Below, one piece after another: positions 1-64,000 of a stretch of 64,000 nt of DNA. Under the pieces are notes generated by a model. That model saw only the letters and a program-made list of their open reading frames with translations. It made no database searches and was not told the origin of the DNA. The position numbers and the translations under genes were made by a program. Source of the stretch: Planctomycetota bacterium (lineage in GTDB: Bacteria > Planctomycetota > UBA8108 > SXIK01); NCBI GenBank assembly GCA_965223265.1, contig OZ244999.1:8576001-8640000 (forward strand). The letters run 5' to 3'. Positions within the stretch are counted from its first letter, which is position 1, and each line of letters opens with the position of its first letter.

Positions 1-186
1 CCACGCGGAGCGCAGATTTCTTGCACCGGATGGTTCGATAACTCATCGACCAACCTTGCGCTCACGAGCGACATGTGGTCGCAGACGGTGCGCTGGGGAG
101 AACAGACATGGGAAGAGATGTTGATCGGTTATTTCGACTACATTCCCGCGAAGCCGAGCGCCGCGCCGCGCAGGAAGGGCGATTGA
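1..186 (+). CDS. 3' end of a redoxin/PHM-PNGaseF-like (copper monooxygenase-fold) protein, partial
   Basis: Frame 1, not in the ORF track, reads PRGAQISCTGWFDNS...TVRWGEQTWEEMLIGYFDY...KGD*, the typical C-terminus of this planctomycete family; stop TGA at 184-186. Confidence 0.7.
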   Translation, partial: PRGAQISCTGWFDNSSTNLALTSDMWSQTVRWGEQTWEEMLIGYFDYIPAKPSAAPRRKGD

Positions 187-280
187 AGGATCGCTCGGTG
201 CGGCCACATTCGCCTTGAAATCAGCGTCTCGGAAGCTTCTACTGAAGTCTTCGGTCGGTCAAGGCGCGGCGAGGTGCGTG

Positions 281-2848
281 ATGTCCATCTGTTTTGGCAC
301 GAGTCAGTTAAAAAACGTCGCGCCGTCGTTCGTAGCTTCAATTAGCTGCTTTCTGCTCACTTGGTGTGCGCCACTGCATGCAGACGGTGAGCGGGACGGC
401 CTGGAAGACCGCCGCCGCGGCGAAGCGTTGCGAGTAACTGCGTCTGTCGAGACCTACGACCAGATCGAGGCCTTCCCGCGCCGTGTTCAACTGCGCGGCG
501 CCGAAGCGTTTCAGCGTGTGGTCGTGCGCGGTCGCACCGCGACGGGCCAGTGGGTCGACCTGACGCGTCAAGCCCAATTCACGACTGAGCCGGAGGGTGT
601 CGTGCGCCTCGGTCCTGTCGACGCTGAGAGTCGACCGGCTCTACACGCCGGTCGTGACGGAGACGCCACGGTGACAGTTGCCGTTGGCGATGCAGTGACC
701 CAGCTCGCCGTGATCGTCCGCGGCAGCGACGCTGCCGCGCCGCCGCGATTTGTCGAAGACGTGATCCACAACTTGACGCGCGCAGGTTGTAACTCGGGTG
801 CCTGCCACGGGGCTCAACATGGAAAAGGCGGATTCAAGCTTTCGCTTCTCGGGTACGTTCCCGAGCAGGATTACACCGCCGTCACACGCGATGCGGGCGC
901 GCGGCGTGTGGTCGCAGGAGCTGCGCAGCGCAGCTTGCTGCTAGCGAAACCATTGCAATTAGTCCCGCACGAGGGCGGCCTCGTGCTGCAGCCAGAGTCG
1001 ACCGCGCATAGAAGCATCGCGCGATGGATCGCCGCGGGAGCACCGGCGCAGCCTCAGGACGCTCCCGCTCTAGAGGCCATCGAAGTGTATCCCATCGAGA
1101 GCGTCGTTGCGCCGGGGGACGAATTCTACTTGGCAGTGAGCGCACACTACTCGGACGGCCGGCGGGAAGACGTCACCGGTCAAGTGCTCCTCGAGACACT
1201 CAACGACGGTGTCGCGAGCGTCGACGGTGACGGCCGGGTGCGCGCGAATGCCTCCGGCGAGACTTCGATCATGGTGCGATACGCGGGGGACGCTGTGACG
1301 ACGCGCGTCACGGTGCCTTTTCCCGAGCGCGCCGACTCTGAAAGTCGCGACGTTTTTGCCGCCTTCGCTCCGAGGACACCGCTGGACCGCGCCGTCGCTA
1401 AGAAGTGGGCATTACTCGGCCTGCATCCATCTCCTGGCGCCAGTGACGCGGAGTTCATGCGGCGACTTTATCTCACGGCCATCGGCACACTGCCGAGCCC
1501 AGACGAGGTCGAGGCTTTTCTTGCCGACGGCTCCGCTGAGAAGCGTGATCGGCTGATCGATCGAGTTCTCGAGCGTCCCGAATATGTGGACTATTGGACG
1601 CTGAAGTGGGGCGACGTCCTTCGTGTCAAACGCTCCACCATGGGTGAAAAGGGCATGTGGAGCTTCTACAGTTGGCTGCGCGAGCAGCTGCGTGACAATC
1701 GCCCGCTCGATGCGCTTGTCCGTGACCTCCTTGTCGCACAGGGGAGCACGTTTACCACCGGCCCAGCGAACTACTATCGCGTGTCAAGCCAGCCCAAGGA
1801 GCTTGCTGAGATCACCAGCCAGGTGTTCCTCGGGCTGCGGCTGCAGTGTGCGCAGTGCCATCATCATCCATTCGAAAGATGGAGCCAAGATGACTACTAT
1901 GGCATGGCTGCTTATTTCGCGCGTCTGGGGGTCAAGTCGAGCGCCGAGTTCGGCGTCTACGGGACCGAGCGCGTCGTGTATGTGAAAGAGCGCGGCGAGC
2001 TTCGCCACCCGAAGAGCGGTGCCGTGGTCGTGCCGAAGCCGCTCGACGCGCCACCGGCCGACGACGCTGTGGACCGTCGCCGTGCCCTGGCGACGTGGCT
2101 CACGGCGCGGGACAACCGATTGTTCGCGAGAAACCTCGCCAACCGCTTGTGGGGATACGTCATGGGGCGTGGCGTTGTCGAACCGATCGATGACCTTCGC
2201 GTGACGAATCCACCGACGAATCCCGAGCTGCTCGAGGCACTCGCCGACGCCCTGATCGCAGCGGATTTTGATCAGAAGGCGCTCCTGAGAGTGATCTTTC
2301 GCTCGCGTGTGTTTCAGCTGTCGTCGCTGCCCACTGCTGACAACCAAGGCGACGAGATGTTTTTCTCGCATTACTTGATTCGACGATTGCCTGCCGAGGT
2401 GCTCCTCGACGCCATCGCTGCCAGCACCGAGGTGCCGGAGGCGTTCGGTGGTGTGCCGAAATCGACGCGCGCCATTCAGCTTCCCGATCCAACGTATAAC
2501 TCCTATTTTCTTAGTGCGTTTGGCAAGCCGAAGCGGGCGATTTCTTGCGAGTGTGAGCGAGTCAGCAAGCCGAACCTGGCGCAAGCGCTGCATCTCATGA
2601 ATGGCGATGCGATCCAGAGGCGCGTTGCCGCTGAGGATGGGCGCGTCGCAAGGATTGTCAAAGACGAGCAAAAAACGGATTCCGAGGGCATCACGGAGCT
2701 CTACCTGGCTACTTTTTCGCGCCCACCGACGTCGCAGGAGCTCGAGCGTGCTCGCAGCGCCGTGGCGGCGGCGCCGACGCGGCGCGAGGGCTTCGAGGAC
2801 CTTCTTTGGGCGCTGTGCAATGCGACAGAATTCCTCTTCAATCACTGA
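281..2848 (+). CDS. DUF1549/DUF1553 (PSCyt2/PSD1) protein with Ig-like (Big_2) domains
   Basis: GCNSGACHG, GGFKLSL, LQCAQCHHHPFERW, CECER and LWALCNATEFLFNH motifs; ORF open from 215, ATG at 281 preceded by GAGGTG. Confidence 0.9.
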   Translation: MSICFGTSQLKNVAPSFVASISCFLLTWCAPLHADGERDGLEDRRRGEALRVTASVETYDQIEAFPRRVQLRGAEAFQRVVVRGRTATGQWVDLTRQAQFTTEPEGVVRLGPVDAESRPALHAGRDGDATVTVAVGDAVTQLAVIVRGSDAAAPPRFVEDVIHNLTRAGCNSGACHGAQHGKGGFKLSLLGYVPEQDYTAVTRDAGARRVVAGAAQRSLLLAKPLQLVPHEGGLVLQPESTAHRSIARWIAAGAPAQPQDAPALEAIEVYPIESVVAPGDEFYLAVSAHYSDGRREDVTGQVLLETLNDGVASVDGDGRVRANASGETSIMVRYAGDAVTTRVTVPFPERADSESRDVFAAFAPRTPLDRAVAKKWALLGLHPSPGASDAEFMRRLYLTAIGTLPSPDEVEAFLADGSAEKRDRLIDRVLERPEYVDYWTLKWGDVLRVKRSTMGEKGMWSFYSWLREQLRDNRPLDALVRDLLVAQGSTFTTGPANYYRVSSQPKELAEITSQVFLGLRLQCAQCHHHPFERWSQDDYYGMAAYFARLGVKSSAEFGVYGTERVVYVKERGELRHPKSGAVVVPKPLDAPPADDAVDRRRALATWLTARDNRLFARNLANRLWGYVMGRGVVEPIDDLRVTNPPTNPELLEALADALIAADFDQKALLRVIFRSRVFQLSSLPTADNQGDEMFFSHYLIRRLPAEVLLDAIAASTEVPEAFGGVPKSTRAIQLPDPTYNSYFLSAFGKPKRAISCECERVSKPNLAQALHLMNGDAIQRRVAAEDGRVARIVKDEQKTDSEGITELYLATFSRPPTSQELERARSAVAAAPTRREGFEDLLWALCNATEFLFNH

Positions 2849-2964
2849 AGTTTTAACGTCCTCGGCATGTCGAACGGCGTTGCCCGCCAGCCGATCGTTG
2901 TCGCCGACGCTCGACGACATGACCGCAGAGTTCGCTCTGCGTGAATCGCAGGAGACGAAGAGCC

Positions 2965-4287
2965 ATGTTTGAAATCGACACCGGAACCACCGCGGCCAAC
3001 TGCGAAGGTGTGGGGCGCCGAGAGTTCATCAAAGTGGGCGCGCTTTCGGCGTTTGGTTTGTCGCTGCCGACTTTGCTTCGTGCCGAGGCTCGTGCGGCCG
3101 ATGCGACATCCGGGCGACCAGTTTCCTGTATTCTTCTGTGGCTCAACGGCGGTCCCAGTCACATCGACACCTGGGACCCGAAGCCCGACGCGCCGGCTGA
3201 GATTCGAGGCGAATTCGGGACGATTCCGACGACGATTCCGGGCTACCGCGTGACTGATCTGATACCGCGTTTGGCGCGACGCCTCGACAAGTACAGCGTT
3301 CTTCGTTCCGTCACCTCGTCCGAGAACGGACACGAGAGGGCCGCGCACTACTTGCTGACTGGCTATCCGTTCAACCCGGCGATCGAGTACCCGTCGTACG
3401 GCTCCGTTTTCAGCCGTGAGCTCCAAGGCGCCGCCGAGATGCCGTCGTACGTGTTGCTTGGCGGCTACCCGTTCGGGGCGGGCGGCGCGGGTTACATGGG
3501 CGACGCGCACAATCCTTTCAACATCCAGGACAATCCCGCAGCCGCGGGATTTCGCGTTCGAGATGTATCGCTTCCAGGCGGCTTTAGCATGAGCCGTGTC
3601 GAGCGGCGACGATCGATGTTGGCGACGGTCGATGTGTTTCAACGGCGAGTTGAATCGGCGGCAGAGATCAAGTCGATGGAGTCGTTTTACGAGAAGGCCT
3701 ATGCGTTGATCACCTCACCGCGCGCCAAGGAAGCGTTCGACCTTGAGCGTGAGCCGGCCTCGGTGCGCGAGCGCTACGGCAAGTCGAGCCGATTCGGTCA
3801 ATCGTGCCTGCTCGCCCGGCGCCTCGTCGAGTCGGGTGTCAGGTTCGTTACCGTCAACCACTCTGGCTGGGACACCCACCAGAACAACTTCAACGCGCTG
3901 CGCAGCAAGCTTCCGGATGTCGATCAGGCCTACTCGGCACTCCTTGATGATTTAGCCGCACGAGGTCTCCTCGAGGATACGATCGTTATCTGCATGGGCG
4001 AATTCGGGCGCACGCCGAAAGTAAATCCCTCGGCAGGGAGGGATCACTGGGGGCGTGCGATCAGCGTCTGCATCGGCGGCGGCACGGTAAAGACCGGTAT
4101 GATCATCGGCGCAACAAATGAACGCGCCGAGGAGCCAATCGATCGCCCGATTCGTGTCGAGGACCTGGCCGCGACCATCTACCGAGCCTTGGGCGTGGAC
4201 TTCATGCACGAATACTTGACGCCGCAAAATCGTCCAGTGCGGATCAACTATGACGGTCAGCCGGTGGACGAGATTCTCACCGTTTGA
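2965..4287 (+). CDS. DUF1501 domain protein
   Basis: RREF Tat-like motif, GGPSHIDTWDPKP, CLLARRLVESGVRFV, GWDTH, GEFGRTP, GRDHW. Confidence 0.93.
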   Translation: MFEIDTGTTAANCEGVGRREFIKVGALSAFGLSLPTLLRAEARAADATSGRPVSCILLWLNGGPSHIDTWDPKPDAPAEIRGEFGTIPTTIPGYRVTDLIPRLARRLDKYSVLRSVTSSENGHERAAHYLLTGYPFNPAIEYPSYGSVFSRELQGAAEMPSYVLLGGYPFGAGGAGYMGDAHNPFNIQDNPAAAGFRVRDVSLPGGFSMSRVERRRSMLATVDVFQRRVESAAEIKSMESFYEKAYALITSPRAKEAFDLEREPASVRERYGKSSRFGQSCLLARRLVESGVRFVTVNHSGWDTHQNNFNALRSKLPDVDQAYSALLDDLAARGLLEDTIVICMGEFGRTPKVNPSAGRDHWGRAISVCIGGGTVKTGMIIGATNERAEEPIDRPIRVEDLAATIYRALGVDFMHEYLTPQNRPVRINYDGQPVDEILTV

Positions 4288-4391
4288 GGTGGTGAAAGGT
4301 TTGGCTTTGGGGGGAATTCAGGGCGGTCGCAGCTTGTGGGGGCTGAGGGCGTCAGCTGTGGACGCTGCCGGAAGCAAACACTGTGAGGATC

Positions 4392-5270
4392 ATGAAAGCG
4401 ATGACGATGTCGATCAGAGCGGCGACGATCTGGCGATTGGGGCTCGGTGCAGCACTGCCGATCCTGTTGTCCACGGGGTGCCAGTGGATTGAGTCTGTCC
4501 CGTCCGCTTCCTTTCCGGAGTTCGACGACCGCATCGAGACCTGGACCGACAAGACGATTCTCGTCGTCACTCCACACCCGGACGACGAAGCTTTTGGCGC
4601 TGCCGGGACGCTGGCGATGCTCGCAGCACGCGGCAACAAGATCCACGTCGTCGTTTGCACCAATGACGACAAAGGCTCGCGCGACCCCGACATGACGTCT
4701 GAGCGCTTGACGATGATTCGGCGGCAGGAGGAGGAACGTGCCTCCGAGATCGTCGGCATTCCCACGGAGAACCTCGTCTGGCTCGGGCACGAGGATGGGA
4801 TGCTTGAGTACGTCGACGCACGAGATCTGACCAAGCAGATCGCCCGCGAGATTCGGCGTGTGCGACCCGACGCGCTCTTCAGCATCGATCCGGGTGAAGA
4901 TTTTCGTCGCTGGCACAAATCGGACCACAACGCCGGCGCTTTCATCACCGTCGATGCAGTGCGCGCTGCACGCTGGCGCCTCTATTTTCCGGAGCTCGAG
5001 CAGGACGAAGGCTTGAAGGCGTACTCCGTCCCCATCTGCTACATGTTCTACTCGACGCAGCCCAACTACAAAGTTGACATCCACGACTATATCGAGCAGC
5101 GACTCGCGGCCATGGCAGCGCATGAATCGCAGTGGGATCCGTACGTCGACAAATACGCCCCGATGACCGAAGAGGTGCGCACCCAGCTGATCGCGCAGCT
5201 ACGCGAAGGTCGTTTGGCGCCGCGCGAGAACGGGCGATTTGTGGAGTATTTCCGCCGCGCTGAGTACTGA
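4392..5270 (+). CDS. PIG-L family deacetylase (lipoprotein-like N-terminus)
   Basis: PHPDDE, RRQEEERA, HKSDH and AHESQ motifs; LSTGC lipobox-like segment. Confidence 0.88.
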   Translation: MKAMTMSIRAATIWRLGLGAALPILLSTGCQWIESVPSASFPEFDDRIETWTDKTILVVTPHPDDEAFGAAGTLAMLAARGNKIHVVVCTNDDKGSRDPDMTSERLTMIRRQEEERASEIVGIPTENLVWLGHEDGMLEYVDARDLTKQIAREIRRVRPDALFSIDPGEDFRRWHKSDHNAGAFITVDAVRAARWRLYFPELEQDEGLKAYSVPICYMFYSTQPNYKVDIHDYIEQRLAAMAAHESQWDPYVDKYAPMTEEVRTQLIAQLREGRLAPRENGRFVEYFRRAEY

Positions 5271-5364
5271 GGCGGAGACGGAGACAGAGACACATCCGAC
5301 AGTTGCATAAGTTTTCGCAGGAAGGGCTCAGAAACCCTTTCCCTGAGGTTCGATCGGCAGTTGA

Positions 5365-5740
5365 AGGACCCGTCGGGATCGCGCACGACGAACGCGCGTT
5401 TACCGGTGCCGTTGTCGGTGTTTGGTTGCTCCTCGACCACCGCTCCGAGTCCCTGGGCGCGCTCCCATGCTGCGTCGAAGTCGTCGATCACGAACCAGAG
5501 CAGTAGGCCTTTGCCGATGTTTCCCTCCTCCGGGTGGGAAAGCGACGGGTGCTCGTGATCTCCATTCGGACCGGATGGGCCCCAACTGTGAAGGCATAGG
5601 AGGATCGTGTCGTCTTCGTCGAGGATCTGGTCGAACACCGTCCCATTCGGGTGGTTGTTGCGCGCTGCGAGCAGTTCGACGTACCACGCCGAGCTTCGGA
5701 TCACGTCCGCCACCGCGATGATCGGCCACGTCCGTTTCAC
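5365..5740 (-). pseudogene. VOC/glyoxalase family protein with replaced 3' end
   Basis: VOC fold up to RAFVVRDPDG, then unrelated sequence with no nearby stop; the ORF runs on to 5087, antisense into the deacetylase gene. Confidence 0.6.
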
Positions 5741-6642
5741 GAGGCGTTTTCTTCACGCTCGCGCTTCGTCAGGTAGCGAAGGATTCCGTCGACGGTCATG
5801 AACAGCGGATTGGCAACCTCGTACTGAACGAGCTCCGTGTCCGACAGGCCGGAGGCGAGCGCTCGCTCGCGGTTCCACTCGGCGTGGGCCGCGACGATGG
5901 CATCGCGTGCTGCACCACTGTTGCGGTGGCGCGCGACGAATTCAGTGACGTCGTCGAGAACTTGGTGCAGGCGCTCGAAGTGCGCTGGGACGTCTCGCAC
6001 GGGTCCGAAGTGTGTTGGATAGATCACCGACAGGTCCTGTCGTGCGAGCGTGTCGATGGTCGTGTGCCAAGCTTCGCGGTGGAATTCTGGTGGCGGCGCC
6101 GGCGCTTGAATGAAGTCGCCGCCTTCGAGACGAACCCCTGCGGCATCGCCTGTGAACGCCACGTCTTCCATGCAAAAGACGATGTGGTGCTTCGCGTGTC
6201 CCGGCGAATCGATCGTCCTCACTTTGACGCCGCAGATGTTGACTTCTTGATCACCCTTGAGCGGTTCCAATTGGTTCGGGTCGAGCGGCGTGACCTCGCC
6301 CCACAGACGATCCATGTCATCGCCGTAGATCCGTGTCGCGCTCGCTACAAGCTTCGACGGATCCACCAAATGCGGCGCTCCCAAGTGATGGACGTGAACG
6401 CGAGCACCTTGACGTGCCCACCAGCCTGCAGCGCCGGCATGATCGAGGTGAATATGAGTTACCAGTACGTGCTGGACGTCGCCTGGCGAAACGCCGTGCA
6501 CGGCAAGCTTGCGCTTCAAAGTATCGAGCGTCGTTGTCGGTCCGGACTCAACAAGAATCGGTCCCTGCGGCGCTTCTACCAGATACACTGCGATGGAGTG
6601 CGGTACGTCCTGATGTTCGAGATCGATCGTGTGGATGCGCAT
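5737..6642 (-). CDS. MBL-fold metallo-hydrolase
   Basis: THIHLDHAG, SPGHAKHH, FTGD and PTHFG motifs; likely start MRIHTIDL at 6642. Confidence 0.9.
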   Translation of the reverse strand: MRIHTIDLEHQDVPHSIAVYLVEAPQGPILVESGPTTTLDTLKRKLAVHGVSPGDVQHVLVTHIHLDHAGAAGWWARQGARVHVHHLGAPHLVDPSKLVASATRIYGDDMDRLWGEVTPLDPNQLEPLKGDQEVNICGVKVRTIDSPGHAKHHIVFCMEDVAFTGDAAGVRLEGGDFIQAPAPPPEFHREAWHTTIDTLARQDLSVIYPTHFGPVRDVPAHFERLHQVLDDVTEFVARHRNSGAARDAIVAAHAEWNRERALASGLSDTELVQYEVANPLFMTVDGILRYLTKREREENAS

Positions 6643-6885
6643 GGGTGTTCGGCGTCTTCTTGGGCTGCGAATCGGCGCGCATCGCGAACCGAGGAGCGCG
6701 TCGTGGATCGCTGACGATACCACTTGTTCCAGGTCCGTGCGAACCTTATGCTGAGACTTTCGATTCACGATGAACTTTCGAGGTATCCCGTCGCCTCTCG
6801 CTCCGCGTGATCGGTTTTGGCCGCTGCAACCGAATGATTTGCGAGGCGCGACCGGAGATTCGATGGTGTTTTTGAGGTCGGTCTG

Positions 6886-8295
6886 ATGTTGCAAAGGATT
6901 GGGCGCTGCCGCTTGCTCTCGGTTGCCTTCTCGCTCGTCGTGGTGACTGAGATCGACGCCGATTCTTGGCCAAGCCACCGTCACGACAGTGCACGCAGCG
7001 GCATCAGCTCGGAGCAGCTCAGCTTGCCGCTCGAAGACGCGTGGGTCTTTGCTTCACGCTATCCGCCGCAGCCCGCGTGGAGCGGGCCGGCAAGGCGCGA
7101 CGGTTGGCACAAAGTTGATCACCTCAAAGCGCGGATGATTTTCGATTGGGCGTTTCACGTCGTCATGAGCGATGACGCCGTCTTTTTTGGTTCATCGGCG
7201 GACGATCAGGTCTACGCACTCGACGCCGACGATGGGCGGGTGCGGTGGAGCTTCTTTACCGAGTCTCCGGTGCGGCTGGCCCCGACTGTGGCTTCCGGCC
7301 GCGTCTTCGTTGGTTCGGACGACGGCTTCGTTTACTGCCTTGAAGCAGTCACGGGCGAGCTCGTATGGAAGGTGCGCGGCGCCCCGCAGGCGCAGCGAGT
7401 CTCCGGCAATGGCCGCTTGATGTCGCTATGGCCAGTGCGTTCAGGAGTCGCGATAGTCGACAACACGGCGTATTTTTGCGCCGGTCTTTTCCCATTCGAG
7501 GGCGCGTACCTGTGCGCTGTCAGCGTAGATGATGGCAGCGTGGTTTGGAGGCACAAACTCGATTTCCTCGCACCGCAGGGGTACATCCTGGCTTCGGCCT
7601 CTCGGCTGTACGTGCCCATGGGGCGGGGGCGCCCGGCGATTTTCGACCGCCGTGACGGTCGACACGTTCGGACTCTGGGTGGCTCTGGCGGGACTTTCTG
7701 TCTGCTGACCGACGATCTTCTGATCTACGGCCCAGGAAAAACTGGGCAGCTGGAGGCGTTCAAAACGGAAGTGCCGGATCAGCTGGCGACGTTCCAAGGC
7801 AATCAGATGGTTGTCACCCCCGGGTCTTCGTACCTGCACACTGATACCGAGTTGACGGCTCTCGACCGAAGTCGCTATCGCGAGATCGCCGAAGCGCGGC
7901 TCGTCCTTGTGAACAGGCGCGAGTCAGTGAAGGAACAGCTCAAGAAGACCGCGAATGCCGCCGCCGAAGCCGCCAACAGCGCAGACGAGCTGCGTCAACT
8001 TTTGAGTGAAATCGAAGAGAAAATTGCAGCGAGTGAAATGTCGATGCGCGAGACGATCCTGTGGCGGCGCTCGTTTGCGTTTCCTTACTCACTCGTGCTG
8101 GCGGGAGACCTCCTTCTGGCCGGAGGAAACGACAGGGTCGCGGCTGTCAGTCGCGACAGCGGAGAGACGATGTGGAGCGCAGCGGTGACCGGACGGGCGC
8201 TCGATCTTGCCGTCGCCTCCGGGCGTCTCATCGTCAGCACCGATCGGGGGACGATTCACTGTTTTCGCAGCCGGAGTGCGGAGGGCGGTGACTGA
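6886..8295 (+). CDS. PQQ-binding-like beta-propeller (BamB-like) protein
   Basis: Signal peptide, WPSHRHDSARSG, repeated VYALDA..G..RW units. Confidence 0.85.
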   Translation: MLQRIGRCRLLSVAFSLVVVTEIDADSWPSHRHDSARSGISSEQLSLPLEDAWVFASRYPPQPAWSGPARRDGWHKVDHLKARMIFDWAFHVVMSDDAVFFGSSADDQVYALDADDGRVRWSFFTESPVRLAPTVASGRVFVGSDDGFVYCLEAVTGELVWKVRGAPQAQRVSGNGRLMSLWPVRSGVAIVDNTAYFCAGLFPFEGAYLCAVSVDDGSVVWRHKLDFLAPQGYILASASRLYVPMGRGRPAIFDRRDGRHVRTLGGSGGTFCLLTDDLLIYGPGKTGQLEAFKTEVPDQLATFQGNQMVVTPGSSYLHTDTELTALDRSRYREIAEARLVLVNRRESVKEQLKKTANAAAEAANSADELRQLLSEIEEKIAASEMSMRETILWRRSFAFPYSLVLAGDLLLAGGNDRVAAVSRDSGETMWSAAVTGRALDLAVASGRLIVSTDRGTIHCFRSRSAEGGD

Positions 8296-11200
8296 TGGCG
8301 ATGACGCACGTTGCAGGATCCTTCGCACATCTCTGGCGGTGGCCGGTTTCGATGCGCGCGCTTTTCGTGCTGGTGGCGACTGCCGCTTTCCTGTGGGTCC
8401 CGACACGCTTGGCGTACGGCGATCCCTTAGCGCATTGGATCTTTTCTGCGCAGAGGCTCGAGCGTGCAGCGGCAGCGGACAGCGGTGAGCGCGGAGCAGG
8501 TGGTGGAATTGACGTTGGACTCGACGGTGCGCTCGACGGTGCGCTCGACGGTGCGCTCGACGGTGCGCTCGACGGTGCGCTCGACGGTGCGCTCGACGGT
8601 GCCGCGCGACTGGCAAGCGTCGTCGATGGCCCGGCTCTCACCGTGCGTGGCCGTGTTGCGTTTCGACCAGGGTTCCCCGCCGGTGCGCTGCTGATCGATG
8701 GAGACGCCACGGAGGTCGAGACTGCTTACACTCCTGACGCTGCCTATTTGCCGCGTCGCGCGTTGACCGTGTCGGCGTGGGTCGCCAACGAAAATACGGT
8801 TGAGTGGGGCGGCATTGTCGGGGCGATTCAAGACCAGCGGAACCTGCAGAAGGGATGGCTCCTGGGCTTTCGGCAATCGAGCTTCAGTTTCGGACTGGCA
8901 TCCACTGGCGCCGACGACGGCGACGGTAAGATCACCTTCGTTCGTTCGCCACACAGTCTCGAGTGGGGGCGCTGGTATCACGTTGTCGGTACCTACGACG
9001 GTGTCGAGCAGAGGCTCTATGTGGATGGTGAGCTCGTCGGTAAGTCCGCAGTGCAGCATGGCGACATCCTCTATCCGCAGGCAGCTCGGTTCCTCATTGG
9101 AGCGTTCAACGACGACGATCAGAGCTTTCGCCATCGCAGCTGGGTGCACGAGGTGCGCCTCGAAGACCGCGCTCTCTCGGCGGCGGAGGTGAAGGAGCGC
9201 TTCGCCGCCAAGCGTCACTTCTTTCCAGAGAGCCTGGATTTCTCTGTCACCCCTGTGGTCACGCGTCTGGATCGAGAATCGATCCGAATCGTCTGGTCCA
9301 CTCGCACGGAACAGCCGACGATCGTCGCGTTCGGTGATCGCCTGCCGCTGGTGCATCGACAGGTGCGGAACGAGGCGTCGACGCGGCGGCATCAGGTGGT
9401 TGTGGAAAACCTGCGCCGCGACCGCATGTACTACTATCGCATCTTCGCTGCCAGAGAAGCTCCGCGGGCTGCGGATTCGGGCGCAGACGCCGGTGCGGAA
9501 CGCCCGAAGAATCGCGATCCCTGGCGAGTTTCTCGTCTGTTCGAATTCGACGCGACGTTCGACTACACGTCACAGCCGCTGCACTGGGCCAGCACGGAAC
9601 CTTCCGCTCGCGCCCCTCTTTCTGCCGCCGAGCTGCTCGCCGACGCGGTGGTTCGTCGCGGTGTTCCAGCGCGCGGCTACTGCCTCATCCTTGGCTGCGA
9701 AGACGGTGATCTTGCCGAGGCGATGGCTCGCCGTACGGGGCTCAAGATCGTCTGCCGAGACGAAGATGCCGACAGAGTGGAACGGCTGCGCCGGCGGGTG
9801 AGCGCTGCGGGTGTCTACGGCGTCCGAGTGAGTGCGCACGTGGGGTCACTTGAGAAACTCGACTACGCGGATTTTCTCTTCAACGTGATTCTGTCGGAGC
9901 GCGCACTTGTTCGCGGTGAATTGCCCCCGAGCCCGTCGGAAGCGTGGCGTGTGCTGCAACCGGGGAGCGGTCTCGTTTACTTCCAACTGCCGGTTGTGGC
10001 AGACGCCAACGAGCGGCCCCAGCATCGCGAGCGTTTGGAGCGTTGGTTGGACTCAGCTACAGCGACGAGTCGCGACGCCGGCGACGCCGGCTCTGCGGCG
10101 ATCTGGGCCTCGGCACGCCGCGAGGAGTTGCCCGCCGCGGGCGAGTGGACGCATCAGTACGCAGATGCTGGTCATTCGGCGAACAGTGGCGACGCGATTG
10201 CAGGCGGCGACATGCGGGTTCTGTGGTTCGGAGAACCCGGGCCGCGGCCGATGGTCGATCGGGGGACGCGGTCGCCGGCGCCTCTGGCCGTGGGTGGACG
10301 CCTTTTCATCCAGGGAGATCGAAGGTTGTTCGCTCTTGACGCTTATAACGGAACGATGTTGTGGACGCTCGAGATTCCGGACCTGCGGCGGGCGAACATT
10401 CCGCGAGACGGCAGCAATATGGTGGCGACGCGCGACTCGCTTTACGTCGCCGTGCGGGATCGTTGCTGGCGGCTGGACGCTCGCACGGGAGAGATGCTGA
10501 AGGCGTTCGTGATCCCGTCTGCGTCGCGCCGCGAGGGCGACGCTGGGCGCGAGCCGGAAGATGGCCATGCAGACGCTCGCCGCAGTGAAACTCCACGAGG
10601 TGAGACTTCAACCGACGAGGCGCCGATACCGGAGTGGGGTTACGTCGGCATCGTCGGCGATGTTTTGTACGGCAGTGCGGTGCGCCGCGGCGGTTCTTAC
10701 GTCGGTGCCGACGGCGAGTGGTATGATCGGCCGGGCGAGGAATCGTTCAAGGTCGTCAGCGAACGTCTCTTCGCGCTCGACCGACGCAGCGGCGAGGTTC
10801 AATGGAGCCGCAGCGGTGGACTGGTCGTCAACTCGACGATCGCGATAGGCGACGGCAAAGTCTATCTTGTCGAGTCGCGCAGCCCAGCTGCCCGCAAGCT
10901 CCAGGCTGGTCGCGTCGGTGACGAGCTCAACACGGACCGCTATCTCGTCGCCGTTGACGCCGCCACCGGCGAGGATGCCTGGGAGCAGTACTACGACTTT
11001 AGTGAAGGTCGTTTCGTTTTCTACCTGACGTACTCAGCCGGGACGCTGTTTGCGCTGAGCACCTCGGACAAGTATCACGCCTATGCTTTCGACGCATCGA
11101 AGGGCGACCTCCTGTGGAAGAAGACGTATCCATGGGCGCGCGATCACCACGGGGGTGCCATGCAGCACCCCGTGATCGTCGAAGACACGGTCTACGCCGA

Positions 11201-11498
11201 GCCGGTTGCCCTAGGACTCAGAACCGGCGACGTCCTGCTCGACGATCTACCGCCGAGACGCGGGTGCGGCGCGATCTCGGCGTCGAAGCGAGCGCTGTTT
11301 TTTCGCGACGGCGACCACACGATGCTCGATCTGGAGACAAAGAAGCGGCGCCGTTGGTCGGGAATTCGATCGGGTTGTTGGCTCAGCATGATTTCTGCCG
11401 GGGGTATCCTCCTGGCGCCTGAGACGAGCGCGGGGTGCTTCTGCGCGCATCCGATACAAACTTCCCTTGCGTTCTTCAGTCTGAACCCCACGCCATGA
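8295..11498 (+). CDS. LamG + FN3/PAP-N + class I SAM methyltransferase-like + PQQ beta-propeller multidomain protein
   Basis: WYHVVGTYDG (LamG), RHQVVVENLRRDRMYYYRI (FN3-like), GYCLILGCEDG (MTase-like), GEWTHQYAD...RSGCW...CFCAHPIQTS (PVC PQQ-propeller C-terminus). Confidence 0.8.
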   Translation: MAMTHVAGSFAHLWRWPVSMRALFVLVATAAFLWVPTRLAYGDPLAHWIFSAQRLERAAAADSGERGAGGGIDVGLDGALDGALDGALDGALDGALDGALDGAARLASVVDGPALTVRGRVAFRPGFPAGALLIDGDATEVETAYTPDAAYLPRRALTVSAWVANENTVEWGGIVGAIQDQRNLQKGWLLGFRQSSFSFGLASTGADDGDGKITFVRSPHSLEWGRWYHVVGTYDGVEQRLYVDGELVGKSAVQHGDILYPQAARFLIGAFNDDDQSFRHRSWVHEVRLEDRALSAAEVKERFAAKRHFFPESLDFSVTPVVTRLDRESIRIVWSTRTEQPTIVAFGDRLPLVHRQVRNEASTRRHQVVVENLRRDRMYYYRIFAAREAPRAADSGADAGAERPKNRDPWRVSRLFEFDATFDYTSQPLHWASTEPSARAPLSAAELLADAVVRRGVPARGYCLILGCEDGDLAEAMARRTGLKIVCRDEDADRVERLRRRVSAAGVYGVRVSAHVGSLEKLDYADFLFNVILSERALVRGELPPSPSEAWRVLQPGSGLVYFQLPVVADANERPQHRERLERWLDSATATSRDAGDAGSAAIWASARREELPAAGEWTHQYADAGHSANSGDAIAGGDMRVLWFGEPGPRPMVDRGTRSPAPLAVGGRLFIQGDRRLFALDAYNGTMLWTLEIPDLRRANIPRDGSNMVATRDSLYVAVRDRCWRLDARTGEMLKAFVIPSASRREGDAGREPEDGHADARRSETPRGETSTDEAPIPEWGYVGIVGDVLYGSAVRRGGSYVGADGEWYDRPGEESFKVVSERLFALDRRSGEVQWSRSGGLVVNSTIAIGDGKVYLVESRSPAARKLQAGRVGDELNTDRYLVAVDAATGEDAWEQYYDFSEGRFVFYLTYSAGTLFALSTSDKYHAYAFDASKGDLLWKKTYPWARDHHGGAMQHPVIVEDTVYAEPVALGLRTGDVLLDDLPPRRGCGAISASKRALFFRDGDHTMLDLETKKRRRWSGIRSGCWLSMISAGGILLAPETSAGCFCAHPIQTSLAFFSLNPTP
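8520..8602 (+). repeat. 12-bp coding tandem repeat (CTCGACGGTGCG) x~7 encoding (LDGA)7
   Basis: Perfect repeat directly visible. Confidence 0.95.
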
Positions 11499-12433
11499 AT
11501 CGAACTGGCGCTGGAGAAACGAGCGCTGCGCGGACCGACGCCGGCGGCACTGTTGCGCTGATCCTCAACGTGGTCGCCTGGGGGGCGACTCCGGTGCTCC
11601 TTAAGGCCCTGACCGGGCACGTCGACGCCTGGACGGCCAACGGACTGCGTTATCCTCTAGCTGCTTGTCTCTACCTCCCGTTTGTGGTGCGAGCTGCGCG
11701 CACTCAGCGCATCCCCACGGGCGCCTGGCGTCGCGCGCTCATTCCAGCATCGCTGGCGCTGAGTGGACAGGTGCTCTGGGCGCTCTCTCCGTACTACGTT
11801 TCCGCTGAGCTGATGGCATTTCTTATCAAAGCGTCGATTCCATGGGCTCTGTTTGGCGCAATGATTCTCTTTCCGAGCGAACGCTTGCTGCTGCGTAGCC
11901 GAGCGTTCTACGGCGGCCTGGGGCTGGCTGCGGTTGGGTTCGTGGGTCTGTCATACCTTGGCGGCGCGTTTGAACATTCCGTCACCGGCGTCGGGGTGGT
12001 CATCGTGTTCTTTTGCGGGCTGTTTTTCGGGCTCTACGGAGTCAGTGTTCGCTTCTGTTTGCACGATACGCCACCCGCGTTCGCGTTCGGGATCGTGTCG
12101 CAGTACGTTGGTGCCTGCACGTTCGTTCTCATGCTCGTTCTGGGGACCACACCCATAGCCTCTGTGATGCCATCGGGGTGGATTTTGCTCGTCGCATCGT
12201 CGTTGATCGGGATCGCGCTGTCGCACACGTTTTTCTACATCGCGATTCAGCGGCTCGGCCCATCGATCGCGGCGTCTGCACACCTTGTTGGGCCGTTCGT
12301 CACCTTGGCGCTGACCCGATGGTTCTTCGCACGCGAGCTGTCGGCTGCCGAGTGGGTTTCGGGGGTGGCCATGGTCGCTGGCGGTGGCCTTCTTCTCCGC
12401 GCCCAGAGCCGTGTCGTGGCTGGCCAAACGTGA
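11495..12433 (+). CDS. DMT/EamA family transporter
   Basis: About 10 hydrophobic segments in two EamA halves; ATGA overlap with the upstream gene. Confidence 0.85.
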   Translation: MNRTGAGETSAARTDAGGTVALILNVVAWGATPVLLKALTGHVDAWTANGLRYPLAACLYLPFVVRAARTQRIPTGAWRRALIPASLALSGQVLWALSPYYVSAELMAFLIKASIPWALFGAMILFPSERLLLRSRAFYGGLGLAAVGFVGLSYLGGAFEHSVTGVGVVIVFFCGLFFGLYGVSVRFCLHDTPPAFAFGIVSQYVGACTFVLMLVLGTTPIASVMPSGWILLVASSLIGIALSHTFFYIAIQRLGPSIAASAHLVGPFVTLALTRWFFARELSAAEWVSGVAMVAGGGLLLRAQSRVVAGQT

Positions 12434-12696
12434 GAACTGCCCACTGGTTCAGTGTGGCCGGGTGGTGTTGGGGAGTTTTCACCTTCTCGATTCCGCGGCA
12501 ACCTCGTATCATAGCGCACTCTTCGGTCGTGTGATGGCGTTGCGAACGATCAGTTCCGTTCGGTCGCCCTTGTCGTAGTCGTCCCGCGAGTACTTCGCGA
12601 GTGATCGCTGCGAGGCCGCCGGACTCGTGTCAGCGGGGTGTTGGCACGCGACTTCATGTCAGTGCGTGGCGACAGAAGGTGAGGTTTTAGTTCTTC

Positions 12697-13329
12697 ATGC
12701 AGAAACGATATCCAACCGTGCTCCTATTCGGAGCCCCAGGTGCGGGGAAGGGTACCCAAGGAAAAATCCTGGGGCAGATTCCGGGATTCTATCACCTCTC
12801 CTGCGGCGAAGTTTTTCGCACGATCGATATCCATTCCGAGATCGGCAAACTGGTGTACGAGTACTCGTCGCGTGGAGAACTTGTTCCCGACGACGTCACC
12901 GTCCGCATGTGGCGCGACAACATTCACGCCCAGACGGTTCTCAGCCTATACAAGCCACATACGGATTTACTGGTACTCGACGGGATTCCACGCAACGCTG
13001 ATCAGGCCAAGTTGCTCGACGATTACATCGAAGTGCTCAAGGTCATCTACCTCGTCTGCTCGGACAAGAACGAGATGGTCAAGCGCCTGCGGCGGCGAGC
13101 ACTCAAAGAAAACCGTGCGGACGACGCGCGAGAGTCGGTGATCCTCAAGCGCTGGGAGGTGTTCGAGGAGGAAACCAAGCCGATTCTTGGCTACTACTCC
13201 AAGGAGTTGACCGCGGAAGTCGACGCCATCGGCAGTCCGGCTCACATTCTGCAGTCGATCCTGGAGCACGTTGTTCCCGTGCAGGAGACGCACTTCAGCA
13301 ATCCGGTCGGCGGTGAAATTCCCGTGTGA
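12697..13329 (+). CDS. adk: Adenylate kinase (short-LID type)
   Basis: LFGAPGAGKGTQ P-loop, LDGIPR, RADD. Confidence 0.8.
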   Translation: MQKRYPTVLLFGAPGAGKGTQGKILGQIPGFYHLSCGEVFRTIDIHSEIGKLVYEYSSRGELVPDDVTVRMWRDNIHAQTVLSLYKPHTDLLVLDGIPRNADQAKLLDDYIEVLKVIYLVCSDKNEMVKRLRRRALKENRADDARESVILKRWEVFEEETKPILGYYSKELTAEVDAIGSPAHILQSILEHVVPVQETHFSNPVGGEIPV

Positions 13330-13396
13330 CGAGCGCGGGTGATTTGCCGAAAGGTAGGAATCGTCGAGAATCTTCCCGTGCCTTTTTTGGAAGCGC

Positions 13397-15049
13397 GTGA
13401 TGGCCTACCTGGAAACGTCGCTTGGAGGCGGGCAGCGCCAACTCGAGTTGGATGAGCAGCCACTCGTTATCGGACGCAGCCGTGGCTGCGGGCTCGTACT
13501 CGATGGGCTCACCGTGTCTCGACAGCACGCTCGCATAACGGGACACGAGGGCAGGTTCCAAATCGAGGACCTAAACAGTCGAGATGGCACACTCGTCAAC
13601 GGCGAACGTGTCACCGGGTCTCGCGCCTTGATCGACGGCGACACGATCAACATCTGCGACTATCGTTTCGTGTTTTTCGCAGGTTCGGCGAGCTCGAAGT
13701 CAAAGGAGCCGCCGCTGAGTTTTTCCGACCCGATCGATAGCAACACGATGATCATGTCGACGATCGATGTCGGCGCGCGTCGGTCTGTGCCGGAGGTGCA
13801 TCCAGAGGCAAAGTTACGAGCACTGCTCGAGATCAACGGATGTCTACGCGGCACACTCCGCGTCGAGGAACTCCTGCCGAAGGTGTTGGATCGACTCTTT
13901 CATATTTTTCCTGTCGCTCTGGGCGGATTCGTTTTGCTCAAGGACGACGAAAGCGGCGAGCTTGTACCAAAAACCAGTCGCAATCGGGATGGTTCGGATG
14001 CTTCGTTGCGAATGAGTCGTACCGTCGTCCGGCAAGCATTCGAGCGGGAGCAAGGAATTCTTTCGACTGACACGGCCAGTGACGATCTCTTCAAGTCCAG
14101 CGACTCGATCTCGTCGCTCGGTATTCGCTCGGTGATGTGCGTTCCTCTCATGAGCCCCGGAGGAGACGCTTTCGGAGTCCTGCAACTCCACGCAGAGGAA
14201 GGTGGTCACACGTTTTCTACCGAGGATTTGGACCTTCTCGTCAGCGTCGGCGCGACAACGGCGATGGCGCTGGAAAACGTTCGGCTTCACCATCGCCAAC
14301 TCTTGCAGGAGCGCATGCAGCGTGACGTTGAGCTGGCGAGCGATGTGCAGCGGCGATTCCTGCCGGCGCGAAACCCGGAGGTGCCGGGCTATTCGTTCTT
14401 CGCGCACTACGATTCCGCTTACTCTGTTGGCGGTGACTACTACGGGTACGTCGATCTTCCGGGCGGGCGAATCGGCATGGCCATCGGTGATGTGTCGGGC
14501 AAGGGTGTGCCAGCCGCAATGCTCATGGCTCGCCTCTCGAGCGACGTCCGCTACTCGATGACGAGCACGCCTGATGTCGCTTCTGCGATGGGAATGGTGA
14601 ATGTAGCGCTCGCCGAGGCGGAGATTGACGACAAGTTCGTCACGCTCCTCTTGATGGTTCTTGATCCCAAGGAGCACACGGTCACGCTCGCCAGCGCTGG
14701 ACATCTCCTGCCGGTTCTGCGCGACTGCGATGGAGAGTTGACCGAGCTCGGTCGCGGAACCGCTGGTATGCCACTGAACGTTGATCCACGTCCGGAGTAC
14801 ACGTATCGCCAGGCCCGTTTTGACATTGAGCCTGGAAGCGCCGTGCTCTGCTACACCGACGGCATTACGGACACGCAGAGTGCCGATAACGAGTGGTATG
14901 GCATGGAGCGGCTCTATCGAATCTTTGCTACGGCACCACCCGGTGCCGTAGCCGCCGGTGGTGCCATCCTCGACGACGTGCGCGCATTTGGCGCAGGTAT
15001 GCCCGCCGGCGACGACTTGACGCTCCTGTGCTTTGGGCGTGAGGTGTAG
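13397..15049 (+). CDS. FHA-GAF-SpoIIE (PP2C) phosphatase
   Basis: GR..VSRQHA..DLNSRDGT (FHA), SVMCVPL (GAF), GGDYY, GDVSGKG, YTDG, DDLT (PP2C). Confidence 0.92.
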   Translation: MMAYLETSLGGGQRQLELDEQPLVIGRSRGCGLVLDGLTVSRQHARITGHEGRFQIEDLNSRDGTLVNGERVTGSRALIDGDTINICDYRFVFFAGSASSKSKEPPLSFSDPIDSNTMIMSTIDVGARRSVPEVHPEAKLRALLEINGCLRGTLRVEELLPKVLDRLFHIFPVALGGFVLLKDDESGELVPKTSRNRDGSDASLRMSRTVVRQAFEREQGILSTDTASDDLFKSSDSISSLGIRSVMCVPLMSPGGDAFGVLQLHAEEGGHTFSTEDLDLLVSVGATTAMALENVRLHHRQLLQERMQRDVELASDVQRRFLPARNPEVPGYSFFAHYDSAYSVGGDYYGYVDLPGGRIGMAIGDVSGKGVPAAMLMARLSSDVRYSMTSTPDVASAMGMVNVALAEAEIDDKFVTLLLMVLDPKEHTVTLASAGHLLPVLRDCDGELTELGRGTAGMPLNVDPRPEYTYRQARFDIEPGSAVLCYTDGITDTQSADNEWYGMERLYRIFATAPPGAVAAGGAILDDVRAFGAGMPAGDDLTLLCFGREV

Positions 15050-15301
15050 GGGCCGTCGTCGCGGCGTTTCAATCGTGTCGTCCAAGCGGTGAGCAGAGCT
15101 CGCGCTCCTGTTGCCGGCCTCCGCGGACTCTGCTAACATGGTCCGCGCTTTCAATCGATGCCGTGGAACTAGCCCGCATTTCTCACCAGAATCCTGCTGC
15201 GGGCTAGTCGCTGGAATCCATTGACGTTGAGATCGTGCCTCCAGCCGATCGCAAGCGCGCTCTCTTTGTTGCGACGATCAGCGGGGCGAGGGAGTCCAAA
15301 C

Positions 15302-15739
15302 ATGTGGGAGTCACAGTTTCACGTGTCGGTACCCGCGCAGGCATGTTTCCTGAAGGCGCTTCGCGCTTACTTTACGCCTGTTCTGGCGGAGTTCTTTTCT
15401 CGCGAGGAGGCGGATCGGCTCGTTTTAGCGCTCGACGAATCGTGCTCCAACGTGATCAAGCACCAGGCGAAGCCAGAAACCTCTGGAAGAATCTCCGTTC
15501 GCCTCGATGTTGCAGCGCACGTCGTTCGTTTCGAGGTGTGCGACTACTGCTGCGAGGACGACATCCCACACATCAAACCACGCGACCTTGACAAGGTGCG
15601 ACCCGGTGGCCTCGGGATGCACTTTATTAACGAGATTATGGATAACGTTGAGTTCAAGCCTGATCGTGGTCGGCCGGACCGGATGAGTTTGGTGTTGGAG
15701 AAGGCGCGCCCGAGAGCTGCGAGCAAGACCGATGAGTAA
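15302..15739 (+). CDS. Anti-sigma factor Ser kinase (RsbW/SpoIIAB-like HATPase)
   Basis: LALDESCSNVIKH (N box), RPGGLGMHFINEIMD (G2 box). Confidence 0.85.
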   Translation: MWESQFHVSVPAQACFLKALRAYFTPVLAEFFSREEADRLVLALDESCSNVIKHQAKPETSGRISVRLDVAAHVVRFEVCDYCCEDDIPHIKPRDLDKVRPGGLGMHFINEIMDNVEFKPDRGRPDRMSLVLEKARPRAASKTDE

Positions 15740-16061
15740 GAGCTTCTCTGTGTCGCTGTCCGACGCACCGGAAGGAGTCGTCTGCACCGTCATTGGTAGA
15801 GTCGACTTCGAATCATCGCCAGAGCTCCTCAAGGCGTTGGAGGTCGCGACGCGGAGAAAAATGGATGTAAAGCTCAACTTGAGCAAAGTCGACTATGTCG
15901 ATTCCTCCGGCATCGCCGTGCTGATTCAAGGCGTCAGAATGGCACGGCGGAGCTCGGTAGGGTTCTCACTCCGCGGCGTCCAGCGAACGGTCATGTCGGT
16001 GATCGAGCTGAGCCAACTGCAGCAATTCTTCGACATCGAGCGCGCAGAGGCCGACCAATGA
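15732..16061 (+). CDS. STAS domain protein (anti-anti-sigma / MlaB-like)
   Basis: LNLSKVDYVDSSGIAVL with the phosphorylatable Ser motif. Confidence 0.9.
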   Translation: MSKSFSVSLSDAPEGVVCTVIGRVDFESSPELLKALEVATRRKMDVKLNLSKVDYVDSSGIAVLIQGVRMARRSSVGFSLRGVQRTVMSVIELSQLQQFFDIERAEADQ

Positions 16062-16906
16062 ACCGCTCGGCCGCGGTGGGAGGGTGGCTGGGCCACCTCT
16101 TCGGCAGCATCGGACGCCTCGCCCATGAGCTTGGCCGCGGTATTGTTGAGTGCTTGGTTCACATCGACGGAGTCGCTCGGCTCCTCATGCGAACGCTCTA
16201 CTTCGCTTTCGTCGCACCGTTTTTTGGGCGGGTCAAGTTGGCGAAGCAGCTATTTCCCATGTTGAGTAACGTCGGCGTACGTTCGTTTCCTATCGTCGCG
16301 CTCATATCGTTTCTCATGGGGGCGATTCTAATTCTGCAGTCCGGGGAGCCACTGCGACGCTTTGGCCAGATCCACGAAGTTCCGGGCGCTGTGGCATGGT
16401 CGTTGACTCGAGAGATTTCGCCGCTGCTGACCGCGATCATCATGACGGCTCGAGTTGGAGCGTCGTTCACCGCGGTGCTGGCTTCCATGAAGATTAACGA
16501 GGAGATCGTTGCCCTCGAAACCATGGCGATCAGCCCGATCGGATATCTCGTGGCGCCGAGGCTGCTGAGCATGGCCGTCATGCTTCCTTGTTTGACGGTC
16601 TTCTCGTACCTCATTGGCATGGTGGGCGGTGCTCTGGTTGCGCACACTGTCTATGACATCTCTTACGCCATGTACGTACACAAGACCGTGCAATACCTCG
16701 CCATGAAGGACATCTACTCTGGAGTCGTGAAGGCAGGAGTCTTCGGTGTGCTCATCACGCAGATTTGCTGCTATTTCGGACTGAGAACAGAGGGTGGTTC
16801 GGTCGGACTTGGCCGCAATGTTATGGTTGCAGTCGTCACGACGCTTGTCGCTATTATCGTCGCCGACGCTCTCTCGACGGCGATCATCAATAACTACGTT
16901 CTGTAG
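16058..16906 (+). CDS. mlaE: MlaE-family ABC permease
   Basis: REISPLLTAIIMTARVGA, MKINEEIVALETMAISP..YLVAPR. Confidence 0.9.
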   Translation: MNRSAAVGGWLGHLFGSIGRLAHELGRGIVECLVHIDGVARLLMRTLYFAFVAPFFGRVKLAKQLFPMLSNVGVRSFPIVALISFLMGAILILQSGEPLRRFGQIHEVPGAVAWSLTREISPLLTAIIMTARVGASFTAVLASMKINEEIVALETMAISPIGYLVAPRLLSMAVMLPCLTVFSYLIGMVGGALVAHTVYDISYAMYVHKTVQYLAMKDIYSGVVKAGVFGVLITQICCYFGLRTEGGSVGLGRNVMVAVVTTLVAIIVADALSTAIINNYVL

Positions 16907-16923
16907 ACGACGTGTAGACACGC

Positions 16924-17709
16924 ATGGCGATTCAGGTCGATCAAATCACGAAACGGTTCGGGGCGGTGGAAGTCCTCAAGGGGATTTCATTCACGGTGCC
17001 GGACGGTAACACTCTCTGTATTCTGGGAGGCTCGGGGTGCGGCAAGTCAACACTGCTGAAGATCATGTTCGGTGCGATCAAGCCTACTTCCGGTAGGGTG
17101 GTGATCGACGGTGAGGACATTTCTTCCATGCGGCCGAAACAGCTTGACCAAGCACGTCGGCGATTCGGGGTCATGTTTCAGAGTGGTGCACTCTTCAATT
17201 CCTTGACCGTGGCTGAGAATGTCGCATTGCCGCTTGAGTATCACACGAAGCTCGATGCTGAAACGATTTCAACAGTTGTGAAGATCAAATTGCAGCAGGT
17301 GGCGATGCTTCATGCGAGCGATCGCAAGCCCGCCCAGATCTCAGGAGGCATGCAGAAACGGGCAGCTGTGGCCCGCGCGCTGGCACTGGACCCCGGGACT
17401 CTCTTTTACGATGAGCCGTCGGCGGGTCTCGATCCGATCGCAACCGCGCGGATCGATCAGCTGATCAATATGCTGAAGACGAGCATGGGAATGACCAACA
17501 TCGTTGTGACGCATGTTATGGAGAGCGTGAAACGCATCGCGGATCGAGTCGTCATGCTGCACCGCGGCGAAGTGCTCCTGGACGGGAGCCTCGAGAACCT
17601 TCTCGAGAGCGAGGATCCTTTCGTCACTCAGTTTGTGAGCGGCGACCTCGAAGGCCTGTCAGAGGAGTCGTCGAATCTCAAGGGCTACTATAAAGACTTA
17701 CTCGTGTAG
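16924..17709 (+). CDS. mlaF: MlaF-family ABC ATP-binding protein
   Basis: GGSGCGKST, FQSGALF, SGGMQKR, YDEPSAGLDP. Confidence 0.9.
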   Translation: MAIQVDQITKRFGAVEVLKGISFTVPDGNTLCILGGSGCGKSTLLKIMFGAIKPTSGRVVIDGEDISSMRPKQLDQARRRFGVMFQSGALFNSLTVAENVALPLEYHTKLDAETISTVVKIKLQQVAMLHASDRKPAQISGGMQKRAAVARALALDPGTLFYDEPSAGLDPIATARIDQLINMLKTSMGMTNIVVTHVMESVKRIADRVVMLHRGEVLLDGSLENLLESEDPFVTQFVSGDLEGLSEESSNLKGYYKDLLV

Positions 17710-17780
17710 TTGAGGCGATTTCGAGGCTGCGGCTAGCTGGCCGCGTTCGGAAATCCAGCGGTAAAGACCGGGAAAAATCG

Positions 17781-18935
17781 ATGTCAGAGTATCGACGAAA
17801 CGAGATCGTCTCCGGAGTCTTCATCTGTTTGGCTCTTCTCGTTCTCGGGCTTTTCGCGTTTCGAGTCGGCCGCTTCGACCTTTGGGGTTTTCTCAAAGGC
17901 GATGTTATTCGCTGCGAGTCGTTCTTTCTCAACGTCAAGTCGCTTGAGTCAGGCGCCGTTGTCAAAGTGGGAGGGCAGACCGTCGGCAAGGTCACTGCGG
18001 TCGTCATGGAAGAGCGCCAACTGGAGGAAGAGCAAGCTAGTCTCCTGCGCCGTTCCGCAACGATCTCCAGGGCGCAGGCGATTCGAGCCGGCATGATGAG
18101 ACAGCTGATGAAGGTCGAATACGAACTTTTCGAGTCAACCCTGAAGATTGACCAAGCGTCGGCTACCGTCAGTCTTGCCGCCGACAGCTTGCTAGCGCCG
18201 TTCTATCTCGAGCTTGACCCGGGAAACTGGGACGCGGGCAATACGAAGATCAAGACTCTCTTCGCGGCCTCTCATCCGGACCCGCTCGAGATCGCATCGA
18301 TGGAGGAGTCAGGTCTCGACGAGCTGGTTGCGCTTGCCAAGCCGATACTCGAAGACGTCGGCGAGGCGGTCGATCGGCTCAACAAGAGGCTGTTCAGTGG
18401 CGAGAATCTTGAGAGGATGGGGTCGCTACTCGCGACAGCTGAGTCAGTTTTTACAGAGCTTCGGGAGGTCGTCGCGCGCCTTGATGATCACGTGCTGAGC
18501 GAAGACAACACAGCCCGGCTGACGGCTGCGATTCAGGAGCTCGAAAAGACTGCACAGGGCAGCAGCGAGTTGATTGCAGCCTTGAATCGTTTACTCGATC
18601 GGGAGAAGGATCCACGCCTGCACCAGATTGTCGACGACGTCTCACAGGCGACGCAGGGTCTTGACGGCCGGTTGCGTGGCTTACAGATCGAAATGCAGGA
18701 GCTGGTGAGCGACCTGCGGGCCGTGGTCGGCGAAAACCGCGGTTCCATTGCCGAATCGACGTCGCGGCTCAAACGCGCCCTTTGGCATGCGGAGTTGGCG
18801 CTCCGAAAGATCCGCGCCAATCCTGCCGTTCTTCTCTTCGGTGCCGAGGAGGACGCATTCGAGGCAGAGGTCGTCGATGAAACGCGTTTACGAGCGGGCG
18901 CACGTGCCCGCCCGTACGGACAGCGTGAGGAATAG
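17781..18935 (+). CDS. MlaD/MCE family protein with long coiled-coil
   Basis: N-terminal TM, LESGAVVKVGGQTVGKV MCE motif, helical tail ending NPAVLLFG. Confidence 0.85.
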   Translation: MSEYRRNEIVSGVFICLALLVLGLFAFRVGRFDLWGFLKGDVIRCESFFLNVKSLESGAVVKVGGQTVGKVTAVVMEERQLEEEQASLLRRSATISRAQAIRAGMMRQLMKVEYELFESTLKIDQASATVSLAADSLLAPFYLELDPGNWDAGNTKIKTLFAASHPDPLEIASMEESGLDELVALAKPILEDVGEAVDRLNKRLFSGENLERMGSLLATAESVFTELREVVARLDDHVLSEDNTARLTAAIQELEKTAQGSSELIAALNRLLDREKDPRLHQIVDDVSQATQGLDGRLRGLQIEMQELVSDLRAVVGENRGSIAESTSRLKRALWHAELALRKIRANPAVLLFGAEEDAFEAEVVDETRLRAGARARPYGQREE

Positions 18936-18938
18936 AGA

Positions 18939-19982
18939 ATGCGGCTCGAGCGGAGGACTCCATCTTGCAGCACCACGAGCGTCTTTGGTACGGCGCTTCG
19001 TCGCAACTGTGCCGTAGCTCTTGTCATCTTCACAGGGTGTGGTTTTGGCGGCAAGGGCGTGACACCCATTCGTTCGTCATACAACAAAGGTGTCTACTTC
19101 TCGAGCACTGGACAGTGGGATGCAGCGATCGCCGCGTACCGCTCCGCGGTTGAAGAGGACGAGTACGATTTTCGCGCCCGTTTTAATTTGGCGGCGGCAC
19201 TCGATGCGAAGGCATTTGAGCTCGAGGAGGCGGAGGGCACCGCCACCGCGGCCGATCTTCGCCAAGCCGCCTCCGCTGAGTACCGACGCCTTCTCGAGCA
19301 GCGACCTGATTCTGTGCGGGCGGCGGTGAATCTCGCCGCGTGTACGTATGACCTTGGCGAGGAATCCACTGCACTGGAGAACTTGAGACAGCTGGCAGTG
19401 AAGTTCTCGGATTCCCATTTGCCGCATCAGGCGCTTGCGGCCCGAATGCTGGGGCGGTTTCAAAAGGGCGACATCGATGCGCTGCGCGATGGGCTGGAGC
19501 ACGCAGAGCGCGCGGTAGATCTCAATCCAGGGAGCGTCGCGACACAGATGATGCTCGGCGATCTCCTGGTGGCCCAGGTCCTTAGACAGCGCCAAGGCTC
19601 TCAGGATCGCACGGCCAGCGCCGAAGACCTCGAGCGAGCGAAGGAGGTCTACTCGAGCGCGCTGGAAATCGCTCCGGAGGACATCGCCGCGTTGCTCGCT
19701 CGTGCGCGACTGGCTCAACTCGAGGGCGCGCCGAGTGATGCTCTCTTCTATTTTGGTCGCGTGCTGAGCGTCGATCCTGATCATTTGGGAGCGCTCCTCG
19801 GGGCGAGCGAGGCGCACCGCAGTGAGGGAGACCTCGAGGGCGCGACGACGGCGCTATGGCGCGCGCGTCGCATCGATCGAGGTCGCACACCGCGCGTCGC
19901 TCAGGCAGAGTATCGCCGGCGGTTGCGGGAGCTTTACGAGCTGCTCCTGAGCGAAGAGGTTTCGGCCGAGGCGAATGAGTAG
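18939..19982 (+). CDS. TPR-repeat lipoprotein
   Basis: IFTGC lipobox-like; multiple TPR-like units (YNKGVYF, ARFNLA, P.D..ALL). Confidence 0.75.
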   Translation: MRLERRTPSCSTTSVFGTALRRNCAVALVIFTGCGFGGKGVTPIRSSYNKGVYFSSTGQWDAAIAAYRSAVEEDEYDFRARFNLAAALDAKAFELEEAEGTATAADLRQAASAEYRRLLEQRPDSVRAAVNLAACTYDLGEESTALENLRQLAVKFSDSHLPHQALAARMLGRFQKGDIDALRDGLEHAERAVDLNPGSVATQMMLGDLLVAQVLRQRQGSQDRTASAEDLERAKEVYSSALEIAPEDIAALLARARLAQLEGAPSDALFYFGRVLSVDPDHLGALLGASEAHRSEGDLEGATTALWRARRIDRGRTPRVAQAEYRRRLRELYELLLSEEVSAEANE

Positions 19983-20056
19983 CGGTTGGGAATTCGCCAT
20001 CCGTGAGGCAGCCACCGAGCTTGTGACCGCAAAACCGCGATCGGAGGCGAGGCTCT

Positions 20057-21076
20057 TTACCGCGGGTCGAAATCCAGAACGCCGAAGAGCTCCGTGCGCA
20101 CGGCGGCATCCGCGGGGCGCTGCTCGAGCAGGTCGAGGCTGGCGCGCAGATGACCAGGCTGCTGCTCGTTGCCGGGGACGAAGAGTAGTTTGACCGGGTC
20201 GTAGCGGACTTCTCCGAATGGGCCAAGCGTGTCCCACAGCTGCGCGCCGGAGATGATCGTCTCGTCTACCTTGCGGCCGAAGAAGCCTCGACGCGCCCGC
20301 GGGCGTCTGTGAAGGACGAGATCCGTTTGCGGCAGCATGGTGGCCTGGGTGGAGTTCCAAACGCAGAGTGTTTGAATCTTGCCATCGACGCGTGCTGGTT
20401 GAATCAGCGGCACCTCAACAACTCCTGGCTCATAGAAAGCGAGCACCATCCGCCGGGTGCAACCGAACTTGTAGAGATACTCGCATTTCTCTTTCGGCCA
20501 GATCTGGATCGCACCTTCGTTCGGCAGCGCAGCGTAAAGAACCCGGTGTCTGTCACGCCAACGCTCGAAGGCGTCGTCTCGGTCGACTGGCTGTGGCTCT
20601 TCATCCTCATCGCCCGCTTCGTTGTCGTTATCGTGAAGCATCACGACGTCCAATCCTGCCGCGCTCTTGAGCTCGTCGATGAAGCGCCAGGCCTCGGTAA
20701 GAAAGAACCTCGGACAGAAGATGGGAATGTGGATGGCGACTGGCGGTGCGTCGACGAAGACGTCCTCATCGTCGTCGGATTCGAATAACTCGTCGTCATC
20801 GCGCGCGGCGTGGATCGTGTCGTCGAGAACGTCGACGTGCCGAGGTACAGCCGAATGCCGCAGGTGGTCTTCGATGTCCCCGGGGCCTTGTAAAAGGCCG
20901 GTCGACAGCACGACCGAAAAACGAACACACGTGCCTTCATCGTAGTACACAAAGTGCCCATCGTCCGAGGTTGGGAGCAGATGGGGATAGCCGAGCACTT
21001 TTTCGACGACGAGCTCGGGGTTGACTGTGTGGTCGGAGAGCGGCACCAGGAAAAGATCGAACGTTGGTCTGGCCAC
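20057..21076 (-). CDS. Hypothetical acidic protein
   Basis: Long ORF with protein-like composition; start uncertain (GTG 21076 or 21142). Confidence 0.65.
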   Translation of the reverse strand: MARPTFDLFLVPLSDHTVNPELVVEKVLGYPHLLPTSDDGHFVYYDEGTCVRFSVVLSTGLLQGPGDIEDHLRHSAVPRHVDVLDDTIHAARDDDELFESDDDEDVFVDAPPVAIHIPIFCPRFFLTEAWRFIDELKSAAGLDVVMLHDNDNEAGDEDEEPQPVDRDDAFERWRDRHRVLYAALPNEGAIQIWPKEKCEYLYKFGCTRRMVLAFYEPGVVEVPLIQPARVDGKIQTLCVWNSTQATMLPQTDLVLHRRPRARRGFFGRKVDETIISGAQLWDTLGPFGEVRYDPVKLLFVPGNEQQPGHLRASLDLLEQRPADAAVRTELFGVLDFDPR

Positions 21077-21146
21077 AGCGAGGACGTTGCTCTTGCGATG
21101 GAGATGAAGCGGTCTTTCGGCGGAGGAAGGACGATACCACAAACGA

Positions 21147-21303
21147 GGTAGAAACTGGAGGGGATCGGACTCGGATGCCGGGTAGAGAGGGAGCCAGAGT
21201 CAGAATCACAGACGGATACAGATACAGATGCAACAACAGAGACGGATTCGGATATCGGAAACAGAGCCAGATACAGATTGCGGCAGTCGGATCCCGAGTA
21301 CGG
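21147..21303. repeat. Degenerate period-6 repeat array (CAGATA/CGGATA/CAGAGT-type)
   Basis: cagagt cagaat cacaga cggata cagata cagatg ... cggatt cggata. Confidence 0.75.
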
Positions 21304-21362
21304 GTGGCCCGTGCAGGCGGCCCACCGAGGCGGGCTAAAGACTGATGAGAAGCGCCGTGACC

Positions 21363-21390
21363 AGCGCCCGCTACGAAAGTAGCGGGCGCT
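21363..21390. terminator. Perfect 12-bp stem hairpin downstream of the four-helix-bundle gene
   Basis: AGCGCCCGCTAC-GAAA-GTAGCGGGCGCT; no U-tract on either side, so terminator function is uncertain. Confidence 0.55.
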
Positions 21391-21402
21391 TGGGCGTCTC
21401 GC

Positions 21403-21726
21403 TCAGCGCGTGAGTCCGCTGAGAAGGGCTAGGAGTCGATCGAGGGTCTGGAGAGGCACTGAGACGTCTTCGGTCTTGAGATCGCCCCGGGCCACCGAGA
21501 GCTGCAGGGCAGTCTCGACCTCCCGGGCACTGCCGCGCGCAACGCGATAGAGGTGCAGCCGATCCTTTCCAGCGCGCTCGGCACCCTCCGAGAGATTGAG
21601 CGCGACGGAAGAGGCAGCCCGACGAATCTGCCGATGGAGATCGGGATCAAGCCGACGCAGCCGCAGCAATGGAGCCCGCAAGTCGCGAATCAAACCGAGA
21701 CTGACATCGAGAGCGATGAAGCGCAT
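21403..21726 (-). CDS. Four-helix bundle protein (Avd / 23S rRNA-IVP-like family)
   Basis: DLHRQIRRAASSVALNLSEG..R....ARGSAREV signature; GGAGG RBS before ATG 21726. Confidence 0.9.
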   Translation of the reverse strand: MRFIALDVSLGLIRDLRAPLLRLRRLDPDLHRQIRRAASSVALNLSEGAERAGKDRLHLYRVARGSAREVETALQLSVARGDLKTEDVSVPLQTLDRLLALLSGLTR

Positions 21727-21880
21727 GGGAGACCTCCGCAGAACGTAGAGTGAACAGCTCCGCCGCATCCGGGCGGCGGTACTCCACCCCCCAACGCGGA
21801 GCGGAGTGGGTGTCAAGGGCGCGCAGCGCCGAGCGCAGCGAGGGGACTCTTGACCACGGGTAGCCCACACTGATGTTGGT

Positions 21881-22330
21881 TTGACGACCGTAACGGTCTT
21901 CTATCCCTACCACCCCCTTGCGGGACGCTCTCTGCCGGTCGTTCGGCGGACCTCGAGAGAACCGCCCTGCTACTTGGTTCAAATCGAGAAGCGCCAGCTC
22001 TTGGTGCCGTGCTGGATGACCGAGGAGAGCGCTATGTGGGTGGAGCTGTGTAGATCGCCCCACATCGACGTGGAGGAGCTCCTCGTCATTGCGGCGATCG
22101 TAGAGTCTCGACTCCAAGAAGCACCATCGTCCATCCTTGACTCAGAACCAACTCGAACCAAGGAGGAGGACGATGGTGTGGACGCAGCTTACTCTACCGT
22201 TCTTGCCGCCGGAAGATCAAAGCGTGCTCGCAGTGCTGAGCGCGAAGGAGCGGGAGGAAATCGCTCGGGCAGTGGCGATTCTCCTGCAGGCGATCATCGA
22301 GAACCACGGTGTGGAGGGCGAGAACGATGA
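21881..22330 (+). CDS. DUF5372/Y4bD-like small protein of recombinase elements
   Basis: VTVFYPYHPLAG...LVPCWMT motif typical of ORFs upstream of these recombinases; true extent uncertain. Confidence 0.55.
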   Translation: MTTVTVFYPYHPLAGRSLPVVRRTSREPPCYLVQIEKRQLLVPCWMTEESAMWVELCRSPHIDVEELLVIAAIVESRLQEAPSSILDSEPTRTKEEDDGVDAAYSTVLAAGRSKRARSAEREGAGGNRSGSGDSPAGDHREPRCGGRER

Positions 22331-22340
22331 GGATCGATAG
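22173..22340 (+). CDS. Small helical protein coupled to the recombinase
   Basis: AGGAGGAGG RBS, ATG 22173, QLTLPF...REEIARAVAILLQA; overlaps the recombinase start. Confidence 0.6.
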   Translation: MVWTQLTLPFLPPEDQSVLAVLSAKEREEIARAVAILLQAIIENHGVEGENDEDR

Positions 22341-24417
22341 CAATCATCCAGGTGGCGTCACTACCGAGCACCTCAGGCGCGCGGCAGTAGTATACATTCG
22401 TCAATCGTCGCCAACACAGGTGAAGAACAACGAAGAGAGCACGCGCCTGCAACGCGAACTGAGGCACAAGGCGGTCGATCTTGGCTGGCGCGAGCCGATT
22501 CTCATCGAGGACGATCTCGGCGAGTCGGCTTCTGGATTCGTCGATCGCCCCGGCTTCGAGAAACTGAAGAGCTGGGTCATTGCCGGGGAAGTCGGGATTA
22601 TCTTCTGTCTCGAGATTTCCCGACTGTCGAGGAATTCGGTGGACTGGGCGCGACTGATGGAGCTTTGTCAGCACTTCAATACGCTGATCGCGGACACCGA
22701 GCAGGTCTACGATCTGTCGCTCTCTAACGACAGACTGTTGATCGGCATCCGTGGCTCGATCTCAGAAGCCGAGCTTGCGACGATTCGCTTGCGATTGCGC
22801 CTAGGTCAGCAGGCGAAAGCGAAGCGAGGTGAGCTGTGGATTCAGTTACCGATCGGCTACGTCTACGACGACACTGAGATTGTCTTCGATCCCGACGAGA
22901 GAATCCGTACCGCGATCCGCCGTGTCTTTCAGGACTTCCGTGGCTCCAGTAGTGCCCGACAGCTCGCATTGCATTACCGAGACGCGGGGATCGAGTTTCC
23001 GAGTCGGGGCTTGGGCAACAAGACGGTCAGGTGGGCGGTGCCGTCGGCCAAGTCGCTACACAACCTCCTGGTCAATCCGACCTATGCTGGAGCCTACGCT
23101 TGGGGTCGTTCAAGGACGACAAGCAAGATCGCCGATGGGAGGCTGGTCAAACAGCGTGAACGTCGGCAAGATCCTGGTGAAGCTCGGGTGATGATCCGTG
23201 ACCATCACCCAGCCTACATCGATTGGTCAGAGTACGAAGCGAACTTGAAGAAGCTATCGCAGAATCGACCGCGAAGAGGGCTCGACGGCAACCGAGGAGC
23301 CGCGCGGGAAGGCCAGGCTCTCCTGGCGGGGATGTTGCGTTGTGGTCACTGTGGCGATCAGCTGAAGGTCCGGTACCGATACGAGAAGGCCTTCTATTAC
23401 TGCGACGGCACACGAAAGGGGAACTCACGCATTTGTCTCTCTGTTGGGGCATGTCGCGTTGACCCGATCGTCGCGCAGCAGTTGTGTCGAGCGCTTGACT
23501 CCTCGGGGATCGAGGCTGCGACCAGGGCGTTCGAGCAGATCGAGAAGAGCCGAGCCGACGAGTTGAACTACGCGAAGCAGCAGGTCGAGGCTGCGCAGTA
23601 CGCCGCCAGTCATGCATTCGAACAGTTCGACGCGTGCGATCCGAGGAATCGCCTTGTTGCGGACAACCTCGAGAAACGTCTCAACGACAAGCTTCAGCGG
23701 CTTGCCGAGGCAAAGGAGACACTCCACAAGCAGCAGTCGTCGAGATTGACGTTGACTGTCGCAGAGCGAAAACGTCTCGAGACTCTCGCACGGAACTTCC
23801 AGTTGGTCTGGCGATCGACGATTGATGTCAGGCTGAAGAAGACTCTGCTGCGAGCAGCGATTCACGAGATCATGATCAAGGAGAGCGGCGAGCTCGTTGG
23901 ATCCAATCGGCAAAGTCGCCGCCTGGAATTGACGATTCACTGGAAGGGCGGCGTACACTCTACCTCCGAGCTGTTGCGATTCCCCTCTCCGAAGGCATCA
24001 AGGGAAGTTTCGGTGCTCGAGCTGATCAAGCGGCTCAGCGCCGCGGCGCATAGTGACAGCGAGATTGCCTTAGTGCTTAACAGACGAAGGCTCACGACCA
24101 CACGGTGGACCAAAGACAAGGTGACCGAATTTCGCAAACACAACGGTATCAATTCAGCGCAGTCCTCCGATGATGCGTTGTCGATGAACGGCGCCAGCAA
24201 GTACCTAGGAGTTTCCTCGATAGCATTACGTACGCTTGTCGAACGAGGATTGATCAGGAAAAACCAAGTCGCCGAGTTCGCCCCCTGGCGCGTCTCTCGC
24301 CACGAGCTGGACTCCCCAGGAGTCCGGAGCCTCGTGGCGACGCTCAAGGCGACGGGTCGATTCCCGCCTAAGGAGGGCTGCGCGAAGAACCAGATGACGC
24401 TCTTCGACGACCTATGA
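22327..24417 (+). CDS. Large serine recombinase (resolvase + recombinase + Zn-ribbon + coiled-coil + HTH)
   Basis: AVVYIRQSS catalytic motif, EISRLSRN, NPTYAGAY, HHPAYI, CGHCG...YYC, DPRNRLVA. Confidence 0.93.
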   Translation: MRIDSNHPGGVTTEHLRRAAVVYIRQSSPTQVKNNEESTRLQRELRHKAVDLGWREPILIEDDLGESASGFVDRPGFEKLKSWVIAGEVGIIFCLEISRLSRNSVDWARLMELCQHFNTLIADTEQVYDLSLSNDRLLIGIRGSISEAELATIRLRLRLGQQAKAKRGELWIQLPIGYVYDDTEIVFDPDERIRTAIRRVFQDFRGSSSARQLALHYRDAGIEFPSRGLGNKTVRWAVPSAKSLHNLLVNPTYAGAYAWGRSRTTSKIADGRLVKQRERRQDPGEARVMIRDHHPAYIDWSEYEANLKKLSQNRPRRGLDGNRGAAREGQALLAGMLRCGHCGDQLKVRYRYEKAFYYCDGTRKGNSRICLSVGACRVDPIVAQQLCRALDSSGIEAATRAFEQIEKSRADELNYAKQQVEAAQYAASHAFEQFDACDPRNRLVADNLEKRLNDKLQRLAEAKETLHKQQSSRLTLTVAERKRLETLARNFQLVWRSTIDVRLKKTLLRAAIHEIMIKESGELVGSNRQSRRLELTIHWKGGVHSTSELLRFPSPKASREVSVLELIKRLSAAAHSDSEIALVLNRRRLTTTRWTKDKVTEFRKHNGINSAQSSDDALSMNGASKYLGVSSIALRTLVERGLIRKNQVAEFAPWRVSRHELDSPGVRSLVATLKATGRFPPKEGCAKNQMTLFDDL

Positions 24418-24577
24418 AGGTAAATCGACCGGGTTGTATCAAAGATTCGTCAGATTACGTCGGCTTACACCGAAAGGACTTACGACAGCGGAAGGTTGGA
24501 GGTGCATTGTGTGCTCGACTTCACACCCGCGAGCACCGCGTACGCTCGACAAGACCGCCGCCGTACGGTGACCCCAA

Positions 24578-25018
24578 CCCACACGGACTCCCACAACTCC
24601 CACACGGACTCCCACACGGACTCCCACACGGACTCCCACACCCACGGGAACGGCCGACGCGCACGCCGACAAGGCCGGACGGCACACGGCGTGTGCCTGC
24701 CACGTTGAAGAGGCGCGCACCCACTCCCACACGGACTCCCACAACTCCCACACGGACTCCCACACGGACTCCCACACCCACGGGAACGGCCGACGCGCAC
24801 GCCGACAAGGCCGGACGGCACACGGCGTGTGCCTGCCACGTTGAAGAGGCGCGCACCCACTCCCACACGGACTCCCACAACTCCCACACGGACTCCCACA
24901 CGGACTCCCACACCCACGGGAACGGCCGACGCGCACGCCGACAAGGCCGGACGGCACACGGCGTGTGCCTGCCACGTTGAAGAGGCGCGCACCCACTCCC
25001 ACACGGACTCCCACACGG
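24578..25018. repeat. 136-bp tandem repeat x3 built from CCCACACGGACT 12-mers plus a REP-like palindrome
   Basis: GGCACACGGCGTGTGCC palindrome starts at 24681, 24817 and 24953 (period 136). Confidence 0.92.
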
Positions 25019-25195
25019 CCTCCCCCTCCCACGCCCACGCCCACTTCCCCTCCCACTCCCCCTCCCACACGGACTCCCCCTCCCACTCCCCCTCCCCCTC
25101 CCACGCCCACGCCCACGCCCACGCAAACGCCCACGCAAACGCCCACGCCCACGCAAACGCAAACGCAAACGCAAACGCAAACGCGAACGCAACAA
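25019..25195. repeat. Low-complexity hexamer array (CCCCCT/CCCACT/CCCACG/CAAACG)
   Basis: Directly visible; strongly C/A-rich on +, G-rich on -. Confidence 0.9.
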
Positions 25196-25393
25196 GATTT
25201 GCCGACACGTCGAGCCTGCCCGCTTCTGACAGAGACCGAACCAGCGACGGACGCCGGCCCCACGATGGCCCGGGCAGCTGGAAACTCGTCCGCGATCGCC
25301 GCCGCGGATCCGTTACACTACGCAGGCCGCCGGTTCGTTCTGGACTGGTTGGCGCGTCGAGGTGTCATCCAGTGCAAGGCTTGCAGGTGATTC

Positions 25394-26659
25394 ATGGGAC
25401 CGTTGACTGAGTTTGTTCGCAGCCTACCGATTACCGACGTGCACGAGCACCATCTGCCTGAGGTTTTCCTCAACCGCGATGTCGGCCTGCTCGATCTCCT
25501 TCATCAGAGTTATGCCGGCTGGACGCAGGCGCGCCCGTATCCCCTACCGTCAGAGGCACGTGAGGAGGATCCGATGCTTGCCAGTCGCGGCGAGGGTTCA
25601 TGGGAGGAGGTCGCGCGCTTTGTCGAAGGGAGTGGCTCGTCGACGTTTGTGCGTAACCTCGTTTGTGCTTTGATTGAGCTTTACGACCTCGACCCGTCTG
25701 GAATCACGGCCGAGAACTGGCGCGATGTGGATGCCGAGGTGCGGCGTCGTCACCGTGACCCCGATTGGCCTTCGGAGGTCATGCGGCGGGCGCGGACGAC
25801 CCACATCATCACCGACGCCTACTCCAACCCGCTCTTAGACGCACGGCCAGCACTGGGCGCTTCCTATCGCTCTGTCATGCGGATCAACGGTTTTGCCATG
25901 GGCTTTCATCCCGACCGCGCCGACCACAACGGCAACAGCGCATTCAGCTTGGCTGCGCAGCTCGGGCGTCGCCTCGATCACTTCGACGACTTTGTCGATT
26001 TTCTCGATCACGCCGTCGAAACGATGGCAGATCGAGGCCAAGTCGCGATCAAAAACGCGCTGGCATACGACCGTGATCTTTGTTTTGACGCACCGAATGA
26101 AGATCTTGCTCGCAGCGCGTGGGGGCAATTCGATCCACCTCCGGAGGCGCAGAAAGCCTTCGGCGACTTTGTTGTCGACCGATTCTGTCGGCTGGCGGCT
26201 GAGCAGGACATCCCTGTGCAGATGCACCTTGGCTCGGCTCTGATCCGCGGTTCACACCCCCTCAACGTCGCAGATCTGATCGAACGGCATCCCGCGACGC
26301 GTTTTCTTCTCATGCACTTCGCCTACCCGTGGAGCGTCGACTTGCTCGGGCTGGCGTTTGTTTACCGCAATATCTGGCTTGACCTGACATGGTCGTTTCT
26401 CCTAAGCCCGACGCATTTCAAGCGCGCTCTTCACGAAGCCATCGAAGTTTTGCCGAACGAGGCGCGGATGATGCTCGGCGGCGACAACTGGCACGCCGAA
26501 GAGAGCTACGGCACCTTCGAGTTGGCGCGCCGGTTGATCGGCGAGGTTTTGGACGAGAAGGTAGAAGCGGGTTACTTCGCTCAGCGCGACGCAGAGCGGC
26601 TTGCACGGAAGGTCTGCAGCGAGAATGCGAACGAGTTTTTCCAGTTGGATGCTGTGTGA
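25394..26659 (+). CDS. Amidohydrolase-family protein (uronate isomerase-like TIM barrel)
   Basis: TDVHEH, VQMHLG, LLMHFAYP, LGGD, ENANEFF. Confidence 0.82.
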   Translation: MGPLTEFVRSLPITDVHEHHLPEVFLNRDVGLLDLLHQSYAGWTQARPYPLPSEAREEDPMLASRGEGSWEEVARFVEGSGSSTFVRNLVCALIELYDLDPSGITAENWRDVDAEVRRRHRDPDWPSEVMRRARTTHIITDAYSNPLLDARPALGASYRSVMRINGFAMGFHPDRADHNGNSAFSLAAQLGRRLDHFDDFVDFLDHAVETMADRGQVAIKNALAYDRDLCFDAPNEDLARSAWGQFDPPPEAQKAFGDFVVDRFCRLAAEQDIPVQMHLGSALIRGSHPLNVADLIERHPATRFLLMHFAYPWSVDLLGLAFVYRNIWLDLTWSFLLSPTHFKRALHEAIEVLPNEARMMLGGDNWHAEESYGTFELARRLIGEVLDEKVEAGYFAQRDAERLARKVCSENANEFFQLDAV

Positions 26660-26719
26660 CGTCACAGCGCTCTAATTCAGGTGCAGCCGTTAGTGTCCAC
26701 TGCGATTGCACGCAAGTCG

Positions 26720-27715
26720 CTACTTCCGCCGATCGAACCTAAACGGCCGCTTCGGGTCGTCTGTGACGATCACTTCGACTGGTGGGGCGATGCCGCCTTG
26801 GTCGACCTGCACGCGGAGGACGTTCTGCGCGTCGAACGGCCGGTCTCGCAGCCAGTTGTGTCCGTCGCCGTGCAGGTAGAGGACGGGTCGCTTGAATGAC
26901 CGCGCCGCAGCCGTGAGACCGTTGACGAAGATGGTGTGGTTCGCCGTCAGATTGGCGTGACCAAAGACGACGGCAGCGTAGATCTCGGCGCTCGCCCGAT
27001 CGAAGTGCGCTCCGACCCAAGCGGCATCGTCGGTCAAGCGTCGTCGCCACTCATTCGGGTCGTTGATGCGACCGCCGACCACGTTGACGCCGATGAAGAC
27101 GACACCGGAACGCACGAACGCAAAGTTTTCCTCACGGCCTTCCTGACGCACGACGGGAAAGTCGTGCTCCCAGCGACGATCGAAGCGGAGAAACGTTTGA
27201 GACCAGAATTCCCACGCCGCGTTCGGAATGAGGCAATCGTTCCACTCGTTGTCCCCGGGGACGATGAACGTCGGCACCTTCGAGGCGAGCAAAATTTCGG
27301 CGATGCGCTGATAGCGGGACTCGCTACACGGAGTGGAGGAGCGTTTGATGTCACCGAGGTGGACTAAGAACTCTGCCGTCGGCGGTAAGTTGAGCACCTG
27401 CTGATGCAGCAGCGCCTCTTCTTGGATGGCGTACGGCACGTCTCCCGTTGCGCAGAAAGAAACAAGTTGTTTCGAGGCCGACGCTGCTCGCGCTGCACCG
27501 TCGGCGCCCGCTGTCGCGGCGATGGGGGCTTCCGGACTGCTCGCCTGATTCGCGGCGGAGTTGTCACTGCGTGCGTGCTTTTCGGCAGGCGTCGACGCTT
27601 CGGGCTCTGCGCGAGTCCCCGGCGGGTGGGCTCCGCTGCCATTGCAGCCGCTCGCGAAATGGGTGACGGTGATGCCCACCGCTGTCATCACAAGTGCGCT
27701 ACGGAACAACTTCAT
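26720..27715 (-). CDS. Calcineurin-like metallophosphoesterase, lipoprotein
   Basis: GDVPY, VHLGDIK, PGDNEWNDC, YLHGDGH. Confidence 0.85.
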   Translation of the reverse strand: MKLFRSALVMTAVGITVTHFASGCNGSGAHPPGTRAEPEASTPAEKHARSDNSAANQASSPEAPIAATAGADGAARAASASKQLVSFCATGDVPYAIQEEALLHQQVLNLPPTAEFLVHLGDIKRSSTPCSESRYQRIAEILLASKVPTFIVPGDNEWNDCLIPNAAWEFWSQTFLRFDRRWEHDFPVVRQEGREENFAFVRSGVVFIGVNVVGGRINDPNEWRRRLTDDAAWVGAHFDRASAEIYAAVVFGHANLTANHTIFVNGLTAAARSFKRPVLYLHGDGHNWLRDRPFDAQNVLRVQVDQGGIAPPVEVIVTDDPKRPFRFDRRK

Positions 27716-27771
27716 GAACGCATCCTCGCCGCGGTGACTGACATGTCAAGAGCGCGTGTCGGGCTGTTAGG

Positions 27772-30700
27772 TTAGCCTGAATCGCGCTTGCGCAGTTCCG
27801 TCGGCTTGATGTTGAGCTGCTGCAGCCGGATGTAGAGGTTGCGCTTGGTCATGCCGAGCTCGCGAGCCATGGAATCGAGCTTGCCACCGAATCGTTCGAA
27901 GAGGTGCAGCATGTACTCACGCTTGACCGTCTGCACGACCTCATCGAAGGTGCGGTTCTCAAGGATCCACCGCGGAAAGCGCGACGAATGCCCGTCGATA
28001 CCCAGGGCCTGGCGGAGATCATTCTCGCTGACCGAGCCAACGGCCGTGAGTGCCAATCGTCGCAGTACGGACTCCAATTCGCGCACGTTTCCCGGCCACG
28101 TGTGCGCTTTGAGTGTCTCAATGGCTCCAGTCGGCAAGATCAACGGCGACGCAAGCTGTCTCTGAAACTGCTCGATCAGCGATGGTATGTCTTCTGCGCG
28201 CTCCCTAAGCGGGGGAACGTCTAGTGTGATCCGAGCCAGCCGAAAGTAAAGATCGGAGCGAAACTGTCCCTGTCGGCACAGCTCACGGAGATCTCGTTGG
28301 CTCGAGGCAATCACGCGAAGATCGAGCTCCACCGACTTCCGACCGCCGAGCGGGCGTACGCGACCAGATTCAATCGCGCGTAGAAGCTTGCTTTGAACCT
28401 CCAGGGGCAACGAGTCGACGTGGTCGAGGTAAAAGGTGCCGTGGTTGGCGGCTTCCAAGTAGCCAGGTTTCGATTTTTCGGCTCCCGTGAACGCTCCTGC
28501 CTCGTAGCCGAACAACTCGGCTTCGAACAGCTCCATTGGCACCGCTGAACAATCGTGCGCTACGAACGGCTGCTGGCGTCGCTGGCTGATCGAGTGGACG
28601 TAGCGCGCGAGGTAATCTTTGCCGCTACCCGACTCACCGCTGATCAGCACCGGGAGGTTCGATTCGCGCGTTCGATGCACCAGCGTCATGAGTTCCTTCA
28701 TGCGCGGCGATTGCCACGTGACGCGCAGTGGCGACGCAATCTCGTGGGTACGCGATCGTGACACCAACGAGGCAGTCGACTCTCCGCTCGCTTGGGCGGG
28801 TCGTGCGGCGAGATTGAAGCTACAGGCGAGGATCTGCGCTGCGACGTCGAGAAAGGCCATACACTCGCGCCTCTCCCCATGCCCCGAACCCGGCGCCAAT
28901 TCGATGTAAAGCACGCCAAGGCGCGGTTGATTCCACGACCTAACCGCCGCGCAGTAGCCACGCTTGAATTCGCTGGCGGCATTTCGCAATGCCTCCGGGC
29001 GGAGCGCTGTGAGCTGGCTCTCGCGGCTGCTACGCCGCGTGCACACGACCGTCAACTCCTCACTACTCTCACAGAAGAGCGCGCCACCGGGGGAGTGTAG
29101 CACTGCAAGGATTGACTCGATCGCCTCTCGCAGATCCGGGCACGAGCCGAGGCGGCGAAGCGCTGCGAGGCGTTGGGTCGCGCGCTGCTGCAGCTCGAGG
29201 GCCTCGAGGTAAGCGGGTGGTGCGTCGAGTCCGAGCCGGAGACGATGGTTTCGCTGTAGGTAGGTGTTCTTGTCAGCAGCGTCGAGCCGCGATGCAAAGC
29301 GCTCTTGAGTTTCGCGCCAGTTGCTGGCGGGTCCTCCGCTGCTCTCCTCGCTGTCGATGAGCTCGCCCAACCATTCCCATTCACCCAGTCGCCTTTGACG
29401 TAGCCGGCTTTCCACGCTCACCGTTCCCGAACCTGGACCCGAACCTGGAGGTGTCGCCCCTTTGGCTGATGCCAGACGGGCGCGCTGCTCGAGCAGCTCC
29501 AAGCGGACAGTGCTCGCCCGCACAGCCGTCCCGGCTGCCTCAACAAATCCCCTGACTTCCTGCATCCATTTCTCGGCCTGCGCCACGCTCGAGCGTCTGA
29601 GTTCCGTGTCGGCTAAGAGCAAGCAGCACTCAACAATGCCCGCAGGTTGCTTGTAGCGGCGAAAGGCTTGACGTGTGTCTTCGAGAACGTGAGCCGCGCC
29701 TTCGTAGTCTGCGAGTTCCATCAGGGTCGCGCCTACGAACACACGATCCCAGATTCTGGAGGAATCGATCCGATCGTTCTTAGCGGGTCTTGAGCGGATT
29801 CTTTCAACTTTTGAATCGATCAAGGCTCGGGCCGCATCGCGGTGGCCGCAAAGCGCCTCGAGGTACGCGGCCCGCGTTTCCACGGCGTGGGCGAGGTGCT
29901 CGTCGTCTTTTTTGTGGCTGTCGAGCCGTTCGATCGTGCGGCGCGCATCGAGCCAACGTCCGAAGAGAAGGTCGTTTTCGAGGAGATTGACGAGCGCGTA
30001 GCTCGTGAAGAGCGGATCTTCCAGCTCGGAAGCGTGTCGATACGCTTCGTGCCACCACTCGGCTGCGTCGTTGAGTTCGATACGCTCGATCTGCGCTCTC
30101 GTGTAGGCGACGAGCAGACGCGCCCGGGTGGAGTCTTTGACAAGCGTCGTGCGCTGTTCAACGTTCGCGAGCTTTTCACGGGCGGCGGCCAAATCTCCAA
30201 CGCGGGCAAGAATGCTTGCGACGTTACATTCGATGCTGAACTTCGCCGTGTCGTCACCGAGTTCTCCTGCCAATCCCGCCGCACGTTTGTACACTTTGAG
30301 CGCTTCTGGCAAGCGGTTTGCCTGCATGTATGCGACGCCCAGGTTGTTGAGGATCAACGACAGCGCCTTTTCCGACGCACCGTCGCGCGCATGCTCGAGG
30401 CACTTGGAGTACTCCTCGATGGCGCGATCGTACTCGAGTTGCCTCAAGAAGGTATGCCCGGTGACGGAGTGGAGGTTCAGCGCGTGGGTTGAGTACGTCG
30501 CAGGTCCGAGGTCCTGCGCTCGTTCCGACGCAAGAATCTCGAGGCCGTGGTGGGCGAACGTCGTCGCGTGAGCGAACTTGTTCTGGTAGAGGTCGAGCGC
30601 CGCGATCTCATTGAGGATGTGGAGATGTTCGTCAACGTCGTCAACCCCCTCGAGCTCTTCGAGTCCCGCCTCGAGAAGCCGACGTGCCTGCGCCGTGTCG

Positions 30701-32877
30701 CCCCGCCGCTGCCGCGCTCCACCGCTCTTGCGAAGGAGGCGGACGCGAGCGCGCACTGGCAGACGGTCGTCGTCCAGTACTGCCTCGTAGCAAGCGACGG
30801 CGGCCTCCAGCTCCCCGATCTTTTGGTGGAGGTCGCCTTGTTCTTCCAGAAGATGCCGTTGATAAGGCTGCCGGGGTTGACTAGCGAGGATCGCTTTCGA
30901 TACCTCGAATGCAGCGTCGACTCGACCTTGGCTCTGAAGTTCATGGAAGACATCGATCGCGTAGGTCAAATCGTGCTCTTCGACCTGATTGGAAGAGACC
31001 AAGTAGATCGCAGCTTCGAGCTTCTTCTGCAGGTCATGAAAAGCCAGATCTCGAGCCCTTCTTCCGAACTGGCCTCGGTAACGACCCACGTCCGACGGTT
31101 TGAGATGGCGATGCCACTTAGCAGAATTGTCGCGAATCCCGAAACGGCGAGCCTCCGACTTGACGAGTCCCGCATCACAGAGGAGCTTCAGGGAGCGCCG
31201 CACCGAAGTTAGAGGTAGCCCGGTGACGTCGGCGAACACTTTCGCAGGGTATGGGCGGATCGCGGCTGCGAGAGCGCTCGCGACTTCCTTGTCTTCTGCG
31301 CTGAGATTCGGCCATTCGTCGTCGTCTTGCTGCGCCGCGGAGTGAATCGCGGCGCGATCGTCACACAGCTCGGTGAGGCGCCCCGGCAATCCATCGGCTC
31401 GCTCAACAATCCGCGCGATCTCCGTTGACGACAGGCGCGGAGCCAACCCGCGGGCGATCTGCGTTGCTGCCTGTGTGTTGACACCTGTGAGGCACAGCGA
31501 GACGCCTTTTTCGCCGGCCAGTTGATCGATTCCTTCTTCGAGGTCGACGGCGGCGATCGTGATGGCTAGCTGCACGGCTCCTGACGTCTGATGTACGGCT
31601 CCGGCAAGTCCTTGGAGCGTACGCCACAATGCCTCGCTGACCCCGGCATCCGCATCGATCACGAGAGCGAGTCGCGGGATCTTGTGTCTTTGGAGCGCTT
31701 CGACGGTCGATGCCCAGTTGTGTTTGCGAGATCCATCAGGTGTGACCAAGCGCGGGCGTGTCTTGAGCGTCGGTCTAGACAGCTTGTCTTCGTCGAGGTT
31801 GGCGAGGCTTGTGATGAGGGATGCTGCGGCTTCGGTGTCCGCGCTTTTGAGAGTCAAGGTCATGAATTCGGCGGCCACAAGCTCGGTCTCGAAGTGCTCC
31901 AGCAGTCTTGTCTTGCCGGAGCCCAGTGGGCCGGTGATCGCAAACGCGGAGACGCACTCGGTCGTCGCTTGTTCCAGCCAACTGAGGAAGCTTTGGAGCT
32001 CCTTCTCGCGCCCGACGAGCTCGTCGGACACTGGAATCACGTCGGCCGCGTCGTCGTCGCTCAACTTCGAGAGCGCAGCGCTCAACTCGCGTGCGTTCTG
32101 AAAGCGGTCTGCGGGAGACTTCTCGAGTAGCCGCTCGACGATGCGGCGGACTTCCGGTGGCAGCTTTTTCTGTACCCTTGGTTGAGCCTGTCGCTGGCGC
32201 CGCGCGATCTCTTCCACGCTCGTGCCGCTGATTGGGAACTTCCCCGTGAGGAGGCGATGGAAACAGACACCGAATGCGTAGAGGTCTGTTCGTTCGTCGA
32301 TGGTTTGATCGTCGCCGAAGCACTCTGGAGCCATGTAGTGAATGGTGCCGCGCGACGGTCGGCGTGGTGGTAGGCTCTTCCGTTCGTAGAGGCCAAAGTC
32401 GATCAACTTGACGCCGCCCTCTGGTGTGACGAGGATGTTTTGTGGCTTGACGTCGAGGTGAAGAAGGCCGCGCGCGTGCAGATACTCGAGTGCTTGAGCG
32501 ACTGCGCGCAGGTAGTGAAGAATCTCAGCTGCGGCGTCTCCGGGCGCGTCGCGCCGTAGCGCGGTCGCTTTGTCGTCCAAACTCTGCCCTTGGGTGTGCT
32601 CGAGGGCCAAGAACGCCTGCCCGGTCAGCGGCATCCGCCCGTAATCCAACACGCGAATGATCGACGCGTGACGGAGCTGGCGCAGGAGTCGAAACTCTCT
32701 GAGCAGCCCGTTCTCGACATCGCCGTCGCTGGCGATTTTCAGGGCTACCGGTCGGTCGGCCGCCAAGCGGTCAGCGGCGAGATAGACGTCGCTTGATCCG
32801 CCGCGCCCTAACTCGTTGAGGATCCGATAGCGAGGATGGAGGGGAGTATGGTCTTGGCGGCGAATGATCATCGGCAA
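27772..32877 (-). CDS. Ser/Thr kinase-AAA-TPR-sigma54-dependent enhancer-binding fusion protein
   Basis: LGRGGS, VALK, HLDVKPQN, DFG (kinase); GPLGSGKT; TPRs; GESGSGKD, GAFTGA, WPGNVREL, C-terminal Fis-type HTH. Confidence 0.92.
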   Translation of the reverse strand: MPMIIRRQDHTPLHPRYRILNELGRGGSSDVYLAADRLAADRPVALKIASDGDVENGLLREFRLLRQLRHASIIRVLDYGRMPLTGQAFLALEHTQGQSLDDKATALRRDAPGDAAAEILHYLRAVAQALEYLHARGLLHLDVKPQNILVTPEGGVKLIDFGLYERKSLPPRRPSRGTIHYMAPECFGDDQTIDERTDLYAFGVCFHRLLTGKFPISGTSVEEIARRQRQAQPRVQKKLPPEVRRIVERLLEKSPADRFQNARELSAALSKLSDDDAADVIPVSDELVGREKELQSFLSWLEQATTECVSAFAITGPLGSGKTRLLEHFETELVAAEFMTLTLKSADTEAAASLITSLANLDEDKLSRPTLKTRPRLVTPDGSRKHNWASTVEALQRHKIPRLALVIDADAGVSEALWRTLQGLAGAVHQTSGAVQLAITIAAVDLEEGIDQLAGEKGVSLCLTGVNTQAATQIARGLAPRLSSTEIARIVERADGLPGRLTELCDDRAAIHSAAQQDDDEWPNLSAEDKEVASALAAAIRPYPAKVFADVTGLPLTSVRRSLKLLCDAGLVKSEARRFGIRDNSAKWHRHLKPSDVGRYRGQFGRRARDLAFHDLQKKLEAAIYLVSSNQVEEHDLTYAIDVFHELQSQGRVDAAFEVSKAILASQPRQPYQRHLLEEQGDLHQKIGELEAAVACYEAVLDDDRLPVRARVRLLRKSGGARQRRGDTAQARRLLEAGLEELEGVDDVDEHLHILNEIAALDLYQNKFAHATTFAHHGLEILASERAQDLGPATYSTHALNLHSVTGHTFLRQLEYDRAIEEYSKCLEHARDGASEKALSLILNNLGVAYMQANRLPEALKVYKRAAGLAGELGDDTAKFSIECNVASILARVGDLAAAREKLANVEQRTTLVKDSTRARLLVAYTRAQIERIELNDAAEWWHEAYRHASELEDPLFTSYALVNLLENDLLFGRWLDARRTIERLDSHKKDDEHLAHAVETRAAYLEALCGHRDAARALIDSKVERIRSRPAKNDRIDSSRIWDRVFVGATLMELADYEGAAHVLEDTRQAFRRYKQPAGIVECCLLLADTELRRSSVAQAEKWMQEVRGFVEAAGTAVRASTVRLELLEQRARLASAKGATPPGSGPGSGTVSVESRLRQRRLGEWEWLGELIDSEESSGGPASNWRETQERFASRLDAADKNTYLQRNHRLRLGLDAPPAYLEALELQQRATQRLAALRRLGSCPDLREAIESILAVLHSPGGALFCESSEELTVVCTRRSSRESQLTALRPEALRNAASEFKRGYCAAVRSWNQPRLGVLYIELAPGSGHGERRECMAFLDVAAQILACSFNLAARPAQASGESTASLVSRSRTHEIASPLRVTWQSPRMKELMTLVHRTRESNLPVLISGESGSGKDYLARYVHSISQRRQQPFVAHDCSAVPMELFEAELFGYEAGAFTGAEKSKPGYLEAANHGTFYLDHVDSLPLEVQSKLLRAIESGRVRPLGGRKSVELDLRVIASSQRDLRELCRQGQFRSDLYFRLARITLDVPPLRERAEDIPSLIEQFQRQLASPLILPTGAIETLKAHTWPGNVRELESVLRRLALTAVGSVSENDLRQALGIDGHSSRFPRWILENRTFDEVVQTVKREYMLHLFERFGGKLDSMARELGMTKRNLYIRLQQLNIKPTELRKRDSG

Positions 32878-33009
32878 GGGGCTGGCGAGTTGAGCTGCAA
32901 GGGCCAGCTACAGCCTTTTCGACATAACAAACAACGCCGCAATTGGAGCTGTCGCCGGACACCAACACGCTGTCCCCCTCGACCTCGACGACCTCAGGCG
33001 AGACGTCGC

Positions 33010-33999
33010 TCAGAGATCACAGTCGGTCACAACGTCGCTCGAGGACAGCGCCACGAGCTGGCGGTCCGAAGTGTCGGTGAACAAGCTGTCGAGAAGGAAG
33101 ATGGGGTCGCTGATATCTACGAGCGCGTCGAGGTTGACGTCGGCGGAGCGCTCACAGGCGAGATCGCCACCTTCCTGGAAGAGGAACTCCAAGATCCGGA
33201 TAGGATCCGAAATATCAACGGTACCGTCAGAATTTGCATCGCCAAGTCGAAAAACCCCGATCTCGCCGATGATGTCGACTCGAATGAAGCCATCCTCGAC
33301 TTCTAGCTCCAAAAGTTCGGGGTCAGCGAACTGGTCCTCTGGCGCAAACGGCGTGCCCGAACGCCGGGCAGCGTTGTAAACCGCCATGTCGTTGTAAGCG
33401 AAGTGGCCGACGAACTCGGCTTCGCCGTCGACCGCGAAACGGAGCTCATAGGTATCCAACGCGACGCCTTCTCGGACGTGAAACTCGATTTCGGCCGAGT
33501 TGAGAAGACCCGGAGGAATTGCGAACGCGCCGCGGCCTTCGAAGTCGGCCACGACGTTAACTTGCAGCCAGCCGGCATCGGGGTCGACGTGGTATTCGAA
33601 AACCGACTCGCTGCCGACACGGTCCAAGAGCTTTTGCAATCCGGTCGACGGCACTACGTCGACGAACTCAAAGATCGTCGGATCGAACAGGAGGCTGAAC
33701 GCAAACATTGACAAGGCCTCGGTCGCCTCAAGATCGAAGGGCACGCGAACCGCACTGCCGACTCCGCCAACGACTTGGCCGAGACGAAATCGCGCCCCCG
33801 ACAATTCAGTTTCCGCGGCGCCATCGTTGCCTTCGTTCTGGCCTTCGCCTGCGTCATCGTTCGCGCCTTCCGCATCCGCGAACAGAGCCGGAAGCGGTGC
33901 GAAAAGTGACCTGTTGGTTCCCCAGGAGACCGCGGCCACGGCGATCAATATCGCCGCCGCGAGACAGCGACCCGGCGTCGGGAACTCACTTGGCCTCAT
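33010..33999 (-). CDS. Secreted cohesin-like + dockerin-like (EF-hand) domain protein
   Basis: Signal peptide; FAFSLLFDPT (cohesin-like); FRLGDANSDGTVDISD...ADVNLDALVDISD. Confidence 0.75.
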   Translation of the reverse strand: MRPSEFPTPGRCLAAAILIAVAAVSWGTNRSLFAPLPALFADAEGANDDAGEGQNEGNDGAAETELSGARFRLGQVVGGVGSAVRVPFDLEATEALSMFAFSLLFDPTIFEFVDVVPSTGLQKLLDRVGSESVFEYHVDPDAGWLQVNVVADFEGRGAFAIPPGLLNSAEIEFHVREGVALDTYELRFAVDGEAEFVGHFAYNDMAVYNAARRSGTPFAPEDQFADPELLELEVEDGFIRVDIIGEIGVFRLGDANSDGTVDISDPIRILEFLFQEGGDLACERSADVNLDALVDISDPIFLLDSLFTDTSDRQLVALSSSDVVTDCDL

Positions 34000-34108
34000 T
34001 CTTGGCCTCACCCTGCATCAGTGGAATATCAGACGGTCAACTCCTGACGTTCGACCTTATCCCCTGGGGTGGCGGGTTGCAAGCGGCGGCGGGGTCGACG
34101 CCGGGATC

Positions 34109-34125
34109 TCGGCACGCCCTTTGCG
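34109..34125 (+). promoter_or_regulatory. Candidate sigma54 (-24/-12) promoter 1
   Basis: TCGGCACG-CCCT-TTGCG; exact GGCACG-N4-TTGC core. Confidence 0.55.
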
Positions 34126-34280
34126 CCGTGACGTTTTGGCGCTGTGAAGGAATCCTTCACGCCCTTCGGCAGGAGGTGTCAACACGACCTTACTGCCGCT
34201 ACAGTGAGACGTCACGACTCCGCCCAAGTTCTATTCGCAAATCTTTTTGAATAAATACTTTGCGAATGTCCTCTGGTTCG

Positions 34281-34296
34281 TGGCCAGCCGTTTGCA
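34281..34296 (+). promoter_or_regulatory. Candidate sigma54 (-24/-12) promoter 2
   Basis: TGGCCAGCCGTTTGCA (GG-N10-GC), preceded by an AT-rich tract. Confidence 0.5.
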
Positions 34297-34304
34297 AGAA
34301 AACC

Positions 34305-34415
34305 ATAGCCCTTCACTTCGGGCAGGGAGACGGGCAGGGGCCTGTGAAGGTTTTCCTTACGCGCCTCGTAAAAGCGAGCGCAGCCTGGGGTCGTCAGACC
34401 CCAGGCTCTTTTATT
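34305..34415 (+). ncRNA. Putative structured small RNA
   Basis: Lies between sigma54-like promoter 2 and a + strand intrinsic terminator; CCTTCAC/GTGAAGG stem; no credible CDS. Confidence 0.4.
34382..34415 (+). terminator. Rho-independent terminator
   Basis: AGCCTGGGGTC-GTCA-GACCCCAGGCT followed by CTTTTATT. Confidence 0.75.
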
Positions 34416-34455
34416 GTGGTTCAGGTTGTGGACCGCGACGGCTCACCTCGCGCGA

Positions 34456-35661
34456 TCAGTCCTCTTTGTAGTACACGGTGTCGACCGTCGCGGCCGTTTG
34501 GAAGGCGTTCTGCACCGCCTCGACCACCTGCGAGCTGTAGTAGAGGTCGACGGTTCCATTAACGGTGATCTCGGCGGTGTCGGACTCGCCCCGGTCGACG
34601 GCGCTGAAGGAGTCCGTCACCATGATGGCGCCGTAGACCTGCACCTCCGAGCCACCGCCGGTGAAGCGCAGGTCGCCGCGCACGACGATCAGGCCGTGGT
34701 ACTGAAAGTCGCCACTAATGTCGAGTGAGCCGTCGACGACAAGGATGCCGGCGCCGGTCGTCGTGCCGGCGAGAGTCAGGTCGCCTTCGACGCCAAGGAA
34801 TTTGAAGTCCTGACTCTCCCAGCTGCCCAGGTCTGCGCCTCGATAGGTGTCGCTGTCCAGAGGGGTCGCGAACGCGAAGAGCGTATCGGCGAGGTCGTTG
34901 ACATCCGCCTCCGTGGTTTCACCGACCGAGGGGTAGCCCCCCGCGCCTTCGAGTTGGTCATAGTTCCTTTCGTTCACCTGTGAGAGCAGGGCAGCGAGGT
35001 TTTCTCCTGAGTCGTCTGGGTCGGCCTCAGTCATCAGCGCCGGCAAATCGTCACCGTCCCCGTCCGAGCCGTCCGGGTTGGTGTCGTTGCCGGAGATGAA
35101 GAAAGCGTTGCCGCTGAAGTCGAGAGCGACGCTCGGGTCCACCACAAGTGAACCGACCTCGGGAACGGTGAAAGCGTCCGTCGTCTGGACGAGTTTCTCA
35201 ACCGTGATTCTCTCGCCGTCGCTGACCGCCGTTGCGAGGACGCGCTGAACGCCTGCGAACGAAGTGTCCACAACGGTCGTGTAGAGGGTCAGATCGAGCC
35301 GGTCCGATCCAATTCTGACGGGCACGACTCCAGGCTCGCCGTCGGTCGGCAGGCCGTCCGACTCGCCGTCGTCGAGCGTGCTTGGATAGCCGTCAGCGCC
35401 AAAGTCGCCGTTTTCCGTCCACTCCGTTGTGCCAATGAAGCCGGCGTCGCCGACGTTGTTTTTGAAGTCATGGATGGCGAGCGCCAGCCCTGATTCGGCG
35501 GCTCGCCGCAATTCAGACTGCGATTCGAAGAACGTCGCCTGTTGCTGGTTCTTGACGAAGAACGTCGTTTGAGCCATCGACAGTCCAGCCAGAAGCGTGA
35601 AGGCGATGACGGTGACGATGAGCGCGTTACCCTGGTTACGACCCGAAGAAATATGAAGCAT
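34456..35661 (-). CDS. PilX-like minor pilin (paralog 1)
   Basis: RNQG/NALIVTVIAF prepilin-like N-terminus, AAESGL, C-terminal GAGILVVDGSL/GLIVVRGD beta-helix. Confidence 0.75.
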   Translation of the reverse strand: MLHISSGRNQGNALIVTVIAFTLLAGLSMAQTTFFVKNQQQATFFESQSELRRAAESGLALAIHDFKNNVGDAGFIGTTEWTENGDFGADGYPSTLDDGESDGLPTDGEPGVVPVRIGSDRLDLTLYTTVVDTSFAGVQRVLATAVSDGERITVEKLVQTTDAFTVPEVGSLVVDPSVALDFSGNAFFISGNDTNPDGSDGDGDDLPALMTEADPDDSGENLAALLSQVNERNYDQLEGAGGYPSVGETTEADVNDLADTLFAFATPLDSDTYRGADLGSWESQDFKFLGVEGDLTLAGTTTGAGILVVDGSLDISGDFQYHGLIVVRGDLRFTGGGSEVQVYGAIMVTDSFSAVDRGESDTAEITVNGTVDLYYSSQVVEAVQNAFQTAATVDTVYYKED

Positions 35662-35733
35662 AGGCGACCTCTCTCTGTAGCTTGAGTTCCCGCAGCGGCG
35701 CCTTCAAGCGGAAGAAAGCGCCGAAAGAGAGCG

Positions 35734-35750
35734 TTCAAGAAACGTGCCCA
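35734..35750 (-). promoter_or_regulatory. Candidate sigma54-like promoter for PilX paralog 1
   Basis: Minus strand GGGCACG-TTTC-TTGA (GA instead of GC at -12), ~75 bp upstream of the ATG. Confidence 0.35.
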
Positions 35751-36045
35751 CATTTTCGTGCTCGTCGACAAACGATCTAACCGTTGGGATTACGGGGCGT
35801 TGTGGCAGTCCGCCCGAAGCGCGTCTCAAGACGCTTGTGAACACAGACGGGTCGCTCTGTCTGTCATCTGTACACGGGTTGCCTGTATGAACAGCTGGCC
35901 GGCCGCCGGAGACCTCTCGGCGCGTAAATGTTTCATCCTTTTGGGTCGTTCGCACTTACGGCCAACTACGCTGCCGCTCGGTTTGACGAGTTTCCGGGAA
36001 CATCGTACGTTTCGATCAGCAGACGAACTCTTGGGAGGATCAACA

Positions 36046-36624
36046 ATGATTGCGCTTCGTCAACTGAGCGCTGCCGAGCGGTCCGCGGGACTGACTCTGG
36101 CCAGCATGGCCGTGTATTTGGGGCTCATCGGGCTCTTTGGCGGGTTGATCTCTTCCGTCGTCATCGTGTCGACAAGGTCAACTGCCGAGAGCGACACCAT
36201 GAACCGAGTTGCTGAGCGTAATCGCGTGGCCGTGCTGCGCGTCGCCAGCGACATTAGAACGTCGCTCTCCGACACTTTGGCAATCGCAAACGGCGGCACG
36301 GCACTCGACTTCACGCTGCCTGGCTTTTTCGACGGCAGCGTGATCCAGCCTGGCGCGAGCATCCGCTACGAGCTGCAGTTGGTCTCCGGCGAGACCGCCA
36401 ACAGCGCTGACGACAATGGCAACGGCCTGATTGATGAGGGAGAGCTCGTACGCCGAGACATCACCGCGAGTGAAGTCGTCGCCATTTGCCAGGGACTCGA
36501 CCTCAACAACTCGAGTTTCGCGCTCAACGGAACTTCGGTGACGATCACGCTCACCAACATGGGTTCCATGCAGAACGATGACTACGAACTGACAAAGACG
36601 CTGACGGTCGCGTCGAGGAACTGA
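36046..36624 (+). CDS. PilW/PulJ-like minor pilin
   Basis: GGAGG RBS; ERSAG/LTLASMAV hydrophobic helix; DDNGNGLIDEG motif. Confidence 0.7.
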   Translation: MIALRQLSAAERSAGLTLASMAVYLGLIGLFGGLISSVVIVSTRSTAESDTMNRVAERNRVAVLRVASDIRTSLSDTLAIANGGTALDFTLPGFFDGSVIQPGASIRYELQLVSGETANSADDNGNGLIDEGELVRRDITASEVVAICQGLDLNNSSFALNGTSVTITLTNMGSMQNDDYELTKTLTVASRN

Positions 36625-36706
36625 GTTTTTGTAGAGATCTGTCCGGGTAGAGAAGCGTCGGATTTCCGGTTGCGAGTTTTTCAGGACACATCGAGGAAAG
36701 CACCCC

Positions 36707-37897
36707 ATGTTCCGGATGAAGCGTGACGAGGCTCAGCGCGGTAACGCGTTGATCCTGACACTGATTGCGTTCACTCTGCTCTTCGGCTTCTCGACAGCGC
36801 AGGTGATGGTCTACCTGAAGAACCAGCAGCAAGCGGATTTCTTCACGGAGAGGTCGCGCCTACGAAGCTTCGCCGAGTCGGGGCTGGCGATCGCGATCCA
36901 CGACGTTCGCGAGAACGTCACCGCGAATCCCGGTTTCGTCGGCACCCAGAACTGGACTGTCGACGTAGACTACGGCGCCGACGGCCTGCCGAGCACGCTT
37001 GACTACGGTGAGGGCGATGGCCTGCCGACGCCGGGTGAGCCAAACATTTCGCCGGAGCAGATTGGCGACGTCAGCGACTCCGCCAACCTGATCGTCTTCG
37101 TCGAGCCGACAGCGTTTGCAAACGTGCAGCGCGTCATTGCCACCAGTTACACCAACGAGGAGAGCGTGACGGTCGAGGAGCTTCTGCAGACCGATGTCGT
37201 CCAAGTGCCAAAGGTGGCTGCCGTCTACGTCGACCCAACCTCGGCGCTTGATCTCAAGGGCAACGCCTTCATGATCGACGGTAACGATTACAACCCCGAT
37301 GGGACGGCCGGCCCAGAGTCGGCGCTTCCGGGGATCGTCACCGAGAATGGCGACCCGCCCGGGGACAACCAGGCGGCGCTGCTGAGCCAGTTGCAGACGG
37401 CGGACTATGATCAGATCGACGGTCTCGGCGGCACGCCGTCGCTCGGTGAGACGGATCCTGTGGACGTCTCCGCGCTCGTCTCCGAGTTCATGAGCGTCAG
37501 CACAAATCCCGTCACCGCCGGCACCTACTCGAACATCACTTGGGGTGACTGGAACTCGAGTCAACTGGAGGTGACGACGGTTGAGGGCGACCTCCATCTG
37601 ACCGGGAATGGCTCTGGCGCCGGCGTGCTCGTTGTCGACGGCGATCTGACCATCGCCGGTGACTTCACGTTCAACGGCTTGATCTTGGTGCGCGGCGACG
37701 TACGGCTCACGGGCGGTGGCTCGTCGGTGCACGTCTACGGTTCCGTCCTGGTCACCGAGTCGTTCAACGCGATTGATTCAGAGCTCTCGGTCCTGGGTAC
37801 GGCCGATCTTTTCTACAGCTCCGAAACATTGAATGCGGCGCAGACCCTGATCAACGGGAATCCTGACTACGTCGCTGTCTACTACGACGAGGAGTGA
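36707..37897 (+). CDS. PilX-like minor pilin (paralog 2)
   Basis: AQRG/NALILTLIAF, FAESGL; colinear paralog of 34456-35661. Confidence 0.78.
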   Translation: MFRMKRDEAQRGNALILTLIAFTLLFGFSTAQVMVYLKNQQQADFFTERSRLRSFAESGLAIAIHDVRENVTANPGFVGTQNWTVDVDYGADGLPSTLDYGEGDGLPTPGEPNISPEQIGDVSDSANLIVFVEPTAFANVQRVIATSYTNEESVTVEELLQTDVVQVPKVAAVYVDPTSALDLKGNAFMIDGNDYNPDGTAGPESALPGIVTENGDPPGDNQAALLSQLQTADYDQIDGLGGTPSLGETDPVDVSALVSEFMSVSTNPVTAGTYSNITWGDWNSSQLEVTTVEGDLHLTGNGSGAGVLVVDGDLTIAGDFTFNGLILVRGDVRLTGGGSSVHVYGSVLVTESFNAIDSELSVLGTADLFYSSETLNAAQTLINGNPDYVAVYYDEE

Positions 37898-37901
37898 TCC
37901 G

Positions 37902-38594
37902 ATGAATAGGTGGTGCCAGGCGATTCTTTTGTTCACGGTTGCGGCTCTCTGGTCGGTACCGGCTCTGGGTGCTGAGACCGAAGAGGCCAAAAAGAACGCG
38001 CCGACGAAGGAGCAGGTCAAACAGTTCCAGCGGGCGCTGGAGACGCTCGCGACGTCGACGCGGCCGCAAGATCTCGCCTTCGCTGGCACGATCCTCAAGC
38101 GTGGCTATCCTGAGTCCCGTGACATGCTCGTCCGTGCGTCGAAGCGTGGCAGCAAGCGAGTTCGCGCTCAGGTCATCCGGCTCTTCGGCGAGCTCGGCGA
38201 TCCGGAGAAGAACGTTGACGTTGTCGCGAGTGCCCTCAAAGATCCTGTCAACTCCGTCCGCATGGCCGCGGTCATGGCCATGCGGCGGCTGGGCAAGGAA
38301 GGCTTCGACGCCTTGGGAAAGTTCGTTCGCAAGGAGCCTGAACACAACATTCGGAAAATGGCCGTGAAGACGTTCCAGGAGTGGGGCGACCCCGAAGCGG
38401 TTCCCCTCCTCGTCGATCTTCTTGAGTCCGAGCGCGACTCCGGCGTGCGGAAGTTCATCGTCAGAGCCCTCCATTTCCTCACGCGGGAGAAACTTGGCGA
38501 CGATTTAGCAGCGTGGAGGGAGTACCTCGAGAAGCAACGGCTTGACAAAGAACGGAAAGAGATCATCGACCATGCGCGCTCTCTCAAAGAATAG
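37902..38594 (+). CDS. HEAT-repeat protein with signal peptide
   Basis: ALKDP..VRMAAV, AVPLLVDLL..E.D..VR repeats. Confidence 0.8.
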   Translation: MNRWCQAILLFTVAALWSVPALGAETEEAKKNAPTKEQVKQFQRALETLATSTRPQDLAFAGTILKRGYPESRDMLVRASKRGSKRVRAQVIRLFGELGDPEKNVDVVASALKDPVNSVRMAAVMAMRRLGKEGFDALGKFVRKEPEHNIRKMAVKTFQEWGDPEAVPLLVDLLESERDSGVRKFIVRALHFLTREKLGDDLAAWREYLEKQRLDKERKEIIDHARSLKE

Positions 38595-39063
38595 ACACGA
38601 CCTGACGGTCGGTACCTCCCTGATCGAAATCTTGCTGGCGGTGTCGATCTTTTCGATCGGCCTCCTGGCCTACCTCAACTCGTTCTACGTCAACCACCGC
38701 GCTGTGGAGTCCGTGAACGAAACGGACGAGGTCCACATCGGTTTTGAGAACACCGCGGAGTTCCTGGGTGGACAGACGTTCTCTGAGCTTTTCGACACCT
38801 ACAACAACTCGACGTTCGAGATCCCGAATTTGACAGCTCCGGACGGCTCGGATGCCGCCTGCCTCGTCACTTGTTTCGTCGATGAGACCGCGCTGCCAGC
38901 CGAGTTCGGCCCGATCACCGACATCGACGGTAACCCGGCCTCCCAGAACCAGGATGCCTCCGGATCCTACCAAATCCTTCCTGTCCGCCTGCGCGTCACC
39001 TACGCGACGTCGGGCGGGGGATCGAGGACGGTCGATCGCTACGTGATCATAGGTAACGACTGA
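38572..39063 (+). CDS. PilV/PulI-like minor pilin
   Basis: G/TSLIEILLAVSIFSIGLLA prepilin motif with Glu5. Confidence 0.8.
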   Translation: MRALSKNRHDLTVGTSLIEILLAVSIFSIGLLAYLNSFYVNHRAVESVNETDEVHIGFENTAEFLGGQTFSELFDTYNNSTFEIPNLTAPDGSDAACLVTCFVDETALPAEFGPITDIDGNPASQNQDASGSYQILPVRLRVTYATSGGGSRTVDRYVIIGND

Positions 39064-39097
39064 TCACCGTCGTCCAGAGACGAGTTTGAGCTAGAAA

Positions 39098-39135
39098 ATA
39101 GAAACGGCCGCTCAAAGTTGAGCGGCCGTTTCTAT
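39098..39135. terminator. Bidirectional intrinsic terminator between convergent genes
   Basis: ATAGAAACGGCCGCTCAA-AG-TTGAGCGGCCGTTTCTAT. Confidence 0.85.
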
Positions 39136-39180
39136 AGCCTTCCGTGTCTGCGCAGATCGTGTGTTGTCGACGACGCGACC

Positions 39181-39930
39181 TTACTTATGGACCTTGTGGC
39201 AACCACCGCAGCTGGTGGCCTTCTTGAGGGCGTCCGGCGCGTCCTCTTTGCCGAGCACCGCCTTCGCAGCTGCCGCCACAGAGGCACCGGCCTTCTGGCG
39301 CCAGCTGTTCATGTCGCCTTTGGTCGGCTTGAAATCGTACATGCTGATGTAGAGATCAAGGAGGTGAAGCTTCTCCTCCTGGCTCGCGTCACCGCCGCGG
39401 ATTTTCTTGAGCAGCCCATCCTTGTGGGCTTCCTTCATCAGCTTCTTGATGTCGTGCTTCGGCTCGGCGAGCGTCGCTGCGGCGCCGGCGACTTTCGGAG
39501 CCAGTCCGACGATCGAGCTGGCGTCGATGCGAATGCGTTTGCGTTCTTTCTTCTTGGCGATCTTGTGGGCCTTGTGGCAGCCGCCGCAGCTCGACGTTTC
39601 TTTGAGTTCGCCCAGTGCGCCCTCGCGGCCAACGACGACGCGCGCGGCGCTGACGACGAGGTCGGCCGTCTTCTGCGTCCAGCTGTTACCGTCGCCACCC
39701 GGGCACGGAGCTTCGAAGAGCGTCACGTAGTGGTCGAGGAGCTTGGCCTTTTCTTCGTCAGACGCCTTGTCGCCGAGCACCTTCTTGAGCAGTCCGTCCT
39801 TGTGGGCTTCTTTCATCACCACCTTGATCGCGTCGGCGTCCGCTTTCTTGGCGCTTTGCGCCTCGGACGGCAGAAGCAGTGCGGCGAGAACGAGGAGCAG
39901 GGCGATCGATACACCACCGAGTCGTGACAT
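39181..39930 (-). CDS. Di-heme four-helix (class II/c'-like) cytochrome c, tandem domain duplication
   Basis: Signal peptide; two MKEAHKDGLLKK...CGGCHKxHK repeats; AAGGAG RBS. Confidence 0.8.
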   Translation of the reverse strand: MSRLGGVSIALLLVLAALLLPSEAQSAKKADADAIKVVMKEAHKDGLLKKVLGDKASDEEKAKLLDHYVTLFEAPCPGGDGNSWTQKTADLVVSAARVVVGREGALGELKETSSCGGCHKAHKIAKKKERKRIRIDASSIVGLAPKVAGAAATLAEPKHDIKKLMKEAHKDGLLKKIRGGDASQEEKLHLLDLYISMYDFKPTKGDMNSWRQKAGASVAAAAKAVLGKEDAPDALKKATSCGGCHKVHK

Positions 39931-40368
39931 GGGAGGTCTCCTTCGAAATGGAAGTTCTTGAACTATGCATTGTCCGATATAAAAACAGCACCGGACAGCA
40001 CTTTTTTGCGCCCGTGCGGCCTGTCTCGAGGAGCAATTCCTTGCACCCAGCGATCTTGTCTGAGCCAAAGATCTGACTACCGCCGCCCTCGGTCAAGCGA
40101 GTTTCCCTGGGGAGTCGATTCCCCGCCTTGGGGATGCCCGCGTGGTCGTCGCGGCGGACGTCGTAACCCGTTTGATTGCATGGCTTACCGCCGCGGCGCG
40201 AATCCTCCGAAGAAATGCCCTAGAGTCGCGCTTGTCCTGAGCCGTACAGATGGCGTATGATCCGCGGTTCACCTGACCTCGGTGGGCACCGCTTCGCCCG
40301 GTCGGGCCTGCACTCCGCGGCCGATCGCAGAGGCTACACTTCCTACGTTTCTACACTCGTCACGACGC

Positions 40369-40593
40369 ATGAAAGCACAGAACAAGCTCGGATTCGAGAC
40401 CAAGCGCGGCACGTACTACGTCGACTATAAGGACGTCGACGAGCTCAAACGGTTTCTTGGTCCGAACGGCAAAATCCTGCCGCGCAAGCGCTCGCGGCTG
40501 AACTTGCGCCAGCAGCGAGCGCTTGCCAAGGCGGTTCGCCGGGCGCGCTTCATGGCGCTCCTCTCCTACGTTGGTGGAGATTCGCGCCGGTAA
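40369..40593 (+). CDS. rpsR: 30S ribosomal protein S18 (Cys-free form)
   Basis: VDYKDVDELKRFL..GKILPRK..QQRALAKAVRRARFMALLSY. Confidence 0.92.
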   Translation: MKAQNKLGFETKRGTYYVDYKDVDELKRFLGPNGKILPRKRSRLNLRQQRALAKAVRRARFMALLSYVGGDSRR

Positions 40594-40635
40594 GCTTCAA
40601 TCGCCCGGCTCCCTCATCCGTCTCGTGCATCCAGC

Positions 40636-41133
40636 TCACTTGGCGTGGTGGCCGTGTTCTTTCCGGATGTGCTTCAGATCCTCCGGGGTGAAATAGACCG
40701 ACGCGAACTTGTCGACGAGCTGGCGTAGATTCTTACAGTGGGCGTGGTCCGTTGTCTGCTTCGCCTTCATGGCCTGCACGAGCATGCCGTGGAGGCTCTT
40801 CAGCTGCTCGACGTAGTTTGGATGAGCGGCTTTGACGCGCTGCGTCATGAAGTACTGCGTCGCGATGTGCTGGATGTTGTTGGCGTGCTCTTCTTTGTTG
40901 CTCACCCAGCGGATGAGCTGATTCGACTCGAGTGGACGCGACTTCTCGAGCTCGGTGATCTGTGTCATCGACTTTTCGATCGTCTCGATGTTTTCGTAAA
41001 GCAGCGCGATGCGGGTCGAGTCGCCGTAAACACCGCAGGGGATCTCGCAGTGCGAGCGGACGATGCCATAGGTGCTCAGAACAATCAGCGACGCCGCGAT
41101 CACGACGGAGCAACTCTTCGTTGCGAATTTCAT
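40636..41133 (-). CDS. sodN: Nickel superoxide dismutase with signal peptide
   Basis: Ni-hook HCEIPCGVY after a hydrophobic leader; QLIRWVSNKEEHA, QYFMTQR. Confidence 0.92.
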   Translation of the reverse strand: MKFATKSCSVVIAASLIVLSTYGIVRSHCEIPCGVYGDSTRIALLYENIETIEKSMTQITELEKSRPLESNQLIRWVSNKEEHANNIQHIATQYFMTQRVKAAHPNYVEQLKSLHGMLVQAMKAKQTTDHAHCKNLRQLVDKFASVYFTPEDLKHIRKEHGHHAK

Positions 41134-41185
41134 TCGGGACACCTCAAAAATAAATCCGATGGGTTTGGAAGAGATCAGAAGAGTG

Positions 41186-41217
41186 ACATCGTTAGGTCAT
41201 CTCCTGACAGGTGTCAA
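41186..41217 (-). promoter_or_regulatory. Candidate sigma70 promoter of sodN with overlapping dyads
   Basis: TTGACA at 41212-41217 (minus); TGACA-GG-TGTCA and GTCA-N5-TGAC dyads. Confidence 0.4.
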
Positions 41218-41274
41218 CCACTAACAGTCTGCTTAGAAAGGCGCCTCGAGCCGGAATGCGGTCTTGTTCACTTC

Positions 41275-41310
41275 CGGAGTAGCCGCGGAGTAGCCGCGGA
41301 GTAGCCGCGG
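41275..41310. repeat. 11-bp tandem repeat (CGGAGTAGCCG) x3
   Basis: Directly visible, intergenic. Confidence 0.85.
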
Positions 41311-41362
41311 GCCAGCGCACGCGATCTCCGCGATCGTTGAGTGCTGACGCGGGCTGCTAGCG

Positions 41363-43120
41363 CTATGGCCGGTTTTCTTGCGTGCGTTCAACTGGCTCGC
41401 GAGCCTGGCCACCGCTTGATGCGTCGCCCTCGACGGCGTGGAGCTCACGACTCAAGCGAGCGTGAAGTGACGGCAGATCCTCTTGCAGAAGCGCCAGCAG
41501 ACGCACCGTCGCACGCGCTGAGGGGAAGATGCGTAGGGGTAGGTCGCCGCTGGCAGCATCGTAGACCGCTTCCACCTGAACGTCCTCGAGGCTCGGGACG
41601 TCTTCCCAGCGCTCCGCCCAGATTCGATACATCGCGTGAGTCCAGACCAGCCGGCGCCGAAACGTTGCCGGTCGGTCTTCGACTAGATCTCGGCATGCCT
41701 GCAGGAACAGAGCTTTGATGAGCGCCCTGGTGTCCTCGCGCCCTAGGGTTTCGACGCACCGAATCAGCTCTCGCTGGGTGAACTCGGCCAGCGCCCTGTT
41801 CTCGTTCGAGGTGTCGCCGGGTTGTAGCTGCCGGAGTCGCTCGAGCGCGCGATTGCCGAGATCCGGCATGCCTTGGATCTGTGCGTTGATGGCACAGTTT
41901 CGCAGCAGTCGTGAATAGGTCCGACGCATGGCGTCCACATTGACGGTCGGCAGGTGGCGGCGGCGGCGACGTGGGTTCTGAGCATCGAAGTAGTCGAGCG
42001 TCTTCTCGCAGTAGCTCATGACCGACTCGACATACGTCTCCTCCAGGAGGAAGAAGACCCAATCGTGACCGCTCGACAGTGCGTCCGGTGTATAGACGAG
42101 GTCCATGGCGGCGCGGAATGCGAGGTAGCGGTAGCGTGTGGTCAGACGATGCGGTTTGACCCTAGCCAGGACTTCTTCACCGAGGCGTGCCCAGTAGAGT
42201 GTGTGCGTCGCCGGGTCGCGCCAGTCGAGCGGGCCGAATTCTTCACAGTTGGTGAACATCGACGCGGCGTCCATACCGAGGTTCTCTTCGATGCGCTCGC
42301 CCAGACTCCAGAGACGCGCTGTTTGCAAGGCAGCAGCGACCTGGGGGTCCTTGACGATCTCGCTCATCTGCGACGGCGGTGCTTCAAGTAAGCGCTCTGC
42401 ATCGCGCACTACATCGAGTCGGGGTTCGGTACCCACCGACTCAATGCGTGCCGCGGCGGCGGCAAAAGCGCGATCGCGTACCAGACTCGCGCGGGTGGGA
42501 AAACGTCGCCGCACGCGCGCCACGTCCTCGAGCTGCTTCCACTCCTCGGGCGGCAAACCTCGGAGCGCGTTCTCGATTTGCTGGGTGAGATGCGCTCGGT
42601 AGTAAGGCGCAGATTCGTCGAAGTCGGAGCCGAGCTTGTGCCGAAAGTACCAAGCCAGCTCCCAGTAGAGTTCAGGGCTTTTTTGATTGCGTCGAATCGC
42701 TTCTTTGCGCAGTAGATCGATGCCGCGAAACACCCAGAAGACCCGGTCCTCGCGATCGTCGGGAAAATCAGCCGCAACGTTGTAGGTTAGGTCCCAGGCT
42801 TGAAAGCGCCAAGCGGAGGCGTGACTCGGCTGCAGCGTTGAAATGACGCGGTAGACGTCTGCCATTTCGTAGTAGCGGCCTGCCTGTTTTTTTTCTTGGG
42901 CGTAGACCCAAAGGCCGGTGATGAAGAGGCTGCGAAAGCCTCCGAGAAGAGACGATGCGAGGATGTATTCGGGAGCTACGGCATCGTGCGCGCCACGGCT
43001 GTAGAGATGGTGACGGCCTGCAATGTCGGCGGCGTCGCGCACGAGCATTCGACCACAGAAAAGGCAAGCGATCGCCAAGCCGAGCATGGAGACCTGTCGC
43101 AGCACGAAACGCGTATTCAT
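41363..43120 (-). CDS. PVC-type ABC-transporter-associated membrane-anchored helical protein
   Basis: LLGGFRSL..LW, LQP....W.FQAWDLTYNV, GIDLLR.EAIRRN motifs; last gene of the ABC operon. Confidence 0.65.
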   Translation of the reverse strand: MNTRFVLRQVSMLGLAIACLFCGRMLVRDAADIAGRHHLYSRGAHDAVAPEYILASSLLGGFRSLFITGLWVYAQEKKQAGRYYEMADVYRVISTLQPSHASAWRFQAWDLTYNVAADFPDDREDRVFWVFRGIDLLRKEAIRRNQKSPELYWELAWYFRHKLGSDFDESAPYYRAHLTQQIENALRGLPPEEWKQLEDVARVRRRFPTRASLVRDRAFAAAAARIESVGTEPRLDVVRDAERLLEAPPSQMSEIVKDPQVAAALQTARLWSLGERIEENLGMDAASMFTNCEEFGPLDWRDPATHTLYWARLGEEVLARVKPHRLTTRYRYLAFRAAMDLVYTPDALSSGHDWVFFLLEETYVESVMSYCEKTLDYFDAQNPRRRRRHLPTVNVDAMRRTYSRLLRNCAINAQIQGMPDLGNRALERLRQLQPGDTSNENRALAEFTQRELIRCVETLGREDTRALIKALFLQACRDLVEDRPATFRRRLVWTHAMYRIWAERWEDVPSLEDVQVEAVYDAASGDLPLRIFPSARATVRLLALLQEDLPSLHARLSRELHAVEGDASSGGQAREPVERTQENRP

Positions 43121-43133
43121 ATTCCTGTACGAT

Positions 43134-44729
43134 CTATGACGAGTATGGCAGACCGACTTCTTTACGGGCGAAGAGGAACCAACCGCAGAGAATGAACAGG
43201 CCACTTCGAACACCGATGTCCAGGAGCGCCTGGCCGGTGAGACGGGTCCAACCGATGCGGCGACCAACGATTAGATCGGGGGCGGGATTCGTCGCCTCGA
43301 AGTCTGGCACCAGGCGAAGAAGAACCGGTAGCACGCGTCGGCGGACGAACCTCTGGGCTTCCATGACGAGGCGCGCGGCGGGATGAACCTGTCCCTCGGT
43401 GGCGCCGTGGTCATGCCCATGGTGCGAATGGTCGCCGTGCGAGTGGTCGTGAGTCTCGTGAGATTCATGCTTGCCGGAGGATTCGTTGTCGACGCCGGCT
43501 TCGGGAGACTCCGCTTCGCTCGCCTCCTGTACCATTTTGGCAACGTTGGCTCTCGGCAAGGTGACACGATAGACGAAGCTGTTGAGCGATCCGGCGATCA
43601 CAACACCGAAGAGCAGAAAGGTTGCGACAGACGGCTGCATGAACGTGCTCGCTGCGAGGCCGATACCAGCGAGCATGACCAGGCGAATCCACAGTAGGAC
43701 GAGTGCGCGCAGAAAATTCATCGTGAACGACCCAGATGGGATCAGAAGCTCCAGCGCCGTGTGACTCGGAAGGAGGATGCGTGCCGGCTCATCGTCCTCT
43801 TCGAGTTCCGTCACGTTACGGATGGTGACTTCGACCTGGCCGTCGCTTGAGATCAAGCTGACCGGGAAGTGCAGGGCTCCATACGTTCCCCAGCGTGACT
43901 CGAGTTCCTTGCTCCACTTCTCACCAGTCTCAGGGTTTCGCACGGTCCATTGATGTTGTACGTGGAGAACCGGTTCTTCGCCTGAGGTGCCGTAAAACTT
44001 GAACCTGAGAGTGGCGTCTTGGCCGGCGATGACGCCTGCCGTCGTCTTGAAATGGACGGTGCGTTCGGCGCCCTTTTCGACAGTGAAAAGCCGCGACGCT
44101 TCTAGTCGACTTAGATGCTCGGCGACCGCCTGTTCGATTTCCCGCTCGTCAAGGCGCTCCGCCAGCGCTTGCCGCACGCGCGCCGCTTCGACCTTGGGCA
44201 GAAAGAACTGCGCAGGGACGCTTTCGCGACTCGAGAGCATGCGGGCATGCTCGTCCTGCGGTAGAGCGATCGACTTTGCGCCGGTGCGTGAGTTGGCACT
44301 CCGCGGCTCGTCGCTTTGCGCGCCGCTCACAACAGGAGCGCGGCCGTTCCACAGCAGGGTCAGGTAGGTTGGGACGCCGACACCGAGGAGGAGGAGCGCG
44401 GTGAGCAAAGAGAGCCCAAGCCACTTGCCCAGCAGCACCTGCGAGCGCCGTATTGGTTTAACGTCCAGGACCGTGTACTGCTTTTCGACGAGCTCGTTGC
44501 CGAGCGTCCGCGGTGCCAAATAGAGAAGCAGAGCCATCAAAAATGCGGCAGTGAACCCGAACACCCATGACATCAGGACCCGCATGACGCCGGCGGCGGT
44601 GTTGTCGCCTTCGACGAACAGGAAGATCAAGAGACAGCCGATGAAAAGAAACAGGACCGCGAACGCGCTCGCGATGCCGCGAAGCGAAGCTTGGAACGTG
44701 TGTCGGGCGATGGCGTAGATCTTGTTCAT
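43134..44729 (-). CDS. ABC transporter permease (ABC-2/PilI-like) with large periplasmic loop and His-rich insert
   Basis: MNKIYAIARHTF, KPIRRSQVLLGKWLG, LFARKEV. Confidence 0.8.
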   Translation of the reverse strand: MNKIYAIARHTFQASLRGIASAFAVLFLFIGCLLIFLFVEGDNTAAGVMRVLMSWVFGFTAAFLMALLLYLAPRTLGNELVEKQYTVLDVKPIRRSQVLLGKWLGLSLLTALLLLGVGVPTYLTLLWNGRAPVVSGAQSDEPRSANSRTGAKSIALPQDEHARMLSSRESVPAQFFLPKVEAARVRQALAERLDEREIEQAVAEHLSRLEASRLFTVEKGAERTVHFKTTAGVIAGQDATLRFKFYGTSGEEPVLHVQHQWTVRNPETGEKWSKELESRWGTYGALHFPVSLISSDGQVEVTIRNVTELEEDDEPARILLPSHTALELLIPSGSFTMNFLRALVLLWIRLVMLAGIGLAASTFMQPSVATFLLFGVVIAGSLNSFVYRVTLPRANVAKMVQEASEAESPEAGVDNESSGKHESHETHDHSHGDHSHHGHDHGATEGQVHPAARLVMEAQRFVRRRVLPVLLRLVPDFEATNPAPDLIVGRRIGWTRLTGQALLDIGVRSGLFILCGWFLFARKEVGLPYSS

Positions 44730-45760
44730 GACGCGGAGACGCCGTCGTTCTTATCTGAGTTTTTCGCCGGACTTGGTTGTTCGCTGCCCGCCTCGGCGAC
44801 CACCGGCGTTGCGCTTGTCTGTGGGCGCGACGAGTTGAGCTCCGAAAGGAATCCGAGGTCTCTTGTGTGGTCGCGCGCGGGGCGCCGGTCCGGTCCATCG
44901 TCAGAAGCCGACTCGACAACGCGCAGGAAAAACTCCTCGAGGCGCTCCACCTTTGGCGTCACTTGAACCGCAGTCTCTGTGCCTTCGCGCTCGCGTATGA
45001 GGTCACTGACTGCATCGACGGTGCCTGGCTTCATGAGAGCCGTCACCGTTCGCTCTTGGCTGTCGGAGATGAGCTGGTCGAGTCGGCCCGTAACCCGCTG
45101 CCTGCCGTTCGAGAGAATCGTGACGCGGTCACAGACGTCCTCGACGTTTGCCAACAGGTGGCTGCAGAGCAGCACTGTCTTGCCGAGGTCTCGTAGCTGG
45201 CCAATCAAGGCTTTGATTTCCGCCGTCGCGATGGGGTCCATACCGCTCGTTGGTTCGTCGAGAACGAGGAATTCGGGGTTGTTGATGAGCGCTTGAGCCA
45301 AAGCGACGCGGCGCTGCATCCCCTTGGAGTACTCGCCGACCGGGCGCTTTTTCGCCGCGTTGAGCCCGACCAACTCGAGCAGTTCGGCGCTGCGCCGTCG
45401 CCGCTCGTGACGACTGAGAGGGAAGAGGCGGCCGTAAAAGTCCAAGGTCTCTTCGGCGTTGAGGTATTTATAAAGATAACTCTCCTCCGGGAGATACCCG
45501 ATGCGCTCTTTGACGTGAACGTCGCTTGGCGGGCATCCGAAGACGCGGACGCTGCCGGTCGTCGGAAAGATCAAACCGAGCAGGAGTTTGATGGTTGTGC
45601 TCTTGCCGCTGCCGTTCGGACCGAGGAGGCCAAAGACTTCGCCGCGTTCAATCGTCAGCTGCAGGTCCGTCAGTGCCCGCGCGCGAATCTTCCACGTGAA
45701 GAACGGGTGACGGTAGTGCTTGGACAGGTCGCGAGTCTCGACGACTGGAGACTGATTCAT
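44726..45760 (-). CDS. ABC transporter ATP-binding protein (PilH/CcmA-like)
   Basis: GPNGSGKST, YSKGMQRR, LDEPTSGMDP. Confidence 0.92.
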   Translation of the reverse strand: MNQSPVVETRDLSKHYRHPFFTWKIRARALTDLQLTIERGEVFGLLGPNGSGKSTTIKLLLGLIFPTTGSVRVFGCPPSDVHVKERIGYLPEESYLYKYLNAEETLDFYGRLFPLSRHERRRRSAELLELVGLNAAKKRPVGEYSKGMQRRVALAQALINNPEFLVLDEPTSGMDPIATAEIKALIGQLRDLGKTVLLCSHLLANVEDVCDRVTILSNGRQRVTGRLDQLISDSQERTVTALMKPGTVDAVSDLIREREGTETAVQVTPKVERLEEFFLRVVESASDDGPDRRPARDHTRDLGFLSELNSSRPQTSATPVVAEAGSEQPSPAKNSDKNDGVSAS

Positions 45761-45806
45761 GGGCGGTGAGCCTCGTTGAACGGAATGTCATGTGCGCAGA
45801 CTCGAG

Positions 45807-46868
45807 TCATCGAACCTCTCTGCGTTGGAGAAGGGCCGCCGCCACCAACAGAGCTGCGAGAACGTAGATGGCCGCGTATGCAGTTGCCACAAGGATATAC
45901 TCGTCAGGTATATGTTGGTCGTGAGTGAGCGCATCACTCATCCAAAACTTCTCCAGGTTCGGGACAACGGTGTAAATGACCTCGGCGGCGAAGTCGAACA
46001 GAGCTCCCCACTCTCGTTCCCGCAACGTGTTGTGGACGAATTCGCTGACAAGACCCAGTAGTACGAACACACCCGTGACGCAGGCGGTGCCAACGACTCC
46101 GAGCCGCGTGCTGGTAGCAACCGCAATGCTGGCAACGACGACGATCGCCAGGAACATCAGCGTGGCGGCTCGTGCGACCTCGAAATCGTATGCCGTCCAA
46201 TAGACGAGCAACTCGTCCGGGCCGATCTCGGCGGTAGGCTCCGGCACGACTTGGAGAAACGATCCCTTGCTGGCGAAAAAGAAGGCGACGAAGACAGCCA
46301 AGATTGAAACCGTCAGGCCCAGGACGAAACAGCCCACCCATGACTTTCCCGCGACGTAGCTTCTCCACGTCGCGAAGGCGATCGCCAGAATGACTGCGGC
46401 CAACATCGCCAAGACAATGTTCCAATCGACGGAGCGGACGGTCGCTGCCGTGGGGCTGGCTCGAATCGTCAGCAACACGACGATCGAACCCGTGATGATC
46501 GCAGTCCCCAGGCTGACGACAATGCCGCAAAACTTCCCAGTCAGAAATGTGCTCCGTCCAACGCTTTTGGAGAGCACCATGGCGGCTGTGCGCGCTTCGA
46601 TCTCTTGGCTGATGGAGCTCGTACTCGAGAACACGGCCAGGAAGAGCCCGAACATGAGCAACGTCGCGAGGCCGAGGTCAGCGATCATGCGCTGAGCAAC
46701 GTTTTCGAAGTCGGCGGACACGCGGAACGAATAGATATGCGCCGCAGTTGCTGGGGTCAAGACGATGAGCGCGCACGACGCCACGAGCAAGAGTGCATAG
46801 AAAGGTTGGCGAATCAGCTCGAGCACCGTGTTGCGGGAAATCGCGTAAACCTGGCGCAGGACGGTCAC
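45807..46868 (-). CDS. ABC transporter permease (PilI-like)
   Basis: AISRNTVLELIRQP, EIEARTA..VLSK.V.R..FL.GKF.G, RREVR. Confidence 0.8.
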   Translation of the reverse strand: MTVLRQVYAISRNTVLELIRQPFYALLLVASCALIVLTPATAAHIYSFRVSADFENVAQRMIADLGLATLLMFGLFLAVFSSTSSISQEIEARTAAMVLSKSVGRSTFLTGKFCGIVVSLGTAIITGSIVVLLTIRASPTAATVRSVDWNIVLAMLAAVILAIAFATWRSYVAGKSWVGCFVLGLTVSILAVFVAFFFASKGSFLQVVPEPTAEIGPDELLVYWTAYDFEVARAATLMFLAIVVVASIAVATSTRLGVVGTACVTGVFVLLGLVSEFVHNTLREREWGALFDFAAEVIYTVVPNLEKFWMSDALTHDQHIPDEYILVATAYAAIYVLAALLVAAALLQRREVR

Positions 46869-47263
46869 GGATGCTGGTCTCTTCCGGGGTCAAACTCGAT
46901 CAGGTCATTCGTCAAGACGTAGCTCACGGGATTTTGTCTCACTTCGCTCCATGAACACCCCAACGCCTGCCAAAAACGGCGTACTATTCGCCGGGTGCAA
47001 GGCGTTTCTTGCCGTTGTCTTCTTGCAGGCGTTGGAGGAAGATTCCTTTACCGGTGAATCGATCACTCATCTCCCTTCCGGGGAGTTTTGAGATGCCACG
47101 GGCGAGCAGCGTGAAATTAGCAGTCGCTCGCGGCGGCTGGTTAGCGTCTTGCTCCATGATCACTCGCGCCCAATTCTAGCGGGTGGCTGTCGTTGACAAC
47201 CGATCGAGGCGTTCAACATACTGGATCTCTTTCTCATCGGCAAACCACTACTAACAGCGGCAG

Positions 47264-47581
47264 ATGAAAGAAGTCTATACCGCTCAAGACTTGGCCGAAG
47301 CGGAGGCCGTGCGGGATCTTCTCATCGCGAAGGGCTTTCGCGCCATTGTTCGCGGTGAGTACCATCTTCTCGTCGACCTTCCGGTCGGACGTGCGTTTCC
47401 GTCGGTATTCGTCAAAGACGACGCCGACTGGTTCCGCGCTCGCGGAGTCGTTGAAGAGTTTCTTGCTGAGCGCGAAAGTGTCCACGCGGCGCCGTCGTGG
47501 CGGTGTGCGAACTGCGGCGAGGAACATGCGTCACAATTTGACGAGTGTTGGAACTGCGGCGCGGCTCGGCAACAAGGCTGA
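47264..47581 (+). CDS. DUF2007 protein with C-terminal Zn ribbon
   Basis: EAEAVRDLL..KG; WRCANCGE...FDECWNCG; TTGACA-N18-CATACT upstream. Confidence 0.82.
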   Translation: MKEVYTAQDLAEAEAVRDLLIAKGFRAIVRGEYHLLVDLPVGRAFPSVFVKDDADWFRARGVVEEFLAERESVHAAPSWRCANCGEEHASQFDECWNCGAARQQG

Positions 47582-47705
47582 GGCTTCCTCCCGCGCTTCG
47601 GGCGACGAAGTGGCTGCGAGATCGTGAAAGCGGCGCGGGCCGTCACCCGCGATCAAGGGTCGAGGAAGCCATGACAATGAGACTGCTAGGTACCGGGAGT
47701 ACGAT

Positions 47706-49052
47706 ATCGCGACTTCGAGCCCAGACGAGCACCCGTTTCTTCACCGACCTCACCGAACCTTTTGGCACTTCTCCTTTCCCGTTCTCCTAGCGCTCATCGG
47801 CGAACCGCTCGCCGGGCTTGTTGATGCAGCCTTCGTTGCCCGAGTTGGCGTGCACGAGCAAGCGGCGCTAGGCGCATCGACAATCCTCCTATCCGGGCTC
47901 TTTTGGATGCTTTTCTTCCTGAGTGTGTCGACGCAAACGGAGGTGGCCCACGGCCTGGGGGCAGGCGATTTGGAGCGCGCGCGCAAGGCGACAGGTTTGG
48001 CGCTCGCGATCTCTCTGTTGGGTGGCATTTGCGTGGCGATCGTTGTCGCGTTTCTTCTCGGCCCCGCAGCGCATTGGATGGAGGCGAGCGGCGAGATCGA
48101 AGCACCGTTTATAGCCTACTCCCACTGGCGGCTTCCTGGCGTTCCAGGATCGCTGGCGATGGGGGTGGCGTTCGGAGCATTTCGCGGCTATCAGAACGTG
48201 CGCACACCGCTAGCGATCTCGATTGGCGTGACCCTGCTCAACATCGCGCTCGATCCGCTCCTGATTTGGGGCGCAGGCCCGATCCCGCCTCTCGGTGTCC
48301 GCGGCGCGGCGCTGGCAAGCGCGCTGAGCCAGTGGGCTGGTGCCGTCGCGTCGATGTTCCTTGTGTGGCGCCTCCATGGGGTGAGCTGGAGTGTTGACGC
48401 CTCGATACTCCGCCGCTTGATCACTGTTGGGCGTGACATGCTGGTGCGCACGGCGTCGCTCACGCTCTTTCTGATCTTGGCGACGCAAAAGGCGACCGAG
48501 ATGGGGGCGGCAGCCGGTGCCGTCCACCTTGGTGTGCGCCAGACTTGGGCTCTCACAGCTCTGCTCCTCGACGCGTTCGCCACGACTGCGCAGAGCTTTG
48601 TGGGCTACTTTTTGGCGGCCGGTCGCGTCGCTACCGCCCGTCACGTCGCCCGCGTCGCCACCTTCTGGAGCTTCAGCGTCGGTGCGGCGTTGACCGCTGT
48701 CATGCTGCTCGCAACGGACCACGCCTGGGCGCTGCTGGTCGTCGATGTAGAGCGCGACCGTTTCGCGTCGGCATGGATCGTCAGTGCGCTCTTTCAACCT
48801 CTCAATGGCATTAGTTTTGCCACTGATGGCATCCATTGGGGCGCCGGCGATTTCGCGTTTCTGCGCAACGTGACGGTGACAGCCACGTGCGTGGGGCTCG
48901 TGGGTCTATGGTTCGTAGACCCTGAGAGTCACGGGCTCGATGCCGTTTGGCTGGTCACGGGTGCGTGGATTGCGACGCGAGCCTTCTTCGGATTCGTGCG
49001 CCTTTGGCCGGGCCTCGGAAAGCCGCCGATGCCTAGCGCTAGACCGCGCTGA
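47706..49052 (+). CDS. MATE (DinF-like) efflux transporter; start codon atypical or frameshifted
   Basis: EPLAGLVDAAFVARVG, FRGYQNVRTP, LDPLLIWG..LGVRGAA; conserved N-terminus lies upstream of the first GTG (47850). Confidence 0.85.
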   Translation: MATSSPDEHPFLHRPHRTFWHFSFPVLLALIGEPLAGLVDAAFVARVGVHEQAALGASTILLSGLFWMLFFLSVSTQTEVAHGLGAGDLERARKATGLALAISLLGGICVAIVVAFLLGPAAHWMEASGEIEAPFIAYSHWRLPGVPGSLAMGVAFGAFRGYQNVRTPLAISIGVTLLNIALDPLLIWGAGPIPPLGVRGAALASALSQWAGAVASMFLVWRLHGVSWSVDASILRRLITVGRDMLVRTASLTLFLILATQKATEMGAAAGAVHLGVRQTWALTALLLDAFATTAQSFVGYFLAAGRVATARHVARVATFWSFSVGAALTAVMLLATDHAWALLVVDVERDRFASAWIVSALFQPLNGISFATDGIHWGAGDFAFLRNVTVTATCVGLVGLWFVDPESHGLDAVWLVTGAWIATRAFFGFVRLWPGLGKPPMPSARPR

Positions 49053-49092
49053 AAGGCCAATGCCCAACGAATGAAGTCGTGAACGCCGCGCG

Positions 49093-49320
49093 CTACCAGC
49101 GCAGCTGTTCCGGCAACGCTTCGTACGTTTGTTCGCACATCACGTCGTAGAGGCCGGCGGCACAGATGTTGCCTCCTGCGCGTGATTCGAGTGCGAGGGA
49201 CTTGTGAATCGCATAGGCAGCGAGAAGACGCGTTGGCTGATCCTCGGCGTCCTTCCAGTCCTCCCACGCGTGCCGGAGCTCGGCTGCGGTCAAGTCGTCA
49301 AGATTTATCGGTGTACCCAT
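49093..49320 (-). CDS. Small hypothetical protein
   Basis: 75-aa ORF MGTPINLDD...LPEQLRW with protein-like composition. Confidence 0.45.
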   Translation of the reverse strand: MGTPINLDDLTAAELRHAWEDWKDAEDQPTRLLAAYAIHKSLALESRAGGNICAAGLYDVMCEQTYEALPEQLRW

Positions 49321-49607
49321 ATTCAAGTATGACTGACCGGTGCGATCTACGCAACTTTTGCGGAACGTCACGGGTTTCTCCTCGATTTCTTCACTTCTTT
49401 GGCCCGATTGGATCCGCCATTCGCCGCACGGGCTGTTCAGCTCGAAACGGGCTTCTCCACAAGCCCTATCCGACCGATTTGGACAGTGACTAAAACTGTC
49501 CTTTCGGAGCCGACTTTCGAACCGAACCGGGAGTATATGCAGGCGCGAATCAGATTCAAGCAAACGGAAAAGTTACCGGAACTCTCGAGTCGATTCCCCA
49601 CCGCTAA

Positions 49608-49767
49608 CAGCCTGTTGAAAAAGTGCTTCGGGCCGAAAACTGGTCTCTTCGCGTCCAGATCGGCCGCGGCAAACGCAGGCAATCTTCGGGATTTTCGAGT
49701 ATTGACGCGGTCGAGCTGGGCGTGAAGAGGCCAGTTTCTTCGGCCGAATGACTCTTTCAACGGGCTG
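49608..49767. mobile_element. MITE (IS5/IS1182-like termini), 160 bp, CTAA target duplication
   Basis: CAGCCTGTTGAAAAAG ... CTCTTTCAACGGGCTG terminal inverted repeats; CTAA at 49604-07 and 49768-71; internal foldback. Confidence 0.8.
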
Positions 49768-49855
49768 CTAAGGGTGGCAACGGCAAAGAGTCGAGCGTCG
49801 ACCGCCGATGTAGAAGCAGCACTTAAACTTAGTCTCAATCGAATGGGTACGAGTT

Positions 49856-52003
49856 ATGCTGCACTTCCAACCATCGGCGGGGAGATGCGTTCTATCTTTC
49901 TGGCGTTCCGGTCGTCGAAACACTTGGCGCCGAGGCTCCATCGGGCACTGTTTGATACCCGTGCTTGTCGCGACAGCGTTCCTTGCTTCGAGCGAGGCGC
50001 AGGCCGACGTCGGAGTCATCGAAGTCGAGGGCGGAAATGACAATGATGATAATGACGATGAGGTCCTCGCCTTCGAGGAAGACTTCGACGCTGAGCTGCT
50101 GCTCTTCGAGGATATCCCTATTGTCGTCACGGCCGCGCGTCGGCCACAGAGACTGACGCAGTCGTCTCAGGCGATTAGCGTCGTGAGCTCGGACGACGTT
50201 CACTACGGCGGCTTCCGAAGTCTGCCTGATATGCTGCGCTTCACGCCTGGCGTCGACGTCTTGCAAGTCGACCGCAACATCGTCGCGCTCGGCATCCGGG
50301 GTATGCATGACACCTTTGCGGATCGAACGAAGGTGCTCATTGACGGACGCGACGTCGCCAGCCCCGTGTTCGGCGGGACAGACTACTTCCGTCTGCCCAT
50401 CTTTCCTGAAGATGTGGCGCGCATCGAAGTTGTACGAGGTCCAGGAGGCGCAGCCTGGGGGGCCAACGCGTTCAACGGCGTTATCAACGTAATCACGAAG
50501 GAGCCGGAGGACGTCAAAGGGCTGATGGGGTCGGCGCATGTCAACCTCTTCGGTGACAAGGCTACGCACGCTCGCTGGGCCGACTCGGTGGGGCGGTGGC
50601 ACTGGCGACTCGCACTCGGACACGAAGAGCGCGCGTCGTCGGAGGACGCGATCGACGGTGACGACTTCAGCTCAAGAGATTTCAACGAAGACTGGAGAGT
50701 CAACGGGCTGCTCAAGTATGAGCTTTCCCAGGCGACGGATTTGGAATTCGGGTCGGCGTACATACACGTCGATCGAGGCGACATCGAGTTTGCAGGGTTC
50801 CCCGGGCCGACGGATCCGCGCCGCGACGAAGAGCTCAACGTTCTCCACGCGCATAGTCGCTTGGAACACGAGTTCGCCGGTGGCTCCTCTGCATACCTTC
50901 AGTACTCCTCAAAGTACGAAGACATTGTCCGTCCGTCGGTCTGGCGATACGACGTTCTCGAGAACGACTTCGAGAGTCAACTGAACCTGGAATTGAGCGA
51001 CGTGAATACGCTTTCCGTCGGTGGAAACGTACGCTGGGTCCACATCAATGCCGATCCGCGGCAACCCACAGATGCGCTTCCATCCGACCGCGCTGACGAG
51101 GCCTGGGTGGGGTTGTTCGCGATTGATCGCTGGCAAGTTCTCGACAGCCTAGTCCTCGAAGGGCAGCTACGAGGCGATTACTACTCGGAGACGGATTTTG
51201 ACTGGTCTGGTCGACTCTCCGCCCTCCACTCTCTCGACGAGAGTGAGCAGCACGTGGTTCGTTTGAGTGTGGCCAAGGCGTTTCGGGCACCACTCTACGG
51301 AATTCGCGAAATCACGACGCAGCGCGTGCCACTGCCCGCGCCTCCATTCCCACCTGGCCTCTTCGCATTGAATTTGCTGCCTGCGCGGGGATTGGACAAC
51401 GAACAGACGTACGCCGCTGAACTCGGTTACTCGGGTGCGTTTCCCGGGGGCTTCCTTTTTTCGGTGGATGGATACTACCAGCACTATGAGCGATTGATCG
51501 GTCTGGTGTCTTCCGGAGCGCCGCTTGGAGCTGGGGTGAGCTCGTTTCAGCTCGACAACTTAGATGGGGGTGACGGTTTTGGCGTCGAGGCAGAGCTGAA
51601 GTATCGTCACGACATGTTCGAAGTCTCAACGTGGTATGCACACAATAACCTCGATCTTGAAGAGCCGGGACAGAGCATGCGAGCGTACTTTCCGGCGCGC
51701 AACAAGGTCGGCGCGAACATTCGGTTCTACTTCGACTTCGGACTGACCCTGACGACGAGTTATAGCTTCTACGACACCAGTAAGAAGGACCCTGCGAACA
51801 TCACGGGTCGCGATGCACGTCCCCACAGTCGCCTCGACGTCAGCGCGTCGCAGCGATTTGCCGACGACCGAGCTGAGATTCAAGTCGGTGTCATGGACGT
51901 CTTCAACGATACCGAGTTTTCTGTCAGCCAATTGGGCTCCCTTACTGCGCACGAGACGCCCGGTCGCACGTACTGGCTACAGTTGCAGCTGAACTTCCGT
52001 TGA
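49856..52003 (+). CDS. TonB-dependent receptor
   Basis: Plug (VVTAAR, LRFTPGV, RIEVVRGPG...NAFNGVINVITK), C-terminal GRTYWLQLQLNF; start uncertain. Confidence 0.92.
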   Translation: MLHFQPSAGRCVLSFWRSGRRNTWRRGSIGHCLIPVLVATAFLASSEAQADVGVIEVEGGNDNDDNDDEVLAFEEDFDAELLLFEDIPIVVTAARRPQRLTQSSQAISVVSSDDVHYGGFRSLPDMLRFTPGVDVLQVDRNIVALGIRGMHDTFADRTKVLIDGRDVASPVFGGTDYFRLPIFPEDVARIEVVRGPGGAAWGANAFNGVINVITKEPEDVKGLMGSAHVNLFGDKATHARWADSVGRWHWRLALGHEERASSEDAIDGDDFSSRDFNEDWRVNGLLKYELSQATDLEFGSAYIHVDRGDIEFAGFPGPTDPRRDEELNVLHAHSRLEHEFAGGSSAYLQYSSKYEDIVRPSVWRYDVLENDFESQLNLELSDVNTLSVGGNVRWVHINADPRQPTDALPSDRADEAWVGLFAIDRWQVLDSLVLEGQLRGDYYSETDFDWSGRLSALHSLDESEQHVVRLSVAKAFRAPLYGIREITTQRVPLPAPPFPPGLFALNLLPARGLDNEQTYAAELGYSGAFPGGFLFSVDGYYQHYERLIGLVSSGAPLGAGVSSFQLDNLDGGDGFGVEAELKYRHDMFEVSTWYAHNNLDLEEPGQSMRAYFPARNKVGANIRFYFDFGLTLTTSYSFYDTSKKDPANITGRDARPHSRLDVSASQRFADDRAEIQVGVMDVFNDTEFSVSQLGSLTAHETPGRTYWLQLQLNFR

Positions 52004-52998
52004 GGTCTCTCGTGCAGCAATACCAGAGTGTAAAGCTGTCAGCGTACATTCTTCTGGTCATCTGTGGGGTGGCGACGCTCTCAGAAGATCACGGAGCTGG
52101 CACCATCGCGGCTGATGCTGGTTCCAACATCGTGATCGTGTCGAGCAGCGACGCGACGCCGTATCGGCGGACCGTCGACGCGCTCAACGAGAGATTTGCT
52201 CAAGCGCAAGTGTCGATTCGAAACGTGTCGCTGGCGAAACTGTCGGCACGGGATAGGGAGCGGCTAGCGACGCGCGACGCCGACTTCGTCGCTGTTGGAA
52301 CGAAAGCGACCGCTGAGCTCGCACGTCTCTTGCCGCGCGAGAGGCGGCTCTTCTATTGCATGGTTAGCAGCACTAAGGCTGCGGGAGTGCGAGCTCGCGA
52401 GCGTTCGTATGGAGTGACGACGGCCGTGCCGCTGGAAGCTCAATGGTCTCTCATGGCTGAGTTGTTTCCGCGAGGTGCTAAGGTTGGGATTCTCTACAAC
52501 TCGCGAGAACAACGTAGCCTTGCTGTGGTGCGAGAGGTCGCGCGTACTCTGCCGGCGAGTTGGACTTCGCACAGTGTGGCGGTCGACAAACACGCATCGC
52601 ATGCAGAGGCGTTGGACCAGCTTTGCGAGCTCGATCCAGACTTCGTTTGGACTCATCTCGACCCGACTGTCTACAACTCGACCATCGTACGTGCGGTGCT
52701 TCTCACATCTCTGCGCAAGGGCATACCCGTCTTCGGCTTTTCCGTGCCATGCGTTCGTGCTGGCGCGATGATCGGTGTGGGAATCGAGCCGGAAACTCAA
52801 GCGCGCCAAGCATTCGAGTTGGTGCAAGAGATTGTCATGGCACCGCAGGAGCAGGGGGCGCCCCCCGCATCGCGCAGCGACCCCGCGAGATTTCAGATCG
52901 CTGTCAATCTGACGGTCGCGCAGCGTCTGAAGATCGAGTTGCCGGAGAGCATAATCGCGCGCGCCGATCGTGTCTTCAAGAGCCAAACGGAGGAGTAA
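52000..52998 (+). CDS. Periplasmic ligand-binding protein (ABC_sub_bind-like)
   Basis: VAVGTKA, KVGILYN, VRAGA, AVNLTVAQRLKIELP. Confidence 0.78.
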   Translation: MRSLVQQYQSVKLSAYILLVICGVATLSEDHGAGTIAADAGSNIVIVSSSDATPYRRTVDALNERFAQAQVSIRNVSLAKLSARDRERLATRDADFVAVGTKATAELARLLPRERRLFYCMVSSTKAAGVRARERSYGVTTAVPLEAQWSLMAELFPRGAKVGILYNSREQRSLAVVREVARTLPASWTSHSVAVDKHASHAEALDQLCELDPDFVWTHLDPTVYNSTIVRAVLLTSLRKGIPVFGFSVPCVRAGAMIGVGIEPETQARQAFELVQEIVMAPQEQGAPPASRSDPARFQIAVNLTVAQRLKIELPESIIARADRVFKSQTEE

Positions 52999-53004
52999 CT
53001 CGCT

Positions 53005-55815
53005 ATGCGACGTGGTTTCTTTCGCTTTGCGCTCAGAGAGAAAGCCCTCACCGTCACGATGCTCATTGTGACCTTGCCGCTACTACTTCTTACAGGGTTC
53101 ATGGTGTGGGAGACGAACTCGATTTTGTCCGGCGGACTTGAAAGTCGAGCGCGCGCGCTCGCAAAGAGTCTGGCTCGCGTGTGCGAGCTGCCTCTTTCCG
53201 TTGGGGACGCTGAGGAGGTGTCTCGCTTAGTGAGCACGATCATGCAAGACGACGATGTCGTCTTCGCGAGGGTCGAGGACGGTGACGGTAACGTGATGTC
53301 ACGAGCCGGGTCTGAAGGCGAATCCCTTGCAGCTGAGGGCGTCTTCGCAGCTACGGCAGACGTACTCGTTCCCAAGAGTCGCGCGGAAGATCTTGTGGAT
53401 CTGATGGAGCCACAATCTAAAGAGCTCGAACTCACGGGCCAGGTGAGTGTCGGTCTCTCTCTCGACCCTGTGGCAGCTGCCCAGTGGGATTACTCCCTCT
53501 TGAGCGCGAAGATTCTTCTCGCTGCGATCGTCATGGTTGTGCCACTCGCGCTGCTCATCATTGGTTCTTGGACACGTCGTCTTGATCGCGTCATCGTGGG
53601 CGCTCGACAGATCGCCGCCGGCGAATTCTTGGATGACTCGCTCAGTGATCTCACGAATGATCTGGACGACGAGATTGGGCAGTTGGCCAGGAGTTTCGAT
53701 TCGATGAACGCGTCTCTCGTACGGCGCGACGCGGAGCTGCGTTACTTTAACCGCACGCTCCAGAAACAGGTGAGGGAGCGCACCGCGGAGCTTGAGGACG
53801 CAAAGGTGGCCGCGGAGAACGCAAGTCGCGCGAAGAGCGAGTTTCTTGCCAACATGAGTCATGAGATTCGCACGCCGCTGAACGCCCTGTTTGGGATGAT
53901 CCACTTGATCCAGCGCACGCAGCTAAACGCAACCCAGGCCAAGTATGCGGCGCTAGCGCAAAGCTCCGCGCAGTCACTTCTTCAACTGATCAACGACGTG
54001 CTGGATTTCTCAAAGATCGAAGCCGGAAAGATGGAACTCGAGGCTGCCGAGTTTGATCTACAGCTTCTCTTTGAGGAGTCAGTTCAAATGCTTTCGAAGT
54101 TCGCCAGTAGCAAGGGGCTAGAGCTGCTCTGTTGGATTGACCCCCGCATACACAGCCGCTTTGTCGGCGACCCACAGAAGCTGCGACAGATTCTCACGAA
54201 CCTTCTTAACAATGCCATCAAGTTCACAGCCGAAGGGGAGGTGCGCGCGCGTCTGGAGATCGAAGATGACAACCAAGATCAGACCACGGTTCGAATTCTC
54301 GTAGAGGATACCGGGGTCGGCATACCGGAGGAGCGACGCGATCGACTCTTTAAGGAGTTCTCGCAGGTCGACAGCTCGACCACAAGGCGATTCGGTGGGA
54401 CGGGATTGGGGTTGGCGATTTGTCGGAAGTTCGTTGATCTCATGGGCGGTGAGATCGACGTAGAGAGTACTCCCGGGGAGGGTTCGACATTTTGGTTCCG
54501 TGTCTCGCTGAAAAAATCGTCCGGTCGAACGAAATGGCATCCACTCAAACGCTCCAGCGCGTTGGTCGTCTGCCCCAGCGACTCCCTTCGCGAGTACGTC
54601 GAGAAATACATGGTCGCTTGGGGTTTTCGGGTACGGGCATCCAGCAGTTGCGAGGACGCGATCGCAGCGTTTCGGAACGCTACCCGGGAACGAGAGGGCT
54701 TCGAACTGGTTTTGTTGGACTTGCCACCCGACGCGATTCGAGAGGTCGTGACGGCTCTCGATATTTCGGTGGGGGAAGAAGGGCGAGAAAACGTCCGCTT
54801 GCTGGCGCTGTCGCAAGGCGGCTCGGACGAGACGACCGACGAGCTCGCTCGGCTCGGTGTTCGTGAGGTTGTTGCGAAACCAGTCCAACCGTCGACGCTC
54901 TACGACGCGATCGCCGGATTGCTGCCAACTCGGGATGAAGGCGCCGTAGAATCACTACGTCCCCCTCGAGGAGCCCAAGGTGAATCTATAAAGGGGCGAG
55001 TTCTTGTCGCGGAGGACCAGGAAGTGAACCAGCTGTTTGTGACAGAGGTGTTGGTCGCCGATGGTTGGGAATATGAGGTTGCGGCGAATGGTCGTTTGGC
55101 CTTCGAGGCGGTGACATCGCGGCCCTTCGATGTGGTTTTGATGGATTGTCAAATGCCAGAGATGGATGGTTTCGAAGCGACTCGAAAGATTCGTGAAGCC
55201 GAAGCTCGCGGTGACCTCGCTCGCGTGAGCGGCGACCGTCTTCCCATCGTCGCGTTGACGGCTAACGCTGTAAAAGGTGACCGAGAGAAGTGCATCGAAG
55301 CGGGCATGGATGACTACTTGACGAAACCTCTCGATCCGGATCTCTTGTTGCGATTGCTCGATGCGTTCTGTGTGACTACCGCAGAGGAAGGCTCCACAGC
55401 CGTGAGTGCAGACGCTCCGATGGGTAGCGCTCTTGGTGAACCAGTGGAGGCCAAGAACAAGAACCCTGACGATCGCTGTGCCATCGCATTCGACGACCTA
55501 CTACAGCGCTGCATGGGCAATCAAGACCTGATGGAGCGACTGTTACAACGGTTTATCCCTCAGCTTCAGGGCTCTGTCGATGTTCTTCGGGAGTTGCAAG
55601 AAGGCGGTGAGTGGGGGCCGATTGCCCAGCAGGCGCACAAATTAAAAGGAATGGCGTCGAACCTCTCAGCAAAACGGCTTGCCGATCTTGCCCGAGAACT
55701 CGAAGCTTTGGCGCGCGAGAAGCAGGCGGGCGAGGTCTCCACTCTGATCGACGAGATCGAGTGTGAGGCGGCCCAGTGCTTGATCAGCTTGCGTGAACGA
55801 GCTCACGTTTCATGA
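53005..55815 (+). CDS. Hybrid sensor histidine kinase (HAMP-HisKA-HATPase-REC-REC-Hpt, BarA-like)
   Basis: FLANMSHEIRTPL, NLLNNAIKFT, GGTGLGL, LMDCQMP, AHKLKG. Confidence 0.93.
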   Translation: MRRGFFRFALREKALTVTMLIVTLPLLLLTGFMVWETNSILSGGLESRARALAKSLARVCELPLSVGDAEEVSRLVSTIMQDDDVVFARVEDGDGNVMSRAGSEGESLAAEGVFAATADVLVPKSRAEDLVDLMEPQSKELELTGQVSVGLSLDPVAAAQWDYSLLSAKILLAAIVMVVPLALLIIGSWTRRLDRVIVGARQIAAGEFLDDSLSDLTNDLDDEIGQLARSFDSMNASLVRRDAELRYFNRTLQKQVRERTAELEDAKVAAENASRAKSEFLANMSHEIRTPLNALFGMIHLIQRTQLNATQAKYAALAQSSAQSLLQLINDVLDFSKIEAGKMELEAAEFDLQLLFEESVQMLSKFASSKGLELLCWIDPRIHSRFVGDPQKLRQILTNLLNNAIKFTAEGEVRARLEIEDDNQDQTTVRILVEDTGVGIPEERRDRLFKEFSQVDSSTTRRFGGTGLGLAICRKFVDLMGGEIDVESTPGEGSTFWFRVSLKKSSGRTKWHPLKRSSALVVCPSDSLREYVEKYMVAWGFRVRASSSCEDAIAAFRNATREREGFELVLLDLPPDAIREVVTALDISVGEEGRENVRLLALSQGGSDETTDELARLGVREVVAKPVQPSTLYDAIAGLLPTRDEGAVESLRPPRGAQGESIKGRVLVAEDQEVNQLFVTEVLVADGWEYEVAANGRLAFEAVTSRPFDVVLMDCQMPEMDGFEATRKIREAEARGDLARVSGDRLPIVALTANAVKGDREKCIEAGMDDYLTKPLDPDLLLRLLDAFCVTTAEEGSTAVSADAPMGSALGEPVEAKNKNPDDRCAIAFDDLLQRCMGNQDLMERLLQRFIPQLQGSVDVLRELQEGGEWGPIAQQAHKLKGMASNLSAKRLADLARELEALAREKQAGEVSTLIDEIECEAAQCLISLRERAHVS

Positions 55816-55940
55816 GGGAGATAACATTAACATCCCGAATCTTTCAGCGCTGGGCCGAAAAGTGCATAGGAATGGAATAGGCCACGCGCCGGATTGCCGA
55901 AGTAGAGAGAGAAGACGCAACCTGGGTCTCACGAATCGAC

Positions 55941-56978
55941 ATGAAAGTGCTGATCATAGATGACGATGAGCTCGCGCTGGAGCTCCTACGAAGCACCCTC
56001 GAGCTGAATGGCTACGAAGTCGTGACGGCGACGAACGGCCGCGACGGTCTCCAGCTGCTCCAGGGGGAAGAGCTTCGCCTTGTCGTCTCGGATTGGGAGA
56101 TGCCGGAAATGACGGGCGTCGAATTGTGCCGCGCCATCCGTGGCGGTGCAGTCGCGCGCTACGTGTACTTCGTTCTGGTGACGTCTCATGATCAGGTGGA
56201 GCATAGAGTGAACGGCCTCGCAGCTGGCGCCGACGATTTCATGTCGAAGCCTTTCGATCCATCGGAACTGATCGTCCGCATCCGCGCGGGAGAGCGCATT
56301 CTAGGACTCGAGAGTCGCGACCTGGTCATCTTCTCGATGGCGAAGCTTGCAGAGTCTCGCGACACTGACACCGGTGCGCATCTCGAGCGTGTGAGGCAGT
56401 ACTCGCGTCTACTCGCCAAGCAATTGGCTACCACGAACGAGTTCAGTAGCGTCATCGATTCACGATACGCGCATCAGATTTACTTGACGAGTCCTTTGCA
56501 TGACATTGGGAAAATTGCGATTCCCGATGCCATCCTTCTCAAGCCCGGTCAACTCAACGACCGTGAGTTTGAGATCATGAAGACCCACACGATTCTCGGC
56601 GCACAAACGCTTGATGCGGCTCTACTCCAGTATCCTTCGGCTGAGTTTTTGAGCATGGCCCGGGACATCGCCGAGTCACACCACGAGAGGTTTGACGGAT
56701 CGGGATACCCTCACGGTCGCTCCGGAGAGGACATTCCTCTCTGTGGACGCATCGTTGCGGTCGCTGACACCTATGACGCTCTGACGTCGCGGCGGGTGTA
56801 CAAACCTGCGTATAGCCACACGACGGCACGTGGGATTATCGAGTCGCAATCGGGAAAGCAGTTCGACCCTCGAGTCGTCAGCGCCTTCTTAGCTCAAGAG
56901 GAGTCCTTCATCGCCACCTGCGAGGAGAATCAGGACGAAACTTCGGTCGACGTGCAGTCCCTGTTGTCGCCAGTCTAA
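55941..56978 (+). CDS. REC-HD-GYP response regulator (RpfG-like c-di-GMP phosphodiesterase)
   Basis: SDWEMP (REC); LHDIGK, HHERFDGSGYP, DALTSRRVYK. Confidence 0.92.
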   Translation: MKVLIIDDDELALELLRSTLELNGYEVVTATNGRDGLQLLQGEELRLVVSDWEMPEMTGVELCRAIRGGAVARYVYFVLVTSHDQVEHRVNGLAAGADDFMSKPFDPSELIVRIRAGERILGLESRDLVIFSMAKLAESRDTDTGAHLERVRQYSRLLAKQLATTNEFSSVIDSRYAHQIYLTSPLHDIGKIAIPDAILLKPGQLNDREFEIMKTHTILGAQTLDAALLQYPSAEFLSMARDIAESHHERFDGSGYPHGRSGEDIPLCGRIVAVADTYDALTSRRVYKPAYSHTTARGIIESQSGKQFDPRVVSAFLAQEESFIATCEENQDETSVDVQSLLSPV

Positions 56979-57143
56979 CAGCTGCATTCGATCGACGCGC
57001 TGCGCCCATCATAACGTCTGTCAGGACCCATGCGTTTCGCAGCGTTCTCGATGAGCGGATTAAAAGATACGAATCGCGCGAGCGGATACCGCGATTTCGC
57101 TGCGTGAGCCACGCGACAGATTTTGCGCGGGTGCTACGTCGAC

Positions 57144-58535
57144 TCAGAGACGAAACGCCTGTTCGGGTCGAGGTACCTGAACGTCGGGGTAGCCCTTCTG
57201 GCGAAGCGCCTCCGCGAACGCCTCGGCAGCCTCTTCCTCACCATGAACGAGAAACGTCCTCGCGGGTGGTTTTTTCAGGAGGGAGAGGTAATCGAGGAGC
57301 TCGTCGCGGTCGGCGTGACCACTCAGTCCGCTGGTGGTCTCGACACGGGCCTTGAGTGGGTATTCGGTACCGAAGAGTTTGATGCTCTCCGCTCGCTCGA
57401 CCAGACGTCGGCCCACTGTGTGCGGCGCCATGTAGCCGACCACCAAAACTGTGCTCTTTGGATCCGGAGCAACGCGCTTCAGGTGATGGATTACGCGTCC
57501 GGCTTCGCACATGCCTGAAGCTGAGATGATAATGCATGGAACATGAAGCTCGTTGAGCGCCTTGGACGCCTCCACGTCGCGAATATAGGTTAGTCGGCGG
57601 AATCCGAACGGATCACGGTCGAGGTCGCAGAGCGCCGACGCTTCGTCGTCGTAGCATTCAGGATGGGCACGAAACACGCTGGTGACGTTCGTCGCTAGCG
57701 GGCTGTCAACGAAGATTGGCATCGGCGGGAGCTTACGTTCGTTGAACAGAGCGTTGAAGTGATAAACCAGTGTCTGCGTGCGTCCGACGCTAAAGGCTGG
57801 AATGAGAAGCTTGCCGCCACGGTCGAACGTTTCGTGGGCCACGTCAAGCAACCGCGCGCGCGTGTCTTCGGACTCCTCATGGATGCGATTGCCGTATGTT
57901 GACTCGCAGATGAGAACATCCGCTCTCTTGGGCGGTACCGGATCTCTCAAGATGACTCGATCGTGGCGGCCAACGTCTCCGGTGAACACCACGAGCTTTT
58001 CAGAATCTCCTTCCCTGCAGCGAAGGTGACACGAAGCTGATCCGAGGATGTGGCCGGCATCGCGGAACTTGACGCCCACGCCCTCGGTGATTTCGACTTC
58101 ATTGTTGTAGTCGACGCCGCGAAAGCGCGTCAGTGCTTCAACCGCGTCCTGAATCGTGTAGAGCGGCTCAAACGGTGTCTGTTTCTTCTTGCGTCGTCGT
58201 TTGTTGACGTGTTCCACGTCTCGCTCTTGGATGTAGGCCGAATCCCGAAGCATCCAGTCGCATAGGTCGAGCGTCGCGTGAGTGCAGAAGATCGGTCCAC
58301 GAAATCCGGACGCTACGAGGCGCGGGATGTTCCCGCTGTGATCGATATGCGTGTGGGAGAGTACGACGCAGTCGATCTCCTTCGGATCGAACTTAAAGGT
58401 GCGATTACGTTTGAAGCTCTCTTTTCTCTTGCCTTGGTAGAGACCGCAGTCGAGAAGGATTTTTTTCTTGCCGACTTGAAGCAGATGGCACGAGCCGGTC
58501 ACCGTTCGGGCGGCGCCGTAAAACTGTAGTCTCAT
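57144..58535 (-). CDS. MBL/beta-CASP ribonuclease (YSH1/TTHA0252-like)
   Basis: GAARTVTGS, SHTHIDHSG, AGHILGS, ESTYG, SGHAD, LVHGE. Confidence 0.92.
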   Translation of the reverse strand: MRLQFYGAARTVTGSCHLLQVGKKKILLDCGLYQGKRKESFKRNRTFKFDPKEIDCVVLSHTHIDHSGNIPRLVASGFRGPIFCTHATLDLCDWMLRDSAYIQERDVEHVNKRRRKKKQTPFEPLYTIQDAVEALTRFRGVDYNNEVEITEGVGVKFRDAGHILGSASCHLRCREGDSEKLVVFTGDVGRHDRVILRDPVPPKRADVLICESTYGNRIHEESEDTRARLLDVAHETFDRGGKLLIPAFSVGRTQTLVYHFNALFNERKLPPMPIFVDSPLATNVTSVFRAHPECYDDEASALCDLDRDPFGFRRLTYIRDVEASKALNELHVPCIIISASGMCEAGRVIHHLKRVAPDPKSTVLVVGYMAPHTVGRRLVERAESIKLFGTEYPLKARVETTSGLSGHADRDELLDYLSLLKKPPARTFLVHGEEEAAEAFAEALRQKGYPDVQVPRPEQAFRL

Positions 58536-58633
58536 CGCTGTCCTTTGCTCGATCGCCGTTTGAGTTGCATGGGCGAGAGGGGAAGGCGTGATTGTGGACG
58601 CCCGGCCGCCTGAAAGCAATAGTTCGAGATCAG

Positions 58634-60496
58634 CTAGTGTTCGACAGCCGTGCGCGATTCCGCGAGCGCATCGGCGGTGCCTACTAAGGCGAGGCGATCG
58701 CCTCGCTCGAGTTTCGTATCGCTGTGTGGGACAACCACAGACGAGTTGCGCCGGATGCCGACGATCACAGCGTTGCCTGGAAGCCGAACGTTTCGCAGGC
58801 TCACGCCATGAAGACTCGGGTTGTTCAGGATAGCCTCGCCCATCTCGACACCATCCTCGCGTTCGAGGAGTGTTTCGAACGCGTTCGGAAAACGTAACAC
58901 ACCTTCGAGTGCAACGACCGAGGCGAGCGCGGGCTGAACTACTTTCACCCCCAAGGCTCCCAGGCGCGCACACGTTTCAACGGAGTTCGCACATGCGACC
59001 ACCAAGGGGAGGTTGAAGTCGTCTAGAGCGCGAGTGCACAGCTCAACACGAGTCTCTGTCTTCGCCGTCGTTACGATCAACGCGGCGGCCGTGTCGGCCC
59101 CGGCTTTGCGGAGCGTGTCGACCTCTTGCGGCAGACCACGAACTACGTTCAGTCCGTGGTGACCGAGCTCGACCAGCCTTCGATCATCTCTACCGATGAT
59201 GGTCACCGATTCACCCGCTCGCACCAAGCGGTCTGCGAGTAGTCGTGCGACATGATCGGTTCCCGCGATGATGATGCCGCTCCTCTCCCGAGAGTTGCTC
59301 CTTCCGTAGAGCGCATTGAAGATGAGTGGAGAGACGCTACTGGTCGTGATCGCAACGAGGACGACTGCCGCGTTGACCTCTGGGGTGATCTTGCCGAGCT
59401 TCAGAGCGATTGCGCTGGCGGCGATGATCAACGAAAGTCGAGATGAGAGCAGGAATCCGCCCGCGATTGCTCGTTTGACACCGAACGCGCTCGAGTACAT
59501 GAGGGACGGTACCAGTTTGACCAAGTAGGCGGCGATCAGCAGAACTGGAAAGAGGAAAAAACCTTGTTTTGAGGCGGCGAGCACGCTGAGGTCGAAATTG
59601 ACTCCGACCATGATGAAAAAGAGCGGAATGAAAAAGCCGAATCCGATAGCGTCGAGTTTCTCGCGTAGGAGCGAGTGTTCTGGTCCGGCCATGAGACTGA
59701 CGAACGTTCCGGCGAGAAACGCTCCGAGAATGATCTCGAGACCGATGGCTTCGGCGAGTACGACGCAGGCGACCATCAGTGCGAAAGATCCACGCACCTT
59801 GACCTGTGAAGTCGCATGAGAGACATCGTCGACGAGCTGGCGGACGAGCCGGTTTGACGCGAACGCCATCCCAAGGCGCACGAGAACTACCGAAGCGACG
59901 ATCGTGCCGAAGACGAAAAACAGGTTCAAAGAACCTTGGTTGCCGGCGGCGAGCACAAATGTCAGGAGTAGCAGGGTGGCGAAGTCGGCCACGAGTGCGG
60001 CGACGAGAAAGTACTGCCCGAAGCTTTGGCCGACGATGCCGCGTTCCTTCAGCACGGGAAGAACGATGCCGAGCGAGCTCGTGCTGAGGATCAGGCTCAT
60101 GAGCAGTGGGCTCGTCGCGAATCCTGCGAGACTCAGCCCGAGGGAAACAAGGTAGGCTAGGCTGAACGTTGCGCAAAAGCAGAGGAGCGCGAGAGGAACC
60201 GCGCGGAGCCGAGGAGGCGCCCCCTTCGTACTCGAGGGCTCTGTTCTACGGAGGGCGCGGAAGTCGACCTCAAGTCCCGAAAGAAACATGAGGTAGGCGA
60301 AGCCGAGATCCTGGAGAAACACCAGGACTTCGGACGGCGCGATCAAGTCTGCACCACTCGTACCGATCGCGATTCCAGCAAGAATCTCCACGACTACGAT
60401 CGGGACTCTTACGCGTCGGAAGCGGGTGGCGAGAAGAGGCACCGTGGCTGCCAGTGCCGTCAGGATGAGGAGCGAGAGATAGTGGTCTCCGTGCAT
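58634..60496 (-). CDS. CPA2 cation:proton antiporter with TrkA-N and TrkA-C domains
   Basis: FLSGLEVD, LGAFLAG, GFFIPLFF; C-terminal RCK domains. Confidence 0.9.
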   Translation of the reverse strand: MHGDHYLSLLILTALAATVPLLATRFRRVRVPIVVVEILAGIAIGTSGADLIAPSEVLVFLQDLGFAYLMFLSGLEVDFRALRRTEPSSTKGAPPRLRAVPLALLCFCATFSLAYLVSLGLSLAGFATSPLLMSLILSTSSLGIVLPVLKERGIVGQSFGQYFLVAALVADFATLLLLTFVLAAGNQGSLNLFFVFGTIVASVVLVRLGMAFASNRLVRQLVDDVSHATSQVKVRGSFALMVACVVLAEAIGLEIILGAFLAGTFVSLMAGPEHSLLREKLDAIGFGFFIPLFFIMVGVNFDLSVLAASKQGFFLFPVLLIAAYLVKLVPSLMYSSAFGVKRAIAGGFLLSSRLSLIIAASAIALKLGKITPEVNAAVVLVAITTSSVSPLIFNALYGRSNSRERSGIIIAGTDHVARLLADRLVRAGESVTIIGRDDRRLVELGHHGLNVVRGLPQEVDTLRKAGADTAAALIVTTAKTETRVELCTRALDDFNLPLVVACANSVETCARLGALGVKVVQPALASVVALEGVLRFPNAFETLLEREDGVEMGEAILNNPSLHGVSLRNVRLPGNAVIVGIRRNSSVVVPHSDTKLERGDRLALVGTADALAESRTAVEH

Positions 60497-60769
60497 GATC
60501 CTCTCTCGTCCTTGACGACTGCATGCGATAGCCACTCCACCGTGTCCAGTCAGCCGTGTCTCCAAAGAATCACCTATTCGTTTGCATCACGCCACATGGG
60601 CCGGGGGGTTCCGATCACGCCGGCGGAACCGCGAAGACTTCACCAGAGACGCGCAGTGATCGGGGCGATAACCCTCTCGTTTGGATCCCGAATGAGGAAT
60701 CTGGACAGCGGTGTCGAAGTTGATGACGACGGTGAGGGAGCGGCGGTATCACACAATCGAGGAGAGCGG

Positions 60770-61657
60770 ATGACTCAAGAGCAGGAACTGAAACAGGCGC
60801 GTCTCTGCATCGAGAAGCTCACCTGCTGGCAGGGTGACGTCCGTGTCGAGGAGCTCTCCGGCGGGATTACGAACCGCAACTATCTGGTCACGGATGTCGA
60901 CGGCTCGCGTACGGTCGTGCGTCTCTGCAGCGATTTGCCACACTTGGGTATTGATCGGCGTAACGAGGTCAATTGCCAGCGCGCGGCGTGGGAGATTGGT
61001 GTTGCACCACGAGTTCTCCACATCGAGAGCGGCGTCTTGGTGAGCGAATTCGTCGATGGCGCGACGTGCACGGACGATGCGCTGCGCGACACAAAGAACC
61101 TGACGAGTCTGGCCCGCACGCTACGTCGACTGCATGATGCGTGGGACTGCATCAGCGGCGAGATGCTGTACTTCTCGCCTTTTCAGACGGTCCGGACCTA
61201 CGCCTCGGTAGTGCGCGAGCTTGGTGCAGAGGCGGTGCCAGATCTTGACGATTGTCTCGAGGAGTCGCGTCAACTGGCTCACCAGGTGGCACCGTTCCGT
61301 CCGACTCTGTGCCACAACGATTTGCTCGCTGCGAATGTGCTGATCGATGCTGATCGTGCGTCGCTGGTCGACTGGGAGTATGCAGGGATCGGACACCCAC
61401 TCTTCGACCTTGCGGGTGTCAGCGGCAACGTTGGTCTGTCTCCTGAGCTGGAGACTCACCTCTTGCTCGAGTACGGTGTCGCGGACCTCGACTCCGCTCT
61501 ACGTGAGCTGAAGATCCTCCGCGCGGCGTCGCTACTGCGAGAAGCGCTGTGGGCCTGTATTCAAACCGTTAAAGCGGAGATCGATTTCGACTACCGAGGC
61601 TACGCCGTGCGGAACTTTGAGGCGTACCGGCAAGCTCGGGGCGAGCTCGAGCGCTGA
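60770..61657 (+). CDS. Choline/ethanolamine kinase-family phosphotransferase
   Basis: LSGGITNRN, CHNDLLAAN, VDWEYAG; GAGGAG RBS. Confidence 0.88.
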   Translation: MTQEQELKQARLCIEKLTCWQGDVRVEELSGGITNRNYLVTDVDGSRTVVRLCSDLPHLGIDRRNEVNCQRAAWEIGVAPRVLHIESGVLVSEFVDGATCTDDALRDTKNLTSLARTLRRLHDAWDCISGEMLYFSPFQTVRTYASVVRELGAEAVPDLDDCLEESRQLAHQVAPFRPTLCHNDLLAANVLIDADRASLVDWEYAGIGHPLFDLAGVSGNVGLSPELETHLLLEYGVADLDSALRELKILRAASLLREALWACIQTVKAEIDFDYRGYAVRNFEAYRQARGELER

Positions 61658-61734
61658 CGGCTCGCGCACCGAGTTTCCCCGGACGCTCACGCGACGCAGG
61701 CCGCCACGGCGATGCACCACGCGGCGGCGGTCGC

Positions 61735-62916
61735 TCAATCCATGCCGCCGCCCATGAGCGGCTCGTCGAGGGCGCGGATGTTGCTCATCGGCAGGCCGCT
61801 GGGCCAATCGCCGCGCGCCAGCTCGAGAGCTCGCATTGCGATGCCCACATGTTTGTCCTGTGTTTCGCGGTAAAACTCGCGTGCACTCTGGGGCAGTTTC
61901 GGCTCACCGTGAAGTGGTTTGTCGGAGACGCACAGGAGCGTCGCGTGAGGGATGCGATAACGAAAGCCGTTTGCAGCTACGGTCGCCGACTCCATATCGA
62001 TTGCGAGGCTGCGGCTGACGCGCAGGTCCTCGAGTGTCTTCGTGAGACTCAGCTCCCAGTTGCGGTCGCACGTCGTGTACACGGTGCCGAGCCGATAGAC
62101 TAGGCCTTCCGACTCAAGTGCCATCGCCAAGTAGCGATTCAGGATGTCGCTTGGGGCGATTGGCACGCCGATGGGCAGACAGTCGTCGAGCACTCGGTCG
62201 GCCCGCATGTAGCCCGATGCCAATACGAAGTCGCCGATCTGTTGATGATTGCGAATGCCGCCGCAGTGACCAACCATCACCATCGCATCCGGTCTGAGGA
62301 CACCCAGATGGTCCGTGCACGTCTTGGCGTTCGAGGGGCCGACACCAATGTTGACGAGCGTGAAGCCCGTCTGATGCTCTCGCTTGTAATGGTACGCCGG
62401 CATTTGAACCGGTCGTAGTGGTTGCACGCACTCGGGAAAGAGCCGCGTGAAAGCCTCGACATGCATCTGATAGTTGGTGAGGAGGATGTAGCGTTGAAAG
62501 TCTTCCGCACGCGTTCCTGTGTAATGTTCGAGTCGCTCCAGCGACAGATCCATGCGCTCCGGCGCGAAGAGAAAGAGCTTCTTCTGCGTCAGGTCCCAAC
62601 CATCCTGATCGAGACGCTGGAGCAGATTCGTCGAGTTGAGGTCGACACGCGCCCGTGCTGGTTCGACTCTGACTTCAGCGCCGCGCAGCACTAGACGTCG
62701 CAACTCGCGGGTAAGATACCAGCGGTATGCGGATGGCCGTGCGATTTCACCCGAGATGACTGGGTTGTGTTCGGACCAGCTGCGACGAACCGTCAACCTC
62801 GCGTAACAACCGGAGTCGTAAATGGCTGCCATGAGATCGCAAGCTTCGCGGATCAGGCCCGCCAAATCGTCGTCGGTGTATTCAGGTCGGTTGCGAATCT
62901 CGATCAGGTCGTTCAA
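61735..62916 (-). CDS. amn: AMP nucleosidase
   Basis: RLEHYTGT, VQMPAYH, NIGVGPSNAKT, GHCGG, IDMESAT, VSDKPLHGEPK. Confidence 0.9.
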   Translation of the reverse strand: MNDLIEIRNRPEYTDDDLAGLIREACDLMAAIYDSGCYARLTVRRSWSEHNPVISGEIARPSAYRWYLTRELRRLVLRGAEVRVEPARARVDLNSTNLLQRLDQDGWDLTQKKLFLFAPERMDLSLERLEHYTGTRAEDFQRYILLTNYQMHVEAFTRLFPECVQPLRPVQMPAYHYKREHQTGFTLVNIGVGPSNAKTCTDHLGVLRPDAMVMVGHCGGIRNHQQIGDFVLASGYMRADRVLDDCLPIGVPIAPSDILNRYLAMALESEGLVYRLGTVYTTCDRNWELSLTKTLEDLRVSRSLAIDMESATVAANGFRYRIPHATLLCVSDKPLHGEPKLPQSAREFYRETQDKHVGIAMRALELARGDWPSGLPMSNIRALDEPLMGGGMD

Positions 62917-63212
62917 TGATCAATTCCCTTGCCAAGCCTTCGCGACAAACGTCGTGAGCCTCTGCGGTTCGCGCACTCCCTCTCTATCATATTGTCGGCG
63001 CCGCCAGAGCGCTCGGTGCACGTTTCACCGTCGGTCGGCATGCGGCTCTGGCGCTGCAAGTGAGGATCCAGCCGTGCGTGCCGGTAACGCCACCGCGGCG
63101 TGTTGTCGCATCGCAAGCCATCGACGGTTTTCTCGCCTATTCGTTCCGGTTATACTCGATTTCGCATTCTTGGAACGACGACAGCACTTCTTCGACGGAA
63201 CGTCACTGTCCC

Positions 63213-64000
63213 ATGCGGCGTCTCAACGATTCTTTTCCGGGCCTGATACCGAGAATGTTTCCTTGCAGCGCATCGCTGCGGCGTTCACCAATAGGCCATC
63301 CTTCGAGGCTGGTCGCTTGGGTCGCCTCGCTGATGTGGCTCGCTGCCCTGGGCGGCGAGGCTGCGGCACAAGATGACGTCGATCAAGGCGCAACAAGCGA
63401 CGGCCGGTCGAAGCCAGCGGTCGGTGCGGTCGCCCCTTCAGGTGATGAGACGTTCTTTGCTGATGAAGTCGCACCGCTTCTGAAGAAGAACTGCCTCAAA
63501 TGCCATGGCGAGTCCAAACGGGTCAAGGGTGGGCTCCGGCTCACGAGCCGTGACGACGTCCTCGCCGGCGGCGACTCTGGACCCGCAGTGGATCTCCAAC
63601 GTCCGAGCGCGAGCCTCTTGCTCCGGGCGGTGAGCTACGAAGACGACAATCTGCAGATGCCCCCGAAGCGGCGGCTGGCGCCTGAGGAAGTGGCGGTTCT
63701 CGTGCGGTGGGTCGAGGGCGGTGTGGCGTGGACTGCTACCGCATCGGGGGACACCGCGCGCAGCGAGTCAGATGAAGCCCACGCTGCACTGCTTCGTGGT
63801 GGCGATCACTGGGCGTTTCAGCCGGTCGTCCAACCCGCGGTGCCGGAGGTTAAGGACGATGCGTGGATACGCCATCCGATCGACGCGTTCATTTTGCGGC
63901 GGCTTGAGGATGCTGCGCTCAAGCCCGCGGCACCGGCGGCGAAGTCGCAGCTCCTGCGCCGCGTCTATTTCGATTTGATCGGACTGCCTCCAACGCCAAC
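63213..64000 (+). CDS. PSCyt1 cytochrome c + DUF1549 protein, 5' part (runs off the window)
   Basis: Frame not in the ORF track: FFADEVAPLLKKNCLKCHG, MPPK, HWAFQP, HPIDAFI, LLRRVYFDLIGLPPT; start 63213 or 63255. Confidence 0.85.
   Translation, partial: MRRLNDSFPGLIPRMFPCSASLRRSPIGHPSRLVAWVASLMWLAALGGEAAAQDDVDQGATSDGRSKPAVGAVAPSGDETFFADEVAPLLKKNCLKCHGESKRVKGGLRLTSRDDVLAGGDSGPAVDLQRPSASLLLRAVSYEDDNLQMPPKRRLAPEEVAVLVRWVEGGVAWTATASGDTARSESDEAHAALLRGGDHWAFQPVVQPAVPEVKDDAWIRHPIDAFILRRLEDAALKPAAPAAKSQLLRRVYFDLIGLPPTP

Follow-up and report, generated by a model that had tools for sequence, protein, structure and literature searches.

Between positions 21147 and 25195 of a 64,000-nucleotide (64 kb) stretch of planctomycetal DNA, hereafter the window, a small gene lies between two arrays of short tandem repeats. 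Do the gene and the arrays form one element, and is this element new? We lean towards the reading that 21147-25195 is a decayed, recombinase-disrupted copy of a multi-copy insertion cassette of the intervening sequence (IVS) type, and that the arrays are part of the element. The features are as follows.

21147..21303: left array, degenerate hexamers, on the 3' side of the gene (period-6 autocorrelation 0.50)
21304..21402, minus strand: trailer of the four-helix-bundle gene, with a perfect 12-bp hairpin and two smaller stems
21403..21726, minus strand: four-helix-bundle family gene (107 aa, pI 11.2)
21727..21869, minus strand: leader of the gene, with a local GTCAAG/CTTGAC stem at 21813-21854
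21870..24570, plus strand: separate mobile element between the leader and the upstream array (ends approximate)
21881-22330, plus strand: ORF in the recombinase element, with a weak, sub-threshold match to DUF5372 (E 0.016-0.07)
22327-24417, plus strand: large serine recombinase, 696 aa, with Resolvase, Recombinase, and Zn_ribbon_recom domains
24571..25195: right array, on the 5' side of the gene (12-mers, a 136-bp unit in three copies, and a hexamer run)

The gene, its arrays, and the recombinase element

The two period-6 arrays of the original prediction are real. The autocorrelation at period 6 was 0.50 for 21147-21303 and 0.76 for 24992-25195, and it was 0.17-0.47 in both arrays at periods 3-5 and 7-9. 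In a sliding scan of all 64 kb for period 6 (120-nt windows; mean excess 0.029, sd 0.057), the excess peaked at 0.30 in the left array and 0.44 in the right array, and the nine best windows all lay within the two arrays. As the period-3 identity in both arrays was low (0.14-0.39), the signal is not a coding periodicity. TRF reported the left array at 21215-21278 (period 6, 10.5 copies, 66% matches), the perfect threefold 136-bp repeat at 24608-25015, hexamer runs at 24992-25192 (delimited here as 24992-25195), and the 12-mer ACTCCCACACGG within the arrays; all four of its period-6 rows with at least 6 copies in the window fell inside the arrays. No other non-coding sequence of the window has a period-6 signal as strong. 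The left array adjoins the putative start of the 20057-21142 ORF.

On the gene (minus) strand, the left array is pyrimidine-rich (purine fraction 0.33), and its fold was not above shuffles (z +1.16). The right array is G-rich on the same strand (purine fraction 0.56 overall, 0.65 in the hexamer run), and four of the six canonical G-quadruplex (G4) motifs of the window lie at 25022-25120 (minus strand). A CnnAnn register, said to be shared by most units of both arrays, did not rise above chance as a common property: at the best phase it was found in 35% of the left units, 35% of all right units, and 76% of those in the right hexamer part (background mean 11%; 2 of 407 background segments reached 50%), and the arrays were no more similar than shuffled sequences (score 14 in direct orientation, where shuffles averaged 16.1, and 16 in inverted orientation, where they averaged 16.8). 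They were not complementary either (duplex z +0.7), and 64/150 and 131/150 random window segments paired equally well.

The assignment to the four-helix-bundle family was borne out by PF05635 (52.5 bits; cutoff 33.8) and TIGR02436 (53.6 bits; cutoff 24), and a profile built from relatives matched PDB 2gsc (XCC0516; E 4.3e-8). The label 'Avd-like' needs correcting: the match is to the IVP model PF05635 and not to Pfam's bAvd, for which the window protein gave no match at E ≤0.01; phage relatives were likewise absent at E ≤0.01. The gene has a ribosome-binding site, read from the sequence as GGAGG 6 nt 5' of the ATG. In a paralog comparison, residue 80 is W almost throughout, but R in the window copy (W80R).

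The hairpin at 21363-21390 starts 13 nt past the stop codon. It had been described as a perfect GAAA-loop hairpin; its 12-nt arms (21363-21374 and 21379-21390) are indeed 100% complementary, but the 4-nt loop reads GAAA on the plus strand only and UUUC on the gene strand. The trailer (21296-21410, minus strand) folded more stably than all of 200 shuffles (z -3.55). The hairpin is terminator-like without a U-tract: a consensus terminator scan called no terminator there, and a U-tract was absent 3' of it. The 'structured' GTCAAG...CTTGAC segment fared less well; the local stem appears, yet the leader (21727-21875, minus strand) was no more stable than shuffles (z +0.50; 136/200 as stable). The last letters of the leader, GCCCACAC, resemble an opening unit of the right array, which may thus continue across the insertion of the recombinase element.

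Three distinct sequences of the serine recombinase (at least 90% identity) were found on a 9,179,496-bp contig. Removing its element, roughly 21870-24570, leaves a cassette of about 1.35 kb, in line with the ~1.4 kb first proposed. The window also lacks reverse transcriptase and transposase, as stated before: in 48 of its ORFs (the longest non-overlapping ones, 90 aa or more), we found domains of neither, and only the serine recombinase. A search for a TR/VR-like repeat pair found none, and Rfam detected no rRNA in the window.

The arrays might instead be commonplace simple-sequence repeats, prone to slippage, in a divergent intergenic region that tolerates them; they could serve the flanking 20057 (minus) and 25394 (plus) genes as promoter spacers or G-quadruplex tracts, for instance, and the four-helix-bundle gene and the recombinase element would merely have landed in one junk-tolerant gap. 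We consider such a coincidence unlikely, but several observations speak for it. The window arrays are neither complementary nor alike; they are far longer (157 and 625 nt) than the family median of 32 nt; the left one abuts the putative start of an ORF; and the right one is a G4 cluster resembling the free-standing G-rich heptamers of Xanthomonas and Nostoc, as described in the accessible text of PMC4692102. The perfect 136-bp repeats and the (CAAACG)n runs also point to continuing local expansion. Against it, the strong non-coding period-6 arrays of the 64 kb occur only beside the gene, and the relatives of the gene argue further.

Relatives of the gene and their flanking arrays

The gene is not an orphan. 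The 9,179,496-bp contig, on which the amidohydrolase of the window is also listed, contains 17 intact distinct sequences of the family (that of the window included) at 80-99% identity to the window copy, and one aberrant 134-aa form. Variation among the paralogs is concentrated in residues 74-107 (mean identity 76%, versus 93% for residues 1-73), and position 85 shows 8 different residues.

An independent locus from a MAG (L001; 57% identity, other neighbours) has two convergent family genes. Period-6 arrays flank them, two on one side (1749-1806 and 1885-1975) and two on the other (2868-2939 and 3031-3134); the locus has five period-6 arrays with at least 6 copies, and these four are among them. 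The members of each pair are mutually complementary (duplex z -6.8 and -8.2). The period-6 lineage is represented by these two loci, the window and L001; a weak proxy for further period-6 arrays, based on protein extensions, gave 8 of 47 extensions against 2.8 expected.

Adjacency of arrays and gene is family-wide. At the first 11 loci, an array of period 5-8, 14, or 16 lay no more than 60 nt from an end in 12 of 13 annotated family genes, and in 8 this was so at both ends. Among control genes, which were genes without a family gene next to them, 8/110 had an array within 60 nt at either end and 0/110 at both (Fisher, p 1e-10 and 1e-9, respectively). The upstream flank matched the reverse-complemented downstream flank with a score of at least 29 in 9/13 family genes and 2/110 others. 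In a second set, all nine family genes had an array at one end and seven at both. The 36 flanking arrays had period 7 (29 arrays) or 8 (7 arrays). In 20 cyanobacterial plasmid records, a period-7/8 array lay at most 60 nt from an end in 21 of the 22 annotated family genes (an interrupted gene, L004, was counted as two), compared with the 8/110 control genes; these 20 of 34 matching records are mostly from Nostocales and hence not phylogenetically independent. The association is non-specific in Pseudanabaena (L003), where heptamer arrays occupy most of the gaps between genes. The test proposed with the original prediction had a favourable outcome, since the flanks of relatives are strongly enriched in repeats.

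The arrays also have a polarity: read on the strand of the gene, the array closest upstream was purine-rich in 12/13 genes and the downstream array pyrimidine-rich in 12/13, and the window arrays share this arrangement (purine fraction 0.56-0.65 upstream, 0.33 downstream), which again argues against coincidence. They depart from the family in period (6, not 7 or 8) and in distance from the ORF (about 100-140 nt, as opposed to 60 nt or less). A plasmid gene of Gemmatirosa (Gemmatimonadota) has (CTCCTGCC)x4.2 at its stop codon, the inverse of the upstream GAGGGCAG array, and an Azospirillum gene (L006) lies within 23S rRNA sequence between inverse heptamer-type runs.

In all three comparisons of filled and empty sites, the ORF and the arrays were gained or lost together. 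The cas10-cmr3 gap is about 430 bp in PCC 7003, whereas PCC 7002 has a 12-nt spacer without arrays. Plasmid C of Trichormus carries a 428-bp insert (L012, 9942-10369) with GTAA at both ends and inverse heptamer arrays as its termini; the empty site in pCC7120beta reads AAAAAGTAA|TTAACAAA. Three records are filled at this site, and 8 of the 12 listed rows have a coverage gap at the element, seven of which span 1670-1673 bp. At an integrase locus, three records are filled; among the listed rows, nine span about 1095 bp instead of 1801, and two more have partial coverage at other spans. The arrays are part of the element in these relatives: empty sites lack them, they make up its inverted ends, and they vary along with the protein lineage. 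As the gene is multi-copy, L001 is bracketed by period-6 arrays, and arrays come and go with the ORF in the wider family, the idea of a mobile or repeat-associated module is supported; the gene, hairpin, and arrays act together as one such module, which very probably is, or was, mobile.

A more active role of the repeats is doubtful, somewhat more so than coincidence. The basic protein might bind its cognate repeat RNA or ssDNA, for example with one unit per pentamer subunit, or a polymerase acting in trans might write the arrays by telomerase-like reiterative copying on the ends of a linear intermediate, with an Avd-like cofactor. The flanking arrays cluster at about 4-5 units (median 4.5 copies; 32/36 between 3.0 and 5.9), but the three-copy floor of TRF clips the low end of this distribution. 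A homopentamer is described for the solved homologue in the available part of PMC4990558, the pI is 11.2, and the paralogs vary mainly in residues 74-107. Among 12 protein pairs with at least 72% identity, about 10 have the same or a rotated or related unit, as read by eye; simple co-inheritance predicts this co-variation equally. The inverse end arrays, purine-rich 5' and pyrimidine-rich 3' on each strand, would be expected if a single unit were added symmetrically at the two 3' ends. Against this role, the 48 window ORFs include no reverse transcriptase or other polymerase, a TR/VR-like repeat was not found, and the protein does not match bAvd.

That all of 21147-25195 is one integrative element, with the gene and arrays as cargo or ends of the serine recombinase, is very improbable: the recombinase does lie within the stretch and is itself multi-copy, but the copy numbers differ (17 versus 3 distinct sequences), no recombinase of that kind adjoins the gene and arrays in L001 or at any of the plasmid loci, the two genes are on opposite strands, and the insertion parts the leader from the apparent first unit of the upstream array.

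A proposed history of the cassette

In the reading that we prefer, the core of the cassette would be a four-helix-bundle ORF (PF05635/TIGR02436) that brings its own ribosome-binding site and a hairpin behind its stop codon. The arms of the element would be the two arrays, one purine/G-rich and of short period on the 5' side, the other pyrimidine-rich on the 3' side. As RNA, complementary arms could form a long stem that lets RNase III cut the ORF out of a host transcript, the route established for ORF-bearing 23S rRNA IVS, and that masks the purine-rich, Shine-Dalgarno-like 5' arm. As DNA, the arms would serve as inverted repeats at the ends of a small insertion, which would duplicate 3-4 bp of its target. 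Slippage would let the copy number and units of the arrays drift, and a separate multi-copy large-serine-recombinase element probably landed later between the leader and the 5' array. The copy in the window gives the impression of an immobilised, decaying element, since its arms are non-complementary and unusually long, the recombinase element splits it, and W80R is present.

Comparison with known systems

The element had been proposed as undescribed. It is not wholly so, because its architecture is that of the ORF-bearing 23S rRNA IVS (L006; available text of PMC4990558); here, this architecture occurs outside rRNA. These IVS ('S23p'/PF05635; Coxiella, Leptospira) share the protein family and a small ORF between flanking repeats, which in relatives are complementary and stem-forming; the Azospirillum locus is the example read here. 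According to the same text, RNase III excises them, and the Coxiella IVS, termed a selfish genetic element, has heptameric repeats, variable in number, upstream of its ORF. In the literature as available to us, bracketing by arrays appears in print for the Coxiella IVS only. In contrast to 23S rRNA IVS, the window copy has its own ribosome-binding site and trailing hairpin, and its arrays are of period 6, hundreds of nucleotides long, and mutually non-complementary.

Heptamer repeats of cyanobacteria are known as STRR. Long simple-sequence repeats, with units of 5-11 nt, likewise form intergenic tandem arrays of short period; they are G-rich, prone to form G4, and often arranged as convergent inverted pairs, as in the GGGAATC inverted pairs of Xanthomonas and the TAACTGA repeats of Beggiatoaceae and cyanobacteria (PMC4692102, PMC4679880, accessible parts). 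Those parts contain no mention of 'S23', 'four helix'/'four-helix', or 'intervening', whereas the arrays studied here are linked to one particular gene family and travel with it. Avd (bAvd, PF22296), the accessory protein of diversity-generating retroelements, belongs to the same fold superfamily (PMC10053308, accessible part) as the window protein, and both are small and basic; unlike Avd, the window protein has no adjacent reverse transcriptase, template/variable repeat pair, bAvd match, or phage relatives (E ≤0.01).

MITEs and small IS are resembled in the relatives, where there is a discrete insertion of about 428 bp, the ends are inverted, GTAA or TAA is duplicated, plasmids that are 98% identical differ in carrying the element, and one type of element occurs at different sites. 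The elements differ from MITEs and small IS in that the ends are tandem repeats whose unit varies among element lineages and the sole ORF encodes no known transposase. In REP/REPIN systems, too, a gene, RAYT, is flanked by repeats with which it is evolutionarily associated. RAYTs are single-copy homologues of HUH transposases with dispersed palindromic repeats, whereas the gene described here belongs to no nuclease or transposase family, is multi-copy, and is accompanied by local tandem arrays.

The gene, its paralogs and the inserted recombinase

The small gene of the element encodes a member of the 23S rRNA-intervening sequence protein family (PF05635; 52.5 bits against a cutoff of 33.8, E 6.5e-14), and it also matches TIGR02436 ('four helix bundle protein'; 53.6 bits, cutoff 24). 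The annotated features are as follows.

Features of the element (window coordinates)
21147-21303: left array, on the 3' side of the gene
21403-21726, minus strand: four-helix-bundle family gene, 107 aa, PF05635 and TIGR02436
21881-22330: open reading frame (ORF) upstream of the recombinase, with a weak, sub-threshold match to DUF5372 (E 0.016-0.07)
22327-24417: large serine recombinase (Resolvase, Recombinase and zinc ribbon domains), between the leader of the gene and the right array
24571-25195: right array, on the 5' side of the gene, with a hexamer run at 24992-25195

A profile built from relatives of the gene matched the solved structure 2gsc (XCC0516) at E 4.3e-8 over residues 30-105, and GGAGG lies 6 nt upstream of the ATG. 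The original prediction regarded the gene as an orphan; however, 17 distinct intact sequences, the window's own included, are encoded on one 9,179,496-bp contig. The intact paralogs are 80-99% identical to the window protein, and all four clusters returned by the protein search (82-97% identity) come from this contig. An exact look-up places the window's amidohydrolase, too, on a contig of this length. The window's genome thus shows, in these 17 sequences, the multi-copy feature of the array-bracketed cassettes. Mean identity among the 17 is 93% in residues 1-73 and 76% in residues 74-107, and position 85 is occupied by eight different residues. Residue 80 of the window copy (codon 21487-21489) is Arg, where the family has a nearly invariant Trp. 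As this is the sole difference from P0120, one of the paralogs, the substitution suggests relaxed constraint on the window copy. Outside the window, the same contig encodes an aberrant 134-aa paralog (P0009), which is similar up to about residue 55, diverged thereafter except for later patches of similarity, and resembles a frameshifted family pseudogene.

At E <= 1e-3, 1502 cluster representatives matched this subfamily. The top match of that search (P0148, 6182 aa) aligned in 20 separate places to query residues 66-96 and is probably a repetitive or coiled-coil protein, not a relative. The named relatives of the window gene come from Myxococcota-type MAGs. With the window protein as the query, tblastn gave no match in plasmids at E <= 1e-3 (five weak matches, all cyanobacterial, at E <= 10) and none in phages at E <= 0.01. 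PADLOC assigned no defence-system model to the gene, its neighbours or the recombinase.

The recombinase domains PF00239, PF07508 and PF13408 each score above their cutoffs, and the protein falls far below the cutoffs of the XisF and Ccr equivalog models. On the 9,179,496-bp contig there are three distinct recombinase sequences of at least 90% identity, which makes the recombinase multi-copy as well. Its element extends approximately from 21870 to 24570. A TG/TG crossover (21870-21871 and 24569-24570) was considered for the insertion ends; it was a guess that dyad symmetry did not support, and we do not retain it.

Arrays and structures around the window gene

The arrays that had been predicted on both sides of the gene are real: period-6 autocorrelation is 0.50 on the left and 0.76 in the right hexamer run, period-3 identity is low, and a scan of all 64 kb places its nine best period-6 windows inside the two arrays. 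On the right side, TRF reported 12-mer repeats and three perfect copies of a 136-bp unit. The perfect 12-bp hairpin (21363-21390) was likewise confirmed; it begins 13 nt past the stop codon, and the trailer that bears it is more stable than all of 200 shuffles (z -3.55). A scan of 21000-25500 for consensus terminators and sigma-70 promoters gave no promoter, and no terminator at the hairpin.

The details of the predicted resemblance between the arrays did not hold. The proposed common CnnAnn register fits 35% of the left units in its best phase, similarity between the arrays does not exceed that of shuffles in either orientation, and the stability of the upstream segment described as structured is not above shuffles either (z +0.5). 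The two arrays are not complementary (duplex z +0.7), nor are the immediate flanks of the gene (z +0.7), and random segments of the window pair equally well; duplex z values were calculated from mononucleotide shuffles, which keep the composition, and genomic segments were added as controls. In the comparison with MITEs and insertion sequences, which have terminal inverted repeats and a target-site duplication, the outer arrays show no inverted relation. A short candidate pair, GGGTGGCCCGTG (21304-21315) and CACGGGTAGCCCAC (21856-21869), was identified by eye only.

On the gene strand, the purine fraction is 0.56-0.65 in the upstream array and 0.33 in the downstream array; the window copy therefore has the cassette feature of arrays on both sides, purine-rich 5' and pyrimidine-rich 3'. 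It departs from the arrays of the family in its period of 6, in the greater length of the arrays and in their distance of 100-140 nt from the ORF. Dipeptide-type runs in the N- or C-terminal extensions of relatives, used as a proxy for arrays, occurred in 8 of 47 cases against 2.8 in shuffles, a weak enrichment. An exact look-up of nine ORFs that cross the arrays, and of the upstream ORF, aimed at array-bearing ORFs elsewhere in the genome, matched no entry of the collection, in which start codons may differ. Rfam gave no family above its gathering score anywhere in the window.

Several other observations were made in the window. Four of its six canonical G-quadruplex motifs (both strands) lie at 25022-25120 on the minus strand, in the right array and on the sense strand of the gene. 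A perfect 12-mer tandem repeat, CTCGACGGTGCG x6.9, at 8520-8602 is coding sequence within a 1067-aa ORF (8295-11498; Laminin_G_3/PQQ domains) and is unrelated to the cassette, and a perfect 11-mer tandem repeat, CGGAGTAGCCG x3.3, is present at 41275-41310. Long inverted repeats, 71% complementary (34601-34791 with 37580-37770, and 35333-35444 with 36930-37041), connect opposite-strand ORFs that have no Pfam matches and are probably diverged paralogous genes. The genes at 215-4287 carry PSCyt2/PSD1 (DUF1549/DUF1553) and DUF1501 domains, which are families typical of Planctomycetota, in contrast to the Myxococcota-type origin of the gene's named relatives.

In relatives, gene and arrays are inserted as a unit

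A scan of genome contigs gave a single related locus, L001, on a MAG contig (57% identity, different neighbours), in which two family genes point towards each other across a strong hairpin. The expectation of repeats beside the gene in a relative was borne out here, with period-6 arrays on both sides.

Period-6 arrays of the related locus L001 (locus coordinates)
1749-1806 and 1885-1975: left arrays
2868-2939 and 3031-3134: right arrays, the latter CCGGAG x17.3, perfect

Within each side of L001, the paired arrays are inverse-complementary (z -6.8 and -8.2), and in both genes a leader hairpin encloses the ribosome-binding site (z -6.1 and -8.8). The evidence for the period-6 lineage comes from two loci, the window and L001.

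Only distant members of the family were found in the annotated plasmid collection (36 records, 34 of them cyanobacterial), from which we sampled 20 cyanobacterial records, a taxonomically narrow set, and both of the others. Adjacent arrays were defined as tandem repeats with a period of 5-8, 14 or 16 that lie within 60 nt of a gene end. In the first 11 loci, where the one interrupted gene of locus L004 enters the counts twice, 12 of 13 family genes had an array at an end, and in 8 of the 13 both ends had one. The control genes, which do not adjoin a family gene, gave 8/110 and 0/110, respectively (Fisher p 1e-10 for either end and 1e-9 for both). A similarity score of at least 29 between the upstream flank and the reverse-complemented downstream flank was reached by 9 of 13 family genes and by 2 of the 110 others. 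A second set of nine loci had an array at one end in every case and at both ends in seven. These comparisons count against coincidence, an unlikely rival explanation for the arrays. In the Pseudanabaena locus L003, heptamer arrays occupy most intergenic gaps, so that array and gene are not specifically associated there.

Among the 36 flanking arrays, the period is 7 (29 arrays) or 8 (7 arrays), with medians of 4.5 copies and 32 nt. Read on the strand of the gene, 12 of 13 genes have a purine-rich array nearest upstream and 12 of 13 a pyrimidine-rich one downstream. Among protein pairs of at least 72% identity, the unit is the same or rotated in about 10 of 12, as judged by reading. Upstream of the gene on the Gemmatirosa plasmid (L005) lie a GAGGGCAG array and its inverse, and (CTCCTGCC)x4.2 runs on from the stop codon. 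The Azospirillum gene (L006), bordered by inverse runs of heptamer type, is embedded in 23S rRNA sequence, and this locus is therefore a classical intervening sequence (IVS). The flanks form a stem of differing strength in relatives (duplex z -5.3 in L006, -6.0 in L008, -3.2 in L010 and -2.2 in L012) and none in L005 (duplex z 0.0). Across the loci compared, array association appears as a family-wide rule.

Presence and absence of the element were compared in cyanobacterial relatives, not at the window site, and the three comparisons of filled and empty sites all agree that the arrays belong to the element. Picosynechococcus PCC 7003 carries about 430 bp (array, ORF and inverse array) between cas10 and cmr3, while the 90% identical genes of PCC 7002 are separated by a 12-nt spacer with no array. 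On Trichormus plasmid C (L012, 9942-10369), an insert of 428 bp, with GTAA at both ends and inverse heptamer arrays as its termini, occupies a site at which pCC7120beta, with flanks about 98% identical, reads AAAAAGTAA joined to TTAACAAA. Three records are filled at this site; among the matches listed, 8 of 12 have a coverage gap at the element, and seven of these span 1670-1673 bp as against 2101. At the third site, an integrase locus, three records are filled and, among the matches listed, nine Nostoc plasmids span about 1095 bp as against 1801, and two further matches have partial coverage and other spans. Elements of one type, with TCAGRAG arrays and proteins 77-85% identical, occupy different sites in L012 and in three other plasmid loci (L019, L020 and L021). 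In these relatives, the ORF and its arrays are therefore one insertion unit. An alternative that we consider very unlikely takes the gene and the arrays as cargo of the window's recombinase.

The family genes commonly lie within operons, on the same strand: cas10-cmr3, cas6-cas4 (in two genera), parA-parB, conjugation and defence. Those in cas operons are on three cyanobacterial plasmids (L003 and L013, cas6-cas4, type I-D; L010, cas10-cmr3, type III-B). A figure legend of PMC10910872 names '23S rRNA IVP' (intervening-sequence protein) among CRISPR-linked domains; the cas-operon copies and the empty III-B site in PCC 7002 may account for that entry.

Two further array structures were seen. On the Nostoc sp. 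ATCC 53789 plasmid pNsp_b (L004, 2700-3000), an ORF-less insert of about 250 bp splits a family gene into two CDS, and its edges are G-rich and C-rich heptamer runs, the same as around the whole gene, which points to insertion also of array-bounded elements that lack an ORF. On Gemmatirosa kalamazoonensis plasmid 1 (L005), two more inverted array pairs with 9-10-nt units, ACAGGATGA/CATCCTGTC and CGCAGAGGA/CCTCTGCGG, are found away from family genes (14308-14401 and 15884-15953) as tandem-repeat hairpins with a small loop.

Interpretation and comparison with known systems

We propose that the arrays would be the arms of the cassette. As RNA, the arms may form a stem that serves in processing and masks the ribosome-binding site; as DNA, they may act as terminal repeats for insertion, and slippage would drive the drift of the unit. 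The window copy is probably a decaying one, since its arms are non-complementary and over-long, it carries W80R, and the recombinase element lies inside it. A wider reading, which we hold tentatively and consider rather unlikely to be correct, is that PF05635 ORFs and their cognate short-period arrays are unrecognised, phylum-spanning small mobile cassettes. The 23S IVSs would be copies that landed in rRNA, the ORF-less array hairpins would be derivatives, and the cassettes would be a source of STRR/LSSR heptamer and hexamer arrays in cyanobacteria and other bacteria. The same reading would explain the '23S rRNA IVP' genes in cas, conjugation and defence operons, and the protein, as a pentamer, would have about five tandem units of its own array as its recognition target and in this way regulate or mobilise the cassette.

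Provided that gene and arrays insert as a single unit, the function of the family, the origin of ORF-bearing IVSs and the origin of heptamer arrays become a single testable problem, for which filled and empty sites are at hand in tractable strains (Picosynechococcus PCC 7002/7003 and Nostoc PCC 7120). For annotation, small family genes in cas, conjugation and defence operons would be insertions, not operon members.

Another alternative, which we consider unlikely, is that the protein recognises the repeats, or that a polymerase writes them. As originally predicted, no reverse transcriptase or transposase domain was found among the 48 ORFs of 90 aa or longer in the 64-kb window. Nor does the window contain a template/variable repeat pair, its long repeats being the arrays and paralogous gene segments only. 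As neither a reverse transcriptase (no RVT domain) nor a TR/VR-like repeat is present, the reading of the gene as the Avd of a DGR fails; at E <= 0.01 the only Pfam match of the window protein is PF05635, not bAvd (PF22296), and in Gemmatirosa and Azospirillum the relatives score weakly against bAvd, below its cutoff.

Intergenic heptamer arrays are described from cyanobacteria, Xanthomonas and others, and the accessible text of PMC4692102 and PMC4679880 treats their origin as open, with no mention there of 'S23', 'four helix'/'four-helix' or 'intervening'. In the searchable literature, with older subscription papers (original Leptospira IVS, STRR) outside it, only the Coxiella IVS paper (PMC4990558), in its accessible text, ties the family to flanking tandem arrays: the heptameric repeats upstream of the IVS ORF vary in number among Coxiella strains. 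According to the same text, the origin of ORF-bearing rRNA IVSs has been open since the 1990s, and a role of the IVS ORF in mobility is a long-standing proposal. The complementary borders of ORF-bearing 23S IVSs form a stem that is cut by RNase III (PMC4990558). We likened the element to these IVSs; however, the window copy is not in rRNA and its neighbours are protein-coding, and the enclosing stem, which is absent at the window copy, is present in the relatives at differing strength.
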